Assembly (NCBI GenBank): GCA_043799675.1
Contig: JAZDNN010000027.1
Coordinates: 2,589 to 66,588, forward strand
Source: Candidatus Aenigmatarchaeota archaeon
Lineage (GTDB): Archaea; Aenigmatarchaeota; Aenigmatarchaeia; Aenigmatarchaeales; JACQIB01
Direction of reading: 5' to 3'
Length of the DNA: 64,000 nucleotides
How positions within the stretch are numbered: position 1 is the stretch's first letter; each line of letters begins with the position of its first letter. Position numbers and translations under genes: made by a program. The notes below the pieces were generated by a model. That model was not told where the DNA came from and searched no databases. It saw nothing but the letters and a program-made list of their open reading frames with translations. Shown in pieces: positions 1 to 64,000 of this stretch.

Positions 1-1
1 G

Positions 2-1288
2 AAGCTCGGCGCCGACGATGTGGTTGCCCAGTTGATGACATCGAACAACATGCAGGTCAAGTTCGCGAACTCCGCCATAGCCATAACACAGAACTGGTCG
101 AGCATGGCATTGGAGGTCTTTGTCGCTTACAAGAAACGGACGGCAGGTGTCACGCTGGAAAATCTGGACCACGCCGTCGTAAGGTCATCGATTGAAAGGT
201 TGCTAAAGATTGCCAGGAATTCCCAGCCGAACAAGGATTGGGCCGGTTTGGCTCACGGCCCGTTCAAGTATGCAAAGCCGAAGGACACATACGATGCTTC
301 CTTGGTTGCCAACGAGGACAAGGCGATTGACTGGGTGAATGCGGCCATAGCGGCCACGAAGACGCCCAAGACCGCCGGCGTTCTTTATATCACCGACGAA
401 GGGAAGACCGTCGCGACCAGCGAGGGAGTGGGCGCTCAGGACCGTTCAACGTCCGCCCAGTTCTCCATCCGCGCCTTCTTTGAACACGACGAGTCCGGAC
501 ATGCTGTCACGGCTTCTTGCAACTCGGCCGGTTTCAATCCCGAGGCGGCCGGAGTGAAGGCGGGGGAGCTTGCAAAGGCCGCAAGGAAGCCCCAGCCGGG
601 CCGGTCCGGTAAGTATGATGTTATTTTCGACCCGCTTGCGTTTGCGGGCCTGCTTGCCAGCGTCTCAACCAGCGCTTCCGCTTACAGCGTCGATGCCGGT
701 TACAGCTTCCTTGCCGACAAGATAGGCAAGAAAGTGGCCGGGCCGCATGTCACTATCTTGGATGACCCTACGGCGGCAGGCGGCCTCGGCAGCGTTGCGT
801 TTGATGATGAGGGAAGACCCACCCAACGCGTTCCAGTAATCGAGAACGGCCTGCTCAAGACGTATTTGCATAATACCCTGACCGCTAAGAAGTTCAATGC
901 CGCCTCTACTGCGAGTGCCGGTCTCATCAGCCCGCATCCGCGCAACGCGATGCTCCAGCCCGGCAATCAGTCAAGGGACGAGCTTTTCAGTCAGGTCAAG
1001 AACGGAATCTATGTGACCAACATCTGGTATACCCGTTTCCAGAATTATCGTACTGGTGATTTTTCAACCATACCCCGCGACGGCCTGTTCATAATCAGGA
1101 ATGGCGAGCTCTGGCAGCCGGTGAAGGGCCTGCGCATAACAGACAACCTGCAGCGCCTTCTCGAGAACATCGTTGCCCTTTCGAATAAACCCGAGACCAT
1201 CTTGTGGTGGGGCATGGACGACCAGATCCCTTCTACAACCCCGTACGTTTTGGTGAAGGACCTCAATCTCACGCTGCCGACGATGTGA
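2..1288 (+). CDS. TldD/PmbA-family metallopeptidase; the 5' end is probably off-window
   Basis: The reading frame is open to the window edge (track start at GTG 20). The C-terminal block NGIYVTNIWYTRFQNYRTGDFSTIPRDGLFIIRNGEL is characteristic of PmbA/TldD. Confidence 0.8.
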   Translation, partial: KLGADDVVAQLMTSNNMQVKFANSAIAITQNWSSMALEVFVAYKKRTAGVTLENLDHAVVRSSIERLLKIARNSQPNKDWAGLAHGPFKYAKPKDTYDASLVANEDKAIDWVNAAIAATKTPKTAGVLYITDEGKTVATSEGVGAQDRSTSAQFSIRAFFEHDESGHAVTASCNSAGFNPEAAGVKAGELAKAARKPQPGRSGKYDVIFDPLAFAGLLASVSTSASAYSVDAGYSFLADKIGKKVAGPHVTILDDPTAAGGLGSVAFDDEGRPTQRVPVIENGLLKTYLHNTLTAKKFNAASTASAGLISPHPRNAMLQPGNQSRDELFSQVKNGIYVTNIWYTRFQNYRTGDFSTIPRDGLFIIRNGELWQPVKGLRITDNLQRLLENIVALSNKPETILWWGMDDQIPSTTPYVLVKDLNLTLPTM

Positions 1289-1292
1289 TGCC

Positions 1293-2045
1293 ATGGACAT
1301 CCTGATGTTGGTCGCGACATTTTTCATCGGTGTTGCGTCTCTTTTTCTTGGTAGTGTGGCGGGAGGCGGCGGCGGTCTGCTCTCGCTACCGTTCTTGATT
1401 TTCATGGGCCTGCCTCCGCAGATTGCAATCGGAACCAATCGTTTCGGTACTTTAGGCCATTTATCGACGTCTTACAAGTTCTACAAGGAAAAGAAAATCA
1501 TTTTCAAGCACGCTCTGCCGTTGGCGGCCGTTGGCATAGTAGGTGCATTTCTGGGTGCCCAACTGCTTCTGCAAATAAATGAAGCTTTGCTGTCAAAACT
1601 GGTTGGGGGTTTGATCCTCCTCATGGTACCGACTCTTTTCCTCGGCCTTGGAAAGGGCAGAGGACTTGAACGGAAGAATGTACCGGAAAAGAGGAGGCTG
1701 GCGGGTTATGCAGGTTATTTCTTTGTCGCGATTTATGACGGTTTCTTTGGTGCGGCCGCCGGTTTGATAGCGGTTTATACGTTGGTGCTTTCGCTTGGCT
1801 ACACATTCATAGAAGCCAACGCCCTCGATAAGTTTGCTTTTCTGTTCGCTCTCATACCGAGCCTCGGGTTGTTCATGCTTAGCGGTATTGTCAATTATGA
1901 GGTCGGTCTGGTGTTGCTTGCGGGCATGCTGGTCGGCGGTTATCTCGGCGCGCATGTTGCAATCAAGAAGGGCAACAAGTTCGTCAAACTCATGTTCAGT
2001 GTGGTTGTGATTGCCTCAGCGCTGAAGTTGCTGTTCTTCAGCTGA
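1293..2045 (+). CDS. TauE/SafE (TSUP, DUF81) family membrane permease
   Basis: The 250-aa product is polytopic and hydrophobic. It has the GSVAGGGGGLLSLPFL N-terminal motif and an internal repeat typical of TSUP transporters. The gene starts 4 nt after the upstream stop. Confidence 0.8.
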   Translation: MDILMLVATFFIGVASLFLGSVAGGGGGLLSLPFLIFMGLPPQIAIGTNRFGTLGHLSTSYKFYKEKKIIFKHALPLAAVGIVGAFLGAQLLLQINEALLSKLVGGLILLMVPTLFLGLGKGRGLERKNVPEKRRLAGYAGYFFVAIYDGFFGAAAGLIAVYTLVLSLGYTFIEANALDKFAFLFALIPSLGLFMLSGIVNYEVGLVLLAGMLVGGYLGAHVAIKKGNKFVKLMFSVVVIASALKLLFFS

Positions 2046-2083
2046 GTGTGATGTGATTTATCCTTTTCTGCCGATAGTCTCGG

Positions 2084-2782
2084 ATGGTCGGCTGGAAGAA
2101 CGCGGGAAAGCGGCGGGTGAGTACCGGGGCGTATGTCGAGGATGCCGTCAGGGCACTTCTCGGCGTCGAGAAGAAATCGCTGACGCACCAGTCCAGGAAA
2201 CGGCCCGACATCTATACCGGCTCCATCGTCGGTGAGATAAAGGCAATTGAAAAGAAGGAGTCGCGCGTTACGCTGACGCTGGAACAGGTGAGACGGTATT
2301 GTGATATTGCGAGGGGCCTGAACGGTTCTTCGCTCGACGGAAGACACGAGCCGGTTTCTCTGACGTATTATTTTGCCGTGTACGACGGCAGCGGTGTGAC
2401 GCCGTTGGTTACCGACGTGTATGTCCTCGGTGAGAGGAACCTGATGCGGCTGAACAGGCAGAGGAAGGTCTACGGCAATTATTACATCAAGGACCGCGTC
2501 CTGATGCGGACTAAGGCGGCGACCGATCCGAACCAGACGGTCTTTTCGGACGGCCGGATAGAATTGCCGGGACAGGAGGAACGCGATGCCATACGGAAGA
2601 ACGCCTATGAACACAATAAGAAGGGCCTTTGCATCCGCTTTGCTGCCAGGCATCTTAAGAGGCTCTGCCGCAACGACGTGCAGCTGAAGGAGGTCATGTT
2701 CCATTACGACAACGAGTCTTTCAAGTCTTCCAGTGCTTCAGGCAAAGAGAGCGGGTTCTTCTCGTCCTTGATCTTCTCGTAA
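2084..2782 (+). CDS. hypothetical protein with a PD-(D/E)xK nuclease-like core
   Basis: The composition is balanced. RPDIYTGSIVGEIKA resembles the D...ExK core. The last ~26 codons overlap the 3' end of the convergent gene at 2704..3987, so the exact extent is uncertain. Confidence 0.5.
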   Translation: MVGWKNAGKRRVSTGAYVEDAVRALLGVEKKSLTHQSRKRPDIYTGSIVGEIKAIEKKESRVTLTLEQVRRYCDIARGLNGSSLDGRHEPVSLTYYFAVYDGSGVTPLVTDVYVLGERNLMRLNRQRKVYGNYYIKDRVLMRTKAATDPNQTVFSDGRIELPGQEERDAIRKNAYEHNKKGLCIRFAARHLKRLCRNDVQLKEVMFHYDNESFKSSSASGKESGFFSSLIFS

Positions 2783-3987
2783 GTGCTTTCCTTCAGACAA
2801 TCAGTCAGTTTGATTCCGAGCTTTGCACATGCCTGTTTCAGCGCAATGTAGCTCTCCGAGCTTGGCTTGAAGTAACAACAGATGTGTTTGTAGTTACTTC
2901 CGTGTGCCTGCAGGAAATTCTCGATCCTTGCCTGGGTGACCTCGGTGTACTTCTTCTTTATCTCGGGCGTTTCTTCCCATTCCGGCCAATCATAGCGGTT
3001 GAACGGGTAGAAGTTCACGAATTCATACGGTATGACGCCCGGAGAGCTGATGGCACATATTTGAAGTTTTTCCATTATCGGAAGCTTGTCCAGCACGCTG
3101 AAAATCGCTTTGTGCAGCTGAGAGCAAAAGTACGGTTTCCTGAACGAGCACGGAATGAACAGCAGCATGTCCTTCGATTTGTCCTTCTTCCAGAATCCGT
3201 TGATGTATTCCTGCCAGATCTCGTAGTACGGGTGCAGGAGCTCCTTCTCAGTTGCCCCCTTTATCGGTAATTGCTTGTCAATCGGCCATTTGGGTGTGAA
3301 CGAGAACTCATCGAAGTACTTCTCAACCTTCCTGTCCGTGAATTCCGCAGTCCATTCGTTGAATTCCTTCTCGGTCAGCATCTTCCATTTTCTTTCCGCC
3401 CACAGGTCGAAGGCTTTGCTTGCCCCGTGCGGGAACCAGTTCATCATGCAGATGCTGTCCGCATGCTCCATTGCGGTTTTCATGGTCCTGCGCAGGCTCT
3501 CGCGGTCGGTGTAGGGTGCATTGACCATCACATATGCTCTCATCTGGAAGCCGTTCTTGTGTAAAAAATCTGAAGCTTTGACAAAGTCTGCAGCGGTCGT
3601 TCCTTTCTGCAGTTTCTTGAGCATCTCATCGTCGGCCACTTCGAGCCCGTAACCTATCGACACTTTCACTCTGTCGCTTTTCATATCGTCGACGAATTCC
3701 TTGGTGAAGTATTCCCCGCGGCTTTCAACCACCAGTTCCTTCACACCGGCTGCCTCGCATTTCCTGACCACGTAGCTCCTGAACGCCCTCGGGACCTGTC
3801 TCTCATCGAGGAAGCTGCCGGAGTTGAATATCTTCAGTCTGTCGAACTTCTCGGTCAGGAAAATCTCGTCCAGCATCCGCTTGAGCTCGTGGATGCTCTT
3901 GACCCTGCTTTCCTTAGCCCCCCATCCGCAGAAGATGCACTTCCCCCAGCCGCATTTTCCCGAGTTAAGGTAGATTACCTTGTCCAT
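2704..3987 (-). CDS. arcS: radical-SAM (RaSEA-like) domain fused to a DUF5591/ArcS catalytic domain; putative archaeosine synthase fusion
   Basis: The product is 427 aa. The N-terminus has the Cys cluster C12-x4-C17-x2-C20 (GKCGWGKCIFCGWG) and a TIM-barrel-like radical SAM body. The C-terminal half carries P279-C-SFR-KPY-FC-S-QL-H292, an exact match to the ArcS PC-X3-KPY-X2-S-X2-H motif. The gene is divergent from arcTGT. Confidence 0.75.
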   Translation of the reverse strand: MDKVIYLNSGKCGWGKCIFCGWGAKESRVKSIHELKRMLDEIFLTEKFDRLKIFNSGSFLDERQVPRAFRSYVVRKCEAAGVKELVVESRGEYFTKEFVDDMKSDRVKVSIGYGLEVADDEMLKKLQKGTTAADFVKASDFLHKNGFQMRAYVMVNAPYTDRESLRRTMKTAMEHADSICMMNWFPHGASKAFDLWAERKWKMLTEKEFNEWTAEFTDRKVEKYFDEFSFTPKWPIDKQLPIKGATEKELLHPYYEIWQEYINGFWKKDKSKDMLLFIPCSFRKPYFCSQLHKAIFSVLDKLPIMEKLQICAISSPGVIPYEFVNFYPFNRYDWPEWEETPEIKKKYTEVTQARIENFLQAHGSNYKHICCYFKPSSESYIALKQACAKLGIKLTDCLKESTYEKIKDEKNPLSLPEALEDLKDSLS

Positions 3988-3998
3988 ACTATCGCTTC

Positions 3999-4205
3999 CT
4001 ATTTTTCTTTCGGCTTATACATGGCTATCTCATTCGGTTTGAACGCTCTTCCGTCAGTCGTGATTACCAGAAGGGTTTCCTGTCCTACCTTGCCTACGGT
4101 CTTGACTTCGCTTATCTCATACCACGCCCGCCTGGTTGTTACTATTATGCCGCCCGGTTGCATTTGCCTGCATTCTTCCGGCTCCATGCTGCCATACATC
4201 AGCAT
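3999..4205 (-). CDS. small hypothetical protein (68 aa) upstream of the arcS-like gene
   Basis: The ORF fills the tgtA/arcS divergent spacer and stops 11 nt before the arcS-like ATG on the same strand. The sequence looks beta-rich (GGIIVTTRRAWYEISEVKTVGKV...LLVITTDGRAF). I recognise no family. Confidence 0.4.
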   Translation of the reverse strand: MLMYGSMEPEECRQMQPGGIIVTTRRAWYEISEVKTVGKVGQETLLVITTDGRAFKPNEIAMYKPKEK

Positions 4206-4257
4206 GCCTAGCAGTCATAGCTGTGACTTTAAAATGCTATGCCAGTCATCTATCCCC

Positions 4258-5970
4258 ATGTTCGAACTCCTTGACCGTGATGCCGCAGCCAGGCTCGGCA
4301 AGTGGACCGTCGGGAAGCATACCATAAGCACGCCGAACATCGCGATAGTGGTGAATCCGAACAAGATGGTGGTCTCTCCCGCAGAGCTGAAGAAGGATTT
4401 CAAAGCCGATTTGATAATCACCAACGCTTACATCATTTCGCGCTCTGCTCAGAAGGAACGGTTCGAGCAGGAAGGTCTGCACAAGGTGCTTGCATGGGAC
4501 GGGCCGATTTACACCGACAGCGGCACTTTCCAGATGTTCAGCCAGAACATCACCCCGGAGTTCGGCCCGGAAGGCACCCTGAAGTTCCAGAAGGCCATAC
4601 GCAGCGACATCATTACTCCATTGGACGTTTTCACCACCCCGAAGGACGAGCGAGGACAGGCAAAGAAGAACCTGACTGAGACAATCAAGCGCATCAAGCA
4701 GGCCAGAGGCATGATTACTGAAAATGCTTTGGTCGGCCCGATTCAGGGCGGCAGATTCCTGGATATGAGGATTGCCGCCTGCAAGCAGGTTGCCAAGCTC
4801 CAGCCCGACGTGTTTGCGATCGGGGGTATTGTCCCGTTCATGGAAAGTTACAGGTTCTCCGAGCTTGTCGACATCCTGTTGACCTGCAAGGGAAATCTGC
4901 CCGCTAACACCCCGATTCACGCCTTCGGGGCGGGCCATCCGATGGTTTTTGGGTTGCTTGCGGCCTTCGGTGCCGATGTTTTCGACAGTGCGATGTACGG
5001 CCTGGCTGCTGAGAGAGGCGCTTATCTGACCGTCAGCGGCACGCTTCAGTTGGATGAGCTTGCCGAATTGCCGTGTACCTGCCCGGAGTGTGTGAACGCA
5101 AGCATAAAGGAACTCAAATCGCAACCCGTTGAAAACCGTACGAAGTTCCTGACCAGGCATAATCTCTACGTCACCATGGCCGAAATGCGCGAGGTCAGGA
5201 CTGCAATCAGGCAGGGCTGGCTCTGGGAGCTGGTTCAGCAGCGGGCAAGGGCCCATCCCGCCCTTCTTCTGGCATTCGCAAGCGGCCTGAAGAAGCATGC
5301 AAAGCTCTTGCAGAAGCTCGACCCCGTGAGCAAGCCTTCCGCTTTCCTCTGGTCCGGCGAGGAGAGCTGGTCGCGGCCCGAAATCTTGAGGGCGCAGGAA
5401 TGGGTGCGTCGTGTCCGGGTCAAGCGTTACTTCAATCTGGAGCCGTTCGGGAAAGTGCCTGTCGGCCTGAAGTCCTGCTACCCGTTCGGCCAGTCCGTGC
5501 TGCCGAACAAGCCGCATAAGGTGAAGGCTTCTGCATCCGAAAGAGCTTTGCAGACCATCGATTATCAGTTCGGGAAGGGCGCGAGCAAGACATTCAGGAA
5601 GGTTGATATTGAAAGTTCCAGAAAGACCGGCCGCTTGAGGCGGCTCTGGACTGCCGATAAGCAGCTTCTAGGCACTTTCAGGCCCTCCGACGGCTTCTTC
5701 CTGCCTACTTTGGATGGGGCAAGGCTGCTTGGCAGGGCCATCAAGAAGGTCAAAATCAAGGATGCCGATGTAGCCGAGCTGGTTTCAGAAGGGAAGGCGG
5801 TGTTCGCCAAGTTCGCCGTGCCTTCGGCCGGGATATTGCCGAGCGAGGAAGTGGCTGTAGTCCATAACGGAAAGCTGCTGGGCGTGGGCAGGGCATTCCT
5901 GAACAGCGACGAGATGAAGCAGATGAAGCGCGGGGTCGCGGTTGAAGTTCGCACACGCCGTGAGAGTTAG
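4258..5970 (+). CDS. tgtA: archaeosine tRNA-guanine transglycosylase (ArcTGT) with a C-terminal PUA domain
   Basis: The product is 570 aa starting from ATG 4258 (MFELLDRDAAARLG...). It has the TGT TIM-barrel blocks (LIITNAY, PIQGG, FAIGG), the zinc motif CTCPEC and a PUA-like C-terminus. The track ORF start at 3889 overlaps the divergent gene and was not used. Confidence 0.9.
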   Translation: MFELLDRDAAARLGKWTVGKHTISTPNIAIVVNPNKMVVSPAELKKDFKADLIITNAYIISRSAQKERFEQEGLHKVLAWDGPIYTDSGTFQMFSQNITPEFGPEGTLKFQKAIRSDIITPLDVFTTPKDERGQAKKNLTETIKRIKQARGMITENALVGPIQGGRFLDMRIAACKQVAKLQPDVFAIGGIVPFMESYRFSELVDILLTCKGNLPANTPIHAFGAGHPMVFGLLAAFGADVFDSAMYGLAAERGAYLTVSGTLQLDELAELPCTCPECVNASIKELKSQPVENRTKFLTRHNLYVTMAEMREVRTAIRQGWLWELVQQRARAHPALLLAFASGLKKHAKLLQKLDPVSKPSAFLWSGEESWSRPEILRAQEWVRRVRVKRYFNLEPFGKVPVGLKSCYPFGQSVLPNKPHKVKASASERALQTIDYQFGKGASKTFRKVDIESSRKTGRLRRLWTADKQLLGTFRPSDGFFLPTLDGARLLGRAIKKVKIKDADVAELVSEGKAVFAKFAVPSAGILPSEEVAVVHNGKLLGVGRAFLNSDEMKQMKRGVAVEVRTRRES

Positions 5971-6073
5971 TTTTCTTTTACAACCCTGACGACAGAAAGA
6001 AGCCGTTTTACGGCTCTTCTAAACTGGAATCTTTAAATAATACTGATATAGTAACCCTTGGTTGGTAATAGAG

Positions 6074-6703
6074 ATGAGCGAGGAATTTGAAAGACGAGTT
6101 GAAGTAGTTCTACAGGGTTTAGGCTATAAGACTAATCATCCGAGGAAAGGTGTAGATTTCATTGCCGAGAAGGGTGATGTTAAAGTTGCTGTCGAAGTAA
6201 AGGAGGATACGGAACTTAAGGCCGTATTAGGAAAGGCATTGGGTCAATTACTGGCAGCAAAGACTTTGAATGAAACCTCGGAAGAGTGGCTCGTCCTGCG
6301 CCCGCAAAAGCTCTTTGAATCGCCTTATTTTGATGCTATGCGAGAGAACGGTATTAAGGTCTTCATTCTTAATGGTCAAGATTTGATCGAGGTTAAGCAG
6401 TTTTTGTCGTACAAACACGACCGAAAAATGAGGCGAGGTGTCGATAAAGATAAGCTTGTCCGTATCTGGCGTGCTTTGGAAGGTGGGGAATGGCTCCATA
6501 TAGCTGAAATCGCTCGTAGAACGGGCATCCATGAATGTACTGTCCGCTGGTATCTGAATCGACATTTGAATCAGGCCATCGACGAACAGAATGTGCTTCC
6601 GGCCGGTATCAGGCTGAGACTTGTTAGGTTGAAACAGGGAACGGACTTGGTCGGTTATATGAAAGCCAGGAAAGCAATCGAGGAAATCAAGAAGTCGAAA
6701 TAG
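6074..6703 (+). CDS. PD-(D/E)xK nuclease-like domain fused to a winged-helix DNA-binding domain
   Basis: The N-terminus has GVDFIAEKGDVKVAVEVKE (D...ExK). The C-terminus has LHIAEIARRTGIHECTVRWYLNRHL (HTH). ATG 6074 lies ~25-30 nt downstream of a TTTAAATAATA box, so the transcript looks leaderless. The gene is visibly more AT-rich than its flanks. Confidence 0.6.
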   Translation: MSEEFERRVEVVLQGLGYKTNHPRKGVDFIAEKGDVKVAVEVKEDTELKAVLGKALGQLLAAKTLNETSEEWLVLRPQKLFESPYFDAMRENGIKVFILNGQDLIEVKQFLSYKHDRKMRRGVDKDKLVRIWRALEGGEWLHIAEIARRTGIHECTVRWYLNRHLNQAIDEQNVLPAGIRLRLVRLKQGTDLVGYMKARKAIEEIKKSK

Positions 6704-7040
6704 CTTCCGCCACTATCTCCAGTTTACCGTTGTACTCCTGAAGTCTGCCTTTGACGGTCACCACGCAGGTTCCGTTGGGCGGTTGCAGTTTTGAGCCGGC
6801 AAAGGCCACCACGCTTATCTTGCCGGTGTCATCCGTCAGTGTGAAGAAGGTATGGCCTGCAGAGCTGGTCCTGATTGAGCTTGAGGTCCCGGTGACCTGC
6901 ACCTTCTGGTCCAGGATGTCCCCGTTGAGCTGGGCCACTGCCATGACGTTAGGCTGGATGCTTCCGCTGAGCAGGAACAGGAAAATCAGGCCGATTGCCG
7001 CTATAATCAGAGAGACCTTGAGTAGGGTTTCGTCCTTCAC
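6687..7040 (-). CDS. membrane-anchored OB-fold (tRNA_anti-like) protein
   Basis: The product has an N-terminal TM helix followed by VQVTGTSSSIRTSSAGHTFFTLTDDTGKISVVAF...VTVKGRLQEYNGKLEI, a typical OB-fold nucleic-acid-binding pattern. Confidence 0.65.
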   Translation of the reverse strand: MKDETLLKVSLIIAAIGLIFLFLLSGSIQPNVMAVAQLNGDILDQKVQVTGTSSSIRTSSAGHTFFTLTDDTGKISVVAFAGSKLQPPNGTCVVTVKGRLQEYNGKLEIVAEAISTS

Positions 7041-7049
7041 AGCATCACT

Positions 7050-7607
7050 TCACGAAAGCTTCACGCGATACATCGGCGTGTATACCGGCCCGTTCGGTGT
7101 CAGTTCGCTCTTGAACAGAACCACTTCATGCACGCGTACAGTGCCTATGTCGACGTCTGACTTATCTTTCAATAAGGCTATCAGCTCGGTTTTTTGCTGC
7201 CCGCCGTTTATTCTGGCCAGGGTAAGGTGTGGTGTGAACGGCCGTTCTTCGGCGCCGAAACCGGCATCCGAAAGGGCAAGTTCGACGGATTCTGCTATGG
7301 CGGAGAGCTGGTTGGCACCTTCTTTGGCTCCGAGCCAGACCACCTTGGCATACGTCAGCTGCGGGAATGCCCCTAGGCCGGTCACGTGAAGGTCAAATGC
7401 GCGGTACTGGGGCACAACGCGGTCCAGGACGGTCTTCACCCTGTTCACGTCGTCTTCATTCAGTTCACCGAGGAACTTGAGATTGTAGTGTAGGTTCTCC
7501 GGCTCGACCAGTTTTACATCGATGTCAAGCAGGTCGATGCTTTCCTGGACCTTTTCTATCCGTGTTTTCAGTCCTTCCGACACCAGAACAGCTATGAACG
7601 CGCGCAT
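7050..7607 (-). CDS. thpR: RNA 2',3'-cyclic phosphodiesterase (2H phosphoesterase, ThpR/LigT)
   Basis: The start MRAFIAV matches the family's usual N-terminus. There are two H-x-(T/S)-x type motifs (HYNLKF, HLTLAR). The length of 185 aa fits the family. Confidence 0.8.
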   Translation of the reverse strand: MRAFIAVLVSEGLKTRIEKVQESIDLLDIDVKLVEPENLHYNLKFLGELNEDDVNRVKTVLDRVVPQYRAFDLHVTGLGAFPQLTYAKVVWLGAKEGANQLSAIAESVELALSDAGFGAEERPFTPHLTLARINGGQQKTELIALLKDKSDVDIGTVRVHEVVLFKSELTPNGPVYTPMYRVKLS

Positions 7608-7699
7608 GTGAGGTATTCGGGCCACCGAAATTTAAGCCTAAAGCATTCCAATAACAACGTTATAATATAGAGTCTAATCGGCAAAGCGAAAGTTAGCCC

Positions 7700-8105
7700 A
7701 GTATAGCAACAATGTTCACGTGAACTACACGTGAACTTCACATGAACATCGCTCTTTTGGGCTCACTTATGTAAACAAATCATTAATCTTCACGTGAACT
7801 TCACGGCGTTCACGCGTGAAGGTAACGTGAACATAAACGTCCGCGTGAACAAAACGTGAACATCCCGTGAACATTTCTAATACCATTCCGTTTCCAGTTA
7901 TCTAACTATCACAAACGGCAAAAAACGCGAAAATACGACCAAGTCGGCCATCTGTTTACAGGAACCTATATTCTGAAGTATAGAAATTGCTTGGAAGCGG
8001 CAAGATGTTCACGTGAACGTCCGGAATACACTTAAATACTTGAAAGTGTGATAGATGTTCACGCAAGAACCTTCACGAAATGTTCACGCGGTTCACGTCC
8101 AGAGG
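7700..8105. promoter_or_regulatory. origin-like or operator array of inverted GTGAAC / GTTCAC boxes, including two perfect GTTCACGTGAAC palindromes
   Basis: Seven exact GTGAAC boxes lie at 7720, 7731, 7794, 7827, 7845, 7856 and 7867, mostly as CGTGAACA, and the last three spacings are 18, 11 and 11 bp. Four exact GTTCAC boxes lie at 8007, 8057, 8082 and 8091, three of them as ATGTTCACG. The 12-bp palindrome occurs at 7714-7725 and 8007-8018. The two clusters flank a ~130-bp more AT-rich core. Confidence 0.6.
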
Positions 8106-8115
8106 AAATCAAGGT

Positions 8116-9204
8116 ATGTCGTACGAAAAATGGGATTGGTCCGGGAATCCGTTCGTCCTTAAGATTGAGCCGAAGCTATTTGTGGGTTATGAGGAGCAGG
8201 TGAAGGCTCTTCTCAAGCACATCGAGGACAAGCATAAGATAGCCGTTTTAACAGGTCCTACGGGTGCAGGCAAGAGCCATACCCTCAAATGGCTGGAAAG
8301 CTTCATCGACGGTGACGTTGTTAAGTTGTATCTCACGAAGCCGCCCAAGGAGCCGGATGAGCTTGTTCGTATTTTTACCGATCATTTCGGCACCAGCCTG
8401 CTTGCACGTCTCCTGGGACGGGAACCCTCACTTTACACCCTTGCCGGCTGGATCAACGGCCGTCTCAAAGGGTACCCTTTCTTGCTGCTGGTCGATGAAG
8501 CCCACGAGACCAACCGGGATGTCCTTGAATGGATGCGGGTGCTCGTGGACCAGATAGATTCGGTCAGCATGGTTATGGCCGGCCTGCCCGGACTCGAGCA
8601 GAAAGTGAGAGATGAGCTGCCTACGTTGGACCAACGCATCACGAGCAGGGTGACGCTCACCGCCCTCACAAAGGAAGATACCCGCGCACTAATGCAGAAA
8701 CGCATCGAGGCGGTCGGAGGCCAGGGAATCAAGCCTTTCACGGATGGCGCATTGGATATGATTTACCAGAGGACCGGTGGATTCCCCAGGGAAGTCCTGA
8801 AAATGTGTGATAGATTAGTGGGTGAAGCATCCGAGAAAGGGTGGGATGTGATAGAAGCCACCAATATAACAGATATGCGTTCGATTCCCGAATCGGAAAT
8901 AAAGTCTGACGAGCCCGTGGTCACTTTCAGCCCGAAGCCGCCGAACGAGGAGCAGATAGCAAATCTTCCCTACAGGCAGAAGCAGCTCCTCGAGATGTTG
9001 AGCAAGACGGACTGGCTCACTCCCACCGCTTTGGCAGAGCAGATTGACATGGCTGCCTATACTAGCAAGTCCCACGCCATCCGTTCGGTCAACAACATCC
9101 TTCACCGGCTTATGATAGATGGGTTTGTGCAGAGGGAGAGCAGGGGAAAGGCGTTCATGTATGCTCTCACACCAAGAATGAGGACCCTGTTCGTGAAAAG
9201 TTAG
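8116..9204 (+). CDS. ORC/Cdc6-clade AAA+ ATPase (ExeA/TniB-like) with a C-terminal winged helix
   Basis: Walker A is GPTGAGKSHT and Walker B is FLLLVDEAHE. GGFPREVLKMCDRL is an ExeA-like sensor region. The C-terminal wHTH is LTPTALAEQI...ILHRLMIDGFVQRESRGKAFMYALTP. I prefer the start at ATG 8116 because 8080-8100 is occupied by repeat boxes. Confidence 0.7.
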   Translation: MSYEKWDWSGNPFVLKIEPKLFVGYEEQVKALLKHIEDKHKIAVLTGPTGAGKSHTLKWLESFIDGDVVKLYLTKPPKEPDELVRIFTDHFGTSLLARLLGREPSLYTLAGWINGRLKGYPFLLLVDEAHETNRDVLEWMRVLVDQIDSVSMVMAGLPGLEQKVRDELPTLDQRITSRVTLTALTKEDTRALMQKRIEAVGGQGIKPFTDGALDMIYQRTGGFPREVLKMCDRLVGEASEKGWDVIEATNITDMRSIPESEIKSDEPVVTFSPKPPNEEQIANLPYRQKQLLEMLSKTDWLTPTALAEQIDMAAYTSKSHAIRSVNNILHRLMIDGFVQRESRGKAFMYALTPRMRTLFVKS

Positions 9205-9288
9205 GCGAAACGAAAACGTTTCTGCTTGGGTGAACGGTCAGACATTTCTTTTATATGCCGCAGTGCTACACTAAAGCGTGGTAATGCG

Positions 9289-9819
9289 ATGGGATTATTA
9301 TCGCCGTTGAGGTGGAAGGCGGCGGCAGCTTTGTTCGGCAGATACGTCTCGGCCAAGGACAATGTTCTTGATATAGGATGCGGGAACGGTTGGATATTGC
9401 GGCAGGTCGCCCGGCGCGGGACCGGCGTCGACAAGAACGGCAAGACGCTGCCGAAAGATACGGACGCCTTTAAGTTTGTCTGTGGGGATGCGACCTCACG
9501 GCTCCCGCTTCCGGCGGCCCATTTCGACGTATGCATCATGTCGCAGATTATCGAGCATCTGACAGAACCGGAAAAGGCGCTGACAGAGTGCCGAAGGCTG
9601 CTGCGTCCCGGAGGCCGTATTTTGATAACGACACCGAAGCCGTGGGCCGATCCCGTGTTGTCCGTTCTGGCAGGATTGCACGTTTTCGGGAAATTTTATC
9701 ACGTTGTCTATTACACCCCCCATGGCCTCGCAGATATGGTGAAGCGCGCCGGCTTCAAATCGGTAGAAATTCACTCATACAATCTTGGCCTGGACACGCT
9801 GCTGGTCGCGCGCAGGTGA
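9289..9819 (+). CDS. class I SAM-dependent methyltransferase
   Basis: Motif I is VLDIGCGNGW. The RLLRPGGRILITTP post-I region is typical of the Methyltransf_11 type. ATG 9289 lies ~35 nt after a TTTATAT box. Confidence 0.75.
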   Translation: MGLLSPLRWKAAAALFGRYVSAKDNVLDIGCGNGWILRQVARRGTGVDKNGKTLPKDTDAFKFVCGDATSRLPLPAAHFDVCIMSQIIEHLTEPEKALTECRRLLRPGGRILITTPKPWADPVLSVLAGLHVFGKFYHVVYYTPHGLADMVKRAGFKSVEIHSYNLGLDTLLVARR

Positions 9820-9896
9820 AATAATTTTCGCTCGGATGTAAACAAACTTTATAAGAAAGTTCTGACAACTACCTTAGACCGATTTCAGGTGAATAT

Positions 9897-10823
9897 ATGG
9901 AACAAACCAAGCTGCTGGCATTGACCGTTCTTGTCGTGTTCCTGCTTTCGATGATTCCGGCAATGGCATCGGTGGCTGGAAATGCGCCCAATCCGACAAA
10001 GGCAACCATCACAACGAAGCTCCAGACTTTCACCGAAGCGAAGGCGGGTTTTGTCCAGGCAAAGCAGGACTACCTCCAGGCAAAGACCAACTTCATTGCG
10101 TATCGGTTGCAGTTCGCGGAGCGCGACCGCACCGCCTTCCTGAAGGGTCAGGCTATGATAGCGAAGGGTATCGAACAACTGTTAATGTATATCGATGTGC
10201 TGAGCGGCAAAGTGAACGAGACGCAGGGTTTTGATGCCTCAAAGAAAGCCGACCTGACGGCCGAGCTCGCCGGCTACAGGACCACATTGCAGGCAGACCT
10301 TACAACCATCAATTCGACCAGCAACGTTGATGATATACATCTCGCCCTGAACCAAACCAGAAAGGATTGGATGACAATTCAGCCGCAACTGAAGCGGATT
10401 GCCGGAGAAATAATCATTGCCAGGGCCGATGCTGCAGTCGCGAAAGCAGAAGCTGCCGTCATCAAGCTTGATTCCAAGATAGCCGAGCTGAAGGCGTCGG
10501 GCAACGACACGACCAAGCTTGAGCGGATCAGCGCGCAGGTGAAGATCAAGATAATCGCAGCCAAGGAAAAGATGGCCTTGGCAAAGGACAGGCTCTCGGG
10601 AGTCAAATCCAGCGGCAACGCACAGGGCCTCCTTACTGCGGCCGACCAGTTCGTCAAGCAGGCGAACCGTTGGATGCAGGAAATGCAGTACCTGCTCGGC
10701 CAGGCGGTCCGCGAGATTAATCGCATCGAGACCGGCCACGAGGGACCTGAACACACCAACGCCACGCTGATGTCATCAACGCCGATGGGATTCGACGATA
10801 ACCAGACGGAGGAATCAGGATGA
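9897..10823 (+). CDS. secreted or membrane-anchored coiled-coil protein
   Basis: The gene has an SD (AGGTGA) and a signal-peptide-like N-terminus. Long heptad-like A/K/E/Q-rich stretches follow. I recognise no family. Confidence 0.6.
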   Translation: MEQTKLLALTVLVVFLLSMIPAMASVAGNAPNPTKATITTKLQTFTEAKAGFVQAKQDYLQAKTNFIAYRLQFAERDRTAFLKGQAMIAKGIEQLLMYIDVLSGKVNETQGFDASKKADLTAELAGYRTTLQADLTTINSTSNVDDIHLALNQTRKDWMTIQPQLKRIAGEIIIARADAAVAKAEAAVIKLDSKIAELKASGNDTTKLERISAQVKIKIIAAKEKMALAKDRLSGVKSSGNAQGLLTAADQFVKQANRWMQEMQYLLGQAVREINRIETGHEGPEHTNATLMSSTPMGFDDNQTEESG

Positions 10824-11020
10824 AAATACTGATTGCCGCCCTGGTGCTTGTGCTGCTTGTCGCCGGCTGCGTCGGACAGGGTGAGACACAGCAGCCTACC
10901 GGCGGAGCATCCACGAGCGCTTTGGACGGCAGCTTGCAGGGCATAACCGCCGACATCAATGCCATGAACACGGACAGCTCTGACTTGTCTCCCCCGAGCG
11001 TTGATTTGAGTCTGCCTTAA
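10820..11020 (+). CDS. small putative lipoprotein
   Basis: The start overlaps the upstream stop in an ATGA arrangement, with GGAGGA upstream. The signal peptide ends in the lipobox-like LVAGC. Confidence 0.55.
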   Translation: MKILIAALVLVLLVAGCVGQGETQQPTGGASTSALDGSLQGITADINAMNTDSSDLSPPSVDLSLP

Positions 11021-11091
11021 ATCGGAAATAAGGCGGCGGACAGTTGCGAATTTTTATTTATGCAGTATCAGAAAAAAAGAATGAAAAATGT

Positions 11092-11808
11092 TTAATCTCG
11101 TTTCCAGAGCCAGCCGAACAAGCCGATGTCCGCTTTTTCATTGTTCACAAGCAGGCGGAGCCTCGTTTGTTCCTGCTCCATTTCCTGTATCTGTTCCTGG
11201 ATTATGGCTTTCACTTCAGCCGAGCATTCGCATCGCTCCCTCAGTGTTCTGAGTTGCTGCAGCCTTTCCTGGGTCATGTTCAGGTCCTGGGCAAGCTGTT
11301 CTGCAGCCACCTCATCGCCGCCAAGAAGTACTCTCATTATTCCGTTGCGGTTTTGGATGCGCTCCTCTTGCTGCTCCCTTGTGCGGACGGAGTTGTTGAA
11401 TTCCCGCGCTATGGTGGAAACATCCTTCCCTATGCCGCCGGTGAGGTTCTCCATCGCAAGCAAAGCATGGACGGCGAGTCTGACCCTGTTCCTGTTCTCT
11501 TCCATTTCCCTGAGTTCCGTCCTGAGGCCGGCTATTTCATTATTGAGTGCCTCTCGCCTCTCGGCTATCATCGACCTTAGCTCGGTCTCATTGCGGGCCG
11601 TGACACGTTCCCTTATCTGGGCCGGTGCGACGACAACGGGTGCCCCGGAACCTTCGTCTTCCTGTCCTGTCATATCGGTGCTGTTTCCGTCGCCCTGCCC
11701 CTCCTGGGGACCTGCTTGCTGCCCTCCTTCATTGACGGCAAGAACGGGTGCGCCAAGCAGGAGCACGGCCACGATCAGTACCGTTGTTATTTGCATCATT
11801 CTTTTCAC
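11092..11808 (-). CDS. secreted coiled-coil protein
   Basis: A signal peptide is followed by a G/Q/E-rich linker and then an E/R/L-rich coiled coil. It is convergent with the previous two genes, and T-rich tracts lie between them. Confidence 0.6.
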   Translation of the reverse strand: MKRMMQITTVLIVAVLLLGAPVLAVNEGGQQAGPQEGQGDGNSTDMTGQEDEGSGAPVVVAPAQIRERVTARNETELRSMIAERREALNNEIAGLRTELREMEENRNRVRLAVHALLAMENLTGGIGKDVSTIAREFNNSVRTREQQEERIQNRNGIMRVLLGGDEVAAEQLAQDLNMTQERLQQLRTLRERCECSAEVKAIIQEQIQEMEQEQTRLRLLVNNEKADIGLFGWLWKRD

Positions 11809-11956
11809 CGTACATTACATGAAAGACCTAGATTTAAAACAAACCCTTTCCATGGAAAAAGGCACTGGTCGTGGGCACAGACGGCTCTCATCGGGCTTTG
11901 TGAATATCTATTTATGTGTGAATGGTGCAACTTCCTATACATTTGGAGGTGCTGTC

Positions 11957-12220
11957 ATGGCAATCGAAAAGGCTAATACAAAGGAGATGCTCGGCAAGAC
12001 CATAGTTTCTGAGGAAACCGGACGCAGATACGGTGTAGTTGGCGACGTCGCCTTCATCACCGAGTCCGGCGAGCTGATGAACATCATAGTGGCCGAGCCG
12101 ACGAAGAGCGCAGCCGACCTCGGTCTGCAGGAGGACGAGAAAGGTAGAGTAATGGTCCCCTTCAGCGCGGTCAAGAGCGTGGGCGACTTCGTCATCATCA
12201 GCGAAAAGGACATCATTTGA
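11957..12220 (+). CDS. PRC-barrel domain protein
   Basis: The 87-aa product follows a GGAGGT SD at 11945. LGKTIVSEETGRRYGVVGDVAFITESGELMNIIV...VPFSAVKSVGDFVIIS is a typical PRC-barrel pattern. The longer track ORF (11126..) is antisense to a real gene. Confidence 0.75.
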   Translation: MAIEKANTKEMLGKTIVSEETGRRYGVVGDVAFITESGELMNIIVAEPTKSAADLGLQEDEKGRVMVPFSAVKSVGDFVIISEKDII

Positions 12221-12292
12221 GCGCGGCTGATTTTTTCATCCGCTTTCTCACTCCTATCTTTACTGCTGTAGTCGGCAGAAGGTCAATTAAGG

Positions 12293-13258
12293 TTATTCTT
12301 TCTCTTCAGGGTCGCCGAGGCCGTCGGTGTTGACGATGAACACGCATTCGCCTTCCGGTAGGTTGGGCGCGTCTATCATTCGCGCTATCCTGTTCTCCCC
12401 CTTGCTTTTCCTGAGGTAAAGCCTGATTCCGGCGAAGTGGCCCATGACATGCCCTCCTATCGGTGCCGTCGGGTCCCCGAACATCATGTCCGGCCTTGAC
12501 ATCACCTGGTTGGTCATGTAAATTGCCACCCCGTACACGTCTGCCAATCGCTGGAGTGCGTGCAGATGCCTGTTGAGCTTCTGCTGCCTCGATGCCAGCT
12601 CCCCTCTTCCGGTGTAATCCGCCCTGAACAGCGCGGTAACGCTGTCCACCACGATGAGCTTGATGTTCTTCGGCTTGATGAAATCCGCCGCCTTGTCCAC
12701 CAGTACGCACTGGTGGTCTGCGTTGTATGCTCTTGCTACGAGTATGTTTTCCAGCGCCTTCTTCGGGTCAAGTTTGACCGCCTTTGCCATCTGCTCAATC
12801 CTGCTCGGAGAGAACGTGTTCTCGGTGTCTATGAACAGGCACCCGCCAGCGGCTCCGCCCTTATCGACCGGTAGCTGGACTGTGACCGCAAACTCATGGG
12901 CGAGCTGGCTCTTTCCGGAGCCGAATCCCCCGTGGGCCTCTAGCGTCCCTCCGGTCTCAATCCCGCCGCCTATCAGGGCGTTCAGGTTCTTGCTCCGCGT
13001 GGTGATCTTTAACGCTTTCGTCCTTCTCTCAAGCACCTTGGTCGCGCTCTCAAACCCGATGTTCAGCGCATCCCTGGCCGCCTCGATGATCTTGGAAGCT
13101 GTCTGGTCCCCGAGTTCCGCGACCTCGATCAGCTCCTTCGGGCTGGCTGCGGCGACCGACATCAAATCCACGAATCCTGCGGAATCCAGCTTCGCCGCTA
13201 TCTTCTCCCCTACGCCCGGCAGGTCCGCCACCGTTTTGATTTCCTTTTTCTCAGCCAT
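12293..13258 (-). CDS. radA: DNA repair and recombination protein RadA
   Basis: The 321-aa product has an N-terminal HhH (LPGVGEKIAAKL), Walker A GGFGSGKSQ and Walker B IKLIVVDS. The start MAEKKEIK lies 2 nt after the upstream stop. Confidence 0.95.
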   Translation of the reverse strand: MAEKKEIKTVADLPGVGEKIAAKLDSAGFVDLMSVAAASPKELIEVAELGDQTASKIIEAARDALNIGFESATKVLERRTKALKITTRSKNLNALIGGGIETGGTLEAHGGFGSGKSQLAHEFAVTVQLPVDKGGAAGGCLFIDTENTFSPSRIEQMAKAVKLDPKKALENILVARAYNADHQCVLVDKAADFIKPKNIKLIVVDSVTALFRADYTGRGELASRQQKLNRHLHALQRLADVYGVAIYMTNQVMSRPDMMFGDPTAPIGGHVMGHFAGIRLYLRKSKGENRIARMIDAPNLPEGECVFIVNTDGLGDPEEKE

Positions 13259-13260
13259 GG

Positions 13261-13602
13261 TTATAGCCCCTTCGCCGCGGTCTGCATCATGATGGCTGCG
13301 ATGTCCGCCATCACGTCGGCGTCGCAGCCGGTCCAACCGGAACCATAGGGTCGGGTTAATACGAACTCGCCGCCGTCCTTCTTTGGAAATTTCACATTCA
13401 CCTTGCGGCCGGTATATACGAACTGGTCCGGGTCCGCAATTCTTACTACCATACACTCGCCTTCCTTGGCGTATGCATATGACCACGCCTCGCCGTCGGA
13501 TGGATATCTTAATTGATATCCTCTTTTTAGCAAGCCCTGCTCAAACCGGAATGCCAGCCGCTCCCCGACAGGTATTTTTGATTTTTCAGCCATGATTTTC
13601 AC
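13261..13602 (-). CDS. small uncharacterised protein, paralogue of 13909..14277 (rpa-radA operon member 3)
   Basis: The 113-aa product aligns by eye with the 122-aa ORF at RLAFRFEQGLLKRGYQLRYP / KMAYDLEQVLLNGGFERKYP, VVRIADPDQFVY / IVRLANADAFDY and DADVMADIAAIM / EIDLAATIGTVL. Confidence 0.6.
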   Translation of the reverse strand: MKIMAEKSKIPVGERLAFRFEQGLLKRGYQLRYPSDGEAWSYAYAKEGECMVVRIADPDQFVYTGRKVNVKFPKKDGGEFVLTRPYGSGWTGCDADVMADIAAIMMQTAAKGL

Positions 13603-13906
13603 CTGCTTTCGCTCTCCTTTTCAGCACTTCAAGTTCGGCTGATGTCAAGTAACGTCCAATTTCTTGCAGCACGTCAGCGGCGTGCGATGTTATGGACCTG
13701 CCGTCAGGAGAAATCGCCACGGCATCGAACACTTTTATTTCATAATGAATTCGGCCGTCGGCTGCATACGAATCGTGCCTGAATATCTGATCGCCACCGT
13801 AATTCTGGTGCAATTCGGTTCCTAACGGTCGCCAACCGTTCTTCTCGGCTATCTGTTCGAACGTCTTTGCGACATCGAGGTCTATTCTGTCTTCAGGTTT
13901 TCCCAT
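13586..13906 (-). CDS. small uncharacterised protein (rpa-radA operon member 2), possibly a divergent paralogue
   Basis: The 106-aa product shares the N-terminal helix motif (VAKTFEQIAEKNGW) and FRHDS / VKHDS with its neighbours. It overlaps the downstream ORF by 17 nt. Confidence 0.55.
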   Translation of the reverse strand: MGKPEDRIDLDVAKTFEQIAEKNGWRPLGTELHQNYGGDQIFRHDSYAADGRIHYEIKVFDAVAISPDGRSITSHAADVLQEIGRYLTSAELEVLKRRAKAGENHG

Positions 13907-13908
13907 GA

Positions 13909-14277
13909 TTATGGCCTCTTTGATATGCGATGCACCAGAACGGTCCCTATCGTTGCCGCAAGGTCAATTTCGGATGCAATCAAATGCTGGCTATTTCTCT
14001 CCGGTATGACGATATCGACCTTTGGGTTTGATTTCGAAAAACTTATGTGGGCATGGCCGCCTTCGTAGTCGAACGCGTCCGCGTTTGCCAACCTTACTAT
14101 GATAGAGTCATGCTTGACAAATCCGTATGACGTGCGTGCTTTCATGTCGGGACTGGTGGGGTATTTCCGTTCGAACCCGCCGTTGAGAAGCACCTGCTCA
14201 AGATCGTACGCCATCTTCTCACAGTCCTCTTTTTTCGGAAGTGTCAGCGTTCCCGATATATCATTGCTCATTTGCAT
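13909..14277 (-). CDS. small uncharacterised protein (rpa-radA operon member 1)
   Basis: The 122-aa ORF overlaps the rpa stop by 10 nt. It is a paralogue of 13261..13602. Confidence 0.6.
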   Translation of the reverse strand: MQMSNDISGTLTLPKKEDCEKMAYDLEQVLLNGGFERKYPTSPDMKARTSYGFVKHDSIIVRLANADAFDYEGGHAHISFSKSNPKVDIVIPERNSQHLIASEIDLAATIGTVLVHRISKRP

Positions 14278-15293
14278 GCCCCCGCATCATTGGAGGCAAA
14301 AAGATTTAAGAGCCTGTTTGACTCCTCGACAGGATCGACCTCTTTGATGTCCGTCGCAATGAATTCCAGCCGCTCGAACATCCTGTTTTTCCTGACCCTC
14401 CCCATGATAATGAGTTCCTTGCTGACCACGTCCAGGTCCTCGTACAGCTTCCCCTTTTTTGCCGCCATCTCTTCCGCGCTCATCCCCAGCAGCTTCGCAC
14501 CCATGTCCCTGAAGAACACGGCCCGGATGCTTCCCGTACCGTCGTCTATGACCCCGCTCACCACCGCCGTGAGCAGGGGTTTGACCATCCCGTGCTGCGT
14601 GCATTTCCATACGGTGGCCTCAATGCCGGGCTGTATCTCCATCTTCTCCTGCTTCAGCCTGCTCCCGTCCTCGGGACATATCTCATAGAACTGTTCCGTT
14701 TCGAACAGCTGCACCACTGAAGCTCTCACTTCCGCCATCTGCCCTTCCTTGAGTGCCATGACATCCGTCCTTGTCGGCGAGCCGTTCTGGACCTGGCTGA
14801 CATCCGGCAGGTCGCTGTTCTCCAGCAACTTCATGTGCCCGTAGCGCCCAAGCCTTATCTCGACACCTCCGCGTCCGTCATCCTTGCTGTATCCGTCCCC
14901 GATTTCAATTGCCTGCCCGGGCTGCAGTTTTTCCAGGAGGGCGGTCTGCTCGTCCCACAGCGAAAGTCTGCAGCTTGCCGTTCCGTCGCTGATTATGACG
15001 TTCGCCACCTTGCCTTTCTTTCCTTCCCTTTCGAATTCCCGCGGCTCGAACACCCTCACAATCCGTGCCTGCACCTTCAGGCTCCTTATACCGGGAACTA
15101 TGCTCTTCATTTCCACCTTGGTGTTCTGCTTGATTGTGAGGTCCAGTCCCAGTTCTTTGGCGACAATGTATGCCGCCCCCTCGCGGCTGACAAGGTTGCT
15201 CAGTTCCCGTTGCTTGTCCGCTATGCGCTTGTCAACCTCTTCTACGCTCAGCCCGGTTGCAGAAATTATCCGCGGAATGATGTCTTCGGACAT
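14268..15293 (-). CDS. rpa: replication protein A-like single-stranded DNA-binding protein
   Basis: The 341-aa product has an N-terminal helical domain (REGAAYIVAKELG) followed by OB-fold blocks (KVANVIISDGTASCRLSLWDEQ...; VSGVIDDGTGSIRAVFF), as in euryarchaeal RPA41-type proteins. Confidence 0.8.
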   Translation of the reverse strand: MSEDIIPRIISATGLSVEEVDKRIADKQRELSNLVSREGAAYIVAKELGLDLTIKQNTKVEMKSIVPGIRSLKVQARIVRVFEPREFEREGKKGKVANVIISDGTASCRLSLWDEQTALLEKLQPGQAIEIGDGYSKDDGRGGVEIRLGRYGHMKLLENSDLPDVSQVQNGSPTRTDVMALKEGQMAEVRASVVQLFETEQFYEICPEDGSRLKQEKMEIQPGIEATVWKCTQHGMVKPLLTAVVSGVIDDGTGSIRAVFFRDMGAKLLGMSAEEMAAKKGKLYEDLDVVSKELIIMGRVRKNRMFERLEFIATDIKEVDPVEESNRLLNLFASNDAGACK

Positions 15294-15369
15294 GTTAGCA
15301 CCATATGTGACGCCCTGAGGTCGTCGCTGCAACATGTCGTCGTAAGGATAAATGTATGCGGAAGTTCTC

Positions 15370-15573
15370 TCACAGTATTTTTTTCTTTGCCGCGACCACG
15401 TCAGAGGACTCTATCGCCTTCTTTCCGGCCCTCTTTGAGATTGCGTCCGCCTCGCTGGAGATGTCCGTCGTTATTTCCTCAAGCAGCTGCCCGAATTCCT
15501 TCACGGCCCCCTCGTCGGCCTTCATCTTCGGCTTCTCGAGCAGCTTCCTGACCTCGGCGACAGGGTATTCCAT
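15370..15573 (-). CDS. archaeal histone (HMf family histone fold)
   Basis: The 67-aa product follows the histone-fold pattern: PVAEVRKLL...ADEGAVKEFGQLLEEITTDISSEADAISKRAGKKAIESSDVVAAKK. Confidence 0.8.
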   Translation of the reverse strand: MEYPVAEVRKLLEKPKMKADEGAVKEFGQLLEEITTDISSEADAISKRAGKKAIESSDVVAAKKKIL

Positions 15574-15847
15574 ACGTTTTTTCCGCGTTCTTTGTTCTTA
15601 AATTCACCCGCCGGGCCCGTTCTGGAGGCTGCAATGTGAGGGTTCCCATGGATATCCCATAACCTATTTGAGCCAACGTCTATGTTAGCATCATCTGTTG
15701 GTAAACAATAGTGCCCAACCTATAGTAAATAGAATAACTTACCGCAAGGTTGTTACATAAGATATATCTTGAAAACTTTGTATGGGCTTTAAATGCATAT
15801 TTTGCACAAAAGGTGTTGGGTGTGTTGCAGTGAAAGTGAGAGATGAG

Positions 15848-16168
15848 ATGCGCGATGCGGTTGAAGGCATATTCTTGCATTCAAAACCGGTCAGAATGCT
15901 CACGATGCTCAACGGTGACGGGGTCAGATACGCTACCCAGGTGTCAAAAACGGTCGATTGCACCTACTCCCACACCGTAAAGGTGCTCGAGATGTTCAGG
16001 AAGATGAATCTTGTGACCTTCGAGAAGAAAGGAAGGGTGAAGATAATCAAGCTTACAAGCGACGGCGAGGATTTGGCGAATGGTTTCGAGGGCGTGAGGA
16101 AGAAGTTCCACCGCATTTCCACCGGCGTGAAGGAACCGTTGATTGAGAAGCCGGCGAAGGCGAAGTAA
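15848..16168 (+). CDS. winged-helix transcriptional regulator
   Basis: SKPVRMLTMLNGDGVRYATQVSKTVDCTYSHTVKVLEMFRKMNLVTFEKKGRVKIIKLT is an ArsR/MarR-like wHTH. The start could be ATG 15848 or GTG 15830, both downstream of a TTTAAATGCATATTTT box. Confidence 0.6.
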   Translation: MRDAVEGIFLHSKPVRMLTMLNGDGVRYATQVSKTVDCTYSHTVKVLEMFRKMNLVTFEKKGRVKIIKLTSDGEDLANGFEGVRKKFHRISTGVKEPLIEKPAKAK

Positions 16169-16333
16169 GGACAGTTGTCGCCTACTTTTTTTGCACGGGA
16201 ATCCGTTCGGCCTGTCATCCGCATCACGGGGCGAGATATATCGCCCATGCACACACCTGCCGGCACCCTTTTTTCGTTTTCACCAAGCACGGACACTTGA
16301 GATTAATCTATTTATGTCGGCTCTGCAACAGCT

Positions 16334-16681
16334 TTGATTATGAAAGAATTCCTTACCTGGCTCTATGGACGCAGCGCAAGGAATGCGCACATCCGGGGCA
16401 TGGCCGAGAAGACGATAATGCTGTTGAAGAAAGAGCCGATGGAATACCAGCAGCTGTGCCGTGCTCTTGGTATAGGCTTTGACAACTACCAGAAGCCCCG
16501 CAGGACCTTTTATTTCGTCGTTAACCCCCTGAAAGCGGTCCAATTGATCAAGGAAAAGCGGATTAAGGACCAGGTCGACCCCAAGAAGTACCAGACCTTC
16601 TATATGCTGAATCCCGGCGCGTTCCAGGGCTACATGACGCGAGCCGTTGAGGAAGCTGTCACCGGCATGCAGGCCGGCTGA
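16334..16681 (+). CDS. hypothetical protein (115 aa)
   Basis: Its composition is more plausible than that of the overlapping minus-strand ORF. I recognise no family. Confidence 0.4.
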   Translation: MIMKEFLTWLYGRSARNAHIRGMAEKTIMLLKKEPMEYQQLCRALGIGFDNYQKPRRTFYFVVNPLKAVQLIKEKRIKDQVDPKKYQTFYMLNPGAFQGYMTRAVEEAVTGMQAG

Positions 16682-16840
16682 GCCGCGTTTTCCCGTTTCC
16701 AATTCAGCGCATACTATTTGTTGCATTAGCTAGCTTTCCAGAGATATTTTTCCAAAGATAGGACGTAAGAGCTAGCACATAACGTATAGTTTTCAGTAAA
16801 CAGATGGTCCGGGAACCCAAACTAAAATGTGAGAGTTCGA

Positions 16841-16886
16841 GAAAATCCTAAGGGATTTTCGAGACGCGTGAACAGCGAGTTCACGC
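16841..16886. repeat. bipartite hairpin element, copy A
   Basis: The element reads GAAAATCC-taag-GGATTTTC, GAGAC, GCGTGAAC-agcga-GTTCACGC. The core TCGAGACGCGTGAAC...GAGTTCACGC is identical to the copy at 30516..30557. Confidence 0.6.
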
Positions 16887-16977
16887 AGTCCGTGAGGGAC
16901 GAATAGTAAATAGCCGTTTTCAATCATTTGAAAGACTTACTTAATATTTCGGATATACAAGTTACGGATGGATTGGA

Positions 16978-17895
16978 ATGAAGCGTTTAATGATATTATC
17001 GGTTTTGGTTCTAGTTGTTGCTATTTCGCTGATATTTGTTAAATTGTCTCATACCGCAGAGTCGCCACCGCAAAGAACGGAATCCGTATCATCGTCGGTG
17101 CCTGTTTCAGTGCCCAATACAAGCGCATGTGCAATCACCTCACCCCCGTCGAGCATGGAAGGCGCCAATACCCATCCGGAAGTATACGGCACTGGCGCGG
17201 ACCCAAACATCATCACGCTCGGCCCGAAGACGGGCGCCCACCCGGATTGGCCTACCTACCCGAACAAGCTTGGCATGGAGTTCGAACTTCAACGCGGAAC
17301 GCCCGTGCTTGCGCCCATCGATATGGTACTGGTGGGCGTCAACAACAGGGGCGCCGCCTATCGTATCCAGAACGGAGAAAAAGTGAGTCCGTTCGATGAT
17401 TTGGGATTATACTTTGAGTCTGCCAGCCCCGATTGGCCAAACATGATAATATTTACCTATCACCTAATGAGTTCGCCGCTGGTGCTCAAGGACAATCAAA
17501 GCGATGTTCAAGAATGGGGGACAGTTCTCCGTGCCCAGGGTCACCTGTTCTATGATGTCAGTGATTACATGGCACCGGAAAATGCAGTTTCATGCGATGC
17601 CATGATCGGGCGCTTGGTAAGACGCGGCGAACTGATAGGGTTCGCCGGTAGTGTCGGCAATCACTCCATGGCCCCTTTTTGTTTCAAGGTATCATCTGCG
17701 TCGGAAAATCCGACCATTCAAAACGGGAACCGCTACCTTCATTGGGTGCAACCAAGCTCGTTCTTTTACTGGAAATGTTACAGTTCTGATGCGGATTTTC
17801 CCGGTGGCGTGCTCGCTTATCCGTTCGAATGTGATGGGTATCAACTTCCTGCTGAACAGCGTGATGTGAATTTCAAATACACATCAACGAAATGA
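16978..17895 (+). CDS. secreted protein with distant, degenerate M23/LytM-like similarity
   Basis: A signal anchor is followed by a S/P-rich linker. GMEFELQRGTPVLAPIDMVLVGV and GELIGFAGSVGNHSMAPFCFKV resemble M23 blocks, but the HxxxD and HxH metal ligands are not intact. Confidence 0.35.
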   Translation: MKRLMILSVLVLVVAISLIFVKLSHTAESPPQRTESVSSSVPVSVPNTSACAITSPPSSMEGANTHPEVYGTGADPNIITLGPKTGAHPDWPTYPNKLGMEFELQRGTPVLAPIDMVLVGVNNRGAAYRIQNGEKVSPFDDLGLYFESASPDWPNMIIFTYHLMSSPLVLKDNQSDVQEWGTVLRAQGHLFYDVSDYMAPENAVSCDAMIGRLVRRGELIGFAGSVGNHSMAPFCFKVSSASENPTIQNGNRYLHWVQPSSFFYWKCYSSDADFPGGVLAYPFECDGYQLPAEQRDVNFKYTSTK

Positions 17896-18010
17896 TATCG
17901 AATGGAAGCCAGCTGAGAGGGAAACGGGTCGAAAGCTCCCGCTAAGGTCACTCAAAATCGTAAGAATTAAACGAATTTGTCTGACTAGTATGATCGCTAG
18001 ATGTATCTAC

Positions 18011-18169
18011 TCAGAACCTCTTGTGTTTCTGAAAGCACGCGCTGCAGAAGACTGGCTTGCCCTCGGTCGGCTTGAACGGAACTTCGCATTCCTGCTTGCA
18101 TTCCGAACAAACGGCCTTGTGCATCTCTCTTGGTCCTCTGTTGAACGGCCTTCGTTCTCCAAATCCCAT
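18011..18169 (-). CDS. CxxC-x17-CxxC zinc-ribbon small protein (52 aa; below the ORF-track cutoff)
   Basis: My translation is MGFGERRPFNRGPREMHKAVCSECKQECEVPFKPTEGKPVFCSACFQKHKRF. A GGAGAG SD lies upstream and a TTTATAAG box further upstream. The spacing C24-x17-C42 is exact. Confidence 0.7.
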   Translation of the reverse strand: MGFGERRPFNRGPREMHKAVCSECKQECEVPFKPTEGKPVFCSACFQKHKRF

Positions 18170-18245
18170 TTTTATCTCTCCTATTTTTTATGTGTGCAAT
18201 CCGGTGTGCGTATTGTTGCAGCAGAGCTTATAAACGCGTTCAGAA

Positions 18246-18686
18246 TCAACCGATGTACCTGCTGTCCTGCGGGTGCTCTTCCTTCTTCTGGGCGAACGGC
18301 AGCGGGATCGGAGGCGGAAGATTGAGGTCTTCTGAAAGGGTCAGCGCCTTTATCATGCATTTTCTCAGCACCGAATTGACCGCCTGCAGGTTCAGGTCCT
18401 CGGGCAGCTTCTTGTCCTTCTTCCAGTTCTTCAATAGCTCAACGGAATTGTCCGCCATTATCAGTACGTCCCCGCTGATGGTGATTTCCGCGAACGGCAC
18501 CTTCTTCTCGGTGACATAATCGCTCTTGAATTCGAAACTCACGGACAGCCCCTTCTTCCCGAGGGCCGTAAGGTCCGTCTCGGTCACGTCAATTATCCGC
18601 GCGTTGTTGTTCACGCCGGCAGGCCCCTGATATTCCCCTATCCGCTTGGCCGCCATGTTCTTTACCGTCAATCCTACGACTGGCAT
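18246..18686 (-). CDS. hypothetical protein (146 aa)
   Basis: This is a clean ORF with balanced composition. I recognise no family. Confidence 0.5.
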   Translation of the reverse strand: MPVVGLTVKNMAAKRIGEYQGPAGVNNNARIIDVTETDLTALGKKGLSVSFEFKSDYVTEKKVPFAEITISGDVLIMADNSVELLKNWKKDKKLPEDLNLQAVNSVLRKCMIKALTLSEDLNLPPPIPLPFAQKKEEHPQDSRYIG

Positions 18687-18764
18687 GGCTCTCCATGCAC
18701 TCGAAGGTTTAAAAGCTTGCCGGGTTTTGGCAAACTATTTGAGTGACTTCAACCTGCTATTGGC

Positions 18765-19301
18765 ATGCCAAAAGCAGCAATACTGATTGCGGACGGTTTC
18801 GAGGAGATCGAGGCCATAGCGGTTGCCGACATCCTGCGCCGTGCCGGCATAACGGCCGCGCTGGTCGGGATGAGCGGAAACCAGGTCATGGGCAGGACGG
18901 GCATAAGGGTGAATTCCGACGCCCGCCTGATTGACAGTGACATCTCCGGCTTCGATTGCATCGTACTGCCCGGCGGTTCACAGGCTGTCGATACCATATC
19001 AAAGCATTCGACCGCTCTGAGAATCATCGAGGATTTCGCGAGGAAGGGGAAGCTTGTGGCAGCCATCTGCGCCGCACCGAAGATACTGGCGCAGCAGGGT
19101 CTGTTGAAGGACAAGCGTGCTACAGCCTATCCCGGTCTGGAGAAGATACTGGACAGGCCGCGCTCGGACAGGGTCGTGGTCGACGGCAACATAATAACCA
19201 GCCAGGGACCCGGGACGAGCATCGATTTCGCCCTCGCGATAGTCGAGCAGCTCGCAGGAAAGGCCACCGCAGCCAGGGTAAGACAAGAGATAGTCGCTTG
19301 A
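18765..19301 (+). CDS. DJ-1/PfpI family protein
   Basis: ILIADGFEEIEA, the nucleophile-elbow AAICAAP and DGNIITSQGPGTSIDFAL are typical of DJ-1/ThiJ/YajL. Confidence 0.85.
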   Translation: MPKAAILIADGFEEIEAIAVADILRRAGITAALVGMSGNQVMGRTGIRVNSDARLIDSDISGFDCIVLPGGSQAVDTISKHSTALRIIEDFARKGKLVAAICAAPKILAQQGLLKDKRATAYPGLEKILDRPRSDRVVVDGNIITSQGPGTSIDFALAIVEQLAGKATAARVRQEIVA

Positions 19302-19342
19302 GAAGCGAAAACGATTATATCTAATAGTGTTAACTGTAACGC

Positions 19343-20002
19343 GTGAAGCTGGAGCATTCTGAGGAACTTGCCGAGCTGGTCGGAATCATGTTAGGCGATG
19401 GAAATATCTACGAGAGGAGGATACCACCAAAGATTTCTGCTTATCAGGTCCGCATTTGCGGTAGCCTCAAGGATGAAAAGGTATACATGCTGCATTATGT
19501 TGCACCATTAGTCGAAAGGGTTTTTGGGATCAGACCTTCAATCAAGTTTTTCAGAAACAACGGTCTGTACGTATGTCTGCATAGAAAGGAAGTTGTCGAG
19601 GCGCTAAAGGATGTCGGTCTTAAATCTGGCAGCAAGATTGAAAACAGATTAGGTATACCTATTTGGATAAAAGAAAATCCGGATTATCTCCGCGTCTGTT
19701 TACGCGGTTTAATCGATACTGATGGGTCGGTTTATCGACTTTCCAATCGCGATGCAAAATACGGTTATATGAGAATAAGTTTCAAAAACGGAAATCCGCA
19801 GTTGCTTGCGGATGTAAAAGAGGCCCTTGCAAAGTTGGGTATCAGTGCAAGTAAAGTGATTCATTATAATATTTTCATTACTGCGCAAAGCCATGTGCGG
19901 AAATATCAAACCGAAATAGGATTTAAGAACCCTAAACACTTACACCGATTAGCCCCGTCGTCTAGTGGCCAAGAGAGCGCGAAAAACGTTCTGGTAAGAT
20001 AG
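19343..20002 (+). CDS. free-standing double-motif LAGLIDADG homing endonuclease (copy 1)
   Basis: The two LAGLIDADG motifs are LVGIMLGDGNI and LRGLIDTDGSV. The gene has a GTG start and is a homologue of 50649..51299. Its last 17 codons are read from the tRNA-Gln 5' exon and intron 1. The gene is AT-rich relative to its flanks. Confidence 0.8.
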   Translation: MKLEHSEELAELVGIMLGDGNIYERRIPPKISAYQVRICGSLKDEKVYMLHYVAPLVERVFGIRPSIKFFRNNGLYVCLHRKEVVEALKDVGLKSGSKIENRLGIPIWIKENPDYLRVCLRGLIDTDGSVYRLSNRDAKYGYMRISFKNGNPQLLADVKEALAKLGISASKVIHYNIFITAQSHVRKYQTEIGFKNPKHLHRLAPSSSGQESAKNVLVR

Positions 20003-20094
20003 CAGGCTCTGAACCTGTGGACGGAGGTTCGAAACGAACTGCTGTTCGTTTGACTGTGAACGGCAGTTCACTGGAAATCCTCCCGGGGCTACCA
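19951..20094 (+). tRNA. tRNA-Gln(CUG) with two putative non-canonical introns (D-arm ~19975..19999; T-loop ~20034..20077); CCA encoded
   Basis: The acceptor is AGCCCCG/CGGGGCT (A1-U72) and the D-arm is GTCT-AGTGGCCA-AGAT. The anticodon arm is GCAGG-CTCTGAA-CCTGT and the T-arm is GGAGG-TTCGAAT-CCTCC. The fold only forms after removing 25 nt and 44 nt, giving a 75-nt mature tRNA. The exact junctions are ambiguous because AAGA and GAAA repeat at the boundaries. Confidence 0.65.
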
Positions 20095-20484
20095 TCTGTT
20101 TCCCTTCTTTGCCTTCTCGATGTTTGCCAGGATGTAGACCGTGTAATCGTCCTTGTAGCATGGCGGGCAACCCCCGTTGATTGCAATAAGCCTGCTCGGC
20201 ACCTCTTCCTTTGCGTTCAATGCGTTGACCTGGCCGTCATACTTCCAGACCTTGCCGCCCTGCTCCCAGAACATGGGTCTTACAAGGTCTACCGCTATCC
20301 GACTGTCTGGTATGCAGCCCCAGAACCCGGCCGCCACCCTTTGCATCTTCTTCCACCAGTCGTCATACAGGATTTCCTTGCCGCCGACAAGTTCTGCTCC
20401 TCTCTTCCAGCCGTATTCCAGCCATTCCTTAGCTTTCGCTGTTTCGGTTTGTTCCAAGAAACCCTCAAGAGCTATGGGCTGCAT
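20089..20484 (-). CDS. hypothetical protein (131 aa) with a C-terminal CPPC motif
   Basis: This is a clean Trp-rich ORF with GGCPPCYKD near the C-terminus. I recognise no family. The stop overlaps the tRNA-Gln 3' end by 6 nt (convergent). Confidence 0.5.
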   Translation of the reverse strand: MQPIALEGFLEQTETAKAKEWLEYGWKRGAELVGGKEILYDDWWKKMQRVAAGFWGCIPDSRIAVDLVRPMFWEQGGKVWKYDGQVNALNAKEEVPSRLIAINGGCPPCYKDDYTVYILANIEKAKKGNRW

Positions 20485-20514
20485 GTATAAATCCTTTTTC
20501 GGCGATGTTTGCGG

Positions 20515-21051
20515 ATGCCAGAATTGTCTGCAAAGAAAATACTGTTCATGTCAGGTTCGGGCTCCGACAAGCCGGTAGTCGGGGCTTATCAGAGAAAGCT
20601 TAAGGAAAAGTTCGGCGTGCAGAGCGACTGGCGTGTTACCTCCGCGCATCGCACTCCGGACGAAGCATGGGACATTTCCGCGCATCTCACTCTGAACGAA
20701 TATGCCGCCTGCGGTTGCATAGCGGGTTACCAGAACGCCCTTGCCCCCTTGGTTGCGCACGCTAGCACAAAACCCGTCTACGCCCTGAAACCGGAGGTAA
20801 GGGAATTCGTCAAGGAGTTCGGGATGGATCCGCCGGATCTGGTCCTTTACAATGCGGAAATATTCGGAACGCTCTTCCTACCGCCCGGAGTTTCAGTCCC
20901 CCTGGTTATCGATTTGGAGAACGGCGCGGTCGCGATGGCCAAGGAAGTCGCTCATTTCGATTCTGAAGTGAAAAAGCGCGTCACACAGTATTTCCAGGAC
21001 AAACGCGGCAAGGTCATCGATGCCGACAGGGAAGCGATGAAGGGAAATTAA
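20515..21051 (+). CDS. purE: PurE-like (AIR carboxylase / N5-CAIR mutase family) protein, divergent
   Basis: ILFMSGSGSDKPVV, SAHRTPDE and IAGYQNALAPLVA are PurE blocks, but the central glycine-rich loop is diverged. ATG 20515 follows a TATAAAT box, so the transcript looks leaderless. The gene is followed by purC with an ATGA-type junction. Confidence 0.6.
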   Translation: MPELSAKKILFMSGSGSDKPVVGAYQRKLKEKFGVQSDWRVTSAHRTPDEAWDISAHLTLNEYAACGCIAGYQNALAPLVAHASTKPVYALKPEVREFVKEFGMDPPDLVLYNAEIFGTLFLPPGVSVPLVIDLENGAVAMAKEVAHFDSEVKKRVTQYFQDKRGKVIDADREAMKGN

Positions 21052-22085
21052 TGACAGCCTACGACCTCGCTGCTTTGAAGTTCGTGAAGCGGGGTAAGGT
21101 CAAGGAGGTCTACGAGGCCGGCGATGATTTCCTGTTCCAGTTCAGCAACCGGGTATCGGTGTTCGATCAGGTCATCCCGTCGCTGATTCCCCGGAAGGGC
21201 GAGAGCCTGAACAGATGCTCAACGCATTGGTTCAAGGCGGCCAAGAACCTTGGAATCAACACCCATTTCATTGACATGCCGGCCCCAGACCAGATGCTTG
21301 TTCGCAGGGCAGGTTCGTTCCCTCTCAGGGGCGAGCACGACCCCGATTATGAGAAGGTCGGAGAATTGAGGAATAATTACCAGATACCTCTCGAAGTGAT
21401 AGGCCGCGATTACATTGTGGGCTCGATGTTTGACAGGGTGCAGCGCGGCGAGGTCAAGCCGGAAGAGCTCGGTTATCCTGCCGGGTATGACCCGAAGAAA
21501 ATAAGGAAAGGTGAGGAGCTTCCCGAACGGCTCATCGAAGTGACCACAAAGTTCGAGAAGTTCGACAGGCCCGTCCGGATTGACGAGGCATACACGATAG
21601 CCGGAATGATGCCTGCGGAGTACAACGAGATGAAGGAGATAGTCAACACGATGTTCGACAGGATGGCGGACGAGGTGGAACCGCGCGGTCTCATACACAT
21701 GGACGGCAAGATGGAATTCGCGTTCGGCCCGCACCGCGAGCTGATGCTGATTGACACGCTCGGCACCGGTGACGAGGACAGGTTCGTTCACAAGGCGATT
21801 TATGATGCTTCCGAAGGGCAGCCTCAGTATAAGATTGTGGAGGTAAGCAAGGAGTTCGTGCGGCAATATTACAGGAAGATGGGGCATCATGCCGCGCTGG
21901 AGGCCGCTCGCAAGGCGAAGAGAAGGGAGCCACTGATTCCGCCGCTGCCTGACCCTGAGATAGCCGAGACCAGCAGGCTGTATCTGAAGCTCATGGAAAT
22001 GATCACGGGCGAACAGGCGGACGGACCGTTCAGCCCGATAGATCAGACAATCTGGGACGAGATGGGAAAGCAGCAGAACAGGTAA
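21051..22085 (+). CDS. purC: SAICAR synthetase
   Basis: RGKVKEVYE...FQFSNRVSVFD and a later DGKMEF block are the SAICAR synthase signature. Confidence 0.85.
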   Translation: MTAYDLAALKFVKRGKVKEVYEAGDDFLFQFSNRVSVFDQVIPSLIPRKGESLNRCSTHWFKAAKNLGINTHFIDMPAPDQMLVRRAGSFPLRGEHDPDYEKVGELRNNYQIPLEVIGRDYIVGSMFDRVQRGEVKPEELGYPAGYDPKKIRKGEELPERLIEVTTKFEKFDRPVRIDEAYTIAGMMPAEYNEMKEIVNTMFDRMADEVEPRGLIHMDGKMEFAFGPHRELMLIDTLGTGDEDRFVHKAIYDASEGQPQYKIVEVSKEFVRQYYRKMGHHAALEAARKAKRREPLIPPLPDPEIAETSRLYLKLMEMITGEQADGPFSPIDQTIWDEMGKQQNR

Positions 22086-22087
22086 AA

Positions 22088-23563
22088 TCAGGGCGTCTTC
22101 TCTGGGAATGTCTTCTTCGCGTGGCAGACTTTGTAGACCTTTTCGATTATGTCCTTGCTGCGGCCGATGTATCCCGTCGGGTCGGTAAGCCGTCTTATCT
22201 CTGCCTCCGGTATCCTTGATGTTATTTCCGGTTTCGTCAGCAGCACATTCGCGAATTCCGTCTTCGTAGTGTATGCCTCGGTTGCCGCCTTCCCGAGCAG
22301 GTCGTGTGCCTCGCTCCTTTTCATCGGATTGCCCACTTTTCTGGGATCGGTTATGCGGGTCAGTATGCGCGGGGACGTTATCACGTCGAACGAGCGCTTA
22401 ACCCTTTCCTTGGAGCGATCCTCGTTGACCTGCAACTTGAGCATGACCTCTGCCATCCCGCGTATCGCATGGTCGGCGCACTTGAATGCGCCCTCGAATA
22501 TTATCCTGTCCGAAGCGGAGCCAGTCAGGTCGCGTGCGTACCTCATGTTGCAGGTTGCCATCGAGGTGGCGAGACATCCGTTTATGTAGCTCTCGAAAGA
22601 TTCCGCCTGTTCCTCAGTGGTCGGGTTGCCCCCTTTCGCATCCTTGTGCGGCATCCCGGACGAGCCCTTCTTGCCGAGAGGGAACCTGAATATGTTCACA
22701 TCGTCGCTCCTTCCCCACGCCACATATTGCGCAAGGTTACCGACCGTTTCCATCGTCCTGGCCAGCGAATACATCACGTCCGCGGAAAATTCCCGTCCCG
22801 GGACCTGGGCGGAGGCTGTCATGTGCCCTATCTCGAGTTCTCTGCAGAGCGCTTCCTCGAGTTCCATCCCGTCGATGTCGGCATCGGTTGCCGAGTGGTG
22901 GTTGCCGGTTATGTCGGACCATTTCCCGACGAGCGAATGGTTGTAGACGAATCTGATCACGTCAAGGTCGTCGTGGAGCATCTCAGCGTAATGTACGAAC
23001 GGCCTCCCTACCACCGTCGGTACCGCGTCGTAAAGGTGTGTCCCGTCCATGTGCGATATATTGATCCAGTCGAGCGCGGCCCTTTCTAGGGTGATGTCTC
23101 TGAGGTTCTCCACTGAGCCGGCTATTATCTTGAGTCCCTTACTGAACTGCAGCGCATTGGTCGGTTCCGACGTGTCCGCCGTGGTCTTGAGTGCGTTGGT
23201 GTGCGCACCGGCGCCGGGGCATGCCTTCTCCGCCTCTTCTTCCCAGACGGTGTTTATCGCTATCTGGTCGTGCCCTTTGGCCGCCTCGATTGCGCGCACC
23301 CTGTCAGGGTTCACCGGAGGGACGTTTGCCGTCCTTATCAGGGCCGCGGCCTTTTCCGGTGTGACATAATCAGGATGCAATCTGCTGAGCACTTCTATGG
23401 ACTTGCCCTGCACGTACAGGTTGTATTTGATTTTTTGTACCGGCCCGAAAACCTCCCCCATCTCCAGCGTCCCGTACCTTCCCACGTAAAGGATGCTCGG
23501 GTCGATTTCAGGTCCCGCCCCTTTTGGTCTTGGTTGTGTCCTTTCCTTCGGCGGCTCTATCAT
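22088..23563 (-). CDS. purB: adenylosuccinate lyase
   Basis: The product has the lyase-1 fold and the signature loop GKKGSSGMPHKDAKGGNPTTEE (GSSxMPxKxN). The length of 491 aa fits. Confidence 0.85.
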   Translation of the reverse strand: MIEPPKERTQPRPKGAGPEIDPSILYVGRYGTLEMGEVFGPVQKIKYNLYVQGKSIEVLSRLHPDYVTPEKAAALIRTANVPPVNPDRVRAIEAAKGHDQIAINTVWEEEAEKACPGAGAHTNALKTTADTSEPTNALQFSKGLKIIAGSVENLRDITLERAALDWINISHMDGTHLYDAVPTVVGRPFVHYAEMLHDDLDVIRFVYNHSLVGKWSDITGNHHSATDADIDGMELEEALCRELEIGHMTASAQVPGREFSADVMYSLARTMETVGNLAQYVAWGRSDDVNIFRFPLGKKGSSGMPHKDAKGGNPTTEEQAESFESYINGCLATSMATCNMRYARDLTGSASDRIIFEGAFKCADHAIRGMAEVMLKLQVNEDRSKERVKRSFDVITSPRILTRITDPRKVGNPMKRSEAHDLLGKAATEAYTTKTEFANVLLTKPEITSRIPEAEIRRLTDPTGYIGRSKDIIEKVYKVCHAKKTFPEKTP

Positions 23564-23614
23564 GTCCCCACCATCGTATCAAAAGGATTTATATCTGGGA
23601 AGGCTAGCTTAGTC

Positions 23615-23956
23615 ATGCCACGGATTGACAACGCGTTCTTCGGGAGCATCCTTGTCGATGGCAGGAAGTACGAGAATGATTTGTATGTGCATTGGGACGG
23701 AGAGATAAGGGAGCGGCAGAAGACGCACAACTTCACCAAGACGGAGTTCGAGGATCTGTCCTTGAAGGACCCCGAAATCATCGTGGTCGGCACGGGCATG
23801 AGCGGCATGGTTACGATAGATCCTGCAGCCGCCACGGCCGCAAGCGTGCACGGAATCCAGTTGCTTGCGGCAAAGACTCCCGAGGCCGTCCAGCGATTCA
23901 ACGCTTTGGCGCGGATGAAGAAACGGGTCATAGCGGTGTTGCACGCGACTTGCTAG
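23615..23956 (+). CDS. Mth938-like (DUF498) domain protein
   Basis: The 113-aa product has FGSILVDGRKYENDLYVHWDG...PEIIVVGTGMSGM...LLAAKTPEAVQRFN. ATG 23615 lies ~22 nt after a TTTATAT box. Confidence 0.7.
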   Translation: MPRIDNAFFGSILVDGRKYENDLYVHWDGEIRERQKTHNFTKTEFEDLSLKDPEIIVVGTGMSGMVTIDPAAATAASVHGIQLLAAKTPEAVQRFNALARMKKRVIAVLHATC

Positions 23957-24717
23957 AGATATTTCTTGAACCAGTCTGTTGCCAGCTTGAAGAACGTATC
24001 CTCGTGCTCTTCGAAGCCGTGCGAAGCGCCCTCTATCGCTTCGAACTTCTTCATGCATTTCAATGAGTTGAAGACGAGTTTCCCGTGCTGAATCGGGACG
24101 TATTCATCTGCAGTGCCATGGATGACAAGTGCCGGTGCGGCGACGGAAGCGGCGTATTTTGCTATACCAAAATCAGCTGCTGTTTTCCAGTACTTCCAGC
24201 CGAAGAACTTCACGTTGAAGTGCTCCTCCCAGTCCTTCGGTATCGTTATCTCCCCTTTCTTCTTGAGCATGGTGATTTCTTCTCCTGTGAACAGGGTCTT
24301 CATCACTTCACTCGGAACGGCAACGGTCGCGGAAGCCACTACGGCCTTCGGCATTGTCTTGGCTGCCAGCATCACTGCCAATGCGCCGCCCATGCTTTGT
24401 CCGGCAATTCCGATTGTCCCGCATTTCTCTTTTAGAAAATTATATGCGGCGATGCAATCGCCCAGCTCGGTTTCCATCGTACAATCCGCGAATTCGCCTT
24501 CGCTCTCGCCGATTCCGGCCCGATCGAACCTGAGTGTGAGGAATCCTGCCTTGTTCAGTGCCGCGGCATAGCGTATCATGAAGCCGCCCCACTCGTCCTT
24601 TCCGCTCGCGTACCCGGAGATGAGGAGCACCCCGGCCTTCGGCTTGTCCGGCCCCTCGAGCATCCCGCATAATTTCAATCCCTTGGGGGTCCTGAAGAAG
24701 ACCTTTTCTTTCATCAT
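23953..24717 (-). CDS. alpha/beta hydrolase
   Basis: The product has the GxSxG elbow (GQSMGG), an alpha/beta-fold pattern and C-terminal His context (GASHGF). Confidence 0.8.
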   Translation of the reverse strand: MMKEKVFFRTPKGLKLCGMLEGPDKPKAGVLLISGYASGKDEWGGFMIRYAAALNKAGFLTLRFDRAGIGESEGEFADCTMETELGDCIAAYNFLKEKCGTIGIAGQSMGGALAVMLAAKTMPKAVVASATVAVPSEVMKTLFTGEEITMLKKKGEITIPKDWEEHFNVKFFGWKYWKTAADFGIAKYAASVAAPALVIHGTADEYVPIQHGKLVFNSLKCMKKFEAIEGASHGFEEHEDTFFKLATDWFKKYL

Positions 24718-24752
24718 GTATTCTTTTTATTCAGGCTCATTTAAAACACAGC

Positions 24753-25592
24753 ATGCCCAGGAAGCTTTTCGTCACAAAAGCCGATGGTTCCAGGGAGCCC
24801 TTTGACGTCGAGAAGGTCAAGCGGACCGCCCTGCGCGCCGGGGCCGATGACGCCCTTGCAGACAATGTGGCCGAAGAGGTCGAGAAGAGGGCATACGACG
24901 GGATTTCCACGCATATCATACTTGAGATAGCGCTGAAGATGCTGGATAAGATGGAGCCCTCGGTCGCGGCCCGCTATGATTTGAAAGGTGCGATAATGAG
25001 GCTCGGACCGGCCGGTTTTATTTTCGAGCAGCTCCTCGCCGAGATGCTGCGCGCCTGGGGCTGGAAAACGAAGGTGCACAGCATGCTGAAAGGCAAGTGC
25101 GTGTCCCACGAGGTCGATGTCGTCGCGGAAAAGGGCGATGAGAGGGCCATGATTGAGGCGAAGTATCACAACCAGCCCGGAATATTCACCGGCATAAAGG
25201 ACGCCCTGTATGTCGTGGCGAGGTTCGAGGACCTCGTGGCTGCGAAGACGAAGGAATCCTTTTTCACGGAGCCGTGGCTTGCGACCAACACCAAGTTCAG
25301 CGGGGACGTCATCCAGTATGCGGAGTGCCGGGGGTTGAAACTGCTCGGTTGGAAGTATCCCGTGAAGGAAAATATCCAGTTCATGCTTGAGAGGAAGATG
25401 CTGTATCCCGTCACCGTGATACGGAACATCGACAAGCTGACGTTGCAGAAGCTTGCGGATGCCGAGCTCATGTTCTGTTCCGACTTGCTGGTCTCAACAA
25501 AGGAACTTTTCAGGAAGACGGGCATCAAGGAGAACAGGCTTGCCCAGTTGCAGCAGATTGCGAAGAGTGTTTGCCAGAAGCAAAGTGCTTAA
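24753..25592 (+). CDS. ATP-cone domain fused to a restriction-endonuclease-like (Mrr-type) domain
   Basis: The N-terminal VTKADGSREPFDVEKVKRTALRAG is an ATP-cone. The central HEVDVVAEKGDERAMIEAKYH is a PD-(D/E)xK core. Confidence 0.75.
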   Translation: MPRKLFVTKADGSREPFDVEKVKRTALRAGADDALADNVAEEVEKRAYDGISTHIILEIALKMLDKMEPSVAARYDLKGAIMRLGPAGFIFEQLLAEMLRAWGWKTKVHSMLKGKCVSHEVDVVAEKGDERAMIEAKYHNQPGIFTGIKDALYVVARFEDLVAAKTKESFFTEPWLATNTKFSGDVIQYAECRGLKLLGWKYPVKENIQFMLERKMLYPVTVIRNIDKLTLQKLADAELMFCSDLLVSTKELFRKTGIKENRLAQLQQIAKSVCQKQSA

Positions 25593-25619
25593 ATAGGTCT
25601 TCCAGCAATTCTGGAGTCT

Positions 25620-26522
25620 ATGGGCGAGGAAGTTTTTGATTGCATTATCATCGGCGGCGGGCCCGCCGGCTGCTCCGCCGGAATATACGCGTCGCGTTTC
25701 GGTCTCAAGACGTTGTTGCTCAGCAGTCCCGAGACGCTTTCGCAGGCCGAGCATGCGGCCGAGATTGAAAACTATCCAGGTTTCAGGAAGATTCATGGTG
25801 CCGAGCTGGTCGCGAAGATGCGGGAGCAGGCTGCTGGATCCGGGGTCAAGATAGTGGACGCAAAAGCAACGTCCATCGTTGACGGCAAGCCGAAGACCGT
25901 TCATACTGAGGGTGAAAAGTACGCTGCAAAGTCGGTCATACTTGCCACGGGAGCCGCCCATCGGAAGGGAGGGGTTCCGGGCGAGGAGGAGTTCGCCGGA
26001 AAAGGCGTAAGTTATTGCGCGCCCTGCGACGGGCCGCTGTTCAAGGGCAAGCCCGTGATAGTCTGGGGCGGCGGGGACTCTGCCCTGAGCTATGCGGTCT
26101 ATCTCCAGAGCATCGGATGCAAGGTCACTCTTGTCCACAGGAGGAACGAGTTCAGGGCGGCGGCAGCCGTGATTGAGCAGGCCAGGAAGTCCGGAGTCAA
26201 ATTCGTTCTTGAGCGGACGGTGACGGAAATCAAAGGAAAGAAATTCGTCGAATCTGTGATATTGGATGACAAGAGCGTGATAAAGGCGTCTGCGGTCTTC
26301 ATCGCGATAGGCGAAGTGCCTGCGGTCGAGCTCGCGCGCTCGGCTGGCGTTACCGTTGACGCTTCAGGTTTCATCCCGGTGGATGTGACAAAGGCTACCA
26401 ACGTGAAGGGTATTTTTGCGGCAGGCGATGTCACGGCCACGCCTTTCCGCCAGATTGCGACTGCTACAGGGGACGGAACGATAGCGGCGTTGAGCGCGTT
26501 CAAGTTTGTAAAGGGCGGTTGA
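25620..26522 (+). CDS. trxB: thioredoxin reductase
   Basis: The product has the FAD motif IIIGGGPAGCSAG, the redox CAPC in SYCAPCDG, the NADPH motif VWGGGDSA and GDV near the C-terminus. Confidence 0.9.
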   Translation: MGEEVFDCIIIGGGPAGCSAGIYASRFGLKTLLLSSPETLSQAEHAAEIENYPGFRKIHGAELVAKMREQAAGSGVKIVDAKATSIVDGKPKTVHTEGEKYAAKSVILATGAAHRKGGVPGEEEFAGKGVSYCAPCDGPLFKGKPVIVWGGGDSALSYAVYLQSIGCKVTLVHRRNEFRAAAAVIEQARKSGVKFVLERTVTEIKGKKFVESVILDDKSVIKASAVFIAIGEVPAVELARSAGVTVDASGFIPVDVTKATNVKGIFAAGDVTATPFRQIATATGDGTIAALSAFKFVKGG

Positions 26523-26783
26523 ATGGCGGAAATCCATATACTGAAGACAAAGGCCTGCCCTTCCTGTCCGAAGGCCGTCCTGATGGTCAGAAAGGTTGTT
26601 GACGGGATGAAGGGAATCACCATCAGGGAGACCTACGTGGACAGTCCCGAGGGTCAGAAGCTCGCGCACAAGTACCACATGACGGCCGCCCCTACCATAC
26701 TCGTGGGGGAAAAGGTCGTTTCCGTCGGCGTCCCGAGCGAGACCTCCCTCCGGACGGCAATAGAGAAGGCGTTACGTTCTTAA
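26523..26783 (+). CDS. thioredoxin/glutaredoxin-like small redox protein (CPSC)
   Basis: The 86-aa product starts 1 nt after the trxB stop. It has the CPSCP active site at the start of helix 1 and a cis-Pro context (APTILVG). Confidence 0.8.
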   Translation: MAEIHILKTKACPSCPKAVLMVRKVVDGMKGITIRETYVDSPEGQKLAHKYHMTAAPTILVGEKVVSVGVPSETSLRTAIEKALRS

Positions 26784-26806
26784 GCTGTGCCGATGCTTTT
26801 TTGGGC

Positions 26807-27274
26807 ATGGAGCAGCAGAAGAAGCGGATAATCTTTGCCCTTGTGATAATTTTCGCGTTCGCCGGCAGTTCCGTCGCCCTGGCGTTTGACTCGGCCATGC
26901 AATTTGTGACTGGCAACAGCAAACAAACGCAGCCCGATGAGGTGGACAGGCCCCTGGCCGACAGCGAAGAGGCCCCCTACTTGCAAAACAATTACCTGAT
27001 AGTCCGGTACTACTATTCCGCCAACTGCCCGAATTGCGCGCGAGCGGAGGATGCGATAAGCGGCCTGCGGAGCGAGCTCGCCCCGATCCTGCTTGAGCGG
27101 ATTTCGGTCGATGAGTTTGCCAACGAGACGGAGTCCATGGGTCTTACACAGATACCCTCGGTCTACCTGAAGGGTTCAAGCACGATGATGTTCAGCGGTG
27201 CGCCGACTTATGACCGCCTGTTCACGGAGGCCTGCAGGCTTTATTTCGACCCGCCAATGGCCTGCCCGATCTGA
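26807..27274 (+). CDS. membrane-anchored thioredoxin-fold protein (CPNC)
   Basis: An N-terminal TM helix is followed by the YYYSANCPNCA active-site motif and IPSVYL (cis-Pro). Confidence 0.65.
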   Translation: MEQQKKRIIFALVIIFAFAGSSVALAFDSAMQFVTGNSKQTQPDEVDRPLADSEEAPYLQNNYLIVRYYYSANCPNCARAEDAISGLRSELAPILLERISVDEFANETESMGLTQIPSVYLKGSSTMMFSGAPTYDRLFTEACRLYFDPPMACPI

Positions 27275-27277
27275 GAA

Positions 27278-27436
27278 TCAGTCCTTCAGTTCCTTCTTCA
27301 GCTTTGTTATTTCCGATTCGGTCTCGTTCAGCTCGTGCCGGAACTTTTCTATGACCGCGCACAGCTGTTCCGGTTCGGTATGCAATGCTTCTGCGGCTTC
27401 CCTGAGCGTTTTTTCCTTTTCCCGTTTGTCCGTCAT
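27278..27436 (-). CDS. 52-aa coiled-coil ORF translationally coupled to alaS (below the ORF-track cutoff)
   Basis: My translation is MTDKREKEKTLREAAEALHTEPEQLCAVIEKFRHELNETESEITKLKKELKD. Its ATG overlaps the alaS TGA (ATGA). It resembles the AlaRS segment TLKKAAGLLKTSEARVPKAAEELLEKWKEANKELETLRGK. Confidence 0.5.
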   Translation of the reverse strand: MTDKREKEKTLREAAEALHTEPEQLCAVIEKFRHELNETESEITKLKKELKD

Positions 27437-30150
27437 TTCAGCAGCTCCTTCCTGAGTTTTTGTATCGTTTTGTCCGCTTCCTTTTTGTCCGGTGCGGCAC
27501 CTTGTGCCAGGATTGGAGTGCCTCCGCCCCTTCCTCCGAGTTCGGCAGCAAGCCTTGCCACCAGTTGTCCCGTATTGACATTTCCCGCCCTTGCTCCCGC
27601 GGAACCGAACAGGTAGGCTTTGTCCGTTGTCCCGATCAGTATTATCACTGTATCTTCCGCGCTGAGCTTCCTGCTTATTTCCCGCAGTTGTTCCGCATTT
27701 GCACCGGGCACATGCTCGACCAGCCAGCGCAGTCCGTCCTTCTTTGTCAGGTGGAGATTGCTTATGCGCTTTTCCGCCGCCTTGCCCCGCAGAGTTTCAA
27801 GCTCCTTGTTGGCTTCCTTCCATTTTTCCAGCAGTTCCTCCGCCGCCTTCGGGACCCTGGCTTCGCTTGTCTTCAGAAGTCCGGCCGCCTTTTTCAGCGT
27901 CCTTCCCGACTCTTCCAGATATTTTTCCGCTGCAGGGCCTGCCCGGAATATCAGTCTGACGGTCCCGTCGGCCGGCCTCTCCGTCTTGGTTATCACTATC
28001 GGCACGAGGTCCGCGGTGTTGTCCCCGTGCGTACCGCCGCACGCCTCCGTGTCGAAGTTTCCTATCGAAAGTATCCTGAGATTCTTTGCAGGGACCGCCG
28101 CCCCCTGGTAGATACCGAAACCGAATTTCTTTTCGGCTTCCGGTCTCGGGAGGACCAGCTTTTCTATCTTCAGTTTTTTCGCTGCCGTGTCGTTCGCAAG
28201 CTTCTCTATCTTCTCCACCTGCTCGGGCGTAAGGCTCGCATAATGCGTTATGTCCAGGTGCGCCTTGTCGGCGTCCTTCTTGGAACCGGCCTGCCACACC
28301 CACGGACCAAGGACTCTTCTGGCGGCACCGTTGACGATATGTGTCGCATCGTGATTGATTGTTATCTGTTCCCTCCGTGTCCTGTCAATGGCGCCTTTGA
28401 CCGTGCTTCCTTCCTTGAAGTGCGGGCTCTCGGCGGCATGCACGATGACCCCGTCGACCTTTTCAACATCGTAAACTTTTTTTCCTCCGATCGTTCCGTG
28501 GTCGGGTTCCTGCCCGCCGCCTCGCGGATAGAAGGCCGTCCTGTCAAGCACGACGAACTTGTCCTCAATGACTTTGAGCACCTTTGCCTCGAACGTGCGG
28601 ACGTCCCCATAATATAGCGGCTCCGTCTTCGGGATGCCAGACACGTCCAGCTTGAACTTCCCCTTCTGTTGCGCCTCCTTCTCGTGCAGCTTGGTGACCT
28701 TCGTCCAGAAGTCGCCGGGTATCTCGACCCTGATGCCTTTCTGCTCCGCGACCTCCTCCATGAGTTCCGGGGTGATGCCCTGGGTATCGTACAGTTCTAC
28801 CAGCCTGCTGTCAGTGAGCTTTTCCTTTTTCTCCAGGACGGTCTCCACGTATTTCTTCGCGCTTTCCATGCTTCCCCGGTACCGCTTCTCCTCGGCCTGT
28901 ATCACTTCGGTGAAGCGGTCCATGTTTGCGAGCATTTCAGGGTACAGGGGCTTGAAGTATTCCGATACCTGTCCTGCGACCCATATCAGGTCGAAGCCGA
29001 GCCTGTGCCTGTCGATGAACGATAATGCCCTCCTGAGAAGGACCCGCAGGTTGTACCCGCCCCCGATGTTGCTCGGAATTCCGCCGTCCGCTATTGCCGT
29101 CACCAGCGTCCTCGCGTGGTCGGCTATGGCATAGATCGCCTGCATCGGTTCGGTCTTTCTCAGCATGGTCTCGGTGTCCGTGCCGAGCTTCTTCGCTATT
29201 TCCTCCCTTACCTTCGCGATGTCCCCGACCTCGTCGAGGTTCAGCATTCCGGACAATCTCGAGTAGCGTGAAAAGAATTCCTTGTCATAGCTTATTCCGC
29301 CCTTCGCTATCATCTTTTCTATGACCGGCCCGAGGACCGCATCATACACGGTCGGTGTCCGTTGGCTGGCCCAGACGAACCTCTCCAGCCCCGCCCCCAT
29401 GTCTATGACCTTCTTCGGCATGACCCTGAAATTATCGGGCGTGCCCTCGAACTCGGTGAATACCGCGTTCCCCATCTCCAGTCCACCCGCGAAATACTCG
29501 AGCGAATAGCCGAACGCACCCGCTCCCAGCCATGCATCCTCTATCCAGTTTATCCTGTCCGGTTTGATGCCGAACACTTCCGTCAGCATCCTGTAATCAA
29601 GCTCTATGCATTTGTCTTTCCAGTATCCGGTCTTGTTGACCGGATCGAACAGTGAAGCCTGCTCCACGTGGCCGTGGGTCGTCCAGTGCCTGCCGCTCAC
29701 TCCGACCTGCGGTATGTCGTTGAACCTCAGGCTCGGCTGGAGGAGTATCGCCTTGTCCACGCCCGGCGGGAACTCGAACACGAACTTTGATTCATCCATC
29801 CGGTAGAAGTCCACTATTCCTGCGATGGTGAAGTTGAGGTTCGGAAACCATCTTGCCATCACGGGGTATCTCTCGAGGGGCGTGTGTCCTTCCTTGACGA
29901 AGAACTTCTGTATCGCGTCCCAAGCGGAAAAGTAGTCCCACTTTTTCGGCATGAGGGGGTTGTCAATGAATTCATACGGCCTGCAGCTGCTGTCGTTGCA
30001 GAGCTCCTGCTGTGCGGTTGACCAGAACCATTTGCCGCAGTTCCTGCATTTGCCTCGCTTGAAACCTAACCTGTGAAGTGCTTCTAGGTCCCAGTACCGC
30101 TGCCAGTCGCGCTGCAGCTGCCCAAGTAGAGCGGCCTTGTCTCCGGCCAT
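27433..30150 (-). CDS. alaS: alanine--tRNA ligase (archaeal type)
   Basis: The 905-aa product has the archaeal N-terminal zinc-containing catalytic domain, the editing-domain HxxxH/CGGTH motifs (THIVNGAARR..., EACGGTHG) and a DHHA1-like C-terminus. Confidence 0.95.
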   Translation of the reverse strand: MAGDKAALLGQLQRDWQRYWDLEALHRLGFKRGKCRNCGKWFWSTAQQELCNDSSCRPYEFIDNPLMPKKWDYFSAWDAIQKFFVKEGHTPLERYPVMARWFPNLNFTIAGIVDFYRMDESKFVFEFPPGVDKAILLQPSLRFNDIPQVGVSGRHWTTHGHVEQASLFDPVNKTGYWKDKCIELDYRMLTEVFGIKPDRINWIEDAWLGAGAFGYSLEYFAGGLEMGNAVFTEFEGTPDNFRVMPKKVIDMGAGLERFVWASQRTPTVYDAVLGPVIEKMIAKGGISYDKEFFSRYSRLSGMLNLDEVGDIAKVREEIAKKLGTDTETMLRKTEPMQAIYAIADHARTLVTAIADGGIPSNIGGGYNLRVLLRRALSFIDRHRLGFDLIWVAGQVSEYFKPLYPEMLANMDRFTEVIQAEEKRYRGSMESAKKYVETVLEKKEKLTDSRLVELYDTQGITPELMEEVAEQKGIRVEIPGDFWTKVTKLHEKEAQQKGKFKLDVSGIPKTEPLYYGDVRTFEAKVLKVIEDKFVVLDRTAFYPRGGGQEPDHGTIGGKKVYDVEKVDGVIVHAAESPHFKEGSTVKGAIDRTRREQITINHDATHIVNGAARRVLGPWVWQAGSKKDADKAHLDITHYASLTPEQVEKIEKLANDTAAKKLKIEKLVLPRPEAEKKFGFGIYQGAAVPAKNLRILSIGNFDTEACGGTHGDNTADLVPIVITKTERPADGTVRLIFRAGPAAEKYLEESGRTLKKAAGLLKTSEARVPKAAEELLEKWKEANKELETLRGKAAEKRISNLHLTKKDGLRWLVEHVPGANAEQLREISRKLSAEDTVIILIGTTDKAYLFGSAGARAGNVNTGQLVARLAAELGGRGGGTPILAQGAAPDKKEADKTIQKLRKELLK

Positions 30151-30162
30151 AATTTTTCTGCC

Positions 30163-30465
30163 TTAACCGAACAGTGCGCCTAGACCGGCCGCTGCCTCTT
30201 CGGCCTTTTTGGCCTCTTCTTCTGGTTTCTTCTCATCCTTCTTCTCAGCCGCTGCAGGGGCTGCCACAGCCACCGGAGCTGACGGGGCTATTGCCGCTTT
30301 GGCTATCGCCTCGTCTATGTTCACTCCCTCGAGGCTCGCTACCAGCGCCTTGACCTTCGCCTGGTCGACGTGTGCGCCGGTCGCTGACAGTACCTTGGTC
30401 ACGTTTGCCTCGTTCACCGGTTGCTTGGCGGCATGTAACAGCAGTGCTGCGTATACCATTTCCAT
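30163..30465 (-). CDS. rpl12: 50S ribosomal stalk protein P1 (aL12)
   Basis: The start is [13 protein letters not shown]. An Ala/Pro hinge is followed by the acidic tail [21 protein letters not shown] lies upstream. Confidence 0.95.
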
Positions 30466-30515
30466 TTTTCATACCTCCATGCTCATGATTCGTTCTGTGG
30501 ACGACCGAAGGTCAA

Positions 30516-30557
30516 GAGGAACATCGTTCCTCGAGACGCGTGAACGTGAGTTCACGC
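30516..30557. repeat. bipartite hairpin element, copy B (in the P0-P1 intergenic spacer)
   Basis: The element reads GAGGAAC-atc-GTTCCTC, GAGAC, GCGTGAAC-gtga-GTTCACGC. The second hairpin and spacer are identical to copy A. The first hairpin differs in sequence but keeps its pairing. Confidence 0.6.
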
Positions 30558-30562
30558 TGTCG

Positions 30563-31423
30563 TCATGCTCCTCCGCTGGCTGCCGTAAGCGCTTCGGCCT
30601 GCGCCTTGGCCCTTGCCATCAGTTCTTCAATTATGCCCTTATCGAGTATTTCCGCTTCCATTCCCAGCGTCTTTGCTTCGCGGAATCCCTTCGCGAGCAT
30701 CGTGCCCATTGTAAGCTTGGTCGGCCAACCCGCGTTCACGGACAGGTTGAAAGCGCCCGTTATCGCTTTCATCAGGTTAGCCATCGTCTTGACATCGTCT
30801 ATCGCCAGCACGTTCTTGTCGTAGAGCGTGCCCGCCTCCCACATGCTCACGATGTCCAGCCCTATTGACATCGGTCTTATTTTCAGCATCGACAGCGCGC
30901 CTGCGAGGTCGGCAGTTATGACGTCCCCCGCCTTTGCGACACGGCTGTCCTTGGAGACGGCTATCTTGCCTCCTTCCACTTTCGCCGCAATCTTGACTTT
31001 CGTGAGCGTGCTTATCGCCGGCCCGGGCGGGATGTCCGTCGGTCCTGCCGGAACCGTGATGTCTTCTGGAGCTATGTCCCCGGCCTTGGCCGACGCGGGG
31101 CTCTTGTTCATGCTGACCGTCCTGTACAGCTTGAACGGGTTGCCGGAGCTCAGCATCACCGCCGGCTGGCTGCCCAGCAGCTTCACCAGGTCCGCCCTGC
31201 CCGCCTTCTCCAGTGCCAGGCGTAGCACGCATTTCTTGACCACCCTGATGTGCGCCTGTCCGGTCAGTGTTCCCTTTATTTTCTGCAGTGCCGAGGCCGG
31301 CATCTTATGCAGGTTGAGTATCGCTATGACGGTAGATTTGTCCATCTCGTGCGCGAGTTTCAAGACCTGCTCGGTCTTTTCCTTTCTCGGGGCCGCCCTT
31401 CCTTTCTTTATGTTTTGCTTCAT
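30563..31423 (-). CDS. rplP0: 50S ribosomal protein uL10 (P0)
   Basis: The 286-aa product has a uL10 N-terminal domain and a C-terminal stalk-helix region. It sits in the conserved uL1-uL10-P1 order. Confidence 0.9.
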   Translation of the reverse strand: MKQNIKKGRAAPRKEKTEQVLKLAHEMDKSTVIAILNLHKMPASALQKIKGTLTGQAHIRVVKKCVLRLALEKAGRADLVKLLGSQPAVMLSSGNPFKLYRTVSMNKSPASAKAGDIAPEDITVPAGPTDIPPGPAISTLTKVKIAAKVEGGKIAVSKDSRVAKAGDVITADLAGALSMLKIRPMSIGLDIVSMWEAGTLYDKNVLAIDDVKTMANLMKAITGAFNLSVNAGWPTKLTMGTMLAKGFREAKTLGMEAEILDKGIIEELMARAKAQAEALTAASGGA

Positions 31424-32070
31424 ACGGGCGCCTCCATCTTGACCGGCTTCCCCATCGTGAGCTTGATTATTCCGTTCTTCACTTGCTCCCTTCCCTTCGG
31501 CAGCGCTGCAATCACGGATTTGAACACGGCCTCGATGTTGACCGCCACGTGCTCGTCGGTCATGTCCTCCGTGCCCACCCGCAGGTGCACCACCGGACTG
31601 TCCTTCACCGCCACTCTGACGGTTGCGGCCGCGTTGTCAACCGCCTGGCTGAAATCGGGCAACGTCGGTGGCACCGGCTTCGGCATCTTCCCCCTCACTG
31701 CAAGCACCGGACCGAGCGCCTTCGCGACCTGAGGCATCAGCGGTGCCTCGGCGAGGAAGCCGCCGACCGAGATCGCAAGGTTCTTCGCCGCCTTCTTGTT
31801 CTTTGACAGGCCTTCGAGCTGGTCCTTGCTTACAAGTATCACCCTGTCCCCGAGTTTCTTTACCAGCGGTATCGCGCTGTCCGCGAAGAATCCTATCTTG
31901 ACTCCCGCCGGCGGGTGAGGCAGCCTTACCTCCGCCTTGATCTTTCCCTCCGGTTTCTTCGGGTCCAGATTCTTGAAATTAATGGCCATGTCGAAGCTCT
32001 GCTTGAAGTTCCTTTTCGGAGAGCCCTCTCTGGCTGACTTGACTGCCGTTAGTACCTTTTCGTTAACCAT
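31420..32070 (-). CDS. rpl1: 50S ribosomal protein uL1
   Basis: The 216-aa product shows the uL1 pattern (NFKQSFDMAINFK...). It overlaps the P0 start by 4 nt. Confidence 0.9.
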   Translation of the reverse strand: MVNEKVLTAVKSAREGSPKRNFKQSFDMAINFKNLDPKKPEGKIKAEVRLPHPPAGVKIGFFADSAIPLVKKLGDRVILVSKDQLEGLSKNKKAAKNLAISVGGFLAEAPLMPQVAKALGPVLAVRGKMPKPVPPTLPDFSQAVDNAAATVRVAVKDSPVVHLRVGTEDMTDEHVAVNIEAVFKSVIAALPKGREQVKNGIIKLTMGKPVKMEAPV

Positions 32071-32129
32071 GTTCGCACCATCGCTACTGCCTAAGCAGTG
32101 ACCAAAGAGCTGCTGCAGACTATATAATG

Positions 32130-32603
32130 TTATCGGATGAGCCTGTTGACTTCCTCTATCTGTTCGCGTATCCCTTCAATCAGGTCGTACCTTTTTGCTT
32201 CTTCGGCCGTCACCCAGGCATGCTCGGTAAGGTCCTTGCAAAGCTTGACGTCTCCTCCCTTGTGGTCCGCGAACAGGCTGATAACAAGGGATGACACTCC
32301 GTCCGGCCGGATGAATGCCAGATTGGTGAGGTAACGGATGTTGCTTATTTCGAGCCCCACCTCTTCCATGGCTTCCCTCTCCAGCAATCTTTCCAGGACG
32401 CCGAACCAATGGTACGGGGTATCCTTCTCTCTGTTGCTGTAGTCCTTCGGTTCCAGCTTCCCGCCAGGAACCGTCCACCTGTTCGGGAACGCTATCTCAT
32501 GCGGGGCCCGTTTGACAATCAGGAACTTCCCGTCCCTGATTATGATTCCGGTGGCCACCACGTAATGCATCTTCTCCATGCTTGGCATGCAAAGCTTTTG
32601 CAA
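32130..32603 (-). CDS. Nudix hydrolase (copy 1)
   Basis: The Nudix box is GGKLEPKD...x...LEREAMEEVGLEI. The true start may be an internal Met (MEKMHYVV). Confidence 0.8.
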   Translation of the reverse strand: MQKLCMPSMEKMHYVVATGIIIRDGKFLIVKRAPHEIAFPNRWTVPGGKLEPKDYSNREKDTPYHWFGVLERLLEREAMEEVGLEISNIRYLTNLAFIRPDGVSSLVISLFADHKGGDVKLCKDLTEHAWVTAEEAKRYDLIEGIREQIEEVNRLIR

Positions 32604-32620
32604 TCAGAATGATAAATAGT

Positions 32621-33157
32621 CTACTGCGCCGACGGCTTGTCAAGCTCGATGTACTCTTCCACTTCCGGCATCATGTTCTCGTTCGGTTGCATGCTCGGTC
32701 CGATGGGTGCGCCGTCCGCCGACATCCTCGGTTCCATCGCTCTCACCCTGTCGTCCAGGCTTGCCACGGCAGCTGAGAAGGTCCTTTTCATCTGGTTCAT
32801 GCCGTTCTCGAAATCAATCAGCCTTTCCGCCATCCGGTCGATCCCGCCCTTAAACTCGGTCTGCATCTCGCACTTGATGCTGTCCAGCGCGCCAAGGGTA
32901 AGGTCCCTTGCACCCTTCTCTTCCTCGAGCCTCTGTGTCAGACCGCTCATGCTCGATTCCATGGAACCTATCCTGCTGCTGAGCTCCATCCTCAGGTTGT
33001 CCACGAACTTCGAGGGGCTGCCGGAGGCTTTCAGTAGCACCATCGTCACGAACATCAGCGTCACTGCCACAGGCAATGTGGTGTACCCAAGCAGCGTTCC
33101 CGCCAGCGCTCCGAGCGACAGCACGGCAAACAACCAGAAGAATGTGGCCGATTTCAT
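32621..33157 (-). CDS. membrane-anchored coiled-coil protein
   Basis: Two N-terminal TM helices are followed by a coiled coil rich in M, E, R and L. I recognise no family. Confidence 0.55.
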   Translation of the reverse strand: MKSATFFWLFAVLSLGALAGTLLGYTTLPVAVTLMFVTMVLLKASGSPSKFVDNLRMELSSRIGSMESSMSGLTQRLEEEKGARDLTLGALDSIKCEMQTEFKGGIDRMAERLIDFENGMNQMKRTFSAAVASLDDRVRAMEPRMSADGAPIGPSMQPNENMMPEVEEYIELDKPSAQ

Positions 33158-33207
33158 GGGCTATAGATTACAGAACAAAGATTTAAAGACAGACTTTCGA
33201 GCACCCA

Positions 33208-33699
33208 TTACTTGATCTGATGGTCCCACTTGCCCTCGGCTATCTCCTTTATCATTTCCTTGGGGTTCTTCCCCTCGACCGTCACCCCTAGGCTCACGCA
33301 GGTCGCGACTATCTCCTTTGTCGCCTTCTTCAGGTCGTTCGTGCCGAGCACGGGCAGCTTTGCCTTGGCAATCTTGACCGCCGCGTGCAAGGTAAGGTTC
33401 CCGACAGCCGGTTCCTTCCATGCGGCCTTGGCAAGCTTTTCCAGCTTGAGCTCCTTCTTTATCAGCTGGCTTGTCGGCGGGCTGCCGACCTTTATTTCGA
33501 ACTGCTTGGTGTCCGTGTTGACTATGACTTCCACGGGTATGCTTATTCCCGAGAATTCCCTGGTCGCCTCGTTTATCTTTGCCACGACGTTCGGTATGTT
33601 TATCTTGTGCACGGCAAGAGCGGGTCCGAGCGGCGGCCCGGCAGTGGCTTTGCCACCTTCCACCATCAGCTTGATCGTTATGCTTCCCATATCATTCAC
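33208..33699 (-). CDS. rpl11: 50S ribosomal protein uL11
   Basis: KLMVEGGKATAGPPLGPALA is the uL11 N-terminal signature. The length of 163 aa fits. Confidence 0.95.
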   Translation of the reverse strand: MNDMGSITIKLMVEGGKATAGPPLGPALAVHKINIPNVVAKINEATREFSGISIPVEVIVNTDTKQFEIKVGSPPTSQLIKKELKLEKLAKAAWKEPAVGNLTLHAAVKIAKAKLPVLGTNDLKKATKEIVATCVSLGVTVEGKNPKEMIKEIAEGKWDHQIK

Positions 33700-34160
33700 T
33701 GTTTCTTTTCCTCGGCCAGTTTGGCCTCCGCGCTCTGGACCAGCCGGATGTTGCTTATCGGGACCGTCACCGGAATCGGTATCGCCGCTTCCAGCAGTTC
33801 GACCGTGATTTCCTCTTTTGATTCGTCCACTCTTGTTATCTTCCCTTTCTCGTTCTTGAACGGCCCGCCGGTGATTTCAATTATATCCCCGCGGTTGACC
33901 TTTATCTCGACCTTCCTTGTTTCCAGGAACTTGCGTATGTCGCCCATTTTCACTTCCTTTCGTATCAGTCCGCGGACGTGAGGCACCCCCTGGATGGCGT
34001 GCTCGATCCCCGACGTCTCGCCCTCGATGAACAGGTAGCCTTTGAGCTCGTCCGGATGAAGGACCGCATACACCGAACTTCCCGTGTTGCGTATCTTGTT
34101 CGTCAGGGTCTCTATCACCGCATTTTCTCTTCCCACCGTCGTCCTGATTGTCCACATCAT
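33696..34160 (-). CDS. spt5: transcription elongation factor Spt5 (NusG)
   Basis: An NGN domain (IRTTVGRENAV...YLFIEG) is followed by a KOW domain (RGDIIEITGGPFKNEKGKITRVD). It overlaps the uL11 start. Confidence 0.9.
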   Translation of the reverse strand: MMWTIRTTVGRENAVIETLTNKIRNTGSSVYAVLHPDELKGYLFIEGETSGIEHAIQGVPHVRGLIRKEVKMGDIRKFLETRKVEIKVNRGDIIEITGGPFKNEKGKITRVDESKEEITVELLEAAIPIPVTVPISNIRLVQSAEAKLAEEKKQ

Positions 34161-34161
34161 T

Positions 34162-34374
34162 CTAAGCGACCCCCACGACAGCGTTGATTATGAAATGGTA
34201 TGCCAGGAATATCACGAATCCGATCGCCCCTATGAGGGCTATTCCGGCGCCGGTGACCTTGGCCGTGTTCATCCATTCCTCGCGGTCCGGCTTTCTGGCT
34301 ATCTCGATGGTCCGCCTGTACTGCTGGAACCGTTCCTTCATGGCCTGCGGCGACAGCTTGCTCAATATTCCCAT
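34162..34374 (-). CDS. secE: preprotein translocase subunit SecE (Sec61 gamma)
   Basis: FQQYRRTIEIARKPDREEW is followed by a single C-terminal TM helix. The gene sits in the conserved position upstream of spt5. I prefer the start at Met 34374 over the track start at 34407. Confidence 0.8.
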   Translation of the reverse strand: MGILSKLSPQAMKERFQQYRRTIEIARKPDREEWMNTAKVTGAGIALIGAIGFVIFLAYHFIINAVVGVA

Positions 34375-34431
34375 TAAACCACTCAGAATAGTTGTAGCTC
34401 GCCCCAAGAGTATTTAAATCCATGTCTGCGC

Positions 34432-35511
34432 TCAGACAAAATCGATACCGAGAATCTTCTCGAATTCCCTGCTCTTTGCCTTGTTGAACGGCTTGATGGG
34501 TCCCGTGAGCTGGCCGGACTTAACTCCGGTTATGATAAGCATCGCGCGCACGTTGTCGCCCATCTCCTTGTCTATCTGCGCGCCCCAGATTATCTTGGCG
34601 TCCGTGCTGAGCTTGCAGCTGACCGCCTCGACTATCTGCTGGCACTCCTTGATTGTCACGTCCGAGCCGCCGCAGACGTTGATCAGTGCCCCGGTCGCCC
34701 CGTCTATTTCCACGTCCAGCAGCGGATTGTTCAATGCTTTCTCCACCGCCTCAAGCGCCCTGTTCTCCGAATCAGATTCGCCGAGACCAATCATCGCTAT
34801 CCCGCCCGCTCCCATCACGGCCTTGATGTCCGCGAAGTCCAGATTGACCAGCCCGGGTTTCGTGACCAGCTCGGCCACCCCTTTGACAGCATTGACCAGA
34901 ATTTCATCGCATACTTTGAACGCGGTGGCTATGGAAACGTCCGGGACTATCTCGAGCAGCTTGTCGTTCGGTATGACTATCAGGGTATCCACCACGTTCT
35001 GCAACTTCTCCAGTCCGGCCTTGGCGTTGTCCATCCTGCCCTTCCCTTCCATCATGAACGGCAGTGTAACAACCCCGACGGTCAGCGCCCCCGCTTTCTT
35101 GGCAACTTCCGCCACCACCGGCGCGGCTCCGGTCCCTGTTCCGCCCCCGAGTCCGCATGTAATGAAAACCATGTCCGAACCGGCCATCGCCTCCTTCAGG
35201 TCGTCCCTGCTTTCCTTGGCTGCCTCTTCCCCGACGTGCGGGTCCGCCCCTGCACCAAGTCCGCGGGTCAGTTCCTTCCCGATGAGTATCTTCTGGTCCG
35301 CATCGGTGTAGAGCAGGTCCTGCGCATCGGTGTTGACTGCGACCACTTCCGCCCCGATGATGCCGACCTGCATCATCCTGCTGATGGTGTTGTTGCCAGC
35401 GCCGCCCACTCCGGCGACCTTGATTACCGCCCTTCTCGCCTCAAGCAGCTTCCTCAGGTCCTCGTCTGCAGAACTTCTTCCCTTTTCCCCGTGTTCGGCC
35501 TTTACCGCCAT
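34432..35511 (-). CDS. ftsZ: cell division GTPase FtsZ
   Basis: The tubulin signature GGGTGTGAAPVVA is present, together with AGVGGAGNN and NTDAQ. The start follows a GGTGA SD. Confidence 0.95.
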   Translation of the reverse strand: MAVKAEHGEKGRSSADEDLRKLLEARRAVIKVAGVGGAGNNTISRMMQVGIIGAEVVAVNTDAQDLLYTDADQKILIGKELTRGLGAGADPHVGEEAAKESRDDLKEAMAGSDMVFITCGLGGGTGTGAAPVVAEVAKKAGALTVGVVTLPFMMEGKGRMDNAKAGLEKLQNVVDTLIVIPNDKLLEIVPDVSIATAFKVCDEILVNAVKGVAELVTKPGLVNLDFADIKAVMGAGGIAMIGLGESDSENRALEAVEKALNNPLLDVEIDGATGALINVCGGSDVTIKECQQIVEAVSCKLSTDAKIIWGAQIDKEMGDNVRAMLIITGVKSGQLTGPIKPFNKAKSREFEKILGIDFV

Positions 35512-35569
35512 ATTTTCACCATCGGATTTAATGGCAATAAAGAGCATTTAATCGATTTAAAGATGTGAT

Positions 35570-36205
35570 TCAGGCACCGTGATCGGCCTTGTCGACCTCG
35601 GCCTTCGGCTTTTCGAATATCTCGGAGAACTTCACCCTGTTCAGGTTCGTGTACTTCCGTATCTCATCGGCCAGCCTCTTCTTCACCACCGGGTGAAGCA
35701 ACGGCGGCAGTATTATTTCCACCATGTCGCCTGTGATTGTTACCGATGTCGGCTCCAGGCTTGAGAATCCCTTGACCAGCGCGGAAATCTTCTGCTCCCT
35801 TCCCTCTATCTTGCCGATTATTTCCACGTCATAAACGAGTGCCTTGCCCGCGAGCGGGTGGTTGAAGTCTATCGTGACCCTTCCGTTGGTCACGCTGACC
35901 ACGCGCCCCCTTCTTCCGTCGGCTTCCACAGGCATCCCTACCTGCGGCTGGACGTTGTGCCTCTTCATCTCCGTTTCAGGCACTACCTTGACCAGCTCTT
36001 GCGTCCTTTCGCCGAACCCCTTCTCGGGCTCCACTTCGACGGTCTTTTTCTCCCCGACCTTCATCTGCTCGAGCGCGTGCTCCAGACCGGTAATGATGAA
36101 TCCGGCCCCCAGCACCACCGGAACCTTCTCCGCCTTCTCAAAAGTGTGTCCACCCTCTTTGAGCTTGCCTGTGTAGGTGATGGTTATGAAATCGCCCTTT
36201 TGCAT
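35570..36205 (-). CDS. FKBP-type peptidyl-prolyl cis-trans isomerase (long archaeal type with IF insert)
   Basis: GDFITITYTGKL..., the IF-domain insert and VTIDFNHPLAGKALVYDVEI are typical of SlyD/FKBP proteins. Confidence 0.85.
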   Translation of the reverse strand: MQKGDFITITYTGKLKEGGHTFEKAEKVPVVLGAGFIITGLEHALEQMKVGEKKTVEVEPEKGFGERTQELVKVVPETEMKRHNVQPQVGMPVEADGRRGRVVSVTNGRVTIDFNHPLAGKALVYDVEIIGKIEGREQKISALVKGFSSLEPTSVTITGDMVEIILPPLLHPVVKKRLADEIRKYTNLNRVKFSEIFEKPKAEVDKADHGA

Positions 36206-36257
36206 ACGTTCTCATCGGCAACACATCTTATAAATCCCAGTCCTGCTCAAGCAAGTT

Positions 36258-36743
36258 ATGCGTCTCGCCGCCCTGCTGGTCGCATGTGCCATCCTTCTGG
36301 TAGGCGCTTTTTTCACTCTCAGCTCTTCTGGCTCCCCGACAGGCGCCGCCGTGGCGACTTCCGGAGGTGAGAAACTGATAGTCACCAAGATAATCGACGG
36401 CGACACCATAGTTGTTGAGGGCGGTGAGCATGTCCGCCTCCTCGGAATCGATACCGACGAGAAGGGGCAGCCTTGCTTTGCGGCCGCGAAGCAGAGGTTG
36501 TATGACCTTGTTCTCAACCGGGAAGTGACGCTTGAGCGCGAGGGTGATGACAGGGACATGTACGACCGGCTGTTGCGCTGGATATGGCTCGACGATGTCA
36601 ACATAAACCAGCAGATGGTCGCGGAGGGATTGGCCGTGGCAAGGTTCGATCAGAAGTCCAAGTACCAGGAAAAGGTCGCAGCGGTCGAGCATGCCGCCAT
36701 CGTGAACAAGCTCGGCTGCAAGTGGGCGAACATCACTCGATGA
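36258..36743 (+). CDS. secreted thermonuclease (SNase) family nuclease
   Basis: A signal anchor is followed by VTKIIDGDTIVV...VRLLGIDTDE...DRDMYDRLLRWIW...N..MV..G.A, the staphylococcal nuclease pattern. Confidence 0.8.
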   Translation: MRLAALLVACAILLVGAFFTLSSSGSPTGAAVATSGGEKLIVTKIIDGDTIVVEGGEHVRLLGIDTDEKGQPCFAAAKQRLYDLVLNREVTLEREGDDRDMYDRLLRWIWLDDVNINQQMVAEGLAVARFDQKSKYQEKVAAVEHAAIVNKLGCKWANITR

Positions 36744-39495
36744 GTATCCCGGGCTTGCACGGCTCTGCTGCGGCCGCCTTCTTGTCTGTGCCGGTCTTCG
36801 GCTGCGTTTGTTTCAGGACGTCGTCCGCCTTGAGAAGCTCGACCTTCGAGCCGGTCTCGCGGGTGAGAAATCCCTGCGCCTCCCGCAATGCCGCCCATTC
36901 GCTGCCCGCATCCAGGAACAGCTCGTCCAGATGGCCCCTCTTGATGAGCCGGTTCGCATAATCCACCGCCCTATTTCCAAGCTCGCGGTACTTCTGTACT
37001 TTCATCAGCTCCGGCAGCTTCTTTCCCTGCATCACGTCATTGTACATCTCGTACTTCCACGGCTGCGATGCCACAAGTGTGATGCAGGAAGGCTTCACTA
37101 TCTTGGATATCTTCCGTATCTCGCTGATGTCCGCCAGTACTTGTCTTAGCAGGCATTCGCCCGCTTCCAGTCCGATGTGCACCTTGCTTCCGTCATAATC
37201 CGGCCAGCCGGCCTCATGTATGAATTGCTTGTTCCCGAGTCTTGCCCACCATTCCTCGGCCGTGTGCGGAATGAAGGGTGCGAGGAGCCTGAGCCATACG
37301 GAAAGGGTGGTATCGATGTTGCAACTGCTTGTTCGTTTGATGTACCAGTTGAGGTCGTTCATCACGCCGAAGAACCCAAGGTCTATTGCTTTCCGTATCT
37401 CGTTCCTTTCCATCGCCACGGTCACGCCGTTGATGGTGTGATTCAGTCTGGATGCCATCCATTTGTCCATTTCGGTGGTCTTGCCGCTTTTCTTGGCAAG
37501 CAAGGTGTCTATCATCCGGTTGAACTCGTCCAGCTTTTCCGCATACCTGTCCGCCGCCTCGTTGGTCCAGTCGAAGTCCATCCACTGGTTCGCCCCGTGC
37601 GAGATGTAGAACCGCACGGCATCCGCACCCCACTTGTCGACGGCCTCGTTCCAGAACACGACATTCCCCACGTGCTTCGACATCTTCTTGCCGTAGGCTA
37701 TCAGGTGCCAGTTGACGAAAATTCCCAGAGGCCCGAGCTGCTCCGGGAAAACGGCCGCATGATTCATGATGAAGAACGGGAAGTGCACGGTCTTGTGCTC
37801 TTTCCCGCTCATGTTCAGGTCGAGCGGGTACCAGTACAGGAACTCCTCCCTGATTTTCTGCCAATTCTCCGTTTTGGGCTTGCCTTTTCCAAGGAAAACA
37901 AAATCGAACATATCATCCGTCAGTTCCTCTTCCTTCAGCTTTCCGTTGTTCAGCCACTTGCTGACTATGAAGAACGCCATGTAGATGGTGCTGTCCGAGA
38001 GCGCCTCTATCACCCATCCCTTCTCGAACGGGAAGGGGGTGCCCAGCCCTCTTCTCCGCACGCACGGCCTAGCTTCCAGCCAGTCGATTATTCCCGGAAG
38101 CTCGTTCTTGTAATCGGGCGGGAATATGTTCATTTTCTCGATGTGTCTTTTTGCCGTCTCTTTCAGTTGCTGGTTGCCGTAGTCCAGGAACCACTGGCCC
38201 CTGACCTTCTTGATTATTATCTCCGCCCCGCACCGGCAGTGCACCGGTTTTACGGACAGCTCATAGATGGAGTCTGCGCTTCCCCTTTCCTTCAGCCAGG
38301 ATGCTATCTGGATTTTTGCCTTGGACACCGGAAGTCCGCCGAACTTCGGAATATTTGCCCGCATCATTCCCCCGAACTCCATCTTGTACAGTTCCTTGAC
38401 TACCCCCTCGATGCGCGGATCCTTCGGGTCGGTTATTCCGTGCTTCTCCAGCAATTCTCCCGCTGGCGCTTCCCCGTATCCGGTTATGTCCACCACGTGT
38501 ATCGGTTTGGTCTGCGGGGAGATTTTCCTGAGGTAGATGAAATCGAACGGGTCATGCGAAGGTACGGACATCACCACGCCTGTCGCCTCGCTAAGGTCGA
38601 CGAATTCCCCGGGCAGTATCGGGACGTTCGCCCCGTTTGCCGGGTTCTTCGCCGTGAGTTTCAGTATGTCTGCCACTTTGGCCGCTTTGATTATTTCTAC
38701 CTTCTTTTCAAGGTCCTGCAGTTTCTTTACGGCCTCCTTCGATAACAGCCATTCCTCGCCGTCGACCTTTGCCGTGACATACTTCCCTTTCGGATTCACC
38801 CACACGTTGGTGACCCCGAAAATCGTTTCCGGCCGCATGGTTGCGGCAGGTAGCACCAGCTTGCCGGCCCTGAACTTGATGATGGTGTAATCCTTGATTT
38901 GCGCCCCTTTCCATTCCTTTATGTCGGCCTCGGCCGGGTCTAGACTGACCGGGTGGTCCTCCACCGGACACCACGCCAGCCTGTGGTCGCGCTGGATGAG
39001 GTATCCCTTCTCCTTCAGTTTCCTGAACTGCCATTGGATGAACTTGCCGTATTTCGGGTCGATGGTGCTTATCACCGGCCTGAAATCAAGGCTCAGACCG
39101 AGCCTCTTGAAATCAACGATTATCCTGTCCTGCAGGTAGTCGGCCACGTCAAGCGGGTCAGTGAAAGTTTTTGCCTTCTCCATCGGTATTCCGTATTTTA
39201 TGAGCTCCAGCGGGTCGCTTTTGCCGAGTTCGCATATTTTGCTGCAATCCCCCCCGGTCGCATGGAAGCCCAGCGGGAAGAACACGTTGAAGCCCCTTGC
39301 CCTCTTGTAGCGTGCTATGACGTCCGGAATCGTGTATGAGCGCGCGTGTCCGGCGTGCAACGTCCCCGAAACGGTGGGATAGGCGAACAGCATGTAGTAC
39401 TTCCGTTTCTTCTTGTCCGGCTCGGTCTCGAACACTTTTTTGCCGTACCAGGCGTCCTGCCACTTTGTCTGCATGTCCGGGTTTTTCCCCTGCAT
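36733..39495 (-). CDS. leuS: leucine--tRNA ligase (archaeal type)
   Basis: The 920-aa product has HIGH as TLHAGHARSY, a CP1 editing insert and a KMSKS-type KMSKHVGN motif. Confidence 0.95.
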   Translation of the reverse strand: MQGKNPDMQTKWQDAWYGKKVFETEPDKKKRKYYMLFAYPTVSGTLHAGHARSYTIPDVIARYKRARGFNVFFPLGFHATGGDCSKICELGKSDPLELIKYGIPMEKAKTFTDPLDVADYLQDRIIVDFKRLGLSLDFRPVISTIDPKYGKFIQWQFRKLKEKGYLIQRDHRLAWCPVEDHPVSLDPAEADIKEWKGAQIKDYTIIKFRAGKLVLPAATMRPETIFGVTNVWVNPKGKYVTAKVDGEEWLLSKEAVKKLQDLEKKVEIIKAAKVADILKLTAKNPANGANVPILPGEFVDLSEATGVVMSVPSHDPFDFIYLRKISPQTKPIHVVDITGYGEAPAGELLEKHGITDPKDPRIEGVVKELYKMEFGGMMRANIPKFGGLPVSKAKIQIASWLKERGSADSIYELSVKPVHCRCGAEIIIKKVRGQWFLDYGNQQLKETAKRHIEKMNIFPPDYKNELPGIIDWLEARPCVRRRGLGTPFPFEKGWVIEALSDSTIYMAFFIVSKWLNNGKLKEEELTDDMFDFVFLGKGKPKTENWQKIREEFLYWYPLDLNMSGKEHKTVHFPFFIMNHAAVFPEQLGPLGIFVNWHLIAYGKKMSKHVGNVVFWNEAVDKWGADAVRFYISHGANQWMDFDWTNEAADRYAEKLDEFNRMIDTLLAKKSGKTTEMDKWMASRLNHTINGVTVAMERNEIRKAIDLGFFGVMNDLNWYIKRTSSCNIDTTLSVWLRLLAPFIPHTAEEWWARLGNKQFIHEAGWPDYDGSKVHIGLEAGECLLRQVLADISEIRKISKIVKPSCITLVASQPWKYEMYNDVMQGKKLPELMKVQKYRELGNRAVDYANRLIKRGHLDELFLDAGSEWAALREAQGFLTRETGSKVELLKADDVLKQTQPKTGTDKKAAAAEPCKPGILIE

Positions 39496-39547
39496 AACCC
39501 CAAAATTGCTGTCACGCTTTATAAGTTCTGCGGCGCAAATTCCGTTT

Positions 39548-39669
39548 GCCCCTGTAGCTCAGCATGGATAGAGCGCCTGACTTCTATCTCTCGATAGAAG
39601 AGACGAGGCTTAGGCCGATGAAAGGAAGAAATCAGGAGGTCGAGGGTCCGAATCCCTTCAGGGGCGCCA
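39548..39669 (+). tRNA. tRNA-Arg(UCU) with a 44-nt intron at the canonical 37/38 position; CCA encoded
   Basis: The acceptor is GCCCCTG/CAGGGGC and the D-arm is GCTC-AGCATGGATA-GAGC. The anticodon arm is CCTGA-CTTCTA[intron]A-TCAGG and the T-arm is GAGGG-TCCGAAT-CCCTT. The discriminator is G. Confidence 0.85.
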
Positions 39670-39670
39670 T

Positions 39671-40093
39671 ATGTCGGAGCAGAAGTATCCGGAGCCGACA
39701 ACAGGGGCCGTGATATTGAACAAGAAAGGTGAGGTCCTGCTCTGCCGCTCGTACAAGTGGTTCAACAAGCTCACCCTGCCTGGCGGCCACATCGAGCTCG
39801 GCGAGACCGCAAAGGAGGCGACGAAGAGGGAGACCAGGGAGGAGGCTGGTATAGAAGTCGATGTCGGCCCGTTGCTGCTTGTCCAGGAATTTATCTTCGG
39901 TCCCGAATTCTGCAAACGGAAGCATTTCATCGAGTTCGATTATCTCTGCTACGCAAGGACCGATGAAGTGAAGCTTGACAATGATGAGTTACAGTCTTTT
40001 GAGTGGGTTAATCCCGAGGAAGCGCTGAAGAAGGACATAGACCCTTACACGAGAAAGGCGATAGAATCCTACCTGAAAACGAAGCACGCTTAA
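39671..40093 (+). CDS. Nudix hydrolase (copy 2)
   Basis: The Nudix box is GGHIELGETAKEATKRETREEAGI. The ATG begins 2 nt after the tRNA-Arg CCA. Confidence 0.85.
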   Translation: MSEQKYPEPTTGAVILNKKGEVLLCRSYKWFNKLTLPGGHIELGETAKEATKRETREEAGIEVDVGPLLLVQEFIFGPEFCKRKHFIEFDYLCYARTDEVKLDNDELQSFEWVNPEEALKKDIDPYTRKAIESYLKTKHA

Positions 40094-40108
40094 ATGTGCG
40101 ACAGCTGA

Positions 40109-40876
40109 ATGCTTTTCATGTCGACCGTGCTTTCGGTGATTTCGGCTAAAGGTGGCGTCGGAAAAACCACAACCACCGCCAATCTCGCGGCCGCCCTTGC
40201 GAAAAGGGGGCGTCAGGTGACCGCATTGGATGGCAACATAACCACCCCGAACCTCAGCATCCACCTTGGTTGTGCCCTCTATCCCGTTACCTTGCATGAC
40301 GTTCTTGCTGGAAGGGCCACGATTGCCGAGGCAACGTACCGGCATCCCGCAGGTTTTCACGTGGTTCCTGCATCCCTTTCCGTTGATGATTTATCTATAG
40401 TTGAGCCTGACCAGCTTCTGGCCGCGGTGCGCAGCCTTGGAACGGGACGGGGGCTGATACTGGTCGACGGTGCCGCCGGCCTGGGAAGGGAGGCAAAGGC
40501 GGCGATGGAATGTGCCGACAGCCTGCTGATAGTCACGAATCCTGAACTTCCTGCGGTCACTGATGCCCTCAAAGCCATCAGGGTCGCGCAACGGATGGGA
40601 AGGCCGGTTGCCGGTGTTGTCATCAACCGTGCCGGCGCGCATTCCAGCGAGCTTTCGGCCGCGGAAATATCCGCCATGCTCGAGGTCCCTGTCCTTGCCA
40701 CTGTTCCCGAGGACAAGTGGGTTCACGCCTCCATAGCCGAGCACATGCCCGTTGTCACCTTCAAGCCGAGAAGCAAATCGGCACGGGCATTCACCCGGCT
40801 AGCCGCCACGGTATGCGGGGAAGCGGAGCCCGAGGCCGGTCTTTTTTCAACCCTGCTCGGACTTCTGGGGCGCTAG
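40109..40876 (+). CDS. minD: MinD/ParA-family P-loop ATPase
   Basis: The product has the deviant Walker A SAKGGVGKTT and LILVDGAAG, the pattern of archaeal MinD-like proteins. Confidence 0.85.
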   Translation: MLFMSTVLSVISAKGGVGKTTTTANLAAALAKRGRQVTALDGNITTPNLSIHLGCALYPVTLHDVLAGRATIAEATYRHPAGFHVVPASLSVDDLSIVEPDQLLAAVRSLGTGRGLILVDGAAGLGREAKAAMECADSLLIVTNPELPAVTDALKAIRVAQRMGRPVAGVVINRAGAHSSELSAAEISAMLEVPVLATVPEDKWVHASIAEHMPVVTFKPRSKSARAFTRLAATVCGEAEPEAGLFSTLLGLLGR

Positions 40877-42544
40877 CTGGTCCAAGTCTATCTCTGCCGC
40901 TATTACGGGCATTTCAATTCCCCAGTTTGCAAGCACTTCCGGTCTTATTTCGCCGAGAAAACCTGCCGGTTTTCCTTTCACCTTGATTTCGCCGCATCTG
41001 GATTCTATGAACGATGGATGGCTGCACGGGGAAATTGACCATTCTATCCCCATGTTCCTAAGGAGGGCTTCAATCTTGGATTTCGCTTCCGTGAAGTTCA
41101 CCTTGTCATGCGCCACCGCAAAGGCGACTTTTCTCATTGTCCTGCTCCGCTCAGCCGCCAGCGCATCCGTCACGACGCAGTCGCCGACCTCGAATATCTT
41201 CTGCGGATATTCATGGATGCGGTTTGATGCAAGGAACCTTAGCAGGCCTGGAAGCAGCCAGTTCCTCAGCACCGCATATTCGCTGCTTACGGGATTCTCA
41301 AGCTCAATCAATCTCTCCTGCGTCATGTTCATCTTTGCCAGCAGGTCGTTCGTGTTGGTAAGCGTGAAGTTCAGGACTTCTTGCATCTTCAGTCCTATCA
41401 GCAGCTCCCGTATCCGGTCACTGTACTTCTCCCGAGGTGCAGATGCTCCTACCGTCGGAAGGGCCGGTGGTATCGGTTCGAACTTCTGGTAGCCATGGTG
41501 GATTGCGATGTCTTCCGCTATGTCCACCCAGTGCATGACGTCGGTCCTCCACGCAGGGACCTGGACGTCAAGCGTGCTTCCTTTCGCCTGGGCCTTGCAA
41601 TGTGCCTTTGCCAGGAGCGTCACCATCTGCGCCCCGCTCAGTTCCGTCCCGAGAAGACAGTTTATTTCCTCGACCTTCGCCCTGATTTTCCGCGGCTCGA
41701 AGTCCGGAGTGATTATTTTTCTGCTCCCCGCGACCGAGTAGGGATATTCGACTGTGACCGGAATCACCTGTCCCCCGCGCTCTGTCAGGGCGATCGTCAT
41801 TATCCTGAGGGCATTGCTTACCGTAGCCCAGTCCGTTCCGGTCACTTCGATAAGGATGTTGGTCGTCTGCTCCGTAATCCTGCCCAGATCGGCCGAGTTG
41901 GTTATCGGCGGCAGGCTGAGCATCTTTCCTTCGGCATCCTTGAATATCGGCCACCTGGACGCTCCTGCAAGAAGTTTTCCGTATTCCTGCCCTTTCGGAT
42001 GTTTTTTGATGATGTCGGCCGGCAGCATCTTCTCACCGAAACCGAGCGGCACGAACGGATTTTCCTGGGGGCTGCCTGATTCGTAGGTCAGCGGCCAGGA
42101 CAGCAGGTCGAAGTTGTACAGTCCTATGCTGCTCTTCCTTCTGCTCCTTCCGTACGTTCCGTCAATCTTGTCCTGTGTCTGCATCAGCCCTTTGATGATG
42201 TCGTCCGTGAGCCTGACCCCTTTGATTATCGCGGCCGCAATGTACGGTCTTATTTCCTTCAGGTTCGCATCCACTTTGATTGTGAAGTTAGATTTCTTGA
42301 ACGGGAATGCCGGAAGCCCCCTCTCCGCTCCGAGCGCCCCGCGCATTTCCATGGCAAACCCTTCGACGGACCACAGGTCGGGCCGGTTAGCATCCTCGAT
42401 TGAAAGCGTGAGCCTGTCTCCTTCCAGTCTTTCAGCCTCGCCCTTCGCTGCCTGCAGGACATCATTAAGCTCTTCGATGTCGCGCGGCAGCTTCTTTCCG
42501 GTAAGCTCCTCCAAGTCATTGATGCTGACTTCTATCGTCGGCAT
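40847..42544 (-). CDS. pheT: phenylalanine--tRNA ligase beta subunit
   Basis: The 565-aa product has archaeal PheT architecture (B3/4 and B5 domains). Its start overlaps the pheS stop by 1 nt. Confidence 0.9.
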   Translation of the reverse strand: MPTIEVSINDLEELTGKKLPRDIEELNDVLQAAKGEAERLEGDRLTLSIEDANRPDLWSVEGFAMEMRGALGAERGLPAFPFKKSNFTIKVDANLKEIRPYIAAAIIKGVRLTDDIIKGLMQTQDKIDGTYGRSRRKSSIGLYNFDLLSWPLTYESGSPQENPFVPLGFGEKMLPADIIKKHPKGQEYGKLLAGASRWPIFKDAEGKMLSLPPITNSADLGRITEQTTNILIEVTGTDWATVSNALRIMTIALTERGGQVIPVTVEYPYSVAGSRKIITPDFEPRKIRAKVEEINCLLGTELSGAQMVTLLAKAHCKAQAKGSTLDVQVPAWRTDVMHWVDIAEDIAIHHGYQKFEPIPPALPTVGASAPREKYSDRIRELLIGLKMQEVLNFTLTNTNDLLAKMNMTQERLIELENPVSSEYAVLRNWLLPGLLRFLASNRIHEYPQKIFEVGDCVVTDALAAERSRTMRKVAFAVAHDKVNFTEAKSKIEALLRNMGIEWSISPCSHPSFIESRCGEIKVKGKPAGFLGEIRPEVLANWGIEMPVIAAEIDLDQLAPQKSEQG

Positions 42545-43794
42545 TAACTTACCTCCTGATTTCTCAGCCAGTCAATGTCCTGGCTGAACAGCTGGCGGAT
42601 GTCGGTGATGTTCTCCCTTATCATGAACAGCCTGTCGATTCCTATCCCCCACGCCATCACAGGAACCTTGATTCCCAGCGGCGCGGTGAGTTCCGGCCTG
42701 AACATCCCTGCCGGCAGCATTTCCAGCCACTTCTTTATTCCCGGGTGCCAGACCATGCCCTGTACGCTCGGCTCGGTGAACGGGAAGTATGCCGGCCTGA
42801 ACTTCACCTTATCCGTTCCCGCAATGCGCTTTGCGAATTCGGAAAGCAGTCCCAGTATCTTCCTGAAGTTCCCATGCTCATCCAGCACTATCCCTTCCAG
42901 CTGGTTGAACTCCGGCATGTGCGTCGCGTCCATCCTGTCCGGTCTGAACGTCCGTGCAATCGCGAAATAAGCGCCGGGCGACCTGATGTTTTCCTTCATC
43001 AGCCATCGTGCGCTAAGGGAGGTTCCGTGGCTCCTCAACAGCAGCCTTGCCGATTCCCTGTCGGAGAACGGCACTCTCCATCCGGTGCTCCCGGTACTTC
43101 CGCCGTTCTCGTGCGCCGCCCTTATTTTTGGCAGGAAGCCCGAATGGATTTTCGGTATTCCGCCGTACTTCGGGTCCTTCACGTAGTAGATGTCGTGCAC
43201 CCCTCTTGCGGTGTGGTCCTGCGGGACGAACAGCGCGTCGAGGTCGTAGAACGCGAGCTCGACCAGCGGTCCGGTCATTTCCTCGAAACCCAGTGCCACC
43301 AGCTCTTCCCTCACCTCATCCAGGAATGCCCGGTATGCCTGCTTCTTTCCCGGATGGATGACCGGCGCCGGTGCGGTCGGGTCGTACTGCCTGAATCCAG
43401 CGGTCTTCCATGCGCCGCTCTTTAACATATCGGGGGTCAGTTGCGTTATCTGTGCTATCTCCGCCCTGGTCAGTTCCTCCGTGGCCAGCTTTCTCGTGAC
43501 AATGATTCTCAGTATCTCTTCAGACGCCCTGCCGTTCCTTTCTATCTCGTTTATCGCACCGTGAAGCGGATCGTTCTCGTTTATCGCCTTCGAGCCTGCA
43601 CGTGTGAGACTGACCTCGCCGTTGGTCACCTCGATCCAGCCGTTCTTCTTTGCCCACTGTATGGCGATTGACGAGTCGGGATGGTTGACAAGTTCCTCCA
43701 TCCGGTGCGGTCTTTCCTTCAGTACCTTCAACAGCCGCCTTTCCGGCAGGCCTTCACTGAGGTACTTTCTCCCCTCCGAAGTCAGTTTCCACAT
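42544..43794 (-). CDS. pheS: phenylalanine--tRNA ligase alpha subunit
   Basis: Class II motifs are present (FRPD..D..H..EFNQLEG; GIGIDRL). An N-terminal wHTH-like repeat precedes them. The gene starts directly after the trpS stop. Confidence 0.9.
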   Translation of the reverse strand: MWKLTSEGRKYLSEGLPERRLLKVLKERPHRMEELVNHPDSSIAIQWAKKNGWIEVTNGEVSLTRAGSKAINENDPLHGAINEIERNGRASEEILRIIVTRKLATEELTRAEIAQITQLTPDMLKSGAWKTAGFRQYDPTAPAPVIHPGKKQAYRAFLDEVREELVALGFEEMTGPLVELAFYDLDALFVPQDHTARGVHDIYYVKDPKYGGIPKIHSGFLPKIRAAHENGGSTGSTGWRVPFSDRESARLLLRSHGTSLSARWLMKENIRSPGAYFAIARTFRPDRMDATHMPEFNQLEGIVLDEHGNFRKILGLLSEFAKRIAGTDKVKFRPAYFPFTEPSVQGMVWHPGIKKWLEMLPAGMFRPELTAPLGIKVPVMAWGIGIDRLFMIRENITDIRQLFSQDIDWLRNQEVS

Positions 43795-43795
43795 G

Positions 43796-44911
43796 TCAAT
43801 CCTTCAGTAGCCATTTGTCCAGGCCCTTTCTCGCTTGTTCTCTTTTCTTCTGGTGCTCCTTGAGGAATGCGTTTATCCTCACGGTGAGGTCGGCTTTGTG
43901 CTCGCCGGCGAGCAGGCTCCCGTCCCTTTCGCTCTCGAGTATCTTCTCGAGCTTCTTGTCGTCCTGTTCGAAGAAGAACCTGTAGAACTGGCATATCGAG
44001 CAGACGTCCGGATTGCCGCCCAGCTTTTGTTGGAGTTCCCTTGTTGCCTGCTGGCCGGTGAACGCCCTGTTTATCTTTACCTTGACCGTCTCCGGCGTGT
44101 CGGTGGTGTAGATGGTGCTGTTCGGGTCGCTGGCCGACATCTTGCCGCCGGGCCCGAGACCGGGCATGAACTTGCTGTGGATTATGGCCGGCTTGTAGTA
44201 GCCGAGCTTCGGAAGCACATCCCTCGCGACCCTGAAGTGCGGGTCCTGATCGACACCCAGCGGTATCAGGCACGGTATGTTTCTTTTGGCAAGTACGGAC
44301 GGAAGGAATGCCGGTACCGCCTGCACGCTCGTGAAGAATATGCTTCCGACGTTCGTCTCGTTCGTGAAACCGAACACCGCCTTTGCCGTGCTGAACGTGA
44401 TGTGCTTCGCCACCCTAACCGCCTGCGGATACAGTTTGCCCGCATAATTCGTGTCTATGAATATCTTGGTCTTTTTCTTGTCAAAGCCGAGCGCTATCAG
44501 GTCGAGCGCGTTCTCGAGCGCGTAATTATGCGTTTCCTCTGCACTCAGTTTGTCCTTGAACAGGAATTTCTCGTCATCGGTCATCTGGAACCACAGTTCC
44601 ACACCGAACTTGTCCTGCAGCCACTTTGCGAACATCCACGGTATCAGGTGCCCGAGGTGGGTGTCCCCGGACGGGCCCCTTCCGGTGTAGAGGAAGAACT
44701 TGTTCCCCTTCTCATACTCGTCCAGCAGCCAGTTCATGTCCCTGTGCGCGAAAAATATGCCCCTTCTGAGCATGTAATGGAGCTCGCCCGTGTGCTTCCT
44801 TATCCTGTCCAGCAGCGGCTGTTCTATCCTGTCCAGCCCGAAATCGCGCCTCAGCTTTTCGTAATCCACGTCCCCGATGACTTCCCAGGGCGTTACCTTC
44901 ATGTCCGCCAT
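43796..44911 (-). CDS. trpS: tryptophan--tRNA ligase (archaeal/eukaryotic type)
   Basis: YTGRGPSGDTHLGHLIPW is the HIGH region. KMSAS is the archaeal/eukaryotic TrpRS-type KMSKS variant. The length is 371 aa. Confidence 0.85.
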   Translation of the reverse strand: MADMKVTPWEVIGDVDYEKLRRDFGLDRIEQPLLDRIRKHTGELHYMLRRGIFFAHRDMNWLLDEYEKGNKFFLYTGRGPSGDTHLGHLIPWMFAKWLQDKFGVELWFQMTDDEKFLFKDKLSAEETHNYALENALDLIALGFDKKKTKIFIDTNYAGKLYPQAVRVAKHITFSTAKAVFGFTNETNVGSIFFTSVQAVPAFLPSVLAKRNIPCLIPLGVDQDPHFRVARDVLPKLGYYKPAIIHSKFMPGLGPGGKMSASDPNSTIYTTDTPETVKVKINRAFTGQQATRELQQKLGGNPDVCSICQFYRFFFEQDDKKLEKILESERDGSLLAGEHKADLTVRINAFLKEHQKKREQARKGLDKWLLKD

Positions 44912-44974
44912 AGCAATACCTAGAGCGGGCTATTATAAATTACGCGATATAAGGATTGGTCGGAGTATTGTTGT

Positions 44975-46426
44975 ATGCCAAGCATAGAGGACGTTGAGGC
45001 CCTCGCGAAGCGCAGGGGATTCTTCTGGGTATCTTCCGAGCTCTACGGCGGCGCATCCGGTTTCTACGATTACGGTCCGGTAGGGACCCTGTTGAAGAGG
45101 AAGCTCGAGCGGGCGTGGAAGGGGTATTTCCTCGGCCTGGATCCGAACTTTTTCGAGATTGATGCGACCAACATAATGCCGGAAAAGGTGTTCAAGGCAT
45201 CCGGCCACCTTGAGAGTTTTGTTGATCCCGTTGCAAAGTGCAGGAAGTGCGGGACCCCGCACCGGGCGGACCAGATGATGGAGGACCTCCTGCACGAGAA
45301 GTTCGAGGGCATGACGCCGGAGCAGCTCTCGGAGCTGATAAGGAAGCACAAGATAAGATGCCCGAAATGCAAGGGCGAGCTCGGGGACGTTTCCGTGTTC
45401 AATATGATGTTCAGGCTGGGTGTCGGCCCGACCGGGGAGACCGTCGCCTATCTCCGTCCCGAGACCGCGCAGGGCGCATATGTGAACTTCCAGCAGTGCT
45501 TTGAGGTGCTGAGAAAGAGGCTCCCTCTCGGCCTCGCGATCGTGGGAAGGGCCTACAGGAACGAGATATCGCCCCGCCAGCTGACCAGCAGGCAGCGCGA
45601 ATTCACGCAGGCCGAACTCCAGATTTTCTTCGATCCCGAAAAAATAAGCGACCATCCTGATTGGAACTCGGTGAAGGATTACAGGCTCCTTGCGATGCAC
45701 GTTGGCGGGTCCGTGAAGGAGCTTGCATGCGAGCAGCTCCTGAAGGACGTTCCGAAGTTCTACGTTTACCACATGGCCATGGTCCAGAAGTTCTTCCTGG
45801 ATGTCCTGAAGGTCCCGCGCGAGAAGTTCAGGTTCAGACAGCTCTCGGACGAGGAGAAGGCGTTCTACAACAAGTATCATTGGGATATGGAAATGGATTG
45901 CTCGGCTCTGGGCGGATTCAGGGAGGTCGGCGGTGTGCATTATCGTACCGACCATGACCTCGCCGGGCACCAGAAGGTTTCGGGAAAGAACCAGGAAGTG
46001 TTCTTTGACGGCAAGAGGTTCATCCCCCATGTGCTGGAGCTTTCGTTCGGTGTTGACAGGATCATCCTCTGCCTCCTTGACGTCCACAACGCGAAGGAAG
46101 GCGACAGGACGTTCATAACGCTCCCGCATTCGATTTCCCCGTTTTCGGTTGCCGTCTTTCCGCTCCTGAACAAGGACGGGTTGCCGGAGAAGGCGATGGA
46201 GGTCTATCGTCTGCTGAAGAAGTCCGTTGATTGTTTCTATGACGATTCCGGAAGCATAGGAAAGCGCTATTACAGGCAGGACGAGATAGGAACTTTCGCC
46301 TGCGTCACCATAGACCATGACACGCTCAAGGACGGTTCGGTGACTGTGAGGGACCGTGACACCACCAAGCAGGTGCGCGTGAAGATAACCGAGCTTGAGA
46401 AATGGCTCCGCGAGCGAATGAAATGA
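44975..46426 (+). CDS. glyS: glycine--tRNA ligase (alpha2 type)
   Basis: RRGFFWVSSELYGGASGFYDYGPVG is the GlyRS N-terminal signature. Class II motifs and an anticodon-binding C-terminus follow. Confidence 0.9.
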   Translation: MPSIEDVEALAKRRGFFWVSSELYGGASGFYDYGPVGTLLKRKLERAWKGYFLGLDPNFFEIDATNIMPEKVFKASGHLESFVDPVAKCRKCGTPHRADQMMEDLLHEKFEGMTPEQLSELIRKHKIRCPKCKGELGDVSVFNMMFRLGVGPTGETVAYLRPETAQGAYVNFQQCFEVLRKRLPLGLAIVGRAYRNEISPRQLTSRQREFTQAELQIFFDPEKISDHPDWNSVKDYRLLAMHVGGSVKELACEQLLKDVPKFYVYHMAMVQKFFLDVLKVPREKFRFRQLSDEEKAFYNKYHWDMEMDCSALGGFREVGGVHYRTDHDLAGHQKVSGKNQEVFFDGKRFIPHVLELSFGVDRIILCLLDVHNAKEGDRTFITLPHSISPFSVAVFPLLNKDGLPEKAMEVYRLLKKSVDCFYDDSGSIGKRYYRQDEIGTFACVTIDHDTLKDGSVTVRDRDTTKQVRVKITELEKWLRERMK

Positions 46427-47052
46427 TATTCGATTTTTGGACCGTCCGCATAGTGGTTGTTTGTACCCTCGTGTTTCTGTTGCAGGTGGCCTATCCGCCG
46501 CTCACCGATTATCTCGTTCTTTCCTCCTCAACGGTCCTTTACCAGCCGTGGACGTTGGTGACTTCGATTTTTGCTCATGCGAGCTTCGAGCATATTTTCT
46601 TCAACATGTTCGGTCTTTTCTTGTTCGGAATGCTGCTTGAGAACATCATAGGCGGCAGGCGATGGCTGCAGATTTTCTTTGCGGCCGGCCTGCTTGGCGG
46701 ACTGGTAGGCCTCCCGTTCTACGATGCGACTCTCGGCGCGAGCGGGGCGATATTCGGAATAATAGGCGCGCTGGGGATGCTCCGTCCGCGCATGACCGTT
46801 TATCTCGGCTATGTCCCGATGCCGATGGCCATTGCGGTCATCATCTGGGCAGCCAGCGATATTTTCGGTTTCTTTTTCCCGTCTGACATAGCGAACGTCG
46901 CACATCTGGCCGGTTTGGTTGTAGGCTTGGCTGCGGGATGGAAACTGAGGGAAAGGTTCGGGGAGGTCGCTTCGGCGGTCAGAAGATATTCGGATGGTAT
47001 TCCGGAATCGGCATGGCAGAGATGGGAAGACCGCTATCTCAGGCGCCAATGA
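46423..47052 (+). CDS. rhomboid family intramembrane serine protease
   Basis: The product is polytopic with GASGAIFGIIGA (catalytic Ser) and AHLAGLVVG (catalytic His). Its start overlaps the glyS stop in an ATGA arrangement. Confidence 0.85.
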   Translation: MIFDFWTVRIVVVCTLVFLLQVAYPPLTDYLVLSSSTVLYQPWTLVTSIFAHASFEHIFFNMFGLFLFGMLLENIIGGRRWLQIFFAAGLLGGLVGLPFYDATLGASGAIFGIIGALGMLRPRMTVYLGYVPMPMAIAVIIWAASDIFGFFFPSDIANVAHLAGLVVGLAAGWKLRERFGEVASAVRRYSDGIPESAWQRWEDRYLRRQ

Positions 47053-47170
47053 GTTTCTGCCTTTTCCGGCAATCTTTGCAAAGCATCTGCGACAGGCCGC
47101 GCCGTATTATCTTGCTGAGCCTGCCGACTTTTTTGACGGACCTGTCGCAGCCGTCACATACCGTCTGCAA
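47039..47170 (-). CDS. candidate 43-aa CxxC...CxxC zinc-ribbon ORF with a TTG start, in frame immediately after the TGA of the CBS gene
   Basis: My translation is (L/M)QTVCDGCDRSVKKVGRLSKIIRRGLSQMLCKDCRKRQKLIGA. No ATG start keeps both CxxC pairs. The ORF overlaps the rhomboid 3' end by 14 nt. Confidence 0.35.
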   Translation of the reverse strand: MQTVCDGCDRSVKKVGRLSKIIRRGLSQMLCKDCRKRQKLIGA

Positions 47171-48331
47171 TCAACCTGACCCCGTTTTGAGCATTTCTTT
47201 TAGCTTCCGCGCGTTTTCCCTGGATTTGTCCCTTACGGTCCCCCTTTTCTTCAGGAGCTCCCTTTCAATGTTGTCCATCGCATGACCGGTCGCGTCCCGC
47301 GAATCCCATGCCCATGCTTTTGACATGATGGTTCCCCGGGCCGTCCTGAACCTGGCCCTTACCGACCATTTCACCTTCATGCCGCCGAAATCGTGCCGCT
47401 TGAAATGGATGACCGCGAATTGTACGGGGACGATCGCGGATATCTTCTGTATGGAGTCGCCTATCATCCGGTGCACGGTCTCCATCACCGTCTCGTCCTC
47501 CCCTTCCAGCCCGATGGTCTGGTAGTACATGCCTTTCAGGACCATGCCGGCCGCATACACGTCGAGAAGGTCCTTTACGGTTATCACGCCGACAGGCACC
47601 CCGTTTTCGGTTATCGTTATCCCGGACGATTTCATTTCTACAAGTCGGCGGACCACGTCACTGAGGCTGTCGTTCTTGCTTGCGGTCGGGGGGCGGTCGT
47701 TCATGATGTTGCTCACGGGGAGGCTGGTCATCCGTTCCATTTCCGCAGCCATCCCGTACCACGTCATTTTTTCCCTCGGCGTCCTGAACGCCTTAAGCAG
47801 GTCATTTACGGCAACTATTCCCACAAGCTTTCCCGAATCATCGACTACCGGAAGCCTGCTGAAGCCGTGCTCCCTCATCCTTACTCTTGCCGCCCCTATG
47901 TCGGCGTCCTTGGATATGACTTCCGCGACGGACATCACGCTTTCGGCCCTGGTCTGCCTGAACGGCTTGGTCTGCGCTGCCACCTCGAGAATGTGCCAGA
48001 CTGAAAGCGTGCCGATGACTTTCTTCCCTTCGCACACTGGAAGCGATCTCATCCCGCTCTTCCACAGCAGGTCGACCGCCTCTTCCACCGTGTTTTCCGG
48101 TATCAACGTTGCCGGAACCGGTTCCATCACGTTGCCTATCTTCTGCTTGGTCGGGTCCGTTACCCCTTTTTTCAGCAACCCGTCAAACCTCACCATGCCG
48201 ACCAGTTTCTTGTTTTCTATGACCGCTGCCTCGTGCACGTGTTCCTTCTCCATCATCGAAATGAAAATCGAAACCGGGTCGGACGGAGAGACCTCATCAA
48301 TCTCGTTTGACATGATTTCAGAAACCAGCAT
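47171..48331 (-). CDS. CBS-domain protein (four CBS repeats) with an unassigned C-terminal domain
   Basis: The CBS pattern repeats four times (e.g. VSPSDPV...MMEKEHVHEAAVIENKKLVGMV). The ~110-aa C-terminal extension is not assigned. Confidence 0.8.
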   Translation of the reverse strand: MLVSEIMSNEIDEVSPSDPVSIFISMMEKEHVHEAAVIENKKLVGMVRFDGLLKKGVTDPTKQKIGNVMEPVPATLIPENTVEEAVDLLWKSGMRSLPVCEGKKVIGTLSVWHILEVAAQTKPFRQTRAESVMSVAEVISKDADIGAARVRMREHGFSRLPVVDDSGKLVGIVAVNDLLKAFRTPREKMTWYGMAAEMERMTSLPVSNIMNDRPPTASKNDSLSDVVRRLVEMKSSGITITENGVPVGVITVKDLLDVYAAGMVLKGMYYQTIGLEGEDETVMETVHRMIGDSIQKISAIVPVQFAVIHFKRHDFGGMKVKWSVRARFRTARGTIMSKAWAWDSRDATGHAMDNIERELLKKRGTVRDKSRENARKLKEMLKTGSG

Positions 48332-48384
48332 GAACCTTCTTTCTCCAAAGAGGAATATAAAGGCGCACGAATCGCATTCTGTTC

Positions 48385-48864
48385 ATGAAATACCGTGTTC
48401 GCAGCGGTGTGCTCATCCTCAAGGACGGAAAAATCCTGCTCTACCAGAGGCCCGCCGGATACTGGTATTTTCCCGGAGGCGGCATCGAGCATGGCGAGAC
48501 CGCCGAGAGGTGTGCCGTCCGCGAAACGATGGAAGAGACCGGCCTGAAAATAAAGGTCGGGCGCCTTCTGTACGTGCGAAAGTGGAAGCACCCGAACAGA
48601 TGGAAACACGGCGAGAAAAGGGATTTTGACACGACAGTGGAACTTGTTCATCTGGCACGACCGGTCGGAGGAAAGCTCCGGCCCGGTGTGACCAAAGAAG
48701 ATATTGACAGGACAGCATGCATCCGCTGGCTCGGCTTGGAGGAAGCGTCCCGGGTCTGGTTCCTTTCACCCGACCTGTTGAAGATTTTCAGACGTGACTT
48801 GAAATCGCGTTTCAAGGGTTGCCCCCGTTGGCTGGGCGAAACAAGGTTGCATTTCAGGGCTTGA
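48385..48864 (+). CDS. Nudix hydrolase (copy 3)
   Basis: The Nudix box is GGGIEHGETAERCAVRETMEETGL. Confidence 0.85.
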   Translation: MKYRVRSGVLILKDGKILLYQRPAGYWYFPGGGIEHGETAERCAVRETMEETGLKIKVGRLLYVRKWKHPNRWKHGEKRDFDTTVELVHLARPVGGKLRPGVTKEDIDRTACIRWLGLEEASRVWFLSPDLLKIFRRDLKSRFKGCPRWLGETRLHFRA

Positions 48865-49423
48865 AGAAAGTGACCTGGTAGTACTTGACTTCCTTGCTTT
48901 CGCTGACTACCGCCCAGAGCATGTTCGCGCGGATGTTGTGCGCGAGCCTGACCGCCCTGCTCAGCTCCGGGAAGCTGAACGTGTAACCTTCCTGCACGGA
49001 AAACACTATCCATTTGGTATGTTCCTTGGCGGCCTTGGGTCCGCGCTTGAGCGGCTTGACGCCCCTGTCGTAAACCCTGAAATCGCAGCCGAACTTGAAT
49101 CCGGTCCTGGTGGGCAGCTCCCTCTTCCTCAGGTCCCTGTACACCGTGTAGCGCACATCGAACCGCTGGTCGGCCTTCCTGCAGATTTCCTTCATCTCAT
49201 CGATGCCCAGCCGCTTTCCGTCGGCATCGATTATCTCTATCCTTCCTTCCTCAAGCAGGAGCGTCGCCTCAACCAGGGCAAGCTCAAGCCTGTCTTCCAT
49301 GAATTTCCCGTAGTAATCGCTCTCGAAAATTTTCTTCCCTTCCTCCGCGTCCCAGATTATGGCCCTGTCCTCTATCAGCCGCGCCTCGACCTTTCCATCC
49401 CTAGTTGTTTTGCTTTTGCTCAT
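48854..49423 (-). CDS. endA: tRNA-splicing endonuclease, catalytic-type subunit
   Basis: YTVYRDLRKRELPTRTGFKFGCDFRVYDRG...AKEHTKWIVF retains the Tyr and His of the EndA active-site region. ATG 49423 overlaps the upstream paralogue's TGA (ATGA). Confidence 0.8.
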   Translation of the reverse strand: MSKSKTTRDGKVEARLIEDRAIIWDAEEGKKIFESDYYGKFMEDRLELALVEATLLLEEGRIEIIDADGKRLGIDEMKEICRKADQRFDVRYTVYRDLRKRELPTRTGFKFGCDFRVYDRGVKPLKRGPKAAKEHTKWIVFSVQEGYTFSFPELSRAVRLAHNIRANMLWAVVSESKEVKYYQVTFFKP

Positions 49424-49932
49424 GGAACCAGCTCGTTGATTATGTAGTAGGTCACATCCAGGTCGTTGTCCGCAACGGCCCACAGTGCCAAGGCGCGAAT
49501 GTTTGCTGCCAGTCTTATGGCCTTTCCGAGCTGTTCAAGTGCGGCCGGCCAGTCTTCGGCCGAAGCGAACACTATCCATTTTGCAACAGCCGCGGAACCG
49601 GGCTTTGCTCCCCTGTCGTACACCCTGAAATCGCTTCCCTTGAAACCCAGCCTGACAGGCAGGCCTCTTTCCCTGAGGTCCCTGTAAATAGCGTATCTGG
49701 CTGCAAACTTGGAATCGGACTTTGCCGCGAGGTGATACAGCTCGTTGAAACTGAATTTCCTGCTTCCGTCCGTCACTTCAAGCCTGGCCCTTTCGGACAG
49801 CAGGACCGCCTCAATCATGTCAAGGACCACGTTCTCCCCCTCGAGCTCCCCGTACCAGACCGTATCGTAAAGCTCGCGCCCTGCCGGGCCGCTCATTGTG
49901 ACCCTGTTTTCCTTGATGATTCCCTCGACCAT
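49420..49932 (-). CDS. tRNA-splicing endonuclease paralogue, probable structural (non-catalytic) subunit
   Basis: The sequence aligns along its length with the downstream subunit (YAIYRDLRERGLPVRLGFKGSDFRVYDRG...). It reads AAVAKWIVF where the partner reads AKEHTKWIVF, so the His is missing. Confidence 0.75.
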   Translation of the reverse strand: MVEGIIKENRVTMSGPAGRELYDTVWYGELEGENVVLDMIEAVLLSERARLEVTDGSRKFSFNELYHLAAKSDSKFAARYAIYRDLRERGLPVRLGFKGSDFRVYDRGAKPGSAAVAKWIVFASAEDWPAALEQLGKAIRLAANIRALALWAVADNDLDVTYYIINELVP

Positions 49933-49963
49933 AACCGCAATTCGCTGCGCACTTAATAAATCA

Positions 49964-50515
49964 CTATTCGAGAGCGACGCCGCGGATGCTTGCTTTCAGC
50001 TGGCAGTCCTGGCAGAATTCCGTCTTCTTTGCATCCACGTCGGCTATTGACGGGCTGAACGCCATCACGCATGACGGATGCCTGCAGTGTTCTATTCCGA
50101 GCATGTGTCCGACCTCATGCACCGCCTCTTTTACCGCGCGCTCCGTCAACGCGCCGATGTCCGGCACCCTGTCATAGAATTCCTGGCGCAGCCTTGCAAG
50201 CGAGACGATACAGGAGGCAAGGGTGGGGTCCTCCAGGCCGAACACGAAGTTCAGGCCGTCGTAGTAGATGTCCACATCGGTCACGAACAGGCTGGGAACG
50301 CTCCTGTCTATGAAGGTTGCCGCGCCCGTCCCGTTCAGGGAGGACAGCATGCCCTCCGCGTTGTATTGTTTTCTCCACTGGTTCCAGCTTTCCTTCGGGA
50401 CAACCAGCGCCGGCAATATTCTGGTCTTTACCGAAGTCCTCAATGAAAGTTCGTTCGCTATCGTCTCAACTATGGACTGAGGAGGCCGTCCGACGGGGAT
50501 GACCCGGACCAGCAT
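49964..50515 (-). CDS. amzA: archaemetzincin (peptidase M54)
   Basis: HEVGHMLGIEHC....C is followed by the second zinc site CQDC. The length of 183 aa fits. Confidence 0.9.
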   Translation of the reverse strand: MLVRVIPVGRPPQSIVETIANELSLRTSVKTRILPALVVPKESWNQWRKQYNAEGMLSSLNGTGAATFIDRSVPSLFVTDVDIYYDGLNFVFGLEDPTLASCIVSLARLRQEFYDRVPDIGALTERAVKEAVHEVGHMLGIEHCRHPSCVMAFSPSIADVDAKKTEFCQDCQLKASIRGVALE

Positions 50516-50648
50516 AACATCAATTATAATATAGAGGTTAAAAGCGTGAATTCGAGTGACGTCAACTGCCTAACTGCATCTTCGATAGTTCGCAAAGGTT
50601 GTTCTCGAGTAGATAAAAGAATTAGAATACGGACGCTCATTTCTGGAT

Positions 50649-51299
50649 ATGAAGTTAATGGTTTTTCCATCCAAATCAGAGAAACTTGCTGAATTCTTAG
50701 GAATAATGGCTGGTGATGGCTCCATGGCAGTTTATCGACGAGGTACGAAGACAGATTATCGTGTTATAGTATCCGGCGATAGTAGAGATGATGCCGTATA
50801 CCTGACCAAACATGTACATTCGCTCGTCAAAGAGCTGTTTGGTTTGGAACCGACTTACTGGTATCAGAAATCGCAACATACGATGCACCTTGTCATCAGA
50901 TCCAAGCTTCTCTTGGAATATCTTTCAAGTATTGGGGTTAATGTTGGCAGAAAAATTAATATGTCGATACCAGAGTGGATTCTGGAGAAACGTATTTTCA
51001 TTTTAGCATATCTGAAAGGTCTTTTCGATACAGATGGCGGCATCTACCTCAGAAACGGAACATATCCGGTGGTTTCATTAGCGCAGAAAAGTAGGAAGCT
51101 TGTAGAATCGGTCGAGAAACAATTAAAGGCAAACGGGTTCACCGTTTGGGTAGATTACGATATTGTCAGGAAAGACCCAAGAGGTTTCGTTTCTACAGGA
51201 CACCGATTGTATATATCCGGAAAGAAGAATCTCGGATTGTGGAATAAACACATTGGTTTCAGCAACCCGAAGCATGCAAGCAAGCTGATGGTGGGGTAG
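50649..51299 (+). CDS. free-standing double-motif LAGLIDADG homing endonuclease (copy 2)
   Basis: The two LAGLIDADG motifs are FLGIMAGDGSM and LKGLFDTDGGI. It is a homologue of 19343..20002, and both end in IGF(K/S)NPKH. Its last four codons (ATG GTG GGG TAG) are the complement of the tRNA-Phe 3' end. The gene is AT-rich. Confidence 0.8.
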   Translation: MKLMVFPSKSEKLAEFLGIMAGDGSMAVYRRGTKTDYRVIVSGDSRDDAVYLTKHVHSLVKELFGLEPTYWYQKSQHTMHLVIRSKLLLEYLSSIGVNVGRKINMSIPEWILEKRIFILAYLKGLFDTDGGIYLRNGTYPVVSLAQKSRKLVESVEKQLKANGFTVWVDYDIVRKDPRGFVSTGHRLYISGKKNLGLWNKHIGFSNPKHASKLMVG

Positions 51300-51377
51300 G
51301 GGCGATTTGAACGCCCGACATAGCGGTTCCTGCTTTTTGCTTCAGCCGCTCGCTCTCCCGTGCTGAGCTACTACCCC
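51289..51377 (-). tRNA. tRNA-Phe(GAA) with a 12-nt intron at 37/38; CCA encoded
   Basis: The reverse complement reads GGGGTAG-TA-GCTC-AGCACGGGA-GAGC-G-AGCGG-CTGAAG[CAAAAAGCAGGA]A-CCGCT-ATGTC-GGGCG-TTCAAAT-CGCCC-CTACCCC-A-CCA. Confidence 0.8.
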
Positions 51378-51397
51378 ATTGGCATAGGACCGCCGCT

Positions 51398-52027
51398 TTA
51401 TTTAAAACTCTTTATCTTTGAGACGACGAACTCGTACAGCTTGTTTGCCGTCTCTTTCTTCGTGTAATGGCTGTTGTCTAGGACAAGGTCGTACTTGGAT
51501 TTCAGTTTTTCCGGATCGATTCCGTATATCCGTTTGTATCTTGCCGCATCCTTCTTGTTCCTTTCCTTCCCTCTTTTCGTGAGCTCAGCGATCGGCATCT
51601 TGTATTCCTTCCGTTTCGGGTCTGAGCTGACTCTTTCAGCTATTATTTTTGGGTCGGTTTCTATCCAGACCTTTATCCCGTGCTCGCCTATCACTGCGGG
51701 TGCCATCCTTCCGACATAGATTCCGCCCTTGGTTAGCGCCATTTCCAGGGTGGTCCGGTCTATCCTGATGTCCAGCTCGTCCCCCTTAACTTCTGCCGAG
51801 AATTTTTCCAGTTCACGTTCACTGTAGCCGGCTTCTCTTGCAACCGCGCGGAATATGTCGCCTGCAACGTGCACGGTCATTTTTATTTTATTTTTCTTCT
51901 TCAGAAGCTTTTGCAGGTTGTATGCTGCGGTGTCCTTTCCCGTGCCCGCCCAGCCGCCGATGGCAATTATTGGCATGTCAGGCTCCCCGTGTTTCGCTAT
52001 TATTTCCTTCTCGACCTTTTCAAACAT
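51398..52027 (-). CDS. cmk: archaeal-type cytidylate kinase
   Basis: The P-loop is IGGWAGTGKDT. The length of 209 aa and the RYKRIYGID block fit archaeal Cmk. The longer track ORF start (52132) would overlap top6A. Confidence 0.75.
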   Translation of the reverse strand: MFEKVEKEIIAKHGEPDMPIIAIGGWAGTGKDTAAYNLQKLLKKKNKIKMTVHVAGDIFRAVAREAGYSERELEKFSAEVKGDELDIRIDRTTLEMALTKGGIYVGRMAPAVIGEHGIKVWIETDPKIIAERVSSDPKRKEYKMPIAELTKRGKERNKKDAARYKRIYGIDPEKLKSKYDLVLDNSHYTKKETANKLYEFVVSKIKSFK

Positions 52028-52043
52028 CTTCAGGTAAGTCAAA

Positions 52044-53126
52044 TCAAGCACCCATCCAGTCCTTGTTCTTGATTTTATCCGGGATGTACTTGTCCGACAG
52101 GAAAGTGATGCCCTTGCTGGTGAATGCCGCAAGTTCGACCTTACCCTTCAGTGCCAGCATCTTGTCGAAGAATAGCTGCCATTTCTTGTCCTCCTTGAAC
52201 CAAGGATAGTTACGTATCTGATCCAGCCTCTTCAGGTCCATGTCATTGAAGTGCACTAGATGCCTGCCGAGCTCGTATTTCTTTACGTCGTCCGGAGTGA
52301 GGCCCAGATACCGGATGTCCGGTATGGCCAGCCGTTCGCTGATATGGGCGAGCCCTATGCTTCCCGAACGCAGGACGCTGTAGATATATGTTCCCCACGG
52401 GTCGAGGTCCACCAGCACGTAGATAGGGAGCTTGTGTTCCTCGTGCAGCCTCTGCAGCAGCCTTCTTACCCCTCTTGTTGCCTGCCCCTGACTCGCAATG
52501 ATTATGCAGCTGAGCTTCTCCCAAACCTTGTCCTCATGCATCCTTTCCCACTCGGCCGCTTTCTCGGCGTAGATGACGAACTTAGCATTCACTTTCTTGA
52601 ACTGGATGTCCTCCACGTTGCTGGGTATGCTCCATCCGCCCGAGCCCAGCTTGGACCAGTCGATGATGTCTCCCTTGTCCTCGATTATTATTTTTCCCGC
52701 GGCGCTGCCGTTCTTGTTCGCGTTGATGTGCAATTGTTCACGGCTCACGCCCGTGATGAGTTCCAGGTCCTCGACCGCCTTGTTGCTCTCTTCCTGCTCG
52801 TCCACCACGTTTATCTGGGTTCCCGGTATCGTCCTCTTCATCCTGTAGAAAATTTCTCGGAGGCTGAGATGCTTGCCCGCTTCCAGCAGGTCCTTCGCGC
52901 TTGCCGCCGCCTCTATCGTCTGGACGAACTTGCGCACGTGAGCGACGTTGAAGAAGAAACGTTTCGCCGTCTTGTTTCCGAGGGTTATGAAGCCGCTCTT
53001 CTGGTCATAACTCACGTTGCTGAGTGCTCTCACAGGAACATCCAGCGTCGGGTTCTTAGCACCCTCTATGTCTTTCGCGAGCTTCGTTCCGACAAGCTTG
53101 ATCTTGCTTTTTGATTCGTCCTTCAT
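52044..53126 (-). CDS. top6A: DNA topoisomerase VI subunit A (Spo11 family)
   Basis: A winged-helix 5Y-CAP region (REIFYRMK with the catalytic Tyr context) is followed by a Toprim block (IIIASQGQATRG...LVDLDPWG). Confidence 0.9.
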   Translation of the reverse strand: MKDESKSKIKLVGTKLAKDIEGAKNPTLDVPVRALSNVSYDQKSGFITLGNKTAKRFFFNVAHVRKFVQTIEAAASAKDLLEAGKHLSLREIFYRMKRTIPGTQINVVDEQEESNKAVEDLELITGVSREQLHINANKNGSAAGKIIIEDKGDIIDWSKLGSGGWSIPSNVEDIQFKKVNAKFVIYAEKAAEWERMHEDKVWEKLSCIIIASQGQATRGVRRLLQRLHEEHKLPIYVLVDLDPWGTYIYSVLRSGSIGLAHISERLAIPDIRYLGLTPDDVKKYELGRHLVHFNDMDLKRLDQIRNYPWFKEDKKWQLFFDKMLALKGKVELAAFTSKGITFLSDKYIPDKIKNKDWMGA

Positions 53127-55021
53127 TATTCTCCCTCTTCCTCTTTCTTCTTCTCTGGTTCAGGCAACTTTTCCGCATCCGTTGACTGCTCCGCTTCCTT
53201 TATCGCGTCGCCTTTCTTTAGCATTCCCAGCAGGGCCGCCTCGAGCTTGCCCTGCTGCGTCTCCGCAAGCTTCGCTATGGCCTCGGCGGCAATCGGTATG
53301 TAACGTTCGAACAGGTTGGTCCGCTGCGCGGCGTCCTCCTTTCTCTTCCTGCCGGCCATGTAATGCTGCAGCCTCCTTCCGGCCTCCTGCAGCGCGAGCT
53401 TCATTTCCTTGATTATGACAGGGTAAGGGTCGATGGCCTCCTTTGCTTCGCTGATGTACGGTATCCAGACGCTGGCCATGTGCACGGCGACTATGACCGG
53501 TCCGCTCGGTATACCCGATTGCTGCTCCATCCCGTAATGCCGCCAGTCGACCTTCTGCACCGATTTGGTGGTCGCGCAGCTTGCCGCCTGGTAAAGCAAA
53601 GGCACTCTGTTTGCGAACCTCATTATTTTTGCCGAGTTCTGCTGTTTCAGCGCCTCTCCGCCGTAACCTATCACCACTTCTATCTGGAACGGGTTCCCCC
53701 TATACACCGACGGAGGTCTTGTCACGGCCGCAAGGAATTCCGGCTGGTATTCCTTTTTGATGCCTTCCATGAACGTTTCCTCGCCTATCGGGCTCAGGCA
53801 GTCCGTCGGCGGTTTCATGAACGCGTACGACTGCATCGTTCTCCACAGCCTTTCCACCTGTTCGTGGTCGAGCGTGTTCGGTTTGAGGTCCAGCTTCACC
53901 TTTGCAAGTTTACATACCTCCGCAGCCGCCTGTCCTCCGACCCTTACGAATTCGTTGCCCAGGAATCCGGAGAGGCTCCTGCTGTCGGTGAGTTTCAGCA
54001 TCCGTTCGAGCATCCCCATTTCCACGCCGTGCGGGTGGGGTTTGATTGACCGTGCCTGTGGCGGGAGCTGTTCGACAGCGCGCTTGTATTCGAACGTTTC
54101 CCCTTCGGGACTCCGGTAGATTATGTTTGCGAACGGGTTCACGGCGGCCGTCTGCTTGATGTATTCCTCGACGCTGTGGTGCCTCTGTATCCACTTGCCT
54201 TCCACTTCCAGTTCGATTCTTATTCCGTGTTCCTTGGTTCCCGACTCGCCGTTGAAGTGTTTCATCTGCTTCTCTTCGATTATGATGGGTTCGTTCTTTG
54301 TGGTGTCTATCCTCAGCTCGTAGTACCATATCGGTTTGTTGCTTGCTGTTCTCGACCATATCTTTGCCGGCTTCCCGGTCGTGAGCTGGCTGTACAGCAA
54401 GGCCGCACTGATGCCTATCCCCTGCTGCCCCCTCCCCTGCTTCCCGCCGGCGAACTTGCTGCCGTAAAGCAGCTTCCCGAAAACCCGCGGTATGTGCTCC
54501 TTCATTATTCCCGGCCCGTTGTCCTCCACCGCGATGAGGAACCTGTCCGCCGGCTGCTTGGCCACTTTCAGTTCCGTCCGGTTCCTGTAGGCTTCGTATG
54601 CCTCCTCCTCGTTTTTCCTGAAAATCTTGAGCTTGTAAGTTGCATCCCCGTGCTCGAAGATGAAGCTTATTTCGCCCTGTCTCGGTTCCTTGATTTCAAT
54701 TAGCTTTCCCTTCTCGTCCCCTATACTCAGTTCCGCCTTTCCTTCCTCCCGTATCATCTGTCCTATCTCCCCGGCCTTCTCGTCAATCAGCTTGAAGGTC
54801 TGCCTCGGTTCCTTGATGCTTATCCCGATTTCCGGCAGTATCCTCGCGTCCTCGCACGCGTCGAGGCTGTTGTCCACCGCCTCTTTTACCACGGTAAGCA
54901 GGGCTTTTGCCGGGTTGTCAAAGCCGAGAAGGTGCCGGTTCTTCTCGAAGAATTCGGCTATGCTTATCTCCCTGAGCTTCGATGCCAGTTCCTCCGCGCT
55001 TCTTATCTTGCTTTCAGCCAT
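53126..55021 (-). CDS. top6B: DNA topoisomerase VI subunit B
   Basis: The GHKL/Bergerat ATPase motifs are VKEAVDNSLDA, DNGPGI and GQQGIG, followed by a transducer domain. The gene is coupled to top6A by a 1-nt overlap. Confidence 0.9.
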   Translation of the reverse strand: MAESKIRSAEELASKLREISIAEFFEKNRHLLGFDNPAKALLTVVKEAVDNSLDACEDARILPEIGISIKEPRQTFKLIDEKAGEIGQMIREEGKAELSIGDEKGKLIEIKEPRQGEISFIFEHGDATYKLKIFRKNEEEAYEAYRNRTELKVAKQPADRFLIAVEDNGPGIMKEHIPRVFGKLLYGSKFAGGKQGRGQQGIGISAALLYSQLTTGKPAKIWSRTASNKPIWYYELRIDTTKNEPIIIEEKQMKHFNGESGTKEHGIRIELEVEGKWIQRHHSVEEYIKQTAAVNPFANIIYRSPEGETFEYKRAVEQLPPQARSIKPHPHGVEMGMLERMLKLTDSRSLSGFLGNEFVRVGGQAAAEVCKLAKVKLDLKPNTLDHEQVERLWRTMQSYAFMKPPTDCLSPIGEETFMEGIKKEYQPEFLAAVTRPPSVYRGNPFQIEVVIGYGGEALKQQNSAKIMRFANRVPLLYQAASCATTKSVQKVDWRHYGMEQQSGIPSGPVIVAVHMASVWIPYISEAKEAIDPYPVIIKEMKLALQEAGRRLQHYMAGRKRKEDAAQRTNLFERYIPIAAEAIAKLAETQQGKLEAALLGMLKKGDAIKEAEQSTDAEKLPEPEKKKEEEGE

Positions 55022-55024
55022 ATT

Positions 55025-55138
55025 CTAGCACCTGCTGCCTCGGGCAGCAAAATTATTTTTGGCAACTCTGTTGCTCATGCTAACCATGCATCTCCCGCCT
55101 CTGGCGGCAAATATTCTCTTGGCAAATTTTTTGCTCAT
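55025..55138 (-). CDS. 37-aa mini-ORF made of two tandem 17-aa repeats, ending 3 nt before the top6B ATG (uORF-like); alternatively two RNA hairpins
   Basis: My translation is MSKKFAKRIFAARGGRC-MVS-MSNRVAKNNFAARGSRC*. The DNA repeat has a ~60-nt period, each unit preceded by TAGCATGAGCAA. Each unit contains a hairpin: CCGCC-aga-GGCGG in one and GCTGCC-cga-GGCAGC in the other. Confidence 0.4.
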   Translation of the reverse strand: MSKKFAKRIFAARGGRCMVSMSNRVAKNNFAARGSRC

Positions 55139-55148
55139 GCTATTCCCC

Positions 55149-55625
55149 TTACTTCACTTTCTCAAGCCAGCGGTTCACCGTAGGTATCTCCGCGCCTTTT
55201 ATTATCATTTCTATCGCTTCCCTCGCATTGTGCGCTTCCTGCCAGCCACCTATCACGCTGACGGTCTTCCCGTACACGCTTATGCGGGTATTTGTTATTT
55301 CTTCCATCCGTTCCCTCATCCTTCCGCCGGTACCTATGATCCTTGCCTTGATTTCTTTCTGCCTTTTCTCGTTCAGACCGCCGAGCTCGATTATTTCCAG
55401 TGTCTGGTCCTCCCCGAGTAGCTTCCATGCCCTTTCGGGGCTGAAGCCGCGTCCGACCGCCTTGACGAAGTTCCTTGCGGTGAGCATCCCGAGCCCTTCG
55501 CCGTCCAGCATCACGCCGTTGCCTTCGATCCTTATTTTCACTCCGGTCTCCTTTTCCAGCCTGTTCAGGACCTCCTTCGTCAGGACGCCGACCCTTTCCT
55601 CCGGAACCAATAGCGCTTCCATCAT
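55149..55625 (-). CDS. KH-domain RNA-binding protein (Dim2/Pno1-like)
   Basis: There are two KH-like modules (GVKIRIEGNGVML...; IIGTGGRMRERMEEITNTRISVYG). The gene lies immediately downstream of a RIO kinase gene, which is a conserved archaeal pairing. Confidence 0.8.
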   Translation of the reverse strand: MMEALLVPEERVGVLTKEVLNRLEKETGVKIRIEGNGVMLDGEGLGMLTARNFVKAVGRGFSPERAWKLLGEDQTLEIIELGGLNEKRQKEIKARIIGTGGRMRERMEEITNTRISVYGKTVSVIGGWQEAHNAREAIEMIIKGAEIPTVNRWLEKVK

Positions 55626-55636
55626 GCTCTCACCCG

Positions 55637-56380
55637 TTAAAAAGGATTTATGACCTCCGCCATAGCCTTTTCAGCATCTGCTTCCGCTCCCGCTTTCCTG
55701 GCCCAGTTCACCACGTTCTTTATGTCCCGCTCGAGAAAAGCCGTTGCGGACGGGTGGTCTTTGACGACCGCCTGGCTGAAATCTATCAGCCACGGCTTTC
55801 CTTCCCAAATCAGGATGTTGTACGCGCTCAGGTCGCCGTGAACGATGTTCGCCCTGCCCCAAAGCAGGCGCATCTGCCGGATGATGTCATCGAAGATTTC
55901 CTGCGGATTTTCCGTTTCGGTATCGGTCAGTCGCGGGGCCGGCAGCGGAAGCTCGCCTATGAATCCGATGATAAGGACGTTGTTCTTGACCGCCACCGGT
56001 TCGGGACAGTTCACTCCCGCCGCCCTCGCCCTCTGGAGGTTCTTGAACTCCTTCATCGCCCAAACCCTGATTATGCACGCCCTGTCGTTCTTCACGCCCC
56101 TGAATCGCGGGTCCCCTTCCAGGTAGGGCTGCATCTTCCTGAAGTTCGCGGCTTCGACCGCATACACCTTTATCGCTATCGGCCCCTTCGCTCCCTTGCC
56201 CGCCAGGACCTTGCTCTCCTTTCCCTCCTTTATCACGCTGTCAATGCTCGCTATCTTCCCGTTCTGGAGCATCTTTGACAGCGTCTGTATCGTCCTTCCG
56301 TCAAAAACGCCGCCGAAGGTCTTCCTGAGCTCCTTCGGGTCCGCCAGGCTCTCCTTCCATTTCTGTCGCGTCATCGGCAA
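55637..56380 (-). CDS. rio1: RIO-type serine/threonine protein kinase (Rio1-like)
   Basis: SVIKEGKESKV..IAIKVY is the ATP-binding Lys region. IVHGDLSAYNIL is the catalytic loop and LIDFSQAV is the metal-binding D. No N-terminal wHTH is present. Confidence 0.85.
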   Translation of the reverse strand: MPMTRQKWKESLADPKELRKTFGGVFDGRTIQTLSKMLQNGKIASIDSVIKEGKESKVLAGKGAKGPIAIKVYAVEAANFRKMQPYLEGDPRFRGVKNDRACIIRVWAMKEFKNLQRARAAGVNCPEPVAVKNNVLIIGFIGELPLPAPRLTDTETENPQEIFDDIIRQMRLLWGRANIVHGDLSAYNILIWEGKPWLIDFSQAVVKDHPSATAFLERDIKNVVNWARKAGAEADAEKAMAEVINPF

Positions 56381-56474
56381 ACCGCCTGTTTGCCGGATGC
56401 TGGAAAGGATATTCCTTCACTCATTTCACCAATTCGGCTGCGGAGTTTATATCCCTTCCATGCATTTTGGTCCC

Positions 56475-56798
56475 ATGGGAAGGTGGGCGCGAAACAGCGG
56501 GCTGACTGACAACATGCTGGCTGTTCATGATTACGTCATGCAGAATCAGGGGGCGAGCTTCTCGCAGATAGCCAATACCCTCCTTCTGAAGAACGGAACG
56601 GCAAGGTACAGCATAGAAACACTCGAACATGAGGGTTTCATGTCGAGAAAACGCGACGCAGGCGACGACGGAAAGAAGTCGAATCAGCGCTACTTCGCGC
56701 ACGGGAATCCCGGTGCGGTGCAGGGAAGGCACGCCCGCGGTCAGGAGAAGAGGTGTGCAGATCATGTGGCCGAGGATGACTACGAAGGCACCTTCTGA
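56475..56798 (+). CDS. winged-helix (MarR/ArsR-like) DNA-binding protein
   Basis: MLAVHDYVMQNQGASFSQIANTLLLKNGTARYSIETLEHEGFMSRK is a wHTH. I chose ATG 56475 because it lies ~25 nt after a GTTTATATCC box. The upstream part of the track ORF overlaps rio1. Confidence 0.55.
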   Translation: MGRWARNSGLTDNMLAVHDYVMQNQGASFSQIANTLLLKNGTARYSIETLEHEGFMSRKRDAGDDGKKSNQRYFAHGNPGAVQGRHARGQEKRCADHVAEDDYEGTF

Positions 56799-56802
56799 AG
56801 GG

Positions 56803-56991
56803 TCATTCGTCACGGATGACGGAAAAGCTTACCGGCACCTGGGGGACTGCGAACGGCCTTATCGGTGCCTGGCAATGGTCGTGCTGCACCAGCCTCTCCG
56901 CGCAGTTCTGGCAGAAGTCCGCCCTGCATGAGCCGCATTCCCATCGCGGGAAGTCGGAGGTGCTGCCGCAGCCTGCGCAGGTGTATTTCAT
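56803..56991 (-). CDS. small Cys-rich zinc-finger protein (62 aa)
   Basis: MKYTCAGCGSTSDFPRWECGSCRADFCQNCAE has three CxxC pairs in the first 30 residues. Confidence 0.45.
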   Translation of the reverse strand: MKYTCAGCGSTSDFPRWECGSCRADFCQNCAERLVQHDHCQAPIRPFAVPQVPVSFSVIRDE

Positions 56992-57116
56992 ACATAATTA
57001 GTGTCCCTGGGTCTGTAAAACGGCTCCTTAACTGCGCCAGGCGGGTGACAGCGTTTTGCCGAATTCGGCAGGTGACGTAAAGTGCGGCATTTATTTGCGG
57101 CCTGTCTATCATTCTG

Positions 57117-57335
57117 ATGGAAGATGTCCTGCGGAAGGTCGTTGGGCTGTTCGAGGCGGACAGCGGGCTGAAGGTGCACAAGCTGGTTGATTTTCACGTC
57201 CCGTTCTTTTCCGAGAAGGACCTCACCATTGAGGTCGCGATAAAGGGAGACAAGAAGAACGTATTCATCCGCTTCACCGAGGACGGGAAGCTGCTGGATT
57301 GGGGCTGGATAATCCCTTCCGGTCACGCACAGTAG
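57117..57335 (+). CDS. hypothetical small protein (72 aa)
   Basis: This clean ORF lies directly upstream of the Cas4-like gene on the same strand. I recognise no family. Confidence 0.4.
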   Translation: MEDVLRKVVGLFEADSGLKVHKLVDFHVPFFSEKDLTIEVAIKGDKKNVFIRFTEDGKLLDWGWIIPSGHAQ

Positions 57336-57365
57336 CAATAAAACCTCCGAAAGCACTAACTGCAT

Positions 57366-58085
57366 GTGCTCGATTTCAACAAGCTGATTGAAAATCATCT
57401 GACGCGCGAGTTCAAACCGAAAACCGTCGGTCGCTACTATCCGAGCGAGATAGGGAAGTGCCTGAGGGAGACGTGGTATTCGTACAAGTTTCCGCTGCCC
57501 ACCCCTCTGGACAGGCTGATGATATTCGAGGCGGGCAACATCATGCACCATTTCGTGGCCGAGGTGATGAGGAGCGACAAGAACCCGCAGGTGAAGCTCC
57601 TCGAGAGCGAGCTGCCGTTCAAGATAAGCATCCGCGATTTCATAATTTCCGGCAGGATAGACGATCTGCTGCTGGTGGTTGCCGATAACCGGAGATTGCT
57701 GGTCGAGGTGAAGTCAACCTCCCGCATAGACCTGACCAACGAGCCTCAGCCGCAGCACATGGTCCAGCTCCAACTGTATCTTCATGCCCTGAAGGATTCC
57801 CATCAGGTAAGCGACGGAATCCTGCTTTATGTCGAAAAGAACACCCTGCAATCAAAGGCTTTCCACGTGAAGTATGACGAGAGGCTGGCCGCCGAGGCGC
57901 TTGACCGCTTCAGCAAGCTTCATAATTTCATTGCCGCGAATTCGCTTCCGTTCCCGGAGGCGAGGATAAGGGACGATCTTTCCTGGATGTGCAGGAAGTG
58001 CGACTTCAGGGAGCGCTGCTTCAAGGAGACGCCGGACACCTCGTTGAAGGATTTCACAAACGGCGGCCTGCAAAAGAAATTGTAA
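57366..58085 (+). CDS. Cas4-like PD-(D/E)xK exonuclease with a 4-Cys cluster (stand-alone)
   Basis: The N-terminal Cys is in YPSEIGKCLR. The nuclease core is GRIDD...LVEVKS, followed by the QLQLY motif. The C-terminal Cys cluster is CRKCDFRERC. This matches the DUF83/Cas4 architecture. No CRISPR array or other cas gene is in the window. Confidence 0.75.
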   Translation: MLDFNKLIENHLTREFKPKTVGRYYPSEIGKCLRETWYSYKFPLPTPLDRLMIFEAGNIMHHFVAEVMRSDKNPQVKLLESELPFKISIRDFIISGRIDDLLLVVADNRRLLVEVKSTSRIDLTNEPQPQHMVQLQLYLHALKDSHQVSDGILLYVEKNTLQSKAFHVKYDERLAAEALDRFSKLHNFIAANSLPFPEARIRDDLSWMCRKCDFRERCFKETPDTSLKDFTNGGLQKKL

Positions 58086-58221
58086 ACAGCCACAAAAGGC
58101 CTTCTTTAAGCGTGTAAAAACCTTTTGCGGCCTTTTCAGCGTATGGGAGTTCGTTAACCGTCGTTCCTTCAGCAACTTTATATCCTTCCACCGCCAGTTA
58201 GAGTGGAAGGCGGTCGATGAA

Positions 58222-58380
58222 TTGAAGTGTAATATCTGTAATACCCCTCTGAATCTCAAGAACATCGGTTACGTCAAAGCTGTCCACGGTGACAGGGAAT
58301 ACGAGTGCAGGCGCTGCCACGCGCACAGGCGCGGACCCAAGACCAAGAAATTATCCGGCAGCTGGATGCTGATAACATAA
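58222..58380 (+). CDS. candidate 52-aa zinc-ribbon ORF with a TTG start
   Basis: My translation is (L/M)KCNICNTPLNLKNIGYVKAVHGDREYECRRCHAHRRGPKTKKLSGSWMLIT, giving CxxC-x22-CxxC. A TTTATATCC box lies ~40 nt upstream. There is no in-frame ATG. Confidence 0.3.
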   Translation: MKCNICNTPLNLKNIGYVKAVHGDREYECRRCHAHRRGPKTKKLSGSWMLIT

Positions 58381-58423
58381 GCGTGACCGAACGGTCGCCG
58401 TTTTCTCTTTTTCCGCTTTTCAT

Positions 58424-58564
58424 CTATCTGGCTTTGCCGATGAACGGGGTCAGGAAAAACAGGAAGAACGCAAAAAAGGCATAGTACAGCGGCTCGTTCT
58501 GCGTCAGTCCCAGGAATCCCAGGCATCCCATCAGTCCCCAGTACCAGTTCTGTTTCATTTTCAT
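58424..58564 (-). CDS. candidate small membrane protein (46 aa)
   Basis: MKMKQNWYWGLMGCLGFLGLTQNEPLYYAFFAFFLFFLTPFIGKAR has two hydrophobic segments with a GFLG motif. The start was chosen at an internal Met of the 88-aa track ORF. Confidence 0.3.
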   Translation of the reverse strand: MKMKQNWYWGLMGCLGFLGLTQNEPLYYAFFAFFLFFLTPFIGKAR

Positions 58565-58731
58565 GCGAATAGCAAAGGCTGCTCCGTTTAAATATCCCTT
58601 TCGGACAGAGGCTATCGGAAATAACAGCCTCCGCAGGAGACAAATCATTTTAATACCGCTCGGGGAGAGTCTGGTTCGCGCGCAACACATGAACCACTGA
58701 AATTTAAGCGTGCGCCGCGAAATGCTGCCCT

Positions 58732-61700
58732 GTGATTCCCTTGGATGCCATAAAGACCAGAACGAGCGAGAACAGCGAACAGCATCTTGAGGCCAGTGCG
58801 GCCAGGCTCGCCGAGACTTCCCCCCAGTTGAAGAAGCCGCTCGTGACCGAGAACCAACTGAAGGTGATAAAGGACAAGTATTTGCGCGACGACCCGTCGG
58901 TGGATATCTGGCTGTGGAGGGTTGCCGAAAACATCGCCCTGTCCGAACTGCTCTATGATTCTCTTGTCCCGCGCGAGGACATCCTTGCCGGAGTGAGCCA
59001 CAGGCTCGAAAAGGTGGAGGCAGGCGATGCGCGGGGGAGCGAGCGCCTGCTGCTTCATGCGGGCATCGACGATCACAACACGCGGCTGGCCAACCACCGC
59101 CGCTTCATTGCGAACCTGTACAAACTGGCAAGGGAACATCCGCACGCGAAGGCCGTGGTGAGGGAGCAGGCCCTGCATTTCTACGAGCTGATGGCCGCAT
59201 GGGACTTTTTGCCGAACTCCCCGTGCCTGATGAATGCGGGGAGGGCCTTGCAGCAGCTGAGCGCCTGTTATGTCCTGCCGATCGAGGACAGCATCGAGGG
59301 CTGGGGCGATACCGTGAAGAACACCATGATAATTCATCAATGTCTGGTTCCGGAGACGTTGGTGATGACCGACGCCGGGCTGGCCGAGCTTGGCACGGTC
59401 ACGGATAATCATCATATCCTGACCCATCTAGGTCCGAGACAAGTGTCCGCCACCTATCGCAACGGCCGCCAGCCAATTTTCAAAGTAACCACCGAGCACG
59501 GCTACGGACTTACCGGCACCGCCGAGCACAAGCTGCTTGTGATTAATGAAACGGGGCTTCCGGCATGGCGACCCATCAGCGAGCTTCGGCCCAGTGATTG
59601 GTTGATGCTGTCTACCGGCGGCTGGCACGGCGGTGTCAGAGAATTGCCGCCGTTCGAATGGAAGCCGAAGGCCGGCAGGAATCGCACGAGTTTCAAGGCC
59701 CGGGACATCAGGCTGCCCACTGAGATGAGCGAAGAGTTTGCAGAACTCATCGGCCTGTATATCGGCGACGGCAGCAACCATCGCGACGGCATCCGTTTTT
59801 CAATCGGTTTCGATGATGCCGATTTGGTCGCGCGCATAACCGAGCTGAGCAAGAAGATGTTCGGAGTGGACCCCGTGGTCTCGAAGAAAAGGGATGGCAG
59901 GTGCTACGAGGTCGCCTTGCTCAGCGTCAAGCTCAAGGCATGGATGGCTGCTATCGGGGTGACCAAGAGTTCGGCCAATGATGCCAGCATACCTGGGATT
60001 GTACGGCGGGCCGATGAGCCGGTTATTTGCGCCTTCCTGCGCGGACTGTTCAGCGCCGATGGCTGCGTGCGGCAGAAGGGATATATAACCTTGGCGACAG
60101 TCTCGCACAAGTTGCTGGACCAGGCGCAGGTTGCCCTGCTACATCTGGGCATCCCTACGCGTAATCTCCGGCTCAGCACAGGGGTGTGGCAACTCAATGT
60201 CTGCAGCCGGCGGGGATTCGAGCTGTTCAGGGAGAAGATAGGTTTCATGGCTGCGCGCAAGCAGGGGCGCTTGCTTGCGGTCGACTCCAGCAAGATTTTC
60301 ACGCGCCGGGAATACCTGCCGCGACAGATTGAGCGGCTGCGCGAGTGGTATGACGGCCTACCCAAGCATGTCAAGGCAGATATTCGGACCAATCATTTGC
60401 TGGAGTTCCAGTATCAGGGCCGCGAGCTGACCGTACAGAAGTTGCAGCTCCTAGCTGATACCTATCCTGCTGAGGCGGTAGACTGGTTCGGGGAACTCCT
60501 GGACGGCCGATTCTTCTATTCCCGAGTCCGTGCTGTGGAGCCAGCCGGAAAGGCGGACGTTATTGACCTAACGGTGCCAGGTATTCATGCCTATCTGGCC
60601 AACGGTTTCATTTCCCACAACAGCGGAGGCGGCACCGGTTTTTCCGCCGGGCGCGTGAGGCATCGGGGCGACACCGTGAAGAGCACCGCCGGGATAGCGA
60701 GCGGCGCCTTGAGTCCGTTCATCCTCATCAATCAGGCGACCGGCCTGGTCAAGCAGGGAGGGACCAGAAGGGGCGCGAACATGGGAATCCTTCCCTGGTG
60801 GCATCCTGACATCGTCGAGTTCATAGATTCCAAGCAAGAGGAGGGCAAGCTCGAGAACTTCAACATCTCGGTCGCCCTTGACGCGCGCTTCATGACGGCC
60901 GCAGAAAACGACGAGGAGGTCGACCTTGTCAGCCCGCGGACGAAGCAACCGGTAAGAAAAATCAGGGCGAAGGACCTGTTCGACAAGATAATCAACAATG
61001 CGTGGAGGACCGGCGACCCGGGCGTGATTTTCATGGACAGGATAAACGACAGCCTGAGCAACCCGACGCCCGCCTTGGGCGAGATAGAGAGCACAAATCC
61101 TTGCGTGGCCGGCGACACGCTGGTGTACACCGGTTCCGGTCTCATGACCGCAGGGGAGCTTGCCGCGAATCCGATTCCGATGTCCCTCGGCATTACGGTC
61201 GATGGCAGGATGAGCCCTGATGCCATGCTGCCGGCTAGCAACGTGTTTTGGACAGGCAGGAAGCCGGTCTACCGTCTGGTAACACAGGAAGGTTATTCGA
61301 TAAGGCTCACCGGAAACCACCGCGTGATGACCGACCGTGGATGGGTTGAGGCCAGGGACCTTATGCCGGGCGACAGGATTCATATTTTATCCAGAAAGGG
61401 CGGATTCGGCACGAAGGGCGACCTCGATACCGGTCGGATAGCTGGACACGAATCGATGGAAACAATATCAGATGACATCATTGCAGCTTCAGAGGATTTC
61501 CAGCGTGGATTCTTGCAAGTGTTATTCACGGATTGCGGACAAATCGATGAAAATGGCATCCATCTCAGAAAGACAAACGTTATACATGAACGCATACAAC
61601 AGATGCTTCTGAATTTTGGTATATATTCAATAGTAAACAAGGATGAGCTCCATATACGGACGGAACAGACTAAAGATTTCCATCGTGAAATCGGATTCTT

Positions 61701-63453
61701 GAAGGATTCCCTGATTGATCGGCTGGAAGTTTGCCTCGCCAACGGAGCGCATGTCACATCACGGGAGCATTTCACGGTCTCATTCATTGAATTGAAATCC
61801 GAAGGCGAGGAAGACGTGTTTGACCTGAGCGAGCCGCGGACCCACAGCTTCGTGGCCAACGGCTTCGTGGTCCATAACTGCGGTGAACAGCCGTTATTGC
61901 CGTTCGAGAGCTGCAACCTCGGAAGCATCAACCTGCGCAACTTCACCTCGGGAAATGATTTCGACTGGCCGCGGCTGCGCTCCGCGATGCGCACCGCCGT
62001 CCGTTTCATGGACAACTGCATCGATGTGAACAACCTTCCGCTCGAGGAGATCGAGAGCATAACCAAGGGCAACCGCAGGCTGGGCATCGGCGTGATGGGC
62101 TGGGCCGAATCGCTTTCAGCTATGGGTATACCGTACGACTCCGAGGCCGCCCTGTCGAAGGCCGAGCAGACCGCGAAGTTCCTGGAAGACGTAGCTCTTG
62201 CAGCCAGCGAGGAGCTCGCCGCTGAGCGCGGTGTTTTCCCGAACTTTGTCGGCTCGATGTATGATCCTTCAAGCCCCTATCGCAAGGATTGGGCGGTCGG
62301 CAGGCCAAGAAATTGTGCCCGTACCACCATCGCCCCGACCGGGACCATAGCCATCACCGCCGGATTGCAGGGCGGCGGGATAGAGCCGTTCTTCGCGCTC
62401 GTTTATACGCGCTACAACGCAAAGGCGCTGGACGCCCTCAAGAAGGGCGAGAAGCCCGAGGAAGGCGACGTGTTCTATGAGGTCAACCCCGTGTTCAGGA
62501 AGGTCGCCGATTCAAATGCGTTCTGGGGGATGTCCGAGGCCGATTTGTGGAAAAGGATAGTGGAGAACCACGGCTCCGTCCGCGGGATCGAAGAGATACC
62601 GGAAGCAATCCAGCGTGCGTTCGCGACCGCACATGATATCGGCGTCCCGTGGCACGTGCGCATGCAGGCGGCCTGGCAGAAGTTCACCGACAACGCCGTG
62701 AGCAAGACCATCAACATGCCGAACAGCGCGACGCCCGAGGAAGTGCGCGCCACCTACCTGCTTGCTTGGAAGACCGGCTGCAAGGGGATTACCGTTTACA
62801 GGGACGGCTGCAAGTCGCAGCAGGTCCTCAATCTGTCCGCAAAGAAGCTCGAACCGAAAATAGAAATGATGGAGCCGCAGGTAAGGCCCCGCCCCCGCCC
62901 GAAGATGATGGAAGGGAAGACCCAGGAGGTAAGGACCGGCTGCGGCGACATGTACATAACTGTCAATCGCGATGAGAAGGGTCCGTTCGAACTGTTTGCG
63001 GCCATAGGCAAGAGCGGGGGCTGTATCTCAAGTTATTCCGAAGCCGTGGCAAGGCTGGTGAGCCTTGCTCTTCGCAGCGGCGTCGACCCGAAGCAGGTGG
63101 TCAAGCAGCTCAAAGGCATACGGTGCAGCCGGCCGGTGTTCGATACCGGAGGGGTCACCTACAGCTGCGCTGATTGCATCGCCAAGGCGTTCGAGAAGGT
63201 GATAGCCGGCGACACCAGCCAGCAGGCCCATCTTGCCGTGTTTGCCGAGGAGGCGATACCGCAGCATAAGGAGGAGAACGGAAAGAACATGACTCTGGAC
63301 GGGCGGGCAATAACCCCAGTGCAGGAACCGAACCAGATGGAGCAGCTCATCAAGGCCGGCGCGAGGCCTGAGTGCCCCGAGTGCGGCGGCCCCGTCAATT
63401 TCGTTGAAGGCTGTGTCACTTGCTCCGCCTGCGGTTACAGCGCCTGCGGGTAA
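58732..63453 (+). CDS. nrdJ: class II (adenosylcobalamin-dependent) ribonucleotide reductase NrdJ, interrupted by two inteins
   Basis: The N-terminal block is TENQLKVIKDKYL. The GGGTGFS and NPCGEQPL active-site blocks are each split by an intein. The C-terminal zinc ribbon is CPECGG...CVTCSACG. The extein is ~887 aa. The start (GTG 58732) is uncertain. Confidence 0.9.
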   Translation: MIPLDAIKTRTSENSEQHLEASAARLAETSPQLKKPLVTENQLKVIKDKYLRDDPSVDIWLWRVAENIALSELLYDSLVPREDILAGVSHRLEKVEAGDARGSERLLLHAGIDDHNTRLANHRRFIANLYKLAREHPHAKAVVREQALHFYELMAAWDFLPNSPCLMNAGRALQQLSACYVLPIEDSIEGWGDTVKNTMIIHQCLVPETLVMTDAGLAELGTVTDNHHILTHLGPRQVSATYRNGRQPIFKVTTEHGYGLTGTAEHKLLVINETGLPAWRPISELRPSDWLMLSTGGWHGGVRELPPFEWKPKAGRNRTSFKARDIRLPTEMSEEFAELIGLYIGDGSNHRDGIRFSIGFDDADLVARITELSKKMFGVDPVVSKKRDGRCYEVALLSVKLKAWMAAIGVTKSSANDASIPGIVRRADEPVICAFLRGLFSADGCVRQKGYITLATVSHKLLDQAQVALLHLGIPTRNLRLSTGVWQLNVCSRRGFELFREKIGFMAARKQGRLLAVDSSKIFTRREYLPRQIERLREWYDGLPKHVKADIRTNHLLEFQYQGRELTVQKLQLLADTYPAEAVDWFGELLDGRFFYSRVRAVEPAGKADVIDLTVPGIHAYLANGFISHNSGGGTGFSAGRVRHRGDTVKSTAGIASGALSPFILINQATGLVKQGGTRRGANMGILPWWHPDIVEFIDSKQEEGKLENFNISVALDARFMTAAENDEEVDLVSPRTKQPVRKIRAKDLFDKIINNAWRTGDPGVIFMDRINDSLSNPTPALGEIESTNPCVAGDTLVYTGSGLMTAGELAANPIPMSLGITVDGRMSPDAMLPASNVFWTGRKPVYRLVTQEGYSIRLTGNHRVMTDRGWVEARDLMPGDRIHILSRKGGFGTKGDLDTGRIAGHESMETISDDIIAASEDFQRGFLQVLFTDCGQIDENGIHLRKTNVIHERIQQMLLNFGIYSIVNKDELHIRTEQTKDFHREIGFLKDSLIDRLEVCLANGAHVTSREHFTVSFIELKSEGEEDVFDLSEPRTHSFVANGFVVHNCGEQPLLPFESCNLGSINLRNFTSGNDFDWPRLRSAMRTAVRFMDNCIDVNNLPLEEIESITKGNRRLGIGVMGWAESLSAMGIPYDSEAALSKAEQTAKFLEDVALAASEELAAERGVFPNFVGSMYDPSSPYRKDWAVGRPRNCARTTIAPTGTIAITAGLQGGGIEPFFALVYTRYNAKALDALKKGEKPEEGDVFYEVNPVFRKVADSNAFWGMSEADLWKRIVENHGSVRGIEEIPEAIQRAFATAHDIGVPWHVRMQAAWQKFTDNAVSKTINMPNSATPEEVRATYLLAWKTGCKGITVYRDGCKSQQVLNLSAKKLEPKIEMMEPQVRPRPRPKMMEGKTQEVRTGCGDMYITVNRDEKGPFELFAAIGKSGGCISSYSEAVARLVSLALRSGVDPKQVVKQLKGIRCSRPVFDTGGVTYSCADCIAKAFEKVIAGDTSQQAHLAVFAEEAIPQHKEENGKNMTLDGRAITPVQEPNQMEQLIKAGARPECPECGGPVNFVEGCVTCSACGYSACG
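59341..60621 (+). mobile_element. intein 1 (427 aa) with a LAGLIDADG homing-endonuclease domain
   Basis: It starts with Cys (CLVPETLV) immediately after ...TMIIHQ and ends ...NGFISHN, followed by the +1 Ser of SGGGTG. The internal LAGLIDADG motifs are LIGLYIGDGSN and LRGLFSADGCV. Confidence 0.85.
61102..61878 (+). mobile_element. intein 2 (259 aa) with a reduced or degenerate endonuclease region
   Basis: It starts CVAGDTLV after ...IESTNP and ends ...NGFVVHN, followed by the +1 Cys of CGEQPL. I see only one LAGLIDADG-like remnant (FLQVLFTDCGQI). Confidence 0.8.
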
Positions 63454-63485
63454 AGCAATAAGTATTCTTGCCGTCAATCGTTTGC

Positions 63486-64000
63486 ATGCCGTTTGCTCCA
63501 AAGAACTTCGAGCACTTGCTTGGAACAGCGGGCTTCAGCGAGCAGCTCCTGAAAAACCACTTCAAGCTGTACGAGGGCTACGTGAACAATATCAATGCCC
63601 TTGTGAGCAAGTTGGAGGGCCTGACACACGAAAAGAGGAATGACACCCCCGAGTTTGCCGAACTGCAGCGTCGCTTGGGGTGGGAGTTCAACGGCATGCG
63701 CTTGCACGAATACTATTTTGACAACATCTCGAAGACACCAACGTCGCTGGCGAGCAAAGATTTCCAGGCCCGCGTTGCCGGGATATACGGCAGTTGGGAT
63801 GCCTTTTTGGCCGACTTCAAGGCCGTCGGAAAGATGCGCGGCATCGGCTGGGTCATGACGGTCTGGGACCCGGTTTCGAAGGAGTTCTTCAACATCTGGG
63901 TCAATGAGCACGACGTCGGCCTGCTTGCCGGCTGCAACATTCTGCTGGTGATGGACGTGTTCGAGCACGCCTATATAACAGATTATGGGTTGAACCGCGC
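63486..64000 (+). CDS. sod: Fe/Mn superoxide dismutase family protein (3' end off-window)
   Basis: The frame is open from ATG 63486 to the window edge. NHFKLYEGYVNN, WEFNGMRLHEYYF and DVFEHAYITDYG (the D..EHAY metal-ligand block) are SOD signatures. Confidence 0.75.
   Translation, partial: MPFAPKNFEHLLGTAGFSEQLLKNHFKLYEGYVNNINALVSKLEGLTHEKRNDTPEFAELQRRLGWEFNGMRLHEYYFDNISKTPTSLASKDFQARVAGIYGSWDAFLADFKAVGKMRGIGWVMTVWDPVSKEFFNIWVNEHDVGLLAGCNILLVMDVFEHAYITDYGLNR

Follow-up and report, generated by a model that had tools for sequence, protein, structure and literature searches.

What is a gene for a LAGLIDADG endonuclease doing at the very border of a tRNA gene, and did it arrive there by homing? 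The question is raised by an open reading frame (ORF 1) in the 64 000-nt stretch of archaeal DNA analyzed here, which as a whole is called the window in the following, because this reading frame runs directly into the 5′ end of a tRNA-Gln gene. An initial annotation, made from the letters alone, had suggested an endonuclease family that homes to, or persists at, tRNA gene borders. We found this suggestion supported by the recurrence of the arrangement, by an intact protein and by the existence of empty sites, homing itself being inferred. The best reading of the data is homing to tRNA borders, where both homing and cleavage are inferred from the distribution and the anatomy of the gene. We consider it quite probable that ORF 1 is a free-standing LAGLIDADG homing endonuclease gene, belonging to a large lineage which extends from DPANN archaea to CPR bacteria and lives at tRNA gene borders.

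The endonuclease gene and its junction with tRNA-Gln

ORF 1 (19343..20002, plus strand) encodes 219 aa from a GTG start codon, with an in-frame TAA two codons 5′ of this start. The protein matched the Pfam family LAGLIDADG_3 (PF14528) with 40 bits (cutoff 22.5) and carries both motifs, LVGIMLGDG (with D19) and LRGLIDTDG (with D127). The AF2 model has a pLDDT of 91.2 and a pTM of 0.87, and a Foldseek search with this model gave I-DmoI (E 1.7e-9, TM 0.73 normalised to the target), the TliVMA intein, PI-PfuI and I-Tsp061I as top matches; the profile matches were I-DmoI, intein endonucleases and I-Tsp061I. Pfam match, motifs and fold bear out the description as a double-motif, GTG-started LAGLIDADG gene, and the product is a monomeric two-domain endonuclease of the I-DmoI type with the tandem alpha-beta-beta-alpha-beta-beta-alpha fold, its cleavage activity being inferred. 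LAGLIDADG enzymes cleave site-specifically at sites of ~20 bp and leave 4-nt 3′ overhangs. Decay of the protein, which had been named beforehand as an outcome that would speak against homing, was not observed: G18 D19 G20 and D125 T126 D127 G128, including the Asp pair, are invariant in the homologues (n = 20), the pLDDT is 91 and dN/dS compared to the allele at the related locus L161 is 0.10. Our computation thus shows an intact protein under purifying selection.

The GC content of 19343..19950 is 41.8% compared to 54.6 ± 3.6% for 608-nt windows from the same 64 kb, so that ORF 1 is indeed AT-richer than its surroundings, as had been noted, and computation shows its composition to be foreign to the window. 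Together with a second endonuclease gene, ORF 2 (see below), it forms the two lowest-GC stretches of the window. Another LAGLIDADG sequence in the window is intein-borne; it is a distinct gene with a host-like GC content.

ORF 1 starts 41 nt past the stop codon of a DJ-1/PfpI gene, and its core (residues 1–203, 19343..19950, 608 bp, the entire inserted segment) ends at position −1 of the tRNA; the gene is therefore free-standing, outside any intron or intein. The pre-tRNA-Gln(CUG) gene (19951..20094, plus strand, anticodon 20009–20011, CCA encoded) consists of three exons (19951–19973, 19998–20033 and 20077–20094) and two introns, one of 24 nt in the D-loop (19974–19997) and one of 43 nt in the T-loop (20034–20076), with boundaries uncertain by ~2 nt. 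Because both introns are non-canonical, the gene was missed by ARAGORN in default mode and by Rfam at the gathering threshold; after removal of the introns ARAGORN folded a 77-nt tRNA-Gln(ctg) into a perfect cloverleaf with encoded CCA. The introns hold no ORF and are separate from ORF 1. The tRNA is complete and colinear 3′ of ORF 1, with no exon upstream.

The first tRNA base, A19951, completes the codon for Leu203, and the conserved core of ORF 1 stops one base short of the tRNA, in agreement with the initial annotation, which had placed the core end at the tRNA start; computation shows the junction to be precise. ORF 1 has no stop codon of its own, and a tRNA 5′ end of this kind (tAGCCCCGTAGTCTAG) supplies a TAG in all three frames. 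In the window, tRNA-Gln has TCG instead of an in-frame TAG at positions 8–10, so that translation continues for 16 codons (APSSSGQESAKNVLVR, 19951..20002) across exon 1 and intron 1 and into the very start of exon 2, up to the TAG at 20000..20002. The tail had correctly been recognized as tRNA-derived; its length had been given as 17 codons but is 16, and the stop codon does not lie within intron 1, as had been assumed, but at the start of exon 2 (given intron boundaries of ± ~2 nt). In the AF2 model the tail is disordered (pLDDT <50 for residues 205–215).

Empty sites, flanks and promoters

In order to decide what was inserted, related loci without the gene are informative. At locus L420 a DJ-1 gene (97% aa identity) is followed by a 38-nt spacer and then by tRNA-Gln, and in the alignment the ORF 1 GTG lines up with the tRNA +1. 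Since the L420 tRNA starts at the position of this GTG, the insertion is the 608-bp ORF alone, although the homology of filled and empty spacers rests on about 40 nt. The empty tRNA-Gln site has the form ...TTCTATAGTC|AGCCCCGTCGTCTAGCGGCC..., and empty syntenic sites, again with DJ-1 followed by tRNA-Gln, were found at four further loci, so that the comparison with relatives which had been proposed did reveal them. Filled sites (in the window and at L161) and empty syntenic sites together constitute a presence/absence polymorphism with precise insertion. Within an arbitrary sample of 105 tRNA-Gln genes sharing the 5′ 22-mer (species representatives, mostly metagenome-assembled genomes) the gene is present at only 3 among the matches listed. 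In one further relative an empty tRNA-Gln site has filled tRNA-Glu and tRNA-Thr sites as neighbours. A 56-aa ‘remnant’ at another locus was rejected as evidence of decay; it adjoins a run of N and may have arisen in the assembly.

Since tRNA genes are well known as integration sites, ORF 1 could be imagined as cargo of an integrase-type element with the tRNA gene as attachment site. We regard this as barely credible: filled and empty sites differ by the 608-bp ORF alone, there is neither an integrase nor a duplicated tRNA segment, and the insertion lies at the 5′ end beside the promoter rather than showing an att duplication at the 3′ end. No flanking direct repeats were found within 19150..20250, and the criteria for an integrase island were not met. 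The literature likewise describes tRNA genes as integration sites (PMC3399842).

The DJ-1 gene (18765..19301, plus strand) is 96.8% identical at the nucleotide level to its counterparts at L161 and two other loci (dS 0.12), with a recombination breakpoint just past its stop codon; at the left edge of ORF 1 identity drops to 73–75%, and dS against a near-identical strain rises to 1.6 in ORF 1. Computation shows that ORF 1 has a history different from that of its left flank. The divergence does not end with the gene. Both the introns and the stems of the window tRNA-Gln, the latter through compensatory changes, differ from those of the L161 and L420 alleles, and the diverged tract reaches at least 320 nt beyond tRNA-Gln into a convergent 131-aa gene (20089..20484, minus strand), which shares 81% of its nucleotides with L161 and 71% of its amino acids with L420, the contig with the empty site. 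Co-conversion of neighbouring markers is a trait of free-standing endonuclease genes of the T4 seg/mob type; here the tRNA allele and the right-flank gene have diverged along with ORF 1 next to a 97% identical left flank, with the right end of the tract not found. Exact-protein look-ups for the window genes and for ORF 1 with two alternative starts gave no record which could define the right end of the tract. As the tract continues past the tRNA and its far end was not found, the breakpoint could reflect a larger recombination merely ending at the ORF.

Upstream of ORF 1 a TATA-like box can be read from the sequence (GATTATATCT, 19313..19322, plus strand), centred ~25 nt before the GTG. It is kept as GGTTATATGT in L161 and aligns with CTTAAAAG at −30..−23 of the tRNA +1 in the empty site L420. 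The box is probably the former tRNA-Gln promoter and would now drive the endonuclease mRNA, a function inferred from these alignments. With the GTG placed on the old tRNA transcription start, this mRNA is probably leaderless.

How the displaced tRNA is transcribed is less certain. A second TATA-like element, TTTAAGAA (19922..19929, plus strand), lies inside ORF 1 in the codons of the conserved GFKN motif, at −29..−22 of the tRNA +1, and is identical in L161, whose allele is only 74% identical overall. It is a candidate TATA box, inside the ORF, from which tRNA-Gln would be transcribed without a leader, but the evidence is suggestive only. Across the family, any such signal appears weak: in an 8/8-AT window test HEG-less tRNA-Gln genes show a TATA peak at −31..−28 and HEG-linked ones a weaker peak at the same place, and a per-position AT profile upstream of the tRNA +1 at the family loci gave no clear peak. 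For the other tRNA genes of the window the TATA box is centred near −26, counted from the 5′ terminus of the mature tRNA, which leaves little or no leader. This bears on the initial proposal that RNase P cleavage at the tRNA 5′ end would remove the stop codon from the endonuclease mRNA, a proposal that holds logically only on two conditions, co-transcription of both genes and processing of tRNA leaders in this organism. Given the leader-poor tRNAs and the internal element, an internal promoter for a leaderless tRNA-Gln seems at least as likely.

A further-reaching and doubtful, though possible, reading is that the mobile unit is the endonuclease gene plus the tRNA, moving tRNA alleles across DPANN and CPR, with the occupied promoter slot acting as an addiction-like lock. 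Under this reading non-canonical bulge-helix-bulge (BHB) introns would travel along with the tRNA alleles, and a replacement TATA box for the leaderless tRNA may sit in the last ORF codons. An ORF in the promoter slot, perhaps with a replacement TATA box, would make precise deletion nearly impossible without killing an essential tRNA. If true, such elements would be a driver of the turnover of tRNA genes and tRNA introns.

Recurrence at tRNA borders

We observed the same arrangement far beyond the window. Among 80 related loci, one per species, 66–67 have an ORF that continues directly into tRNA-Gln at its 5′ end, or into tRNA-Glu in one clade. A juxtaposition unique to one genome was not observed, nor do related genomes show the gene at unrelated positions, outcomes that had been named as telling against homing. 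The usual stop is a TAG in the D-arm: of the 67 loci abutting a tRNA, 38 stop at tRNA positions 13–15, 15 at positions 8–10, 3 at −1..2 and 7 deeper within the tRNA, while 3 have their own stop 1–3 nt 5′ of the tRNA +1 and 1 has it 24 nt upstream. Tails derived from tRNA were found in at least 85 of 120 metagenomic homologues and vary with the reading frame (AP-stop, SPVV-stop, APSSSGQ..). In two sets of related loci, 66/80 and 50/77 of the LAGLIDADG ORFs terminate at a tRNA, compared to 28/366 and 14/283 of the other ORFs of at least 150 aa at the same loci; the adjacency is not due to chance.

A wider set of hundreds of genes from DPANN archaea and CPR bacteria adjoins many different tRNAs, lying either 5′ of the tRNA in the same orientation or antisense at its 3′ end. 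In a tree the tRNA-Glu-linked genes form a single clade nested among Gln-linked genes, and judged from this topology the target tRNA would be heritable in the endonuclease lineage. Several genomes carry multiple endonuclease copies at different tRNAs. Since ARAGORN -i assigns wrong identities (Thr, Leu, Ser and others) to partners with introns, Gln partners were identified by their AGCCC... 5′ end and by intron-less cases. Among the matches listed, ~54% of the HEG-linked tRNA-Gln genes and 35% of the HEG-less ones contain an intron of some kind. The idea that a D-loop intron protects the partner tRNA gene from self-cleavage was dropped, as D-loop introns could not be reliably classified. On viral contigs no gene of the tRNA-flanking type was found, only distant domains (≤34% identity) in ORFs of 2–4 kb, none of them near a tRNA. 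We read these as intein-type copies, with the inteins unconfirmed; with no close relatives on viral contigs, no vector for the spread is identified.

A homologous gene had also been reported to adjoin another tRNA at 50649..51377, and this holds: ORF 2 (50649..51299, plus strand, 216 aa, core ending at ~51287, GC 41.7%) is 30% identical to ORF 1 (E 2e-27) and overlaps the CCA end of a minus-strand tRNA-Phe(GAA) gene (51289..51377) by 11 nt, so that its last codons and its TAG lie antisense to the tRNA 3′ end. This tRNA has a TATA-like TTTTAAATAAA at about −30..−20 (minus strand), encodes CCA and contains a canonical 12-nt intron at position 37/38 (ARAGORN -i). The ‘Leu’ label given by ARAGORN was rejected, as it conflicts with the short variable loop, and the anticodon was reassigned by eye on the basis of this loop and the canonical intron position. 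The ORF 2 family adjoins tRNA 3′ ends in antisense: homologues end in ..GREGFEPSTA or ..GFEPTT, the antisense of the T-arm, and in five related loci the partner is an intron-less tRNA-Phe(gaa). Both LAGLIDADG motifs are invariant in this family too.

The antisense family also weighs on the idea that the ORF is an RNA-level element, lying in an intron-like or leader segment that the archaeal splicing endonuclease would cut out at a BHB, as happens with endonuclease ORFs of archaeal rRNA introns, or marking a split or permuted tRNA. The two non-canonical introns of tRNA-Gln imply that splicing machinery acts on that transcript, and the closest structures, I-DmoI and I-Tsp061I, are intron-encoded. 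We nevertheless judge such an element highly improbable, because the tRNA is complete and colinear with no upstream exon, empty sites show only a promoter spacer at the ORF position, no inverted repeat brackets ORF 1, and the relatives include genes antisense to the tRNA and CPR bacterial members without BHB splicing. A BHB-excised leader in particular was rejected on the position of the ORF upstream of the tRNA +1, the lack of a bracketing inverted repeat and the empty site.

The element is the ORF only, placed exactly between the promoter TATA box and the +1 of tRNA-Gln, with the last conserved helix of the protein reaching position −1 of the tRNA. In the case of homing to tRNA borders, the enzyme would recognize the conserved tRNA 5′ end and the adjoining spacer in endonuclease-less alleles and cut near −1/+1, and double-strand-break repair would copy the gene in, often co-converting the adjoining tRNA allele with its introns. 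The tRNA would be kept functional either by co-transcription and 5′ processing or as a leaderless transcript from the TATA-like element in the last ORF codons. ORF 2 would act likewise at the tRNA-Phe 3′ end in convergent orientation.

The recurrence could also result from survival alone, with genes landing almost at random, without target specificity, and lasting only beside tRNA genes. DPANN and CPR genomes are compact, and in such genomes an insertion beside a tRNA would be harmless; an ORF that overlaps the end of the tRNA, or contains the promoter of the tRNA, would moreover be difficult to delete cleanly, in line with the observed overlap and the TATA-like element in the last ORF codons, and the initial annotation itself allowed for persistence. 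Random landing followed by filtering predicts many tRNAs per clade and variable spacing. What we observed is the same tRNA, side and orientation in 66–67 of 80 species, a partner tRNA that tracks the endonuclease clade (the Glu clade and the Phe 3′ family) and a junction within few bases of the tRNA +1, which makes this explanation unlikely.

Purifying selection (dN/dS 0.10) and the conserved linkage to one tRNA would equally be expected of a domesticated LAGLIDADG protein with a tRNA-tied host role, for example as a WhiA-like, DNA-binding regulator acting on tRNA transcription or as an RNA maturase, kept as an operon with its tRNA. Precedents for both, WhiA and the bI3 maturase, are among the fold matches of the ORF 1 model, WhiA only as a distant one at rank 47. 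This role is very unlikely in view of the sporadic distribution (3 of 105 tRNA-Gln genes among the matches listed, with close relatives lacking the gene), the invariance of both catalytic Asp residues, the foreign GC content, a history unlike that of the left flank and the multiple copies at different tRNAs in several genomes. The WhiA class is defined by loss of the catalytic acids, a C-terminal HTH and vertical inheritance, all of which ORF 1 fails: it keeps the catalytic Asp, is sporadically distributed and has no HTH but a disordered, tRNA-encoded tail as its C-terminus.

Comparison with known systems

Homing endonucleases are known from introns and inteins, and free-standing ones mainly from phages and organelles. 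In the literature we found LAGLIDADG genes of rRNA introns in CPR and DPANN, organellar free-standing ORFs and SegB, but not the tRNA-border arrangement. Our findings would add a niche in cells that is widespread in both major radiations of ultrasmall microbes and lies precisely where tRNA genes begin or end. There the host-gene problem is solved without splicing, by insertion at the edge of a conserved gene and by reuse of its promoter slot and stop codons. Co-conversion could carry tRNA alleles and introns between lineages, and natural meganucleases would be available by the hundreds, with targets in tRNA genes that are both predictable and highly conserved. For annotation it matters that such ORFs are often given a wrong start or an odd tail and that standard tools miss the intron-rich tRNAs next to them.

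The best structural matches, I-DmoI, I-Tsp061I and I-PorI, share with ORF 1 the monomeric two-domain fold and the catalytic motifs; they are archaeal as well, and their targets lie in highly conserved genes for stable RNAs. However, ORFs of the I-DmoI type reside inside BHB introns spliced from rRNA, whereas ORF 1 borders on the RNA gene without lying in it and needs no splicing. In fungal and algal organelles there are free-standing LAGLIDADG and GIY-YIG ORFs, some of them in-frame fusions at the 3′ end of a protein gene. They resemble ORF 1 in their insertion at gene borders and in sequence common to the host gene, but their fusion partners are protein genes, whose displaced end is usually duplicated; to our knowledge, no systematic tie of these ORFs to tRNA ends has been described. 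Ty1, Ty3 and Dictyostelium TRE are selfish elements for which the tRNA neighbourhood is likewise a conserved, harmless landing site (PMC5911963), but these eukaryotic elements rely on an integrase tethered to Pol III factors and are not fused to the tRNA. SegB of phage T4 is a free-standing GIY-YIG enzyme encoded in the tRNA cluster, outside any intron or intein; its 27-bp site includes 11 bp of the T-psi-C stem-loop, so that recognition is built around a conserved tRNA-gene motif, and neighbouring tRNA genes are co-homed (PMC2330249). SegB is a GIY-YIG enzyme and a phage gene lying among tRNA genes, whereas ORF 1 is a cellular LAGLIDADG gene fused base-to-base to one tRNA end and, unlike SegB, borrows tRNA stop codons and takes the tRNA promoter slot.

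ORF 1 and its junction with tRNA-Gln

ORF 1 (19343..20002, + strand) encodes a protein of 219 aa and ends with the TAG at 20000..20002; with an in-frame TAA two codons before GTG 19343, translation can start only at this GTG. Its core (19343..19950) has a GC content of 41.8% and the paralogous stretch 50649..51288 one of 41.7%, compared to an average of 54.6 ± 3.6% in windows of 608 nt, and these are the two lowest-GC stretches of the whole 64 kb. The protein matches Pfam LAGLIDADG_3, and the PDB matches of its family profile (I-DmoI, intein endonuclease domains, I-Tsp061I and PI-PfuI) are the same proteins that were found as top Foldseek matches of a confident AlphaFold2 model (pLDDT 91.2, built on 20 homologues). 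Low model confidence is limited to residues 205-215, within the tRNA-encoded tail. The motif aspartates D19 and D127 are invariant, and dN/dS against the allele on L161, a relative's contig, is 0.10 (Nei-Gojobori). All testable features place the protein in the LAGLIDADG family; its cleavage activity is inferred. We could rule out that ORF 1 is intron- or intein-encoded, a component of an integrase island or a WhiA-like protein. A third LAGLIDADG match in the window (59464..60297) is an intein domain within a ribonucleotide-reductase-like ORF (58732..63453, + strand, 1573 aa), into which one or more inteins appear to be inserted. The GC content of this domain is host-like (59%), unlike both tRNA-border copies, and it is a separate matter.

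The tRNA-Gln(CUG) gene, which neither ARAGORN nor Rfam detected, starts at 19951 on the + strand and yields a perfect cloverleaf of 77 nt with encoded CCA once 19974..19997 and 20034..20076 are removed. A19951, its +1, is the third base of the ORF 1 codon Leu203; the tRNA-encoded tail therefore comprises 16 codons, with the stop at the beginning of exon 2. The tail is long because TCG replaces TAG at tRNA positions 8-10. The initial annotation was thus right about the GTG start, the AT-richness and the run of ORF 1 into tRNA-Gln, but not about a tail of 17 codons or a stop in intron 1.

The junction as a family trait

A protein search for relatives of ORF 1 returned about 600 sequences, mainly from DPANN archaea, many of which terminate in ..AP, ..SPVV or ..APSSSGQ. 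These tails are the tRNA-Gln 5' end translated in two of the three frames, and in the third frame the endonuclease ORF stops at T(-1)A1G2 without a tail. At least 85 of the 120 best metagenomic homologues carry tRNA-derived tails. Scanning one genome per GTDB species, we confirmed at least 444 relatives and counted junctions in the best 80 of their loci by two detectors, ARAGORN and a pattern search. A direct run into a same-strand tRNA was observed in 66 (ARAGORN) or 67 (pattern search) of these 80 loci, compared to only 28 of 366 other ORFs in the same loci that terminate at a tRNA. The tRNA-border juxtaposition initially seen at ORF 1 is a trait of its family.

In these best 80 loci the partner tRNA begins with AGCCC.. 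and is typed by ARAGORN as Gln(CTG/TTG) whenever intron-less, while tRNA-Glu(CTC) makes up five of the abutting partners. Of these loci, 38 use the TAG at tRNA positions 13-15 as the endonuclease stop, a further 15 use that at 8-10 and 3 use T(-1)A1G2, and in 7 the stop lies deeper inside the tRNA; an own stop was found 1-3 nt upstream of the tRNA in 3 loci and 24 nt upstream in one more. As the tRNA-Gln 5' end terminates all three frames, the endonuclease ORFs can do without a stop codon of their own. Neighbour-joining places the Glu-linked genes in one clade nested among the Gln-linked ones, and the partner tRNA is therefore heritable in endonuclease lineages. About half of the family is ~300 aa long and carries an HTH-like N-terminal extension of ~90 aa with a conserved NWG..KGG..S.G motif (columns 1-95 of protein alignment A1, e.g. 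P0002, P0020, P0038 and P0113), which is absent from ORF 1.

Empty sites, alleles and expression of tRNA-Gln

We scanned for tRNA-Gln genes with the 22-mer AGCCCYRTAGTSTAGYGGYCAA, which also occurs in 21 of 67 endonuclease-linked tRNAs. Among the matches listed with enough upstream sequence, only 3 of 105 tRNA-Gln genes have an endonuclease gene. The closest relatives of the DJ-1/PfpI gene left of ORF 1 (18765..19301, + strand) are found in Aenigmatarchaeota MAGs, and a search of related tRNA-Gln loci for empty sites, as first proposed, yielded five syntenic ones. In four of them (L084, L081, L083 and L086) DJ-1 is followed by tRNA-Gln, in some with a small ORF between, with an AT-rich promoter before the tRNA and no endonuclease gene. 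The best empty site is on the JGI contig L420, whose DJ-1 shares 97% aa identity with that of the window; there, a spacer of 38 nt separates the DJ-1 stop from tRNA-Gln. Over its entire length this spacer can be aligned with the 41 nt that precede the GTG in the window and in L161: the TATA-like CTTAAAAG of L420 (-30..-23) matches TTATATCT of the window in position, and A+1 of the L420 tRNA falls on the G of the GTG start. What was inserted is therefore only the ORF segment 19343..19950, without flanking direct repeats. By this alignment the insert separates the tRNA promoter from tRNA +1, and its start codon occupies the presumed former transcription start. On L351 (about 5083..5360) tRNA-Gln occurs twice in tandem; the second copy is preceded by a 56-aa C-terminal endonuclease fragment that adjoins a run of N and could reflect decay or a gap in the assembly.

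Nucleotide identity between the window and L161, L247 and L248, in which the DJ-1 protein is identical, shifts sharply along the locus: 96.8-98.7% for a 146-aa gene, spacer and DJ-1, 73-75% from just past the end of the DJ-1 reading frame across the endonuclease gene, 77% for the tRNA and 81% for the right-flank gene (20089..20484, - strand, 131 aa). dS (Nei-Gojobori) is 0.12 for DJ-1 and 1.6 for the endonuclease gene. Compared to the window's tRNA, that of L161 has altered anticodon and T stems with compensatory changes, a different D-loop intron and no T-loop intron; it is nearly identical, intron included, to the L420 empty-site tRNA. In the simplest interpretation, close relatives acquired two different endonuclease alleles at this site; the L161 allele would have entered beside the resident tRNA allele, and the window's would have arrived with a foreign one. 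Co-conversion of endonuclease and tRNA allele remains only suggestive because we could not locate the right-hand end of the window's diverged tract. L247 and L248, two of three independent ENA contigs with the DJ-1 gene, both end inside the endonuclease gene, where strain heterogeneity could fragment the assembly. L247 also has 9 nt in place of a 1.07-kb segment of the window (16840..17915; ORF 16978..17895, 305 aa, N-terminal hydrophobic stretch) and is elsewhere 95-97% identical, and this is therefore a strain-level indel.

As initially proposed, RNase P cleavage would remove the ORF 1 stop codon if ORF 1 and tRNA-Gln were co-transcribed, which is possible but conjectural. A live alternative, equally without transcript data, is an internal promoter. 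The window's tRNA-Arg (39548..39666, + strand) and tRNA-Phe have TATA-like boxes centred near -26 of the mature 5' end, empty-site tRNA-Gln genes share this layout, and in a sample of 102 endonuclease-less tRNA-Gln genes among the matches listed the TATA peak lies at -31..-28; the leader thus seems to be short or missing in these tRNAs. Within ORF 1, the conserved GFKN motif is encoded by TTTAAGAA, which occupies -29..-22 relative to tRNA +1 and is kept in the 74%-identical L161 allele, and across the family a weak AT peak occurs at the same position upstream of endonuclease-linked tRNAs. An internal promoter for a leaderless tRNA-Gln is thus a viable route. The tRNA-Arg has an intron of ~46 nt and the anticodon UCU by eye (ARAGORN -i calls SeC); its TATA-like CTTTATAAGT at -31..-22 suggests a leaderless transcript, and no endonuclease gene adjoins it.

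Other tRNA borders and known systems

ORF 2 (50649..51299, + strand), noted initially as a homologous gene at another tRNA, is indeed 30% identical to ORF 1 and shares 11 nt with the CCA end of the minus-strand tRNA-Phe(GAA) (51289..51377). Its homologues end in ..GREGFEPSTA, ..GFEPTT and similar, tails which are the tRNA T-arm and acceptor stem translated antisense. In a broader scan of DPANN archaea and CPR/Patescibacteria bacteria, 50 of 77 ORFs have a tRNA at the 3' end. Same-strand partners met at the 5' end are Ser in CPR bacteria, Thr, Gln, Arg, Leu and His; among antisense partners met at the 3' end Phe is commonest, besides Ile, Trp, Met, Leu and Gly. Where ORF and tRNA abut, the endonuclease ORF is directed into the tRNA. 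On eight CPR/Patescibacteria contigs (L177, L180, L191, L196, L208, L212, L215 and L229) the partner is tRNA-Ser, whose 5' end provides the tails ..GEVPKWS or ..RRGA; the tRNA-border habit thus extends beyond archaea to bacteria, which are not known to have BHB splicing. In L206, L221 and L232 a whole tRNA-Gly gene is translated antisense as the ~25 C-terminal residues of the ORF (..AGNRTQVQNLEGSDV..). Several MAGs have copies at different tRNAs. A tRNA cluster on the Nanoarchaeota contig L029 holds two members (727..1761, - strand; 2701..3597, + strand), one running into tRNA-Thr(GGT) and one abutting tRNA-Glu(CTC), and the tRNA-Gln between them (2436..2510) is unoccupied.

Taken together, the family-wide junction, the heritable partner tRNA and the empty sites support the early suggestion of homing to, or persistence at, tRNA borders, with homing itself inferred. 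We consider a tRNA-border-specific homing endonuclease lineage quite likely; its cleavage site, homing mechanism and mode of tRNA expression are inferences. A full-text literature search yielded no account of tRNA-border-fused LAGLIDADG genes in DPANN/CPR genomes, and the LAGLIDADG cases known there from the literature lie in rRNA introns. Organellar free-standing ORFs and tRNA-targeting retrotransposons follow a partly similar logic. The nearest functional analogue of ORF 1 is T4 SegB, which is likewise free-standing but a GIY-YIG rather than a LAGLIDADG enzyme; SegB recognises a site based on the tRNA T-psi-C motif and promotes the spread of adjacent tRNA genes (PMC2330249).
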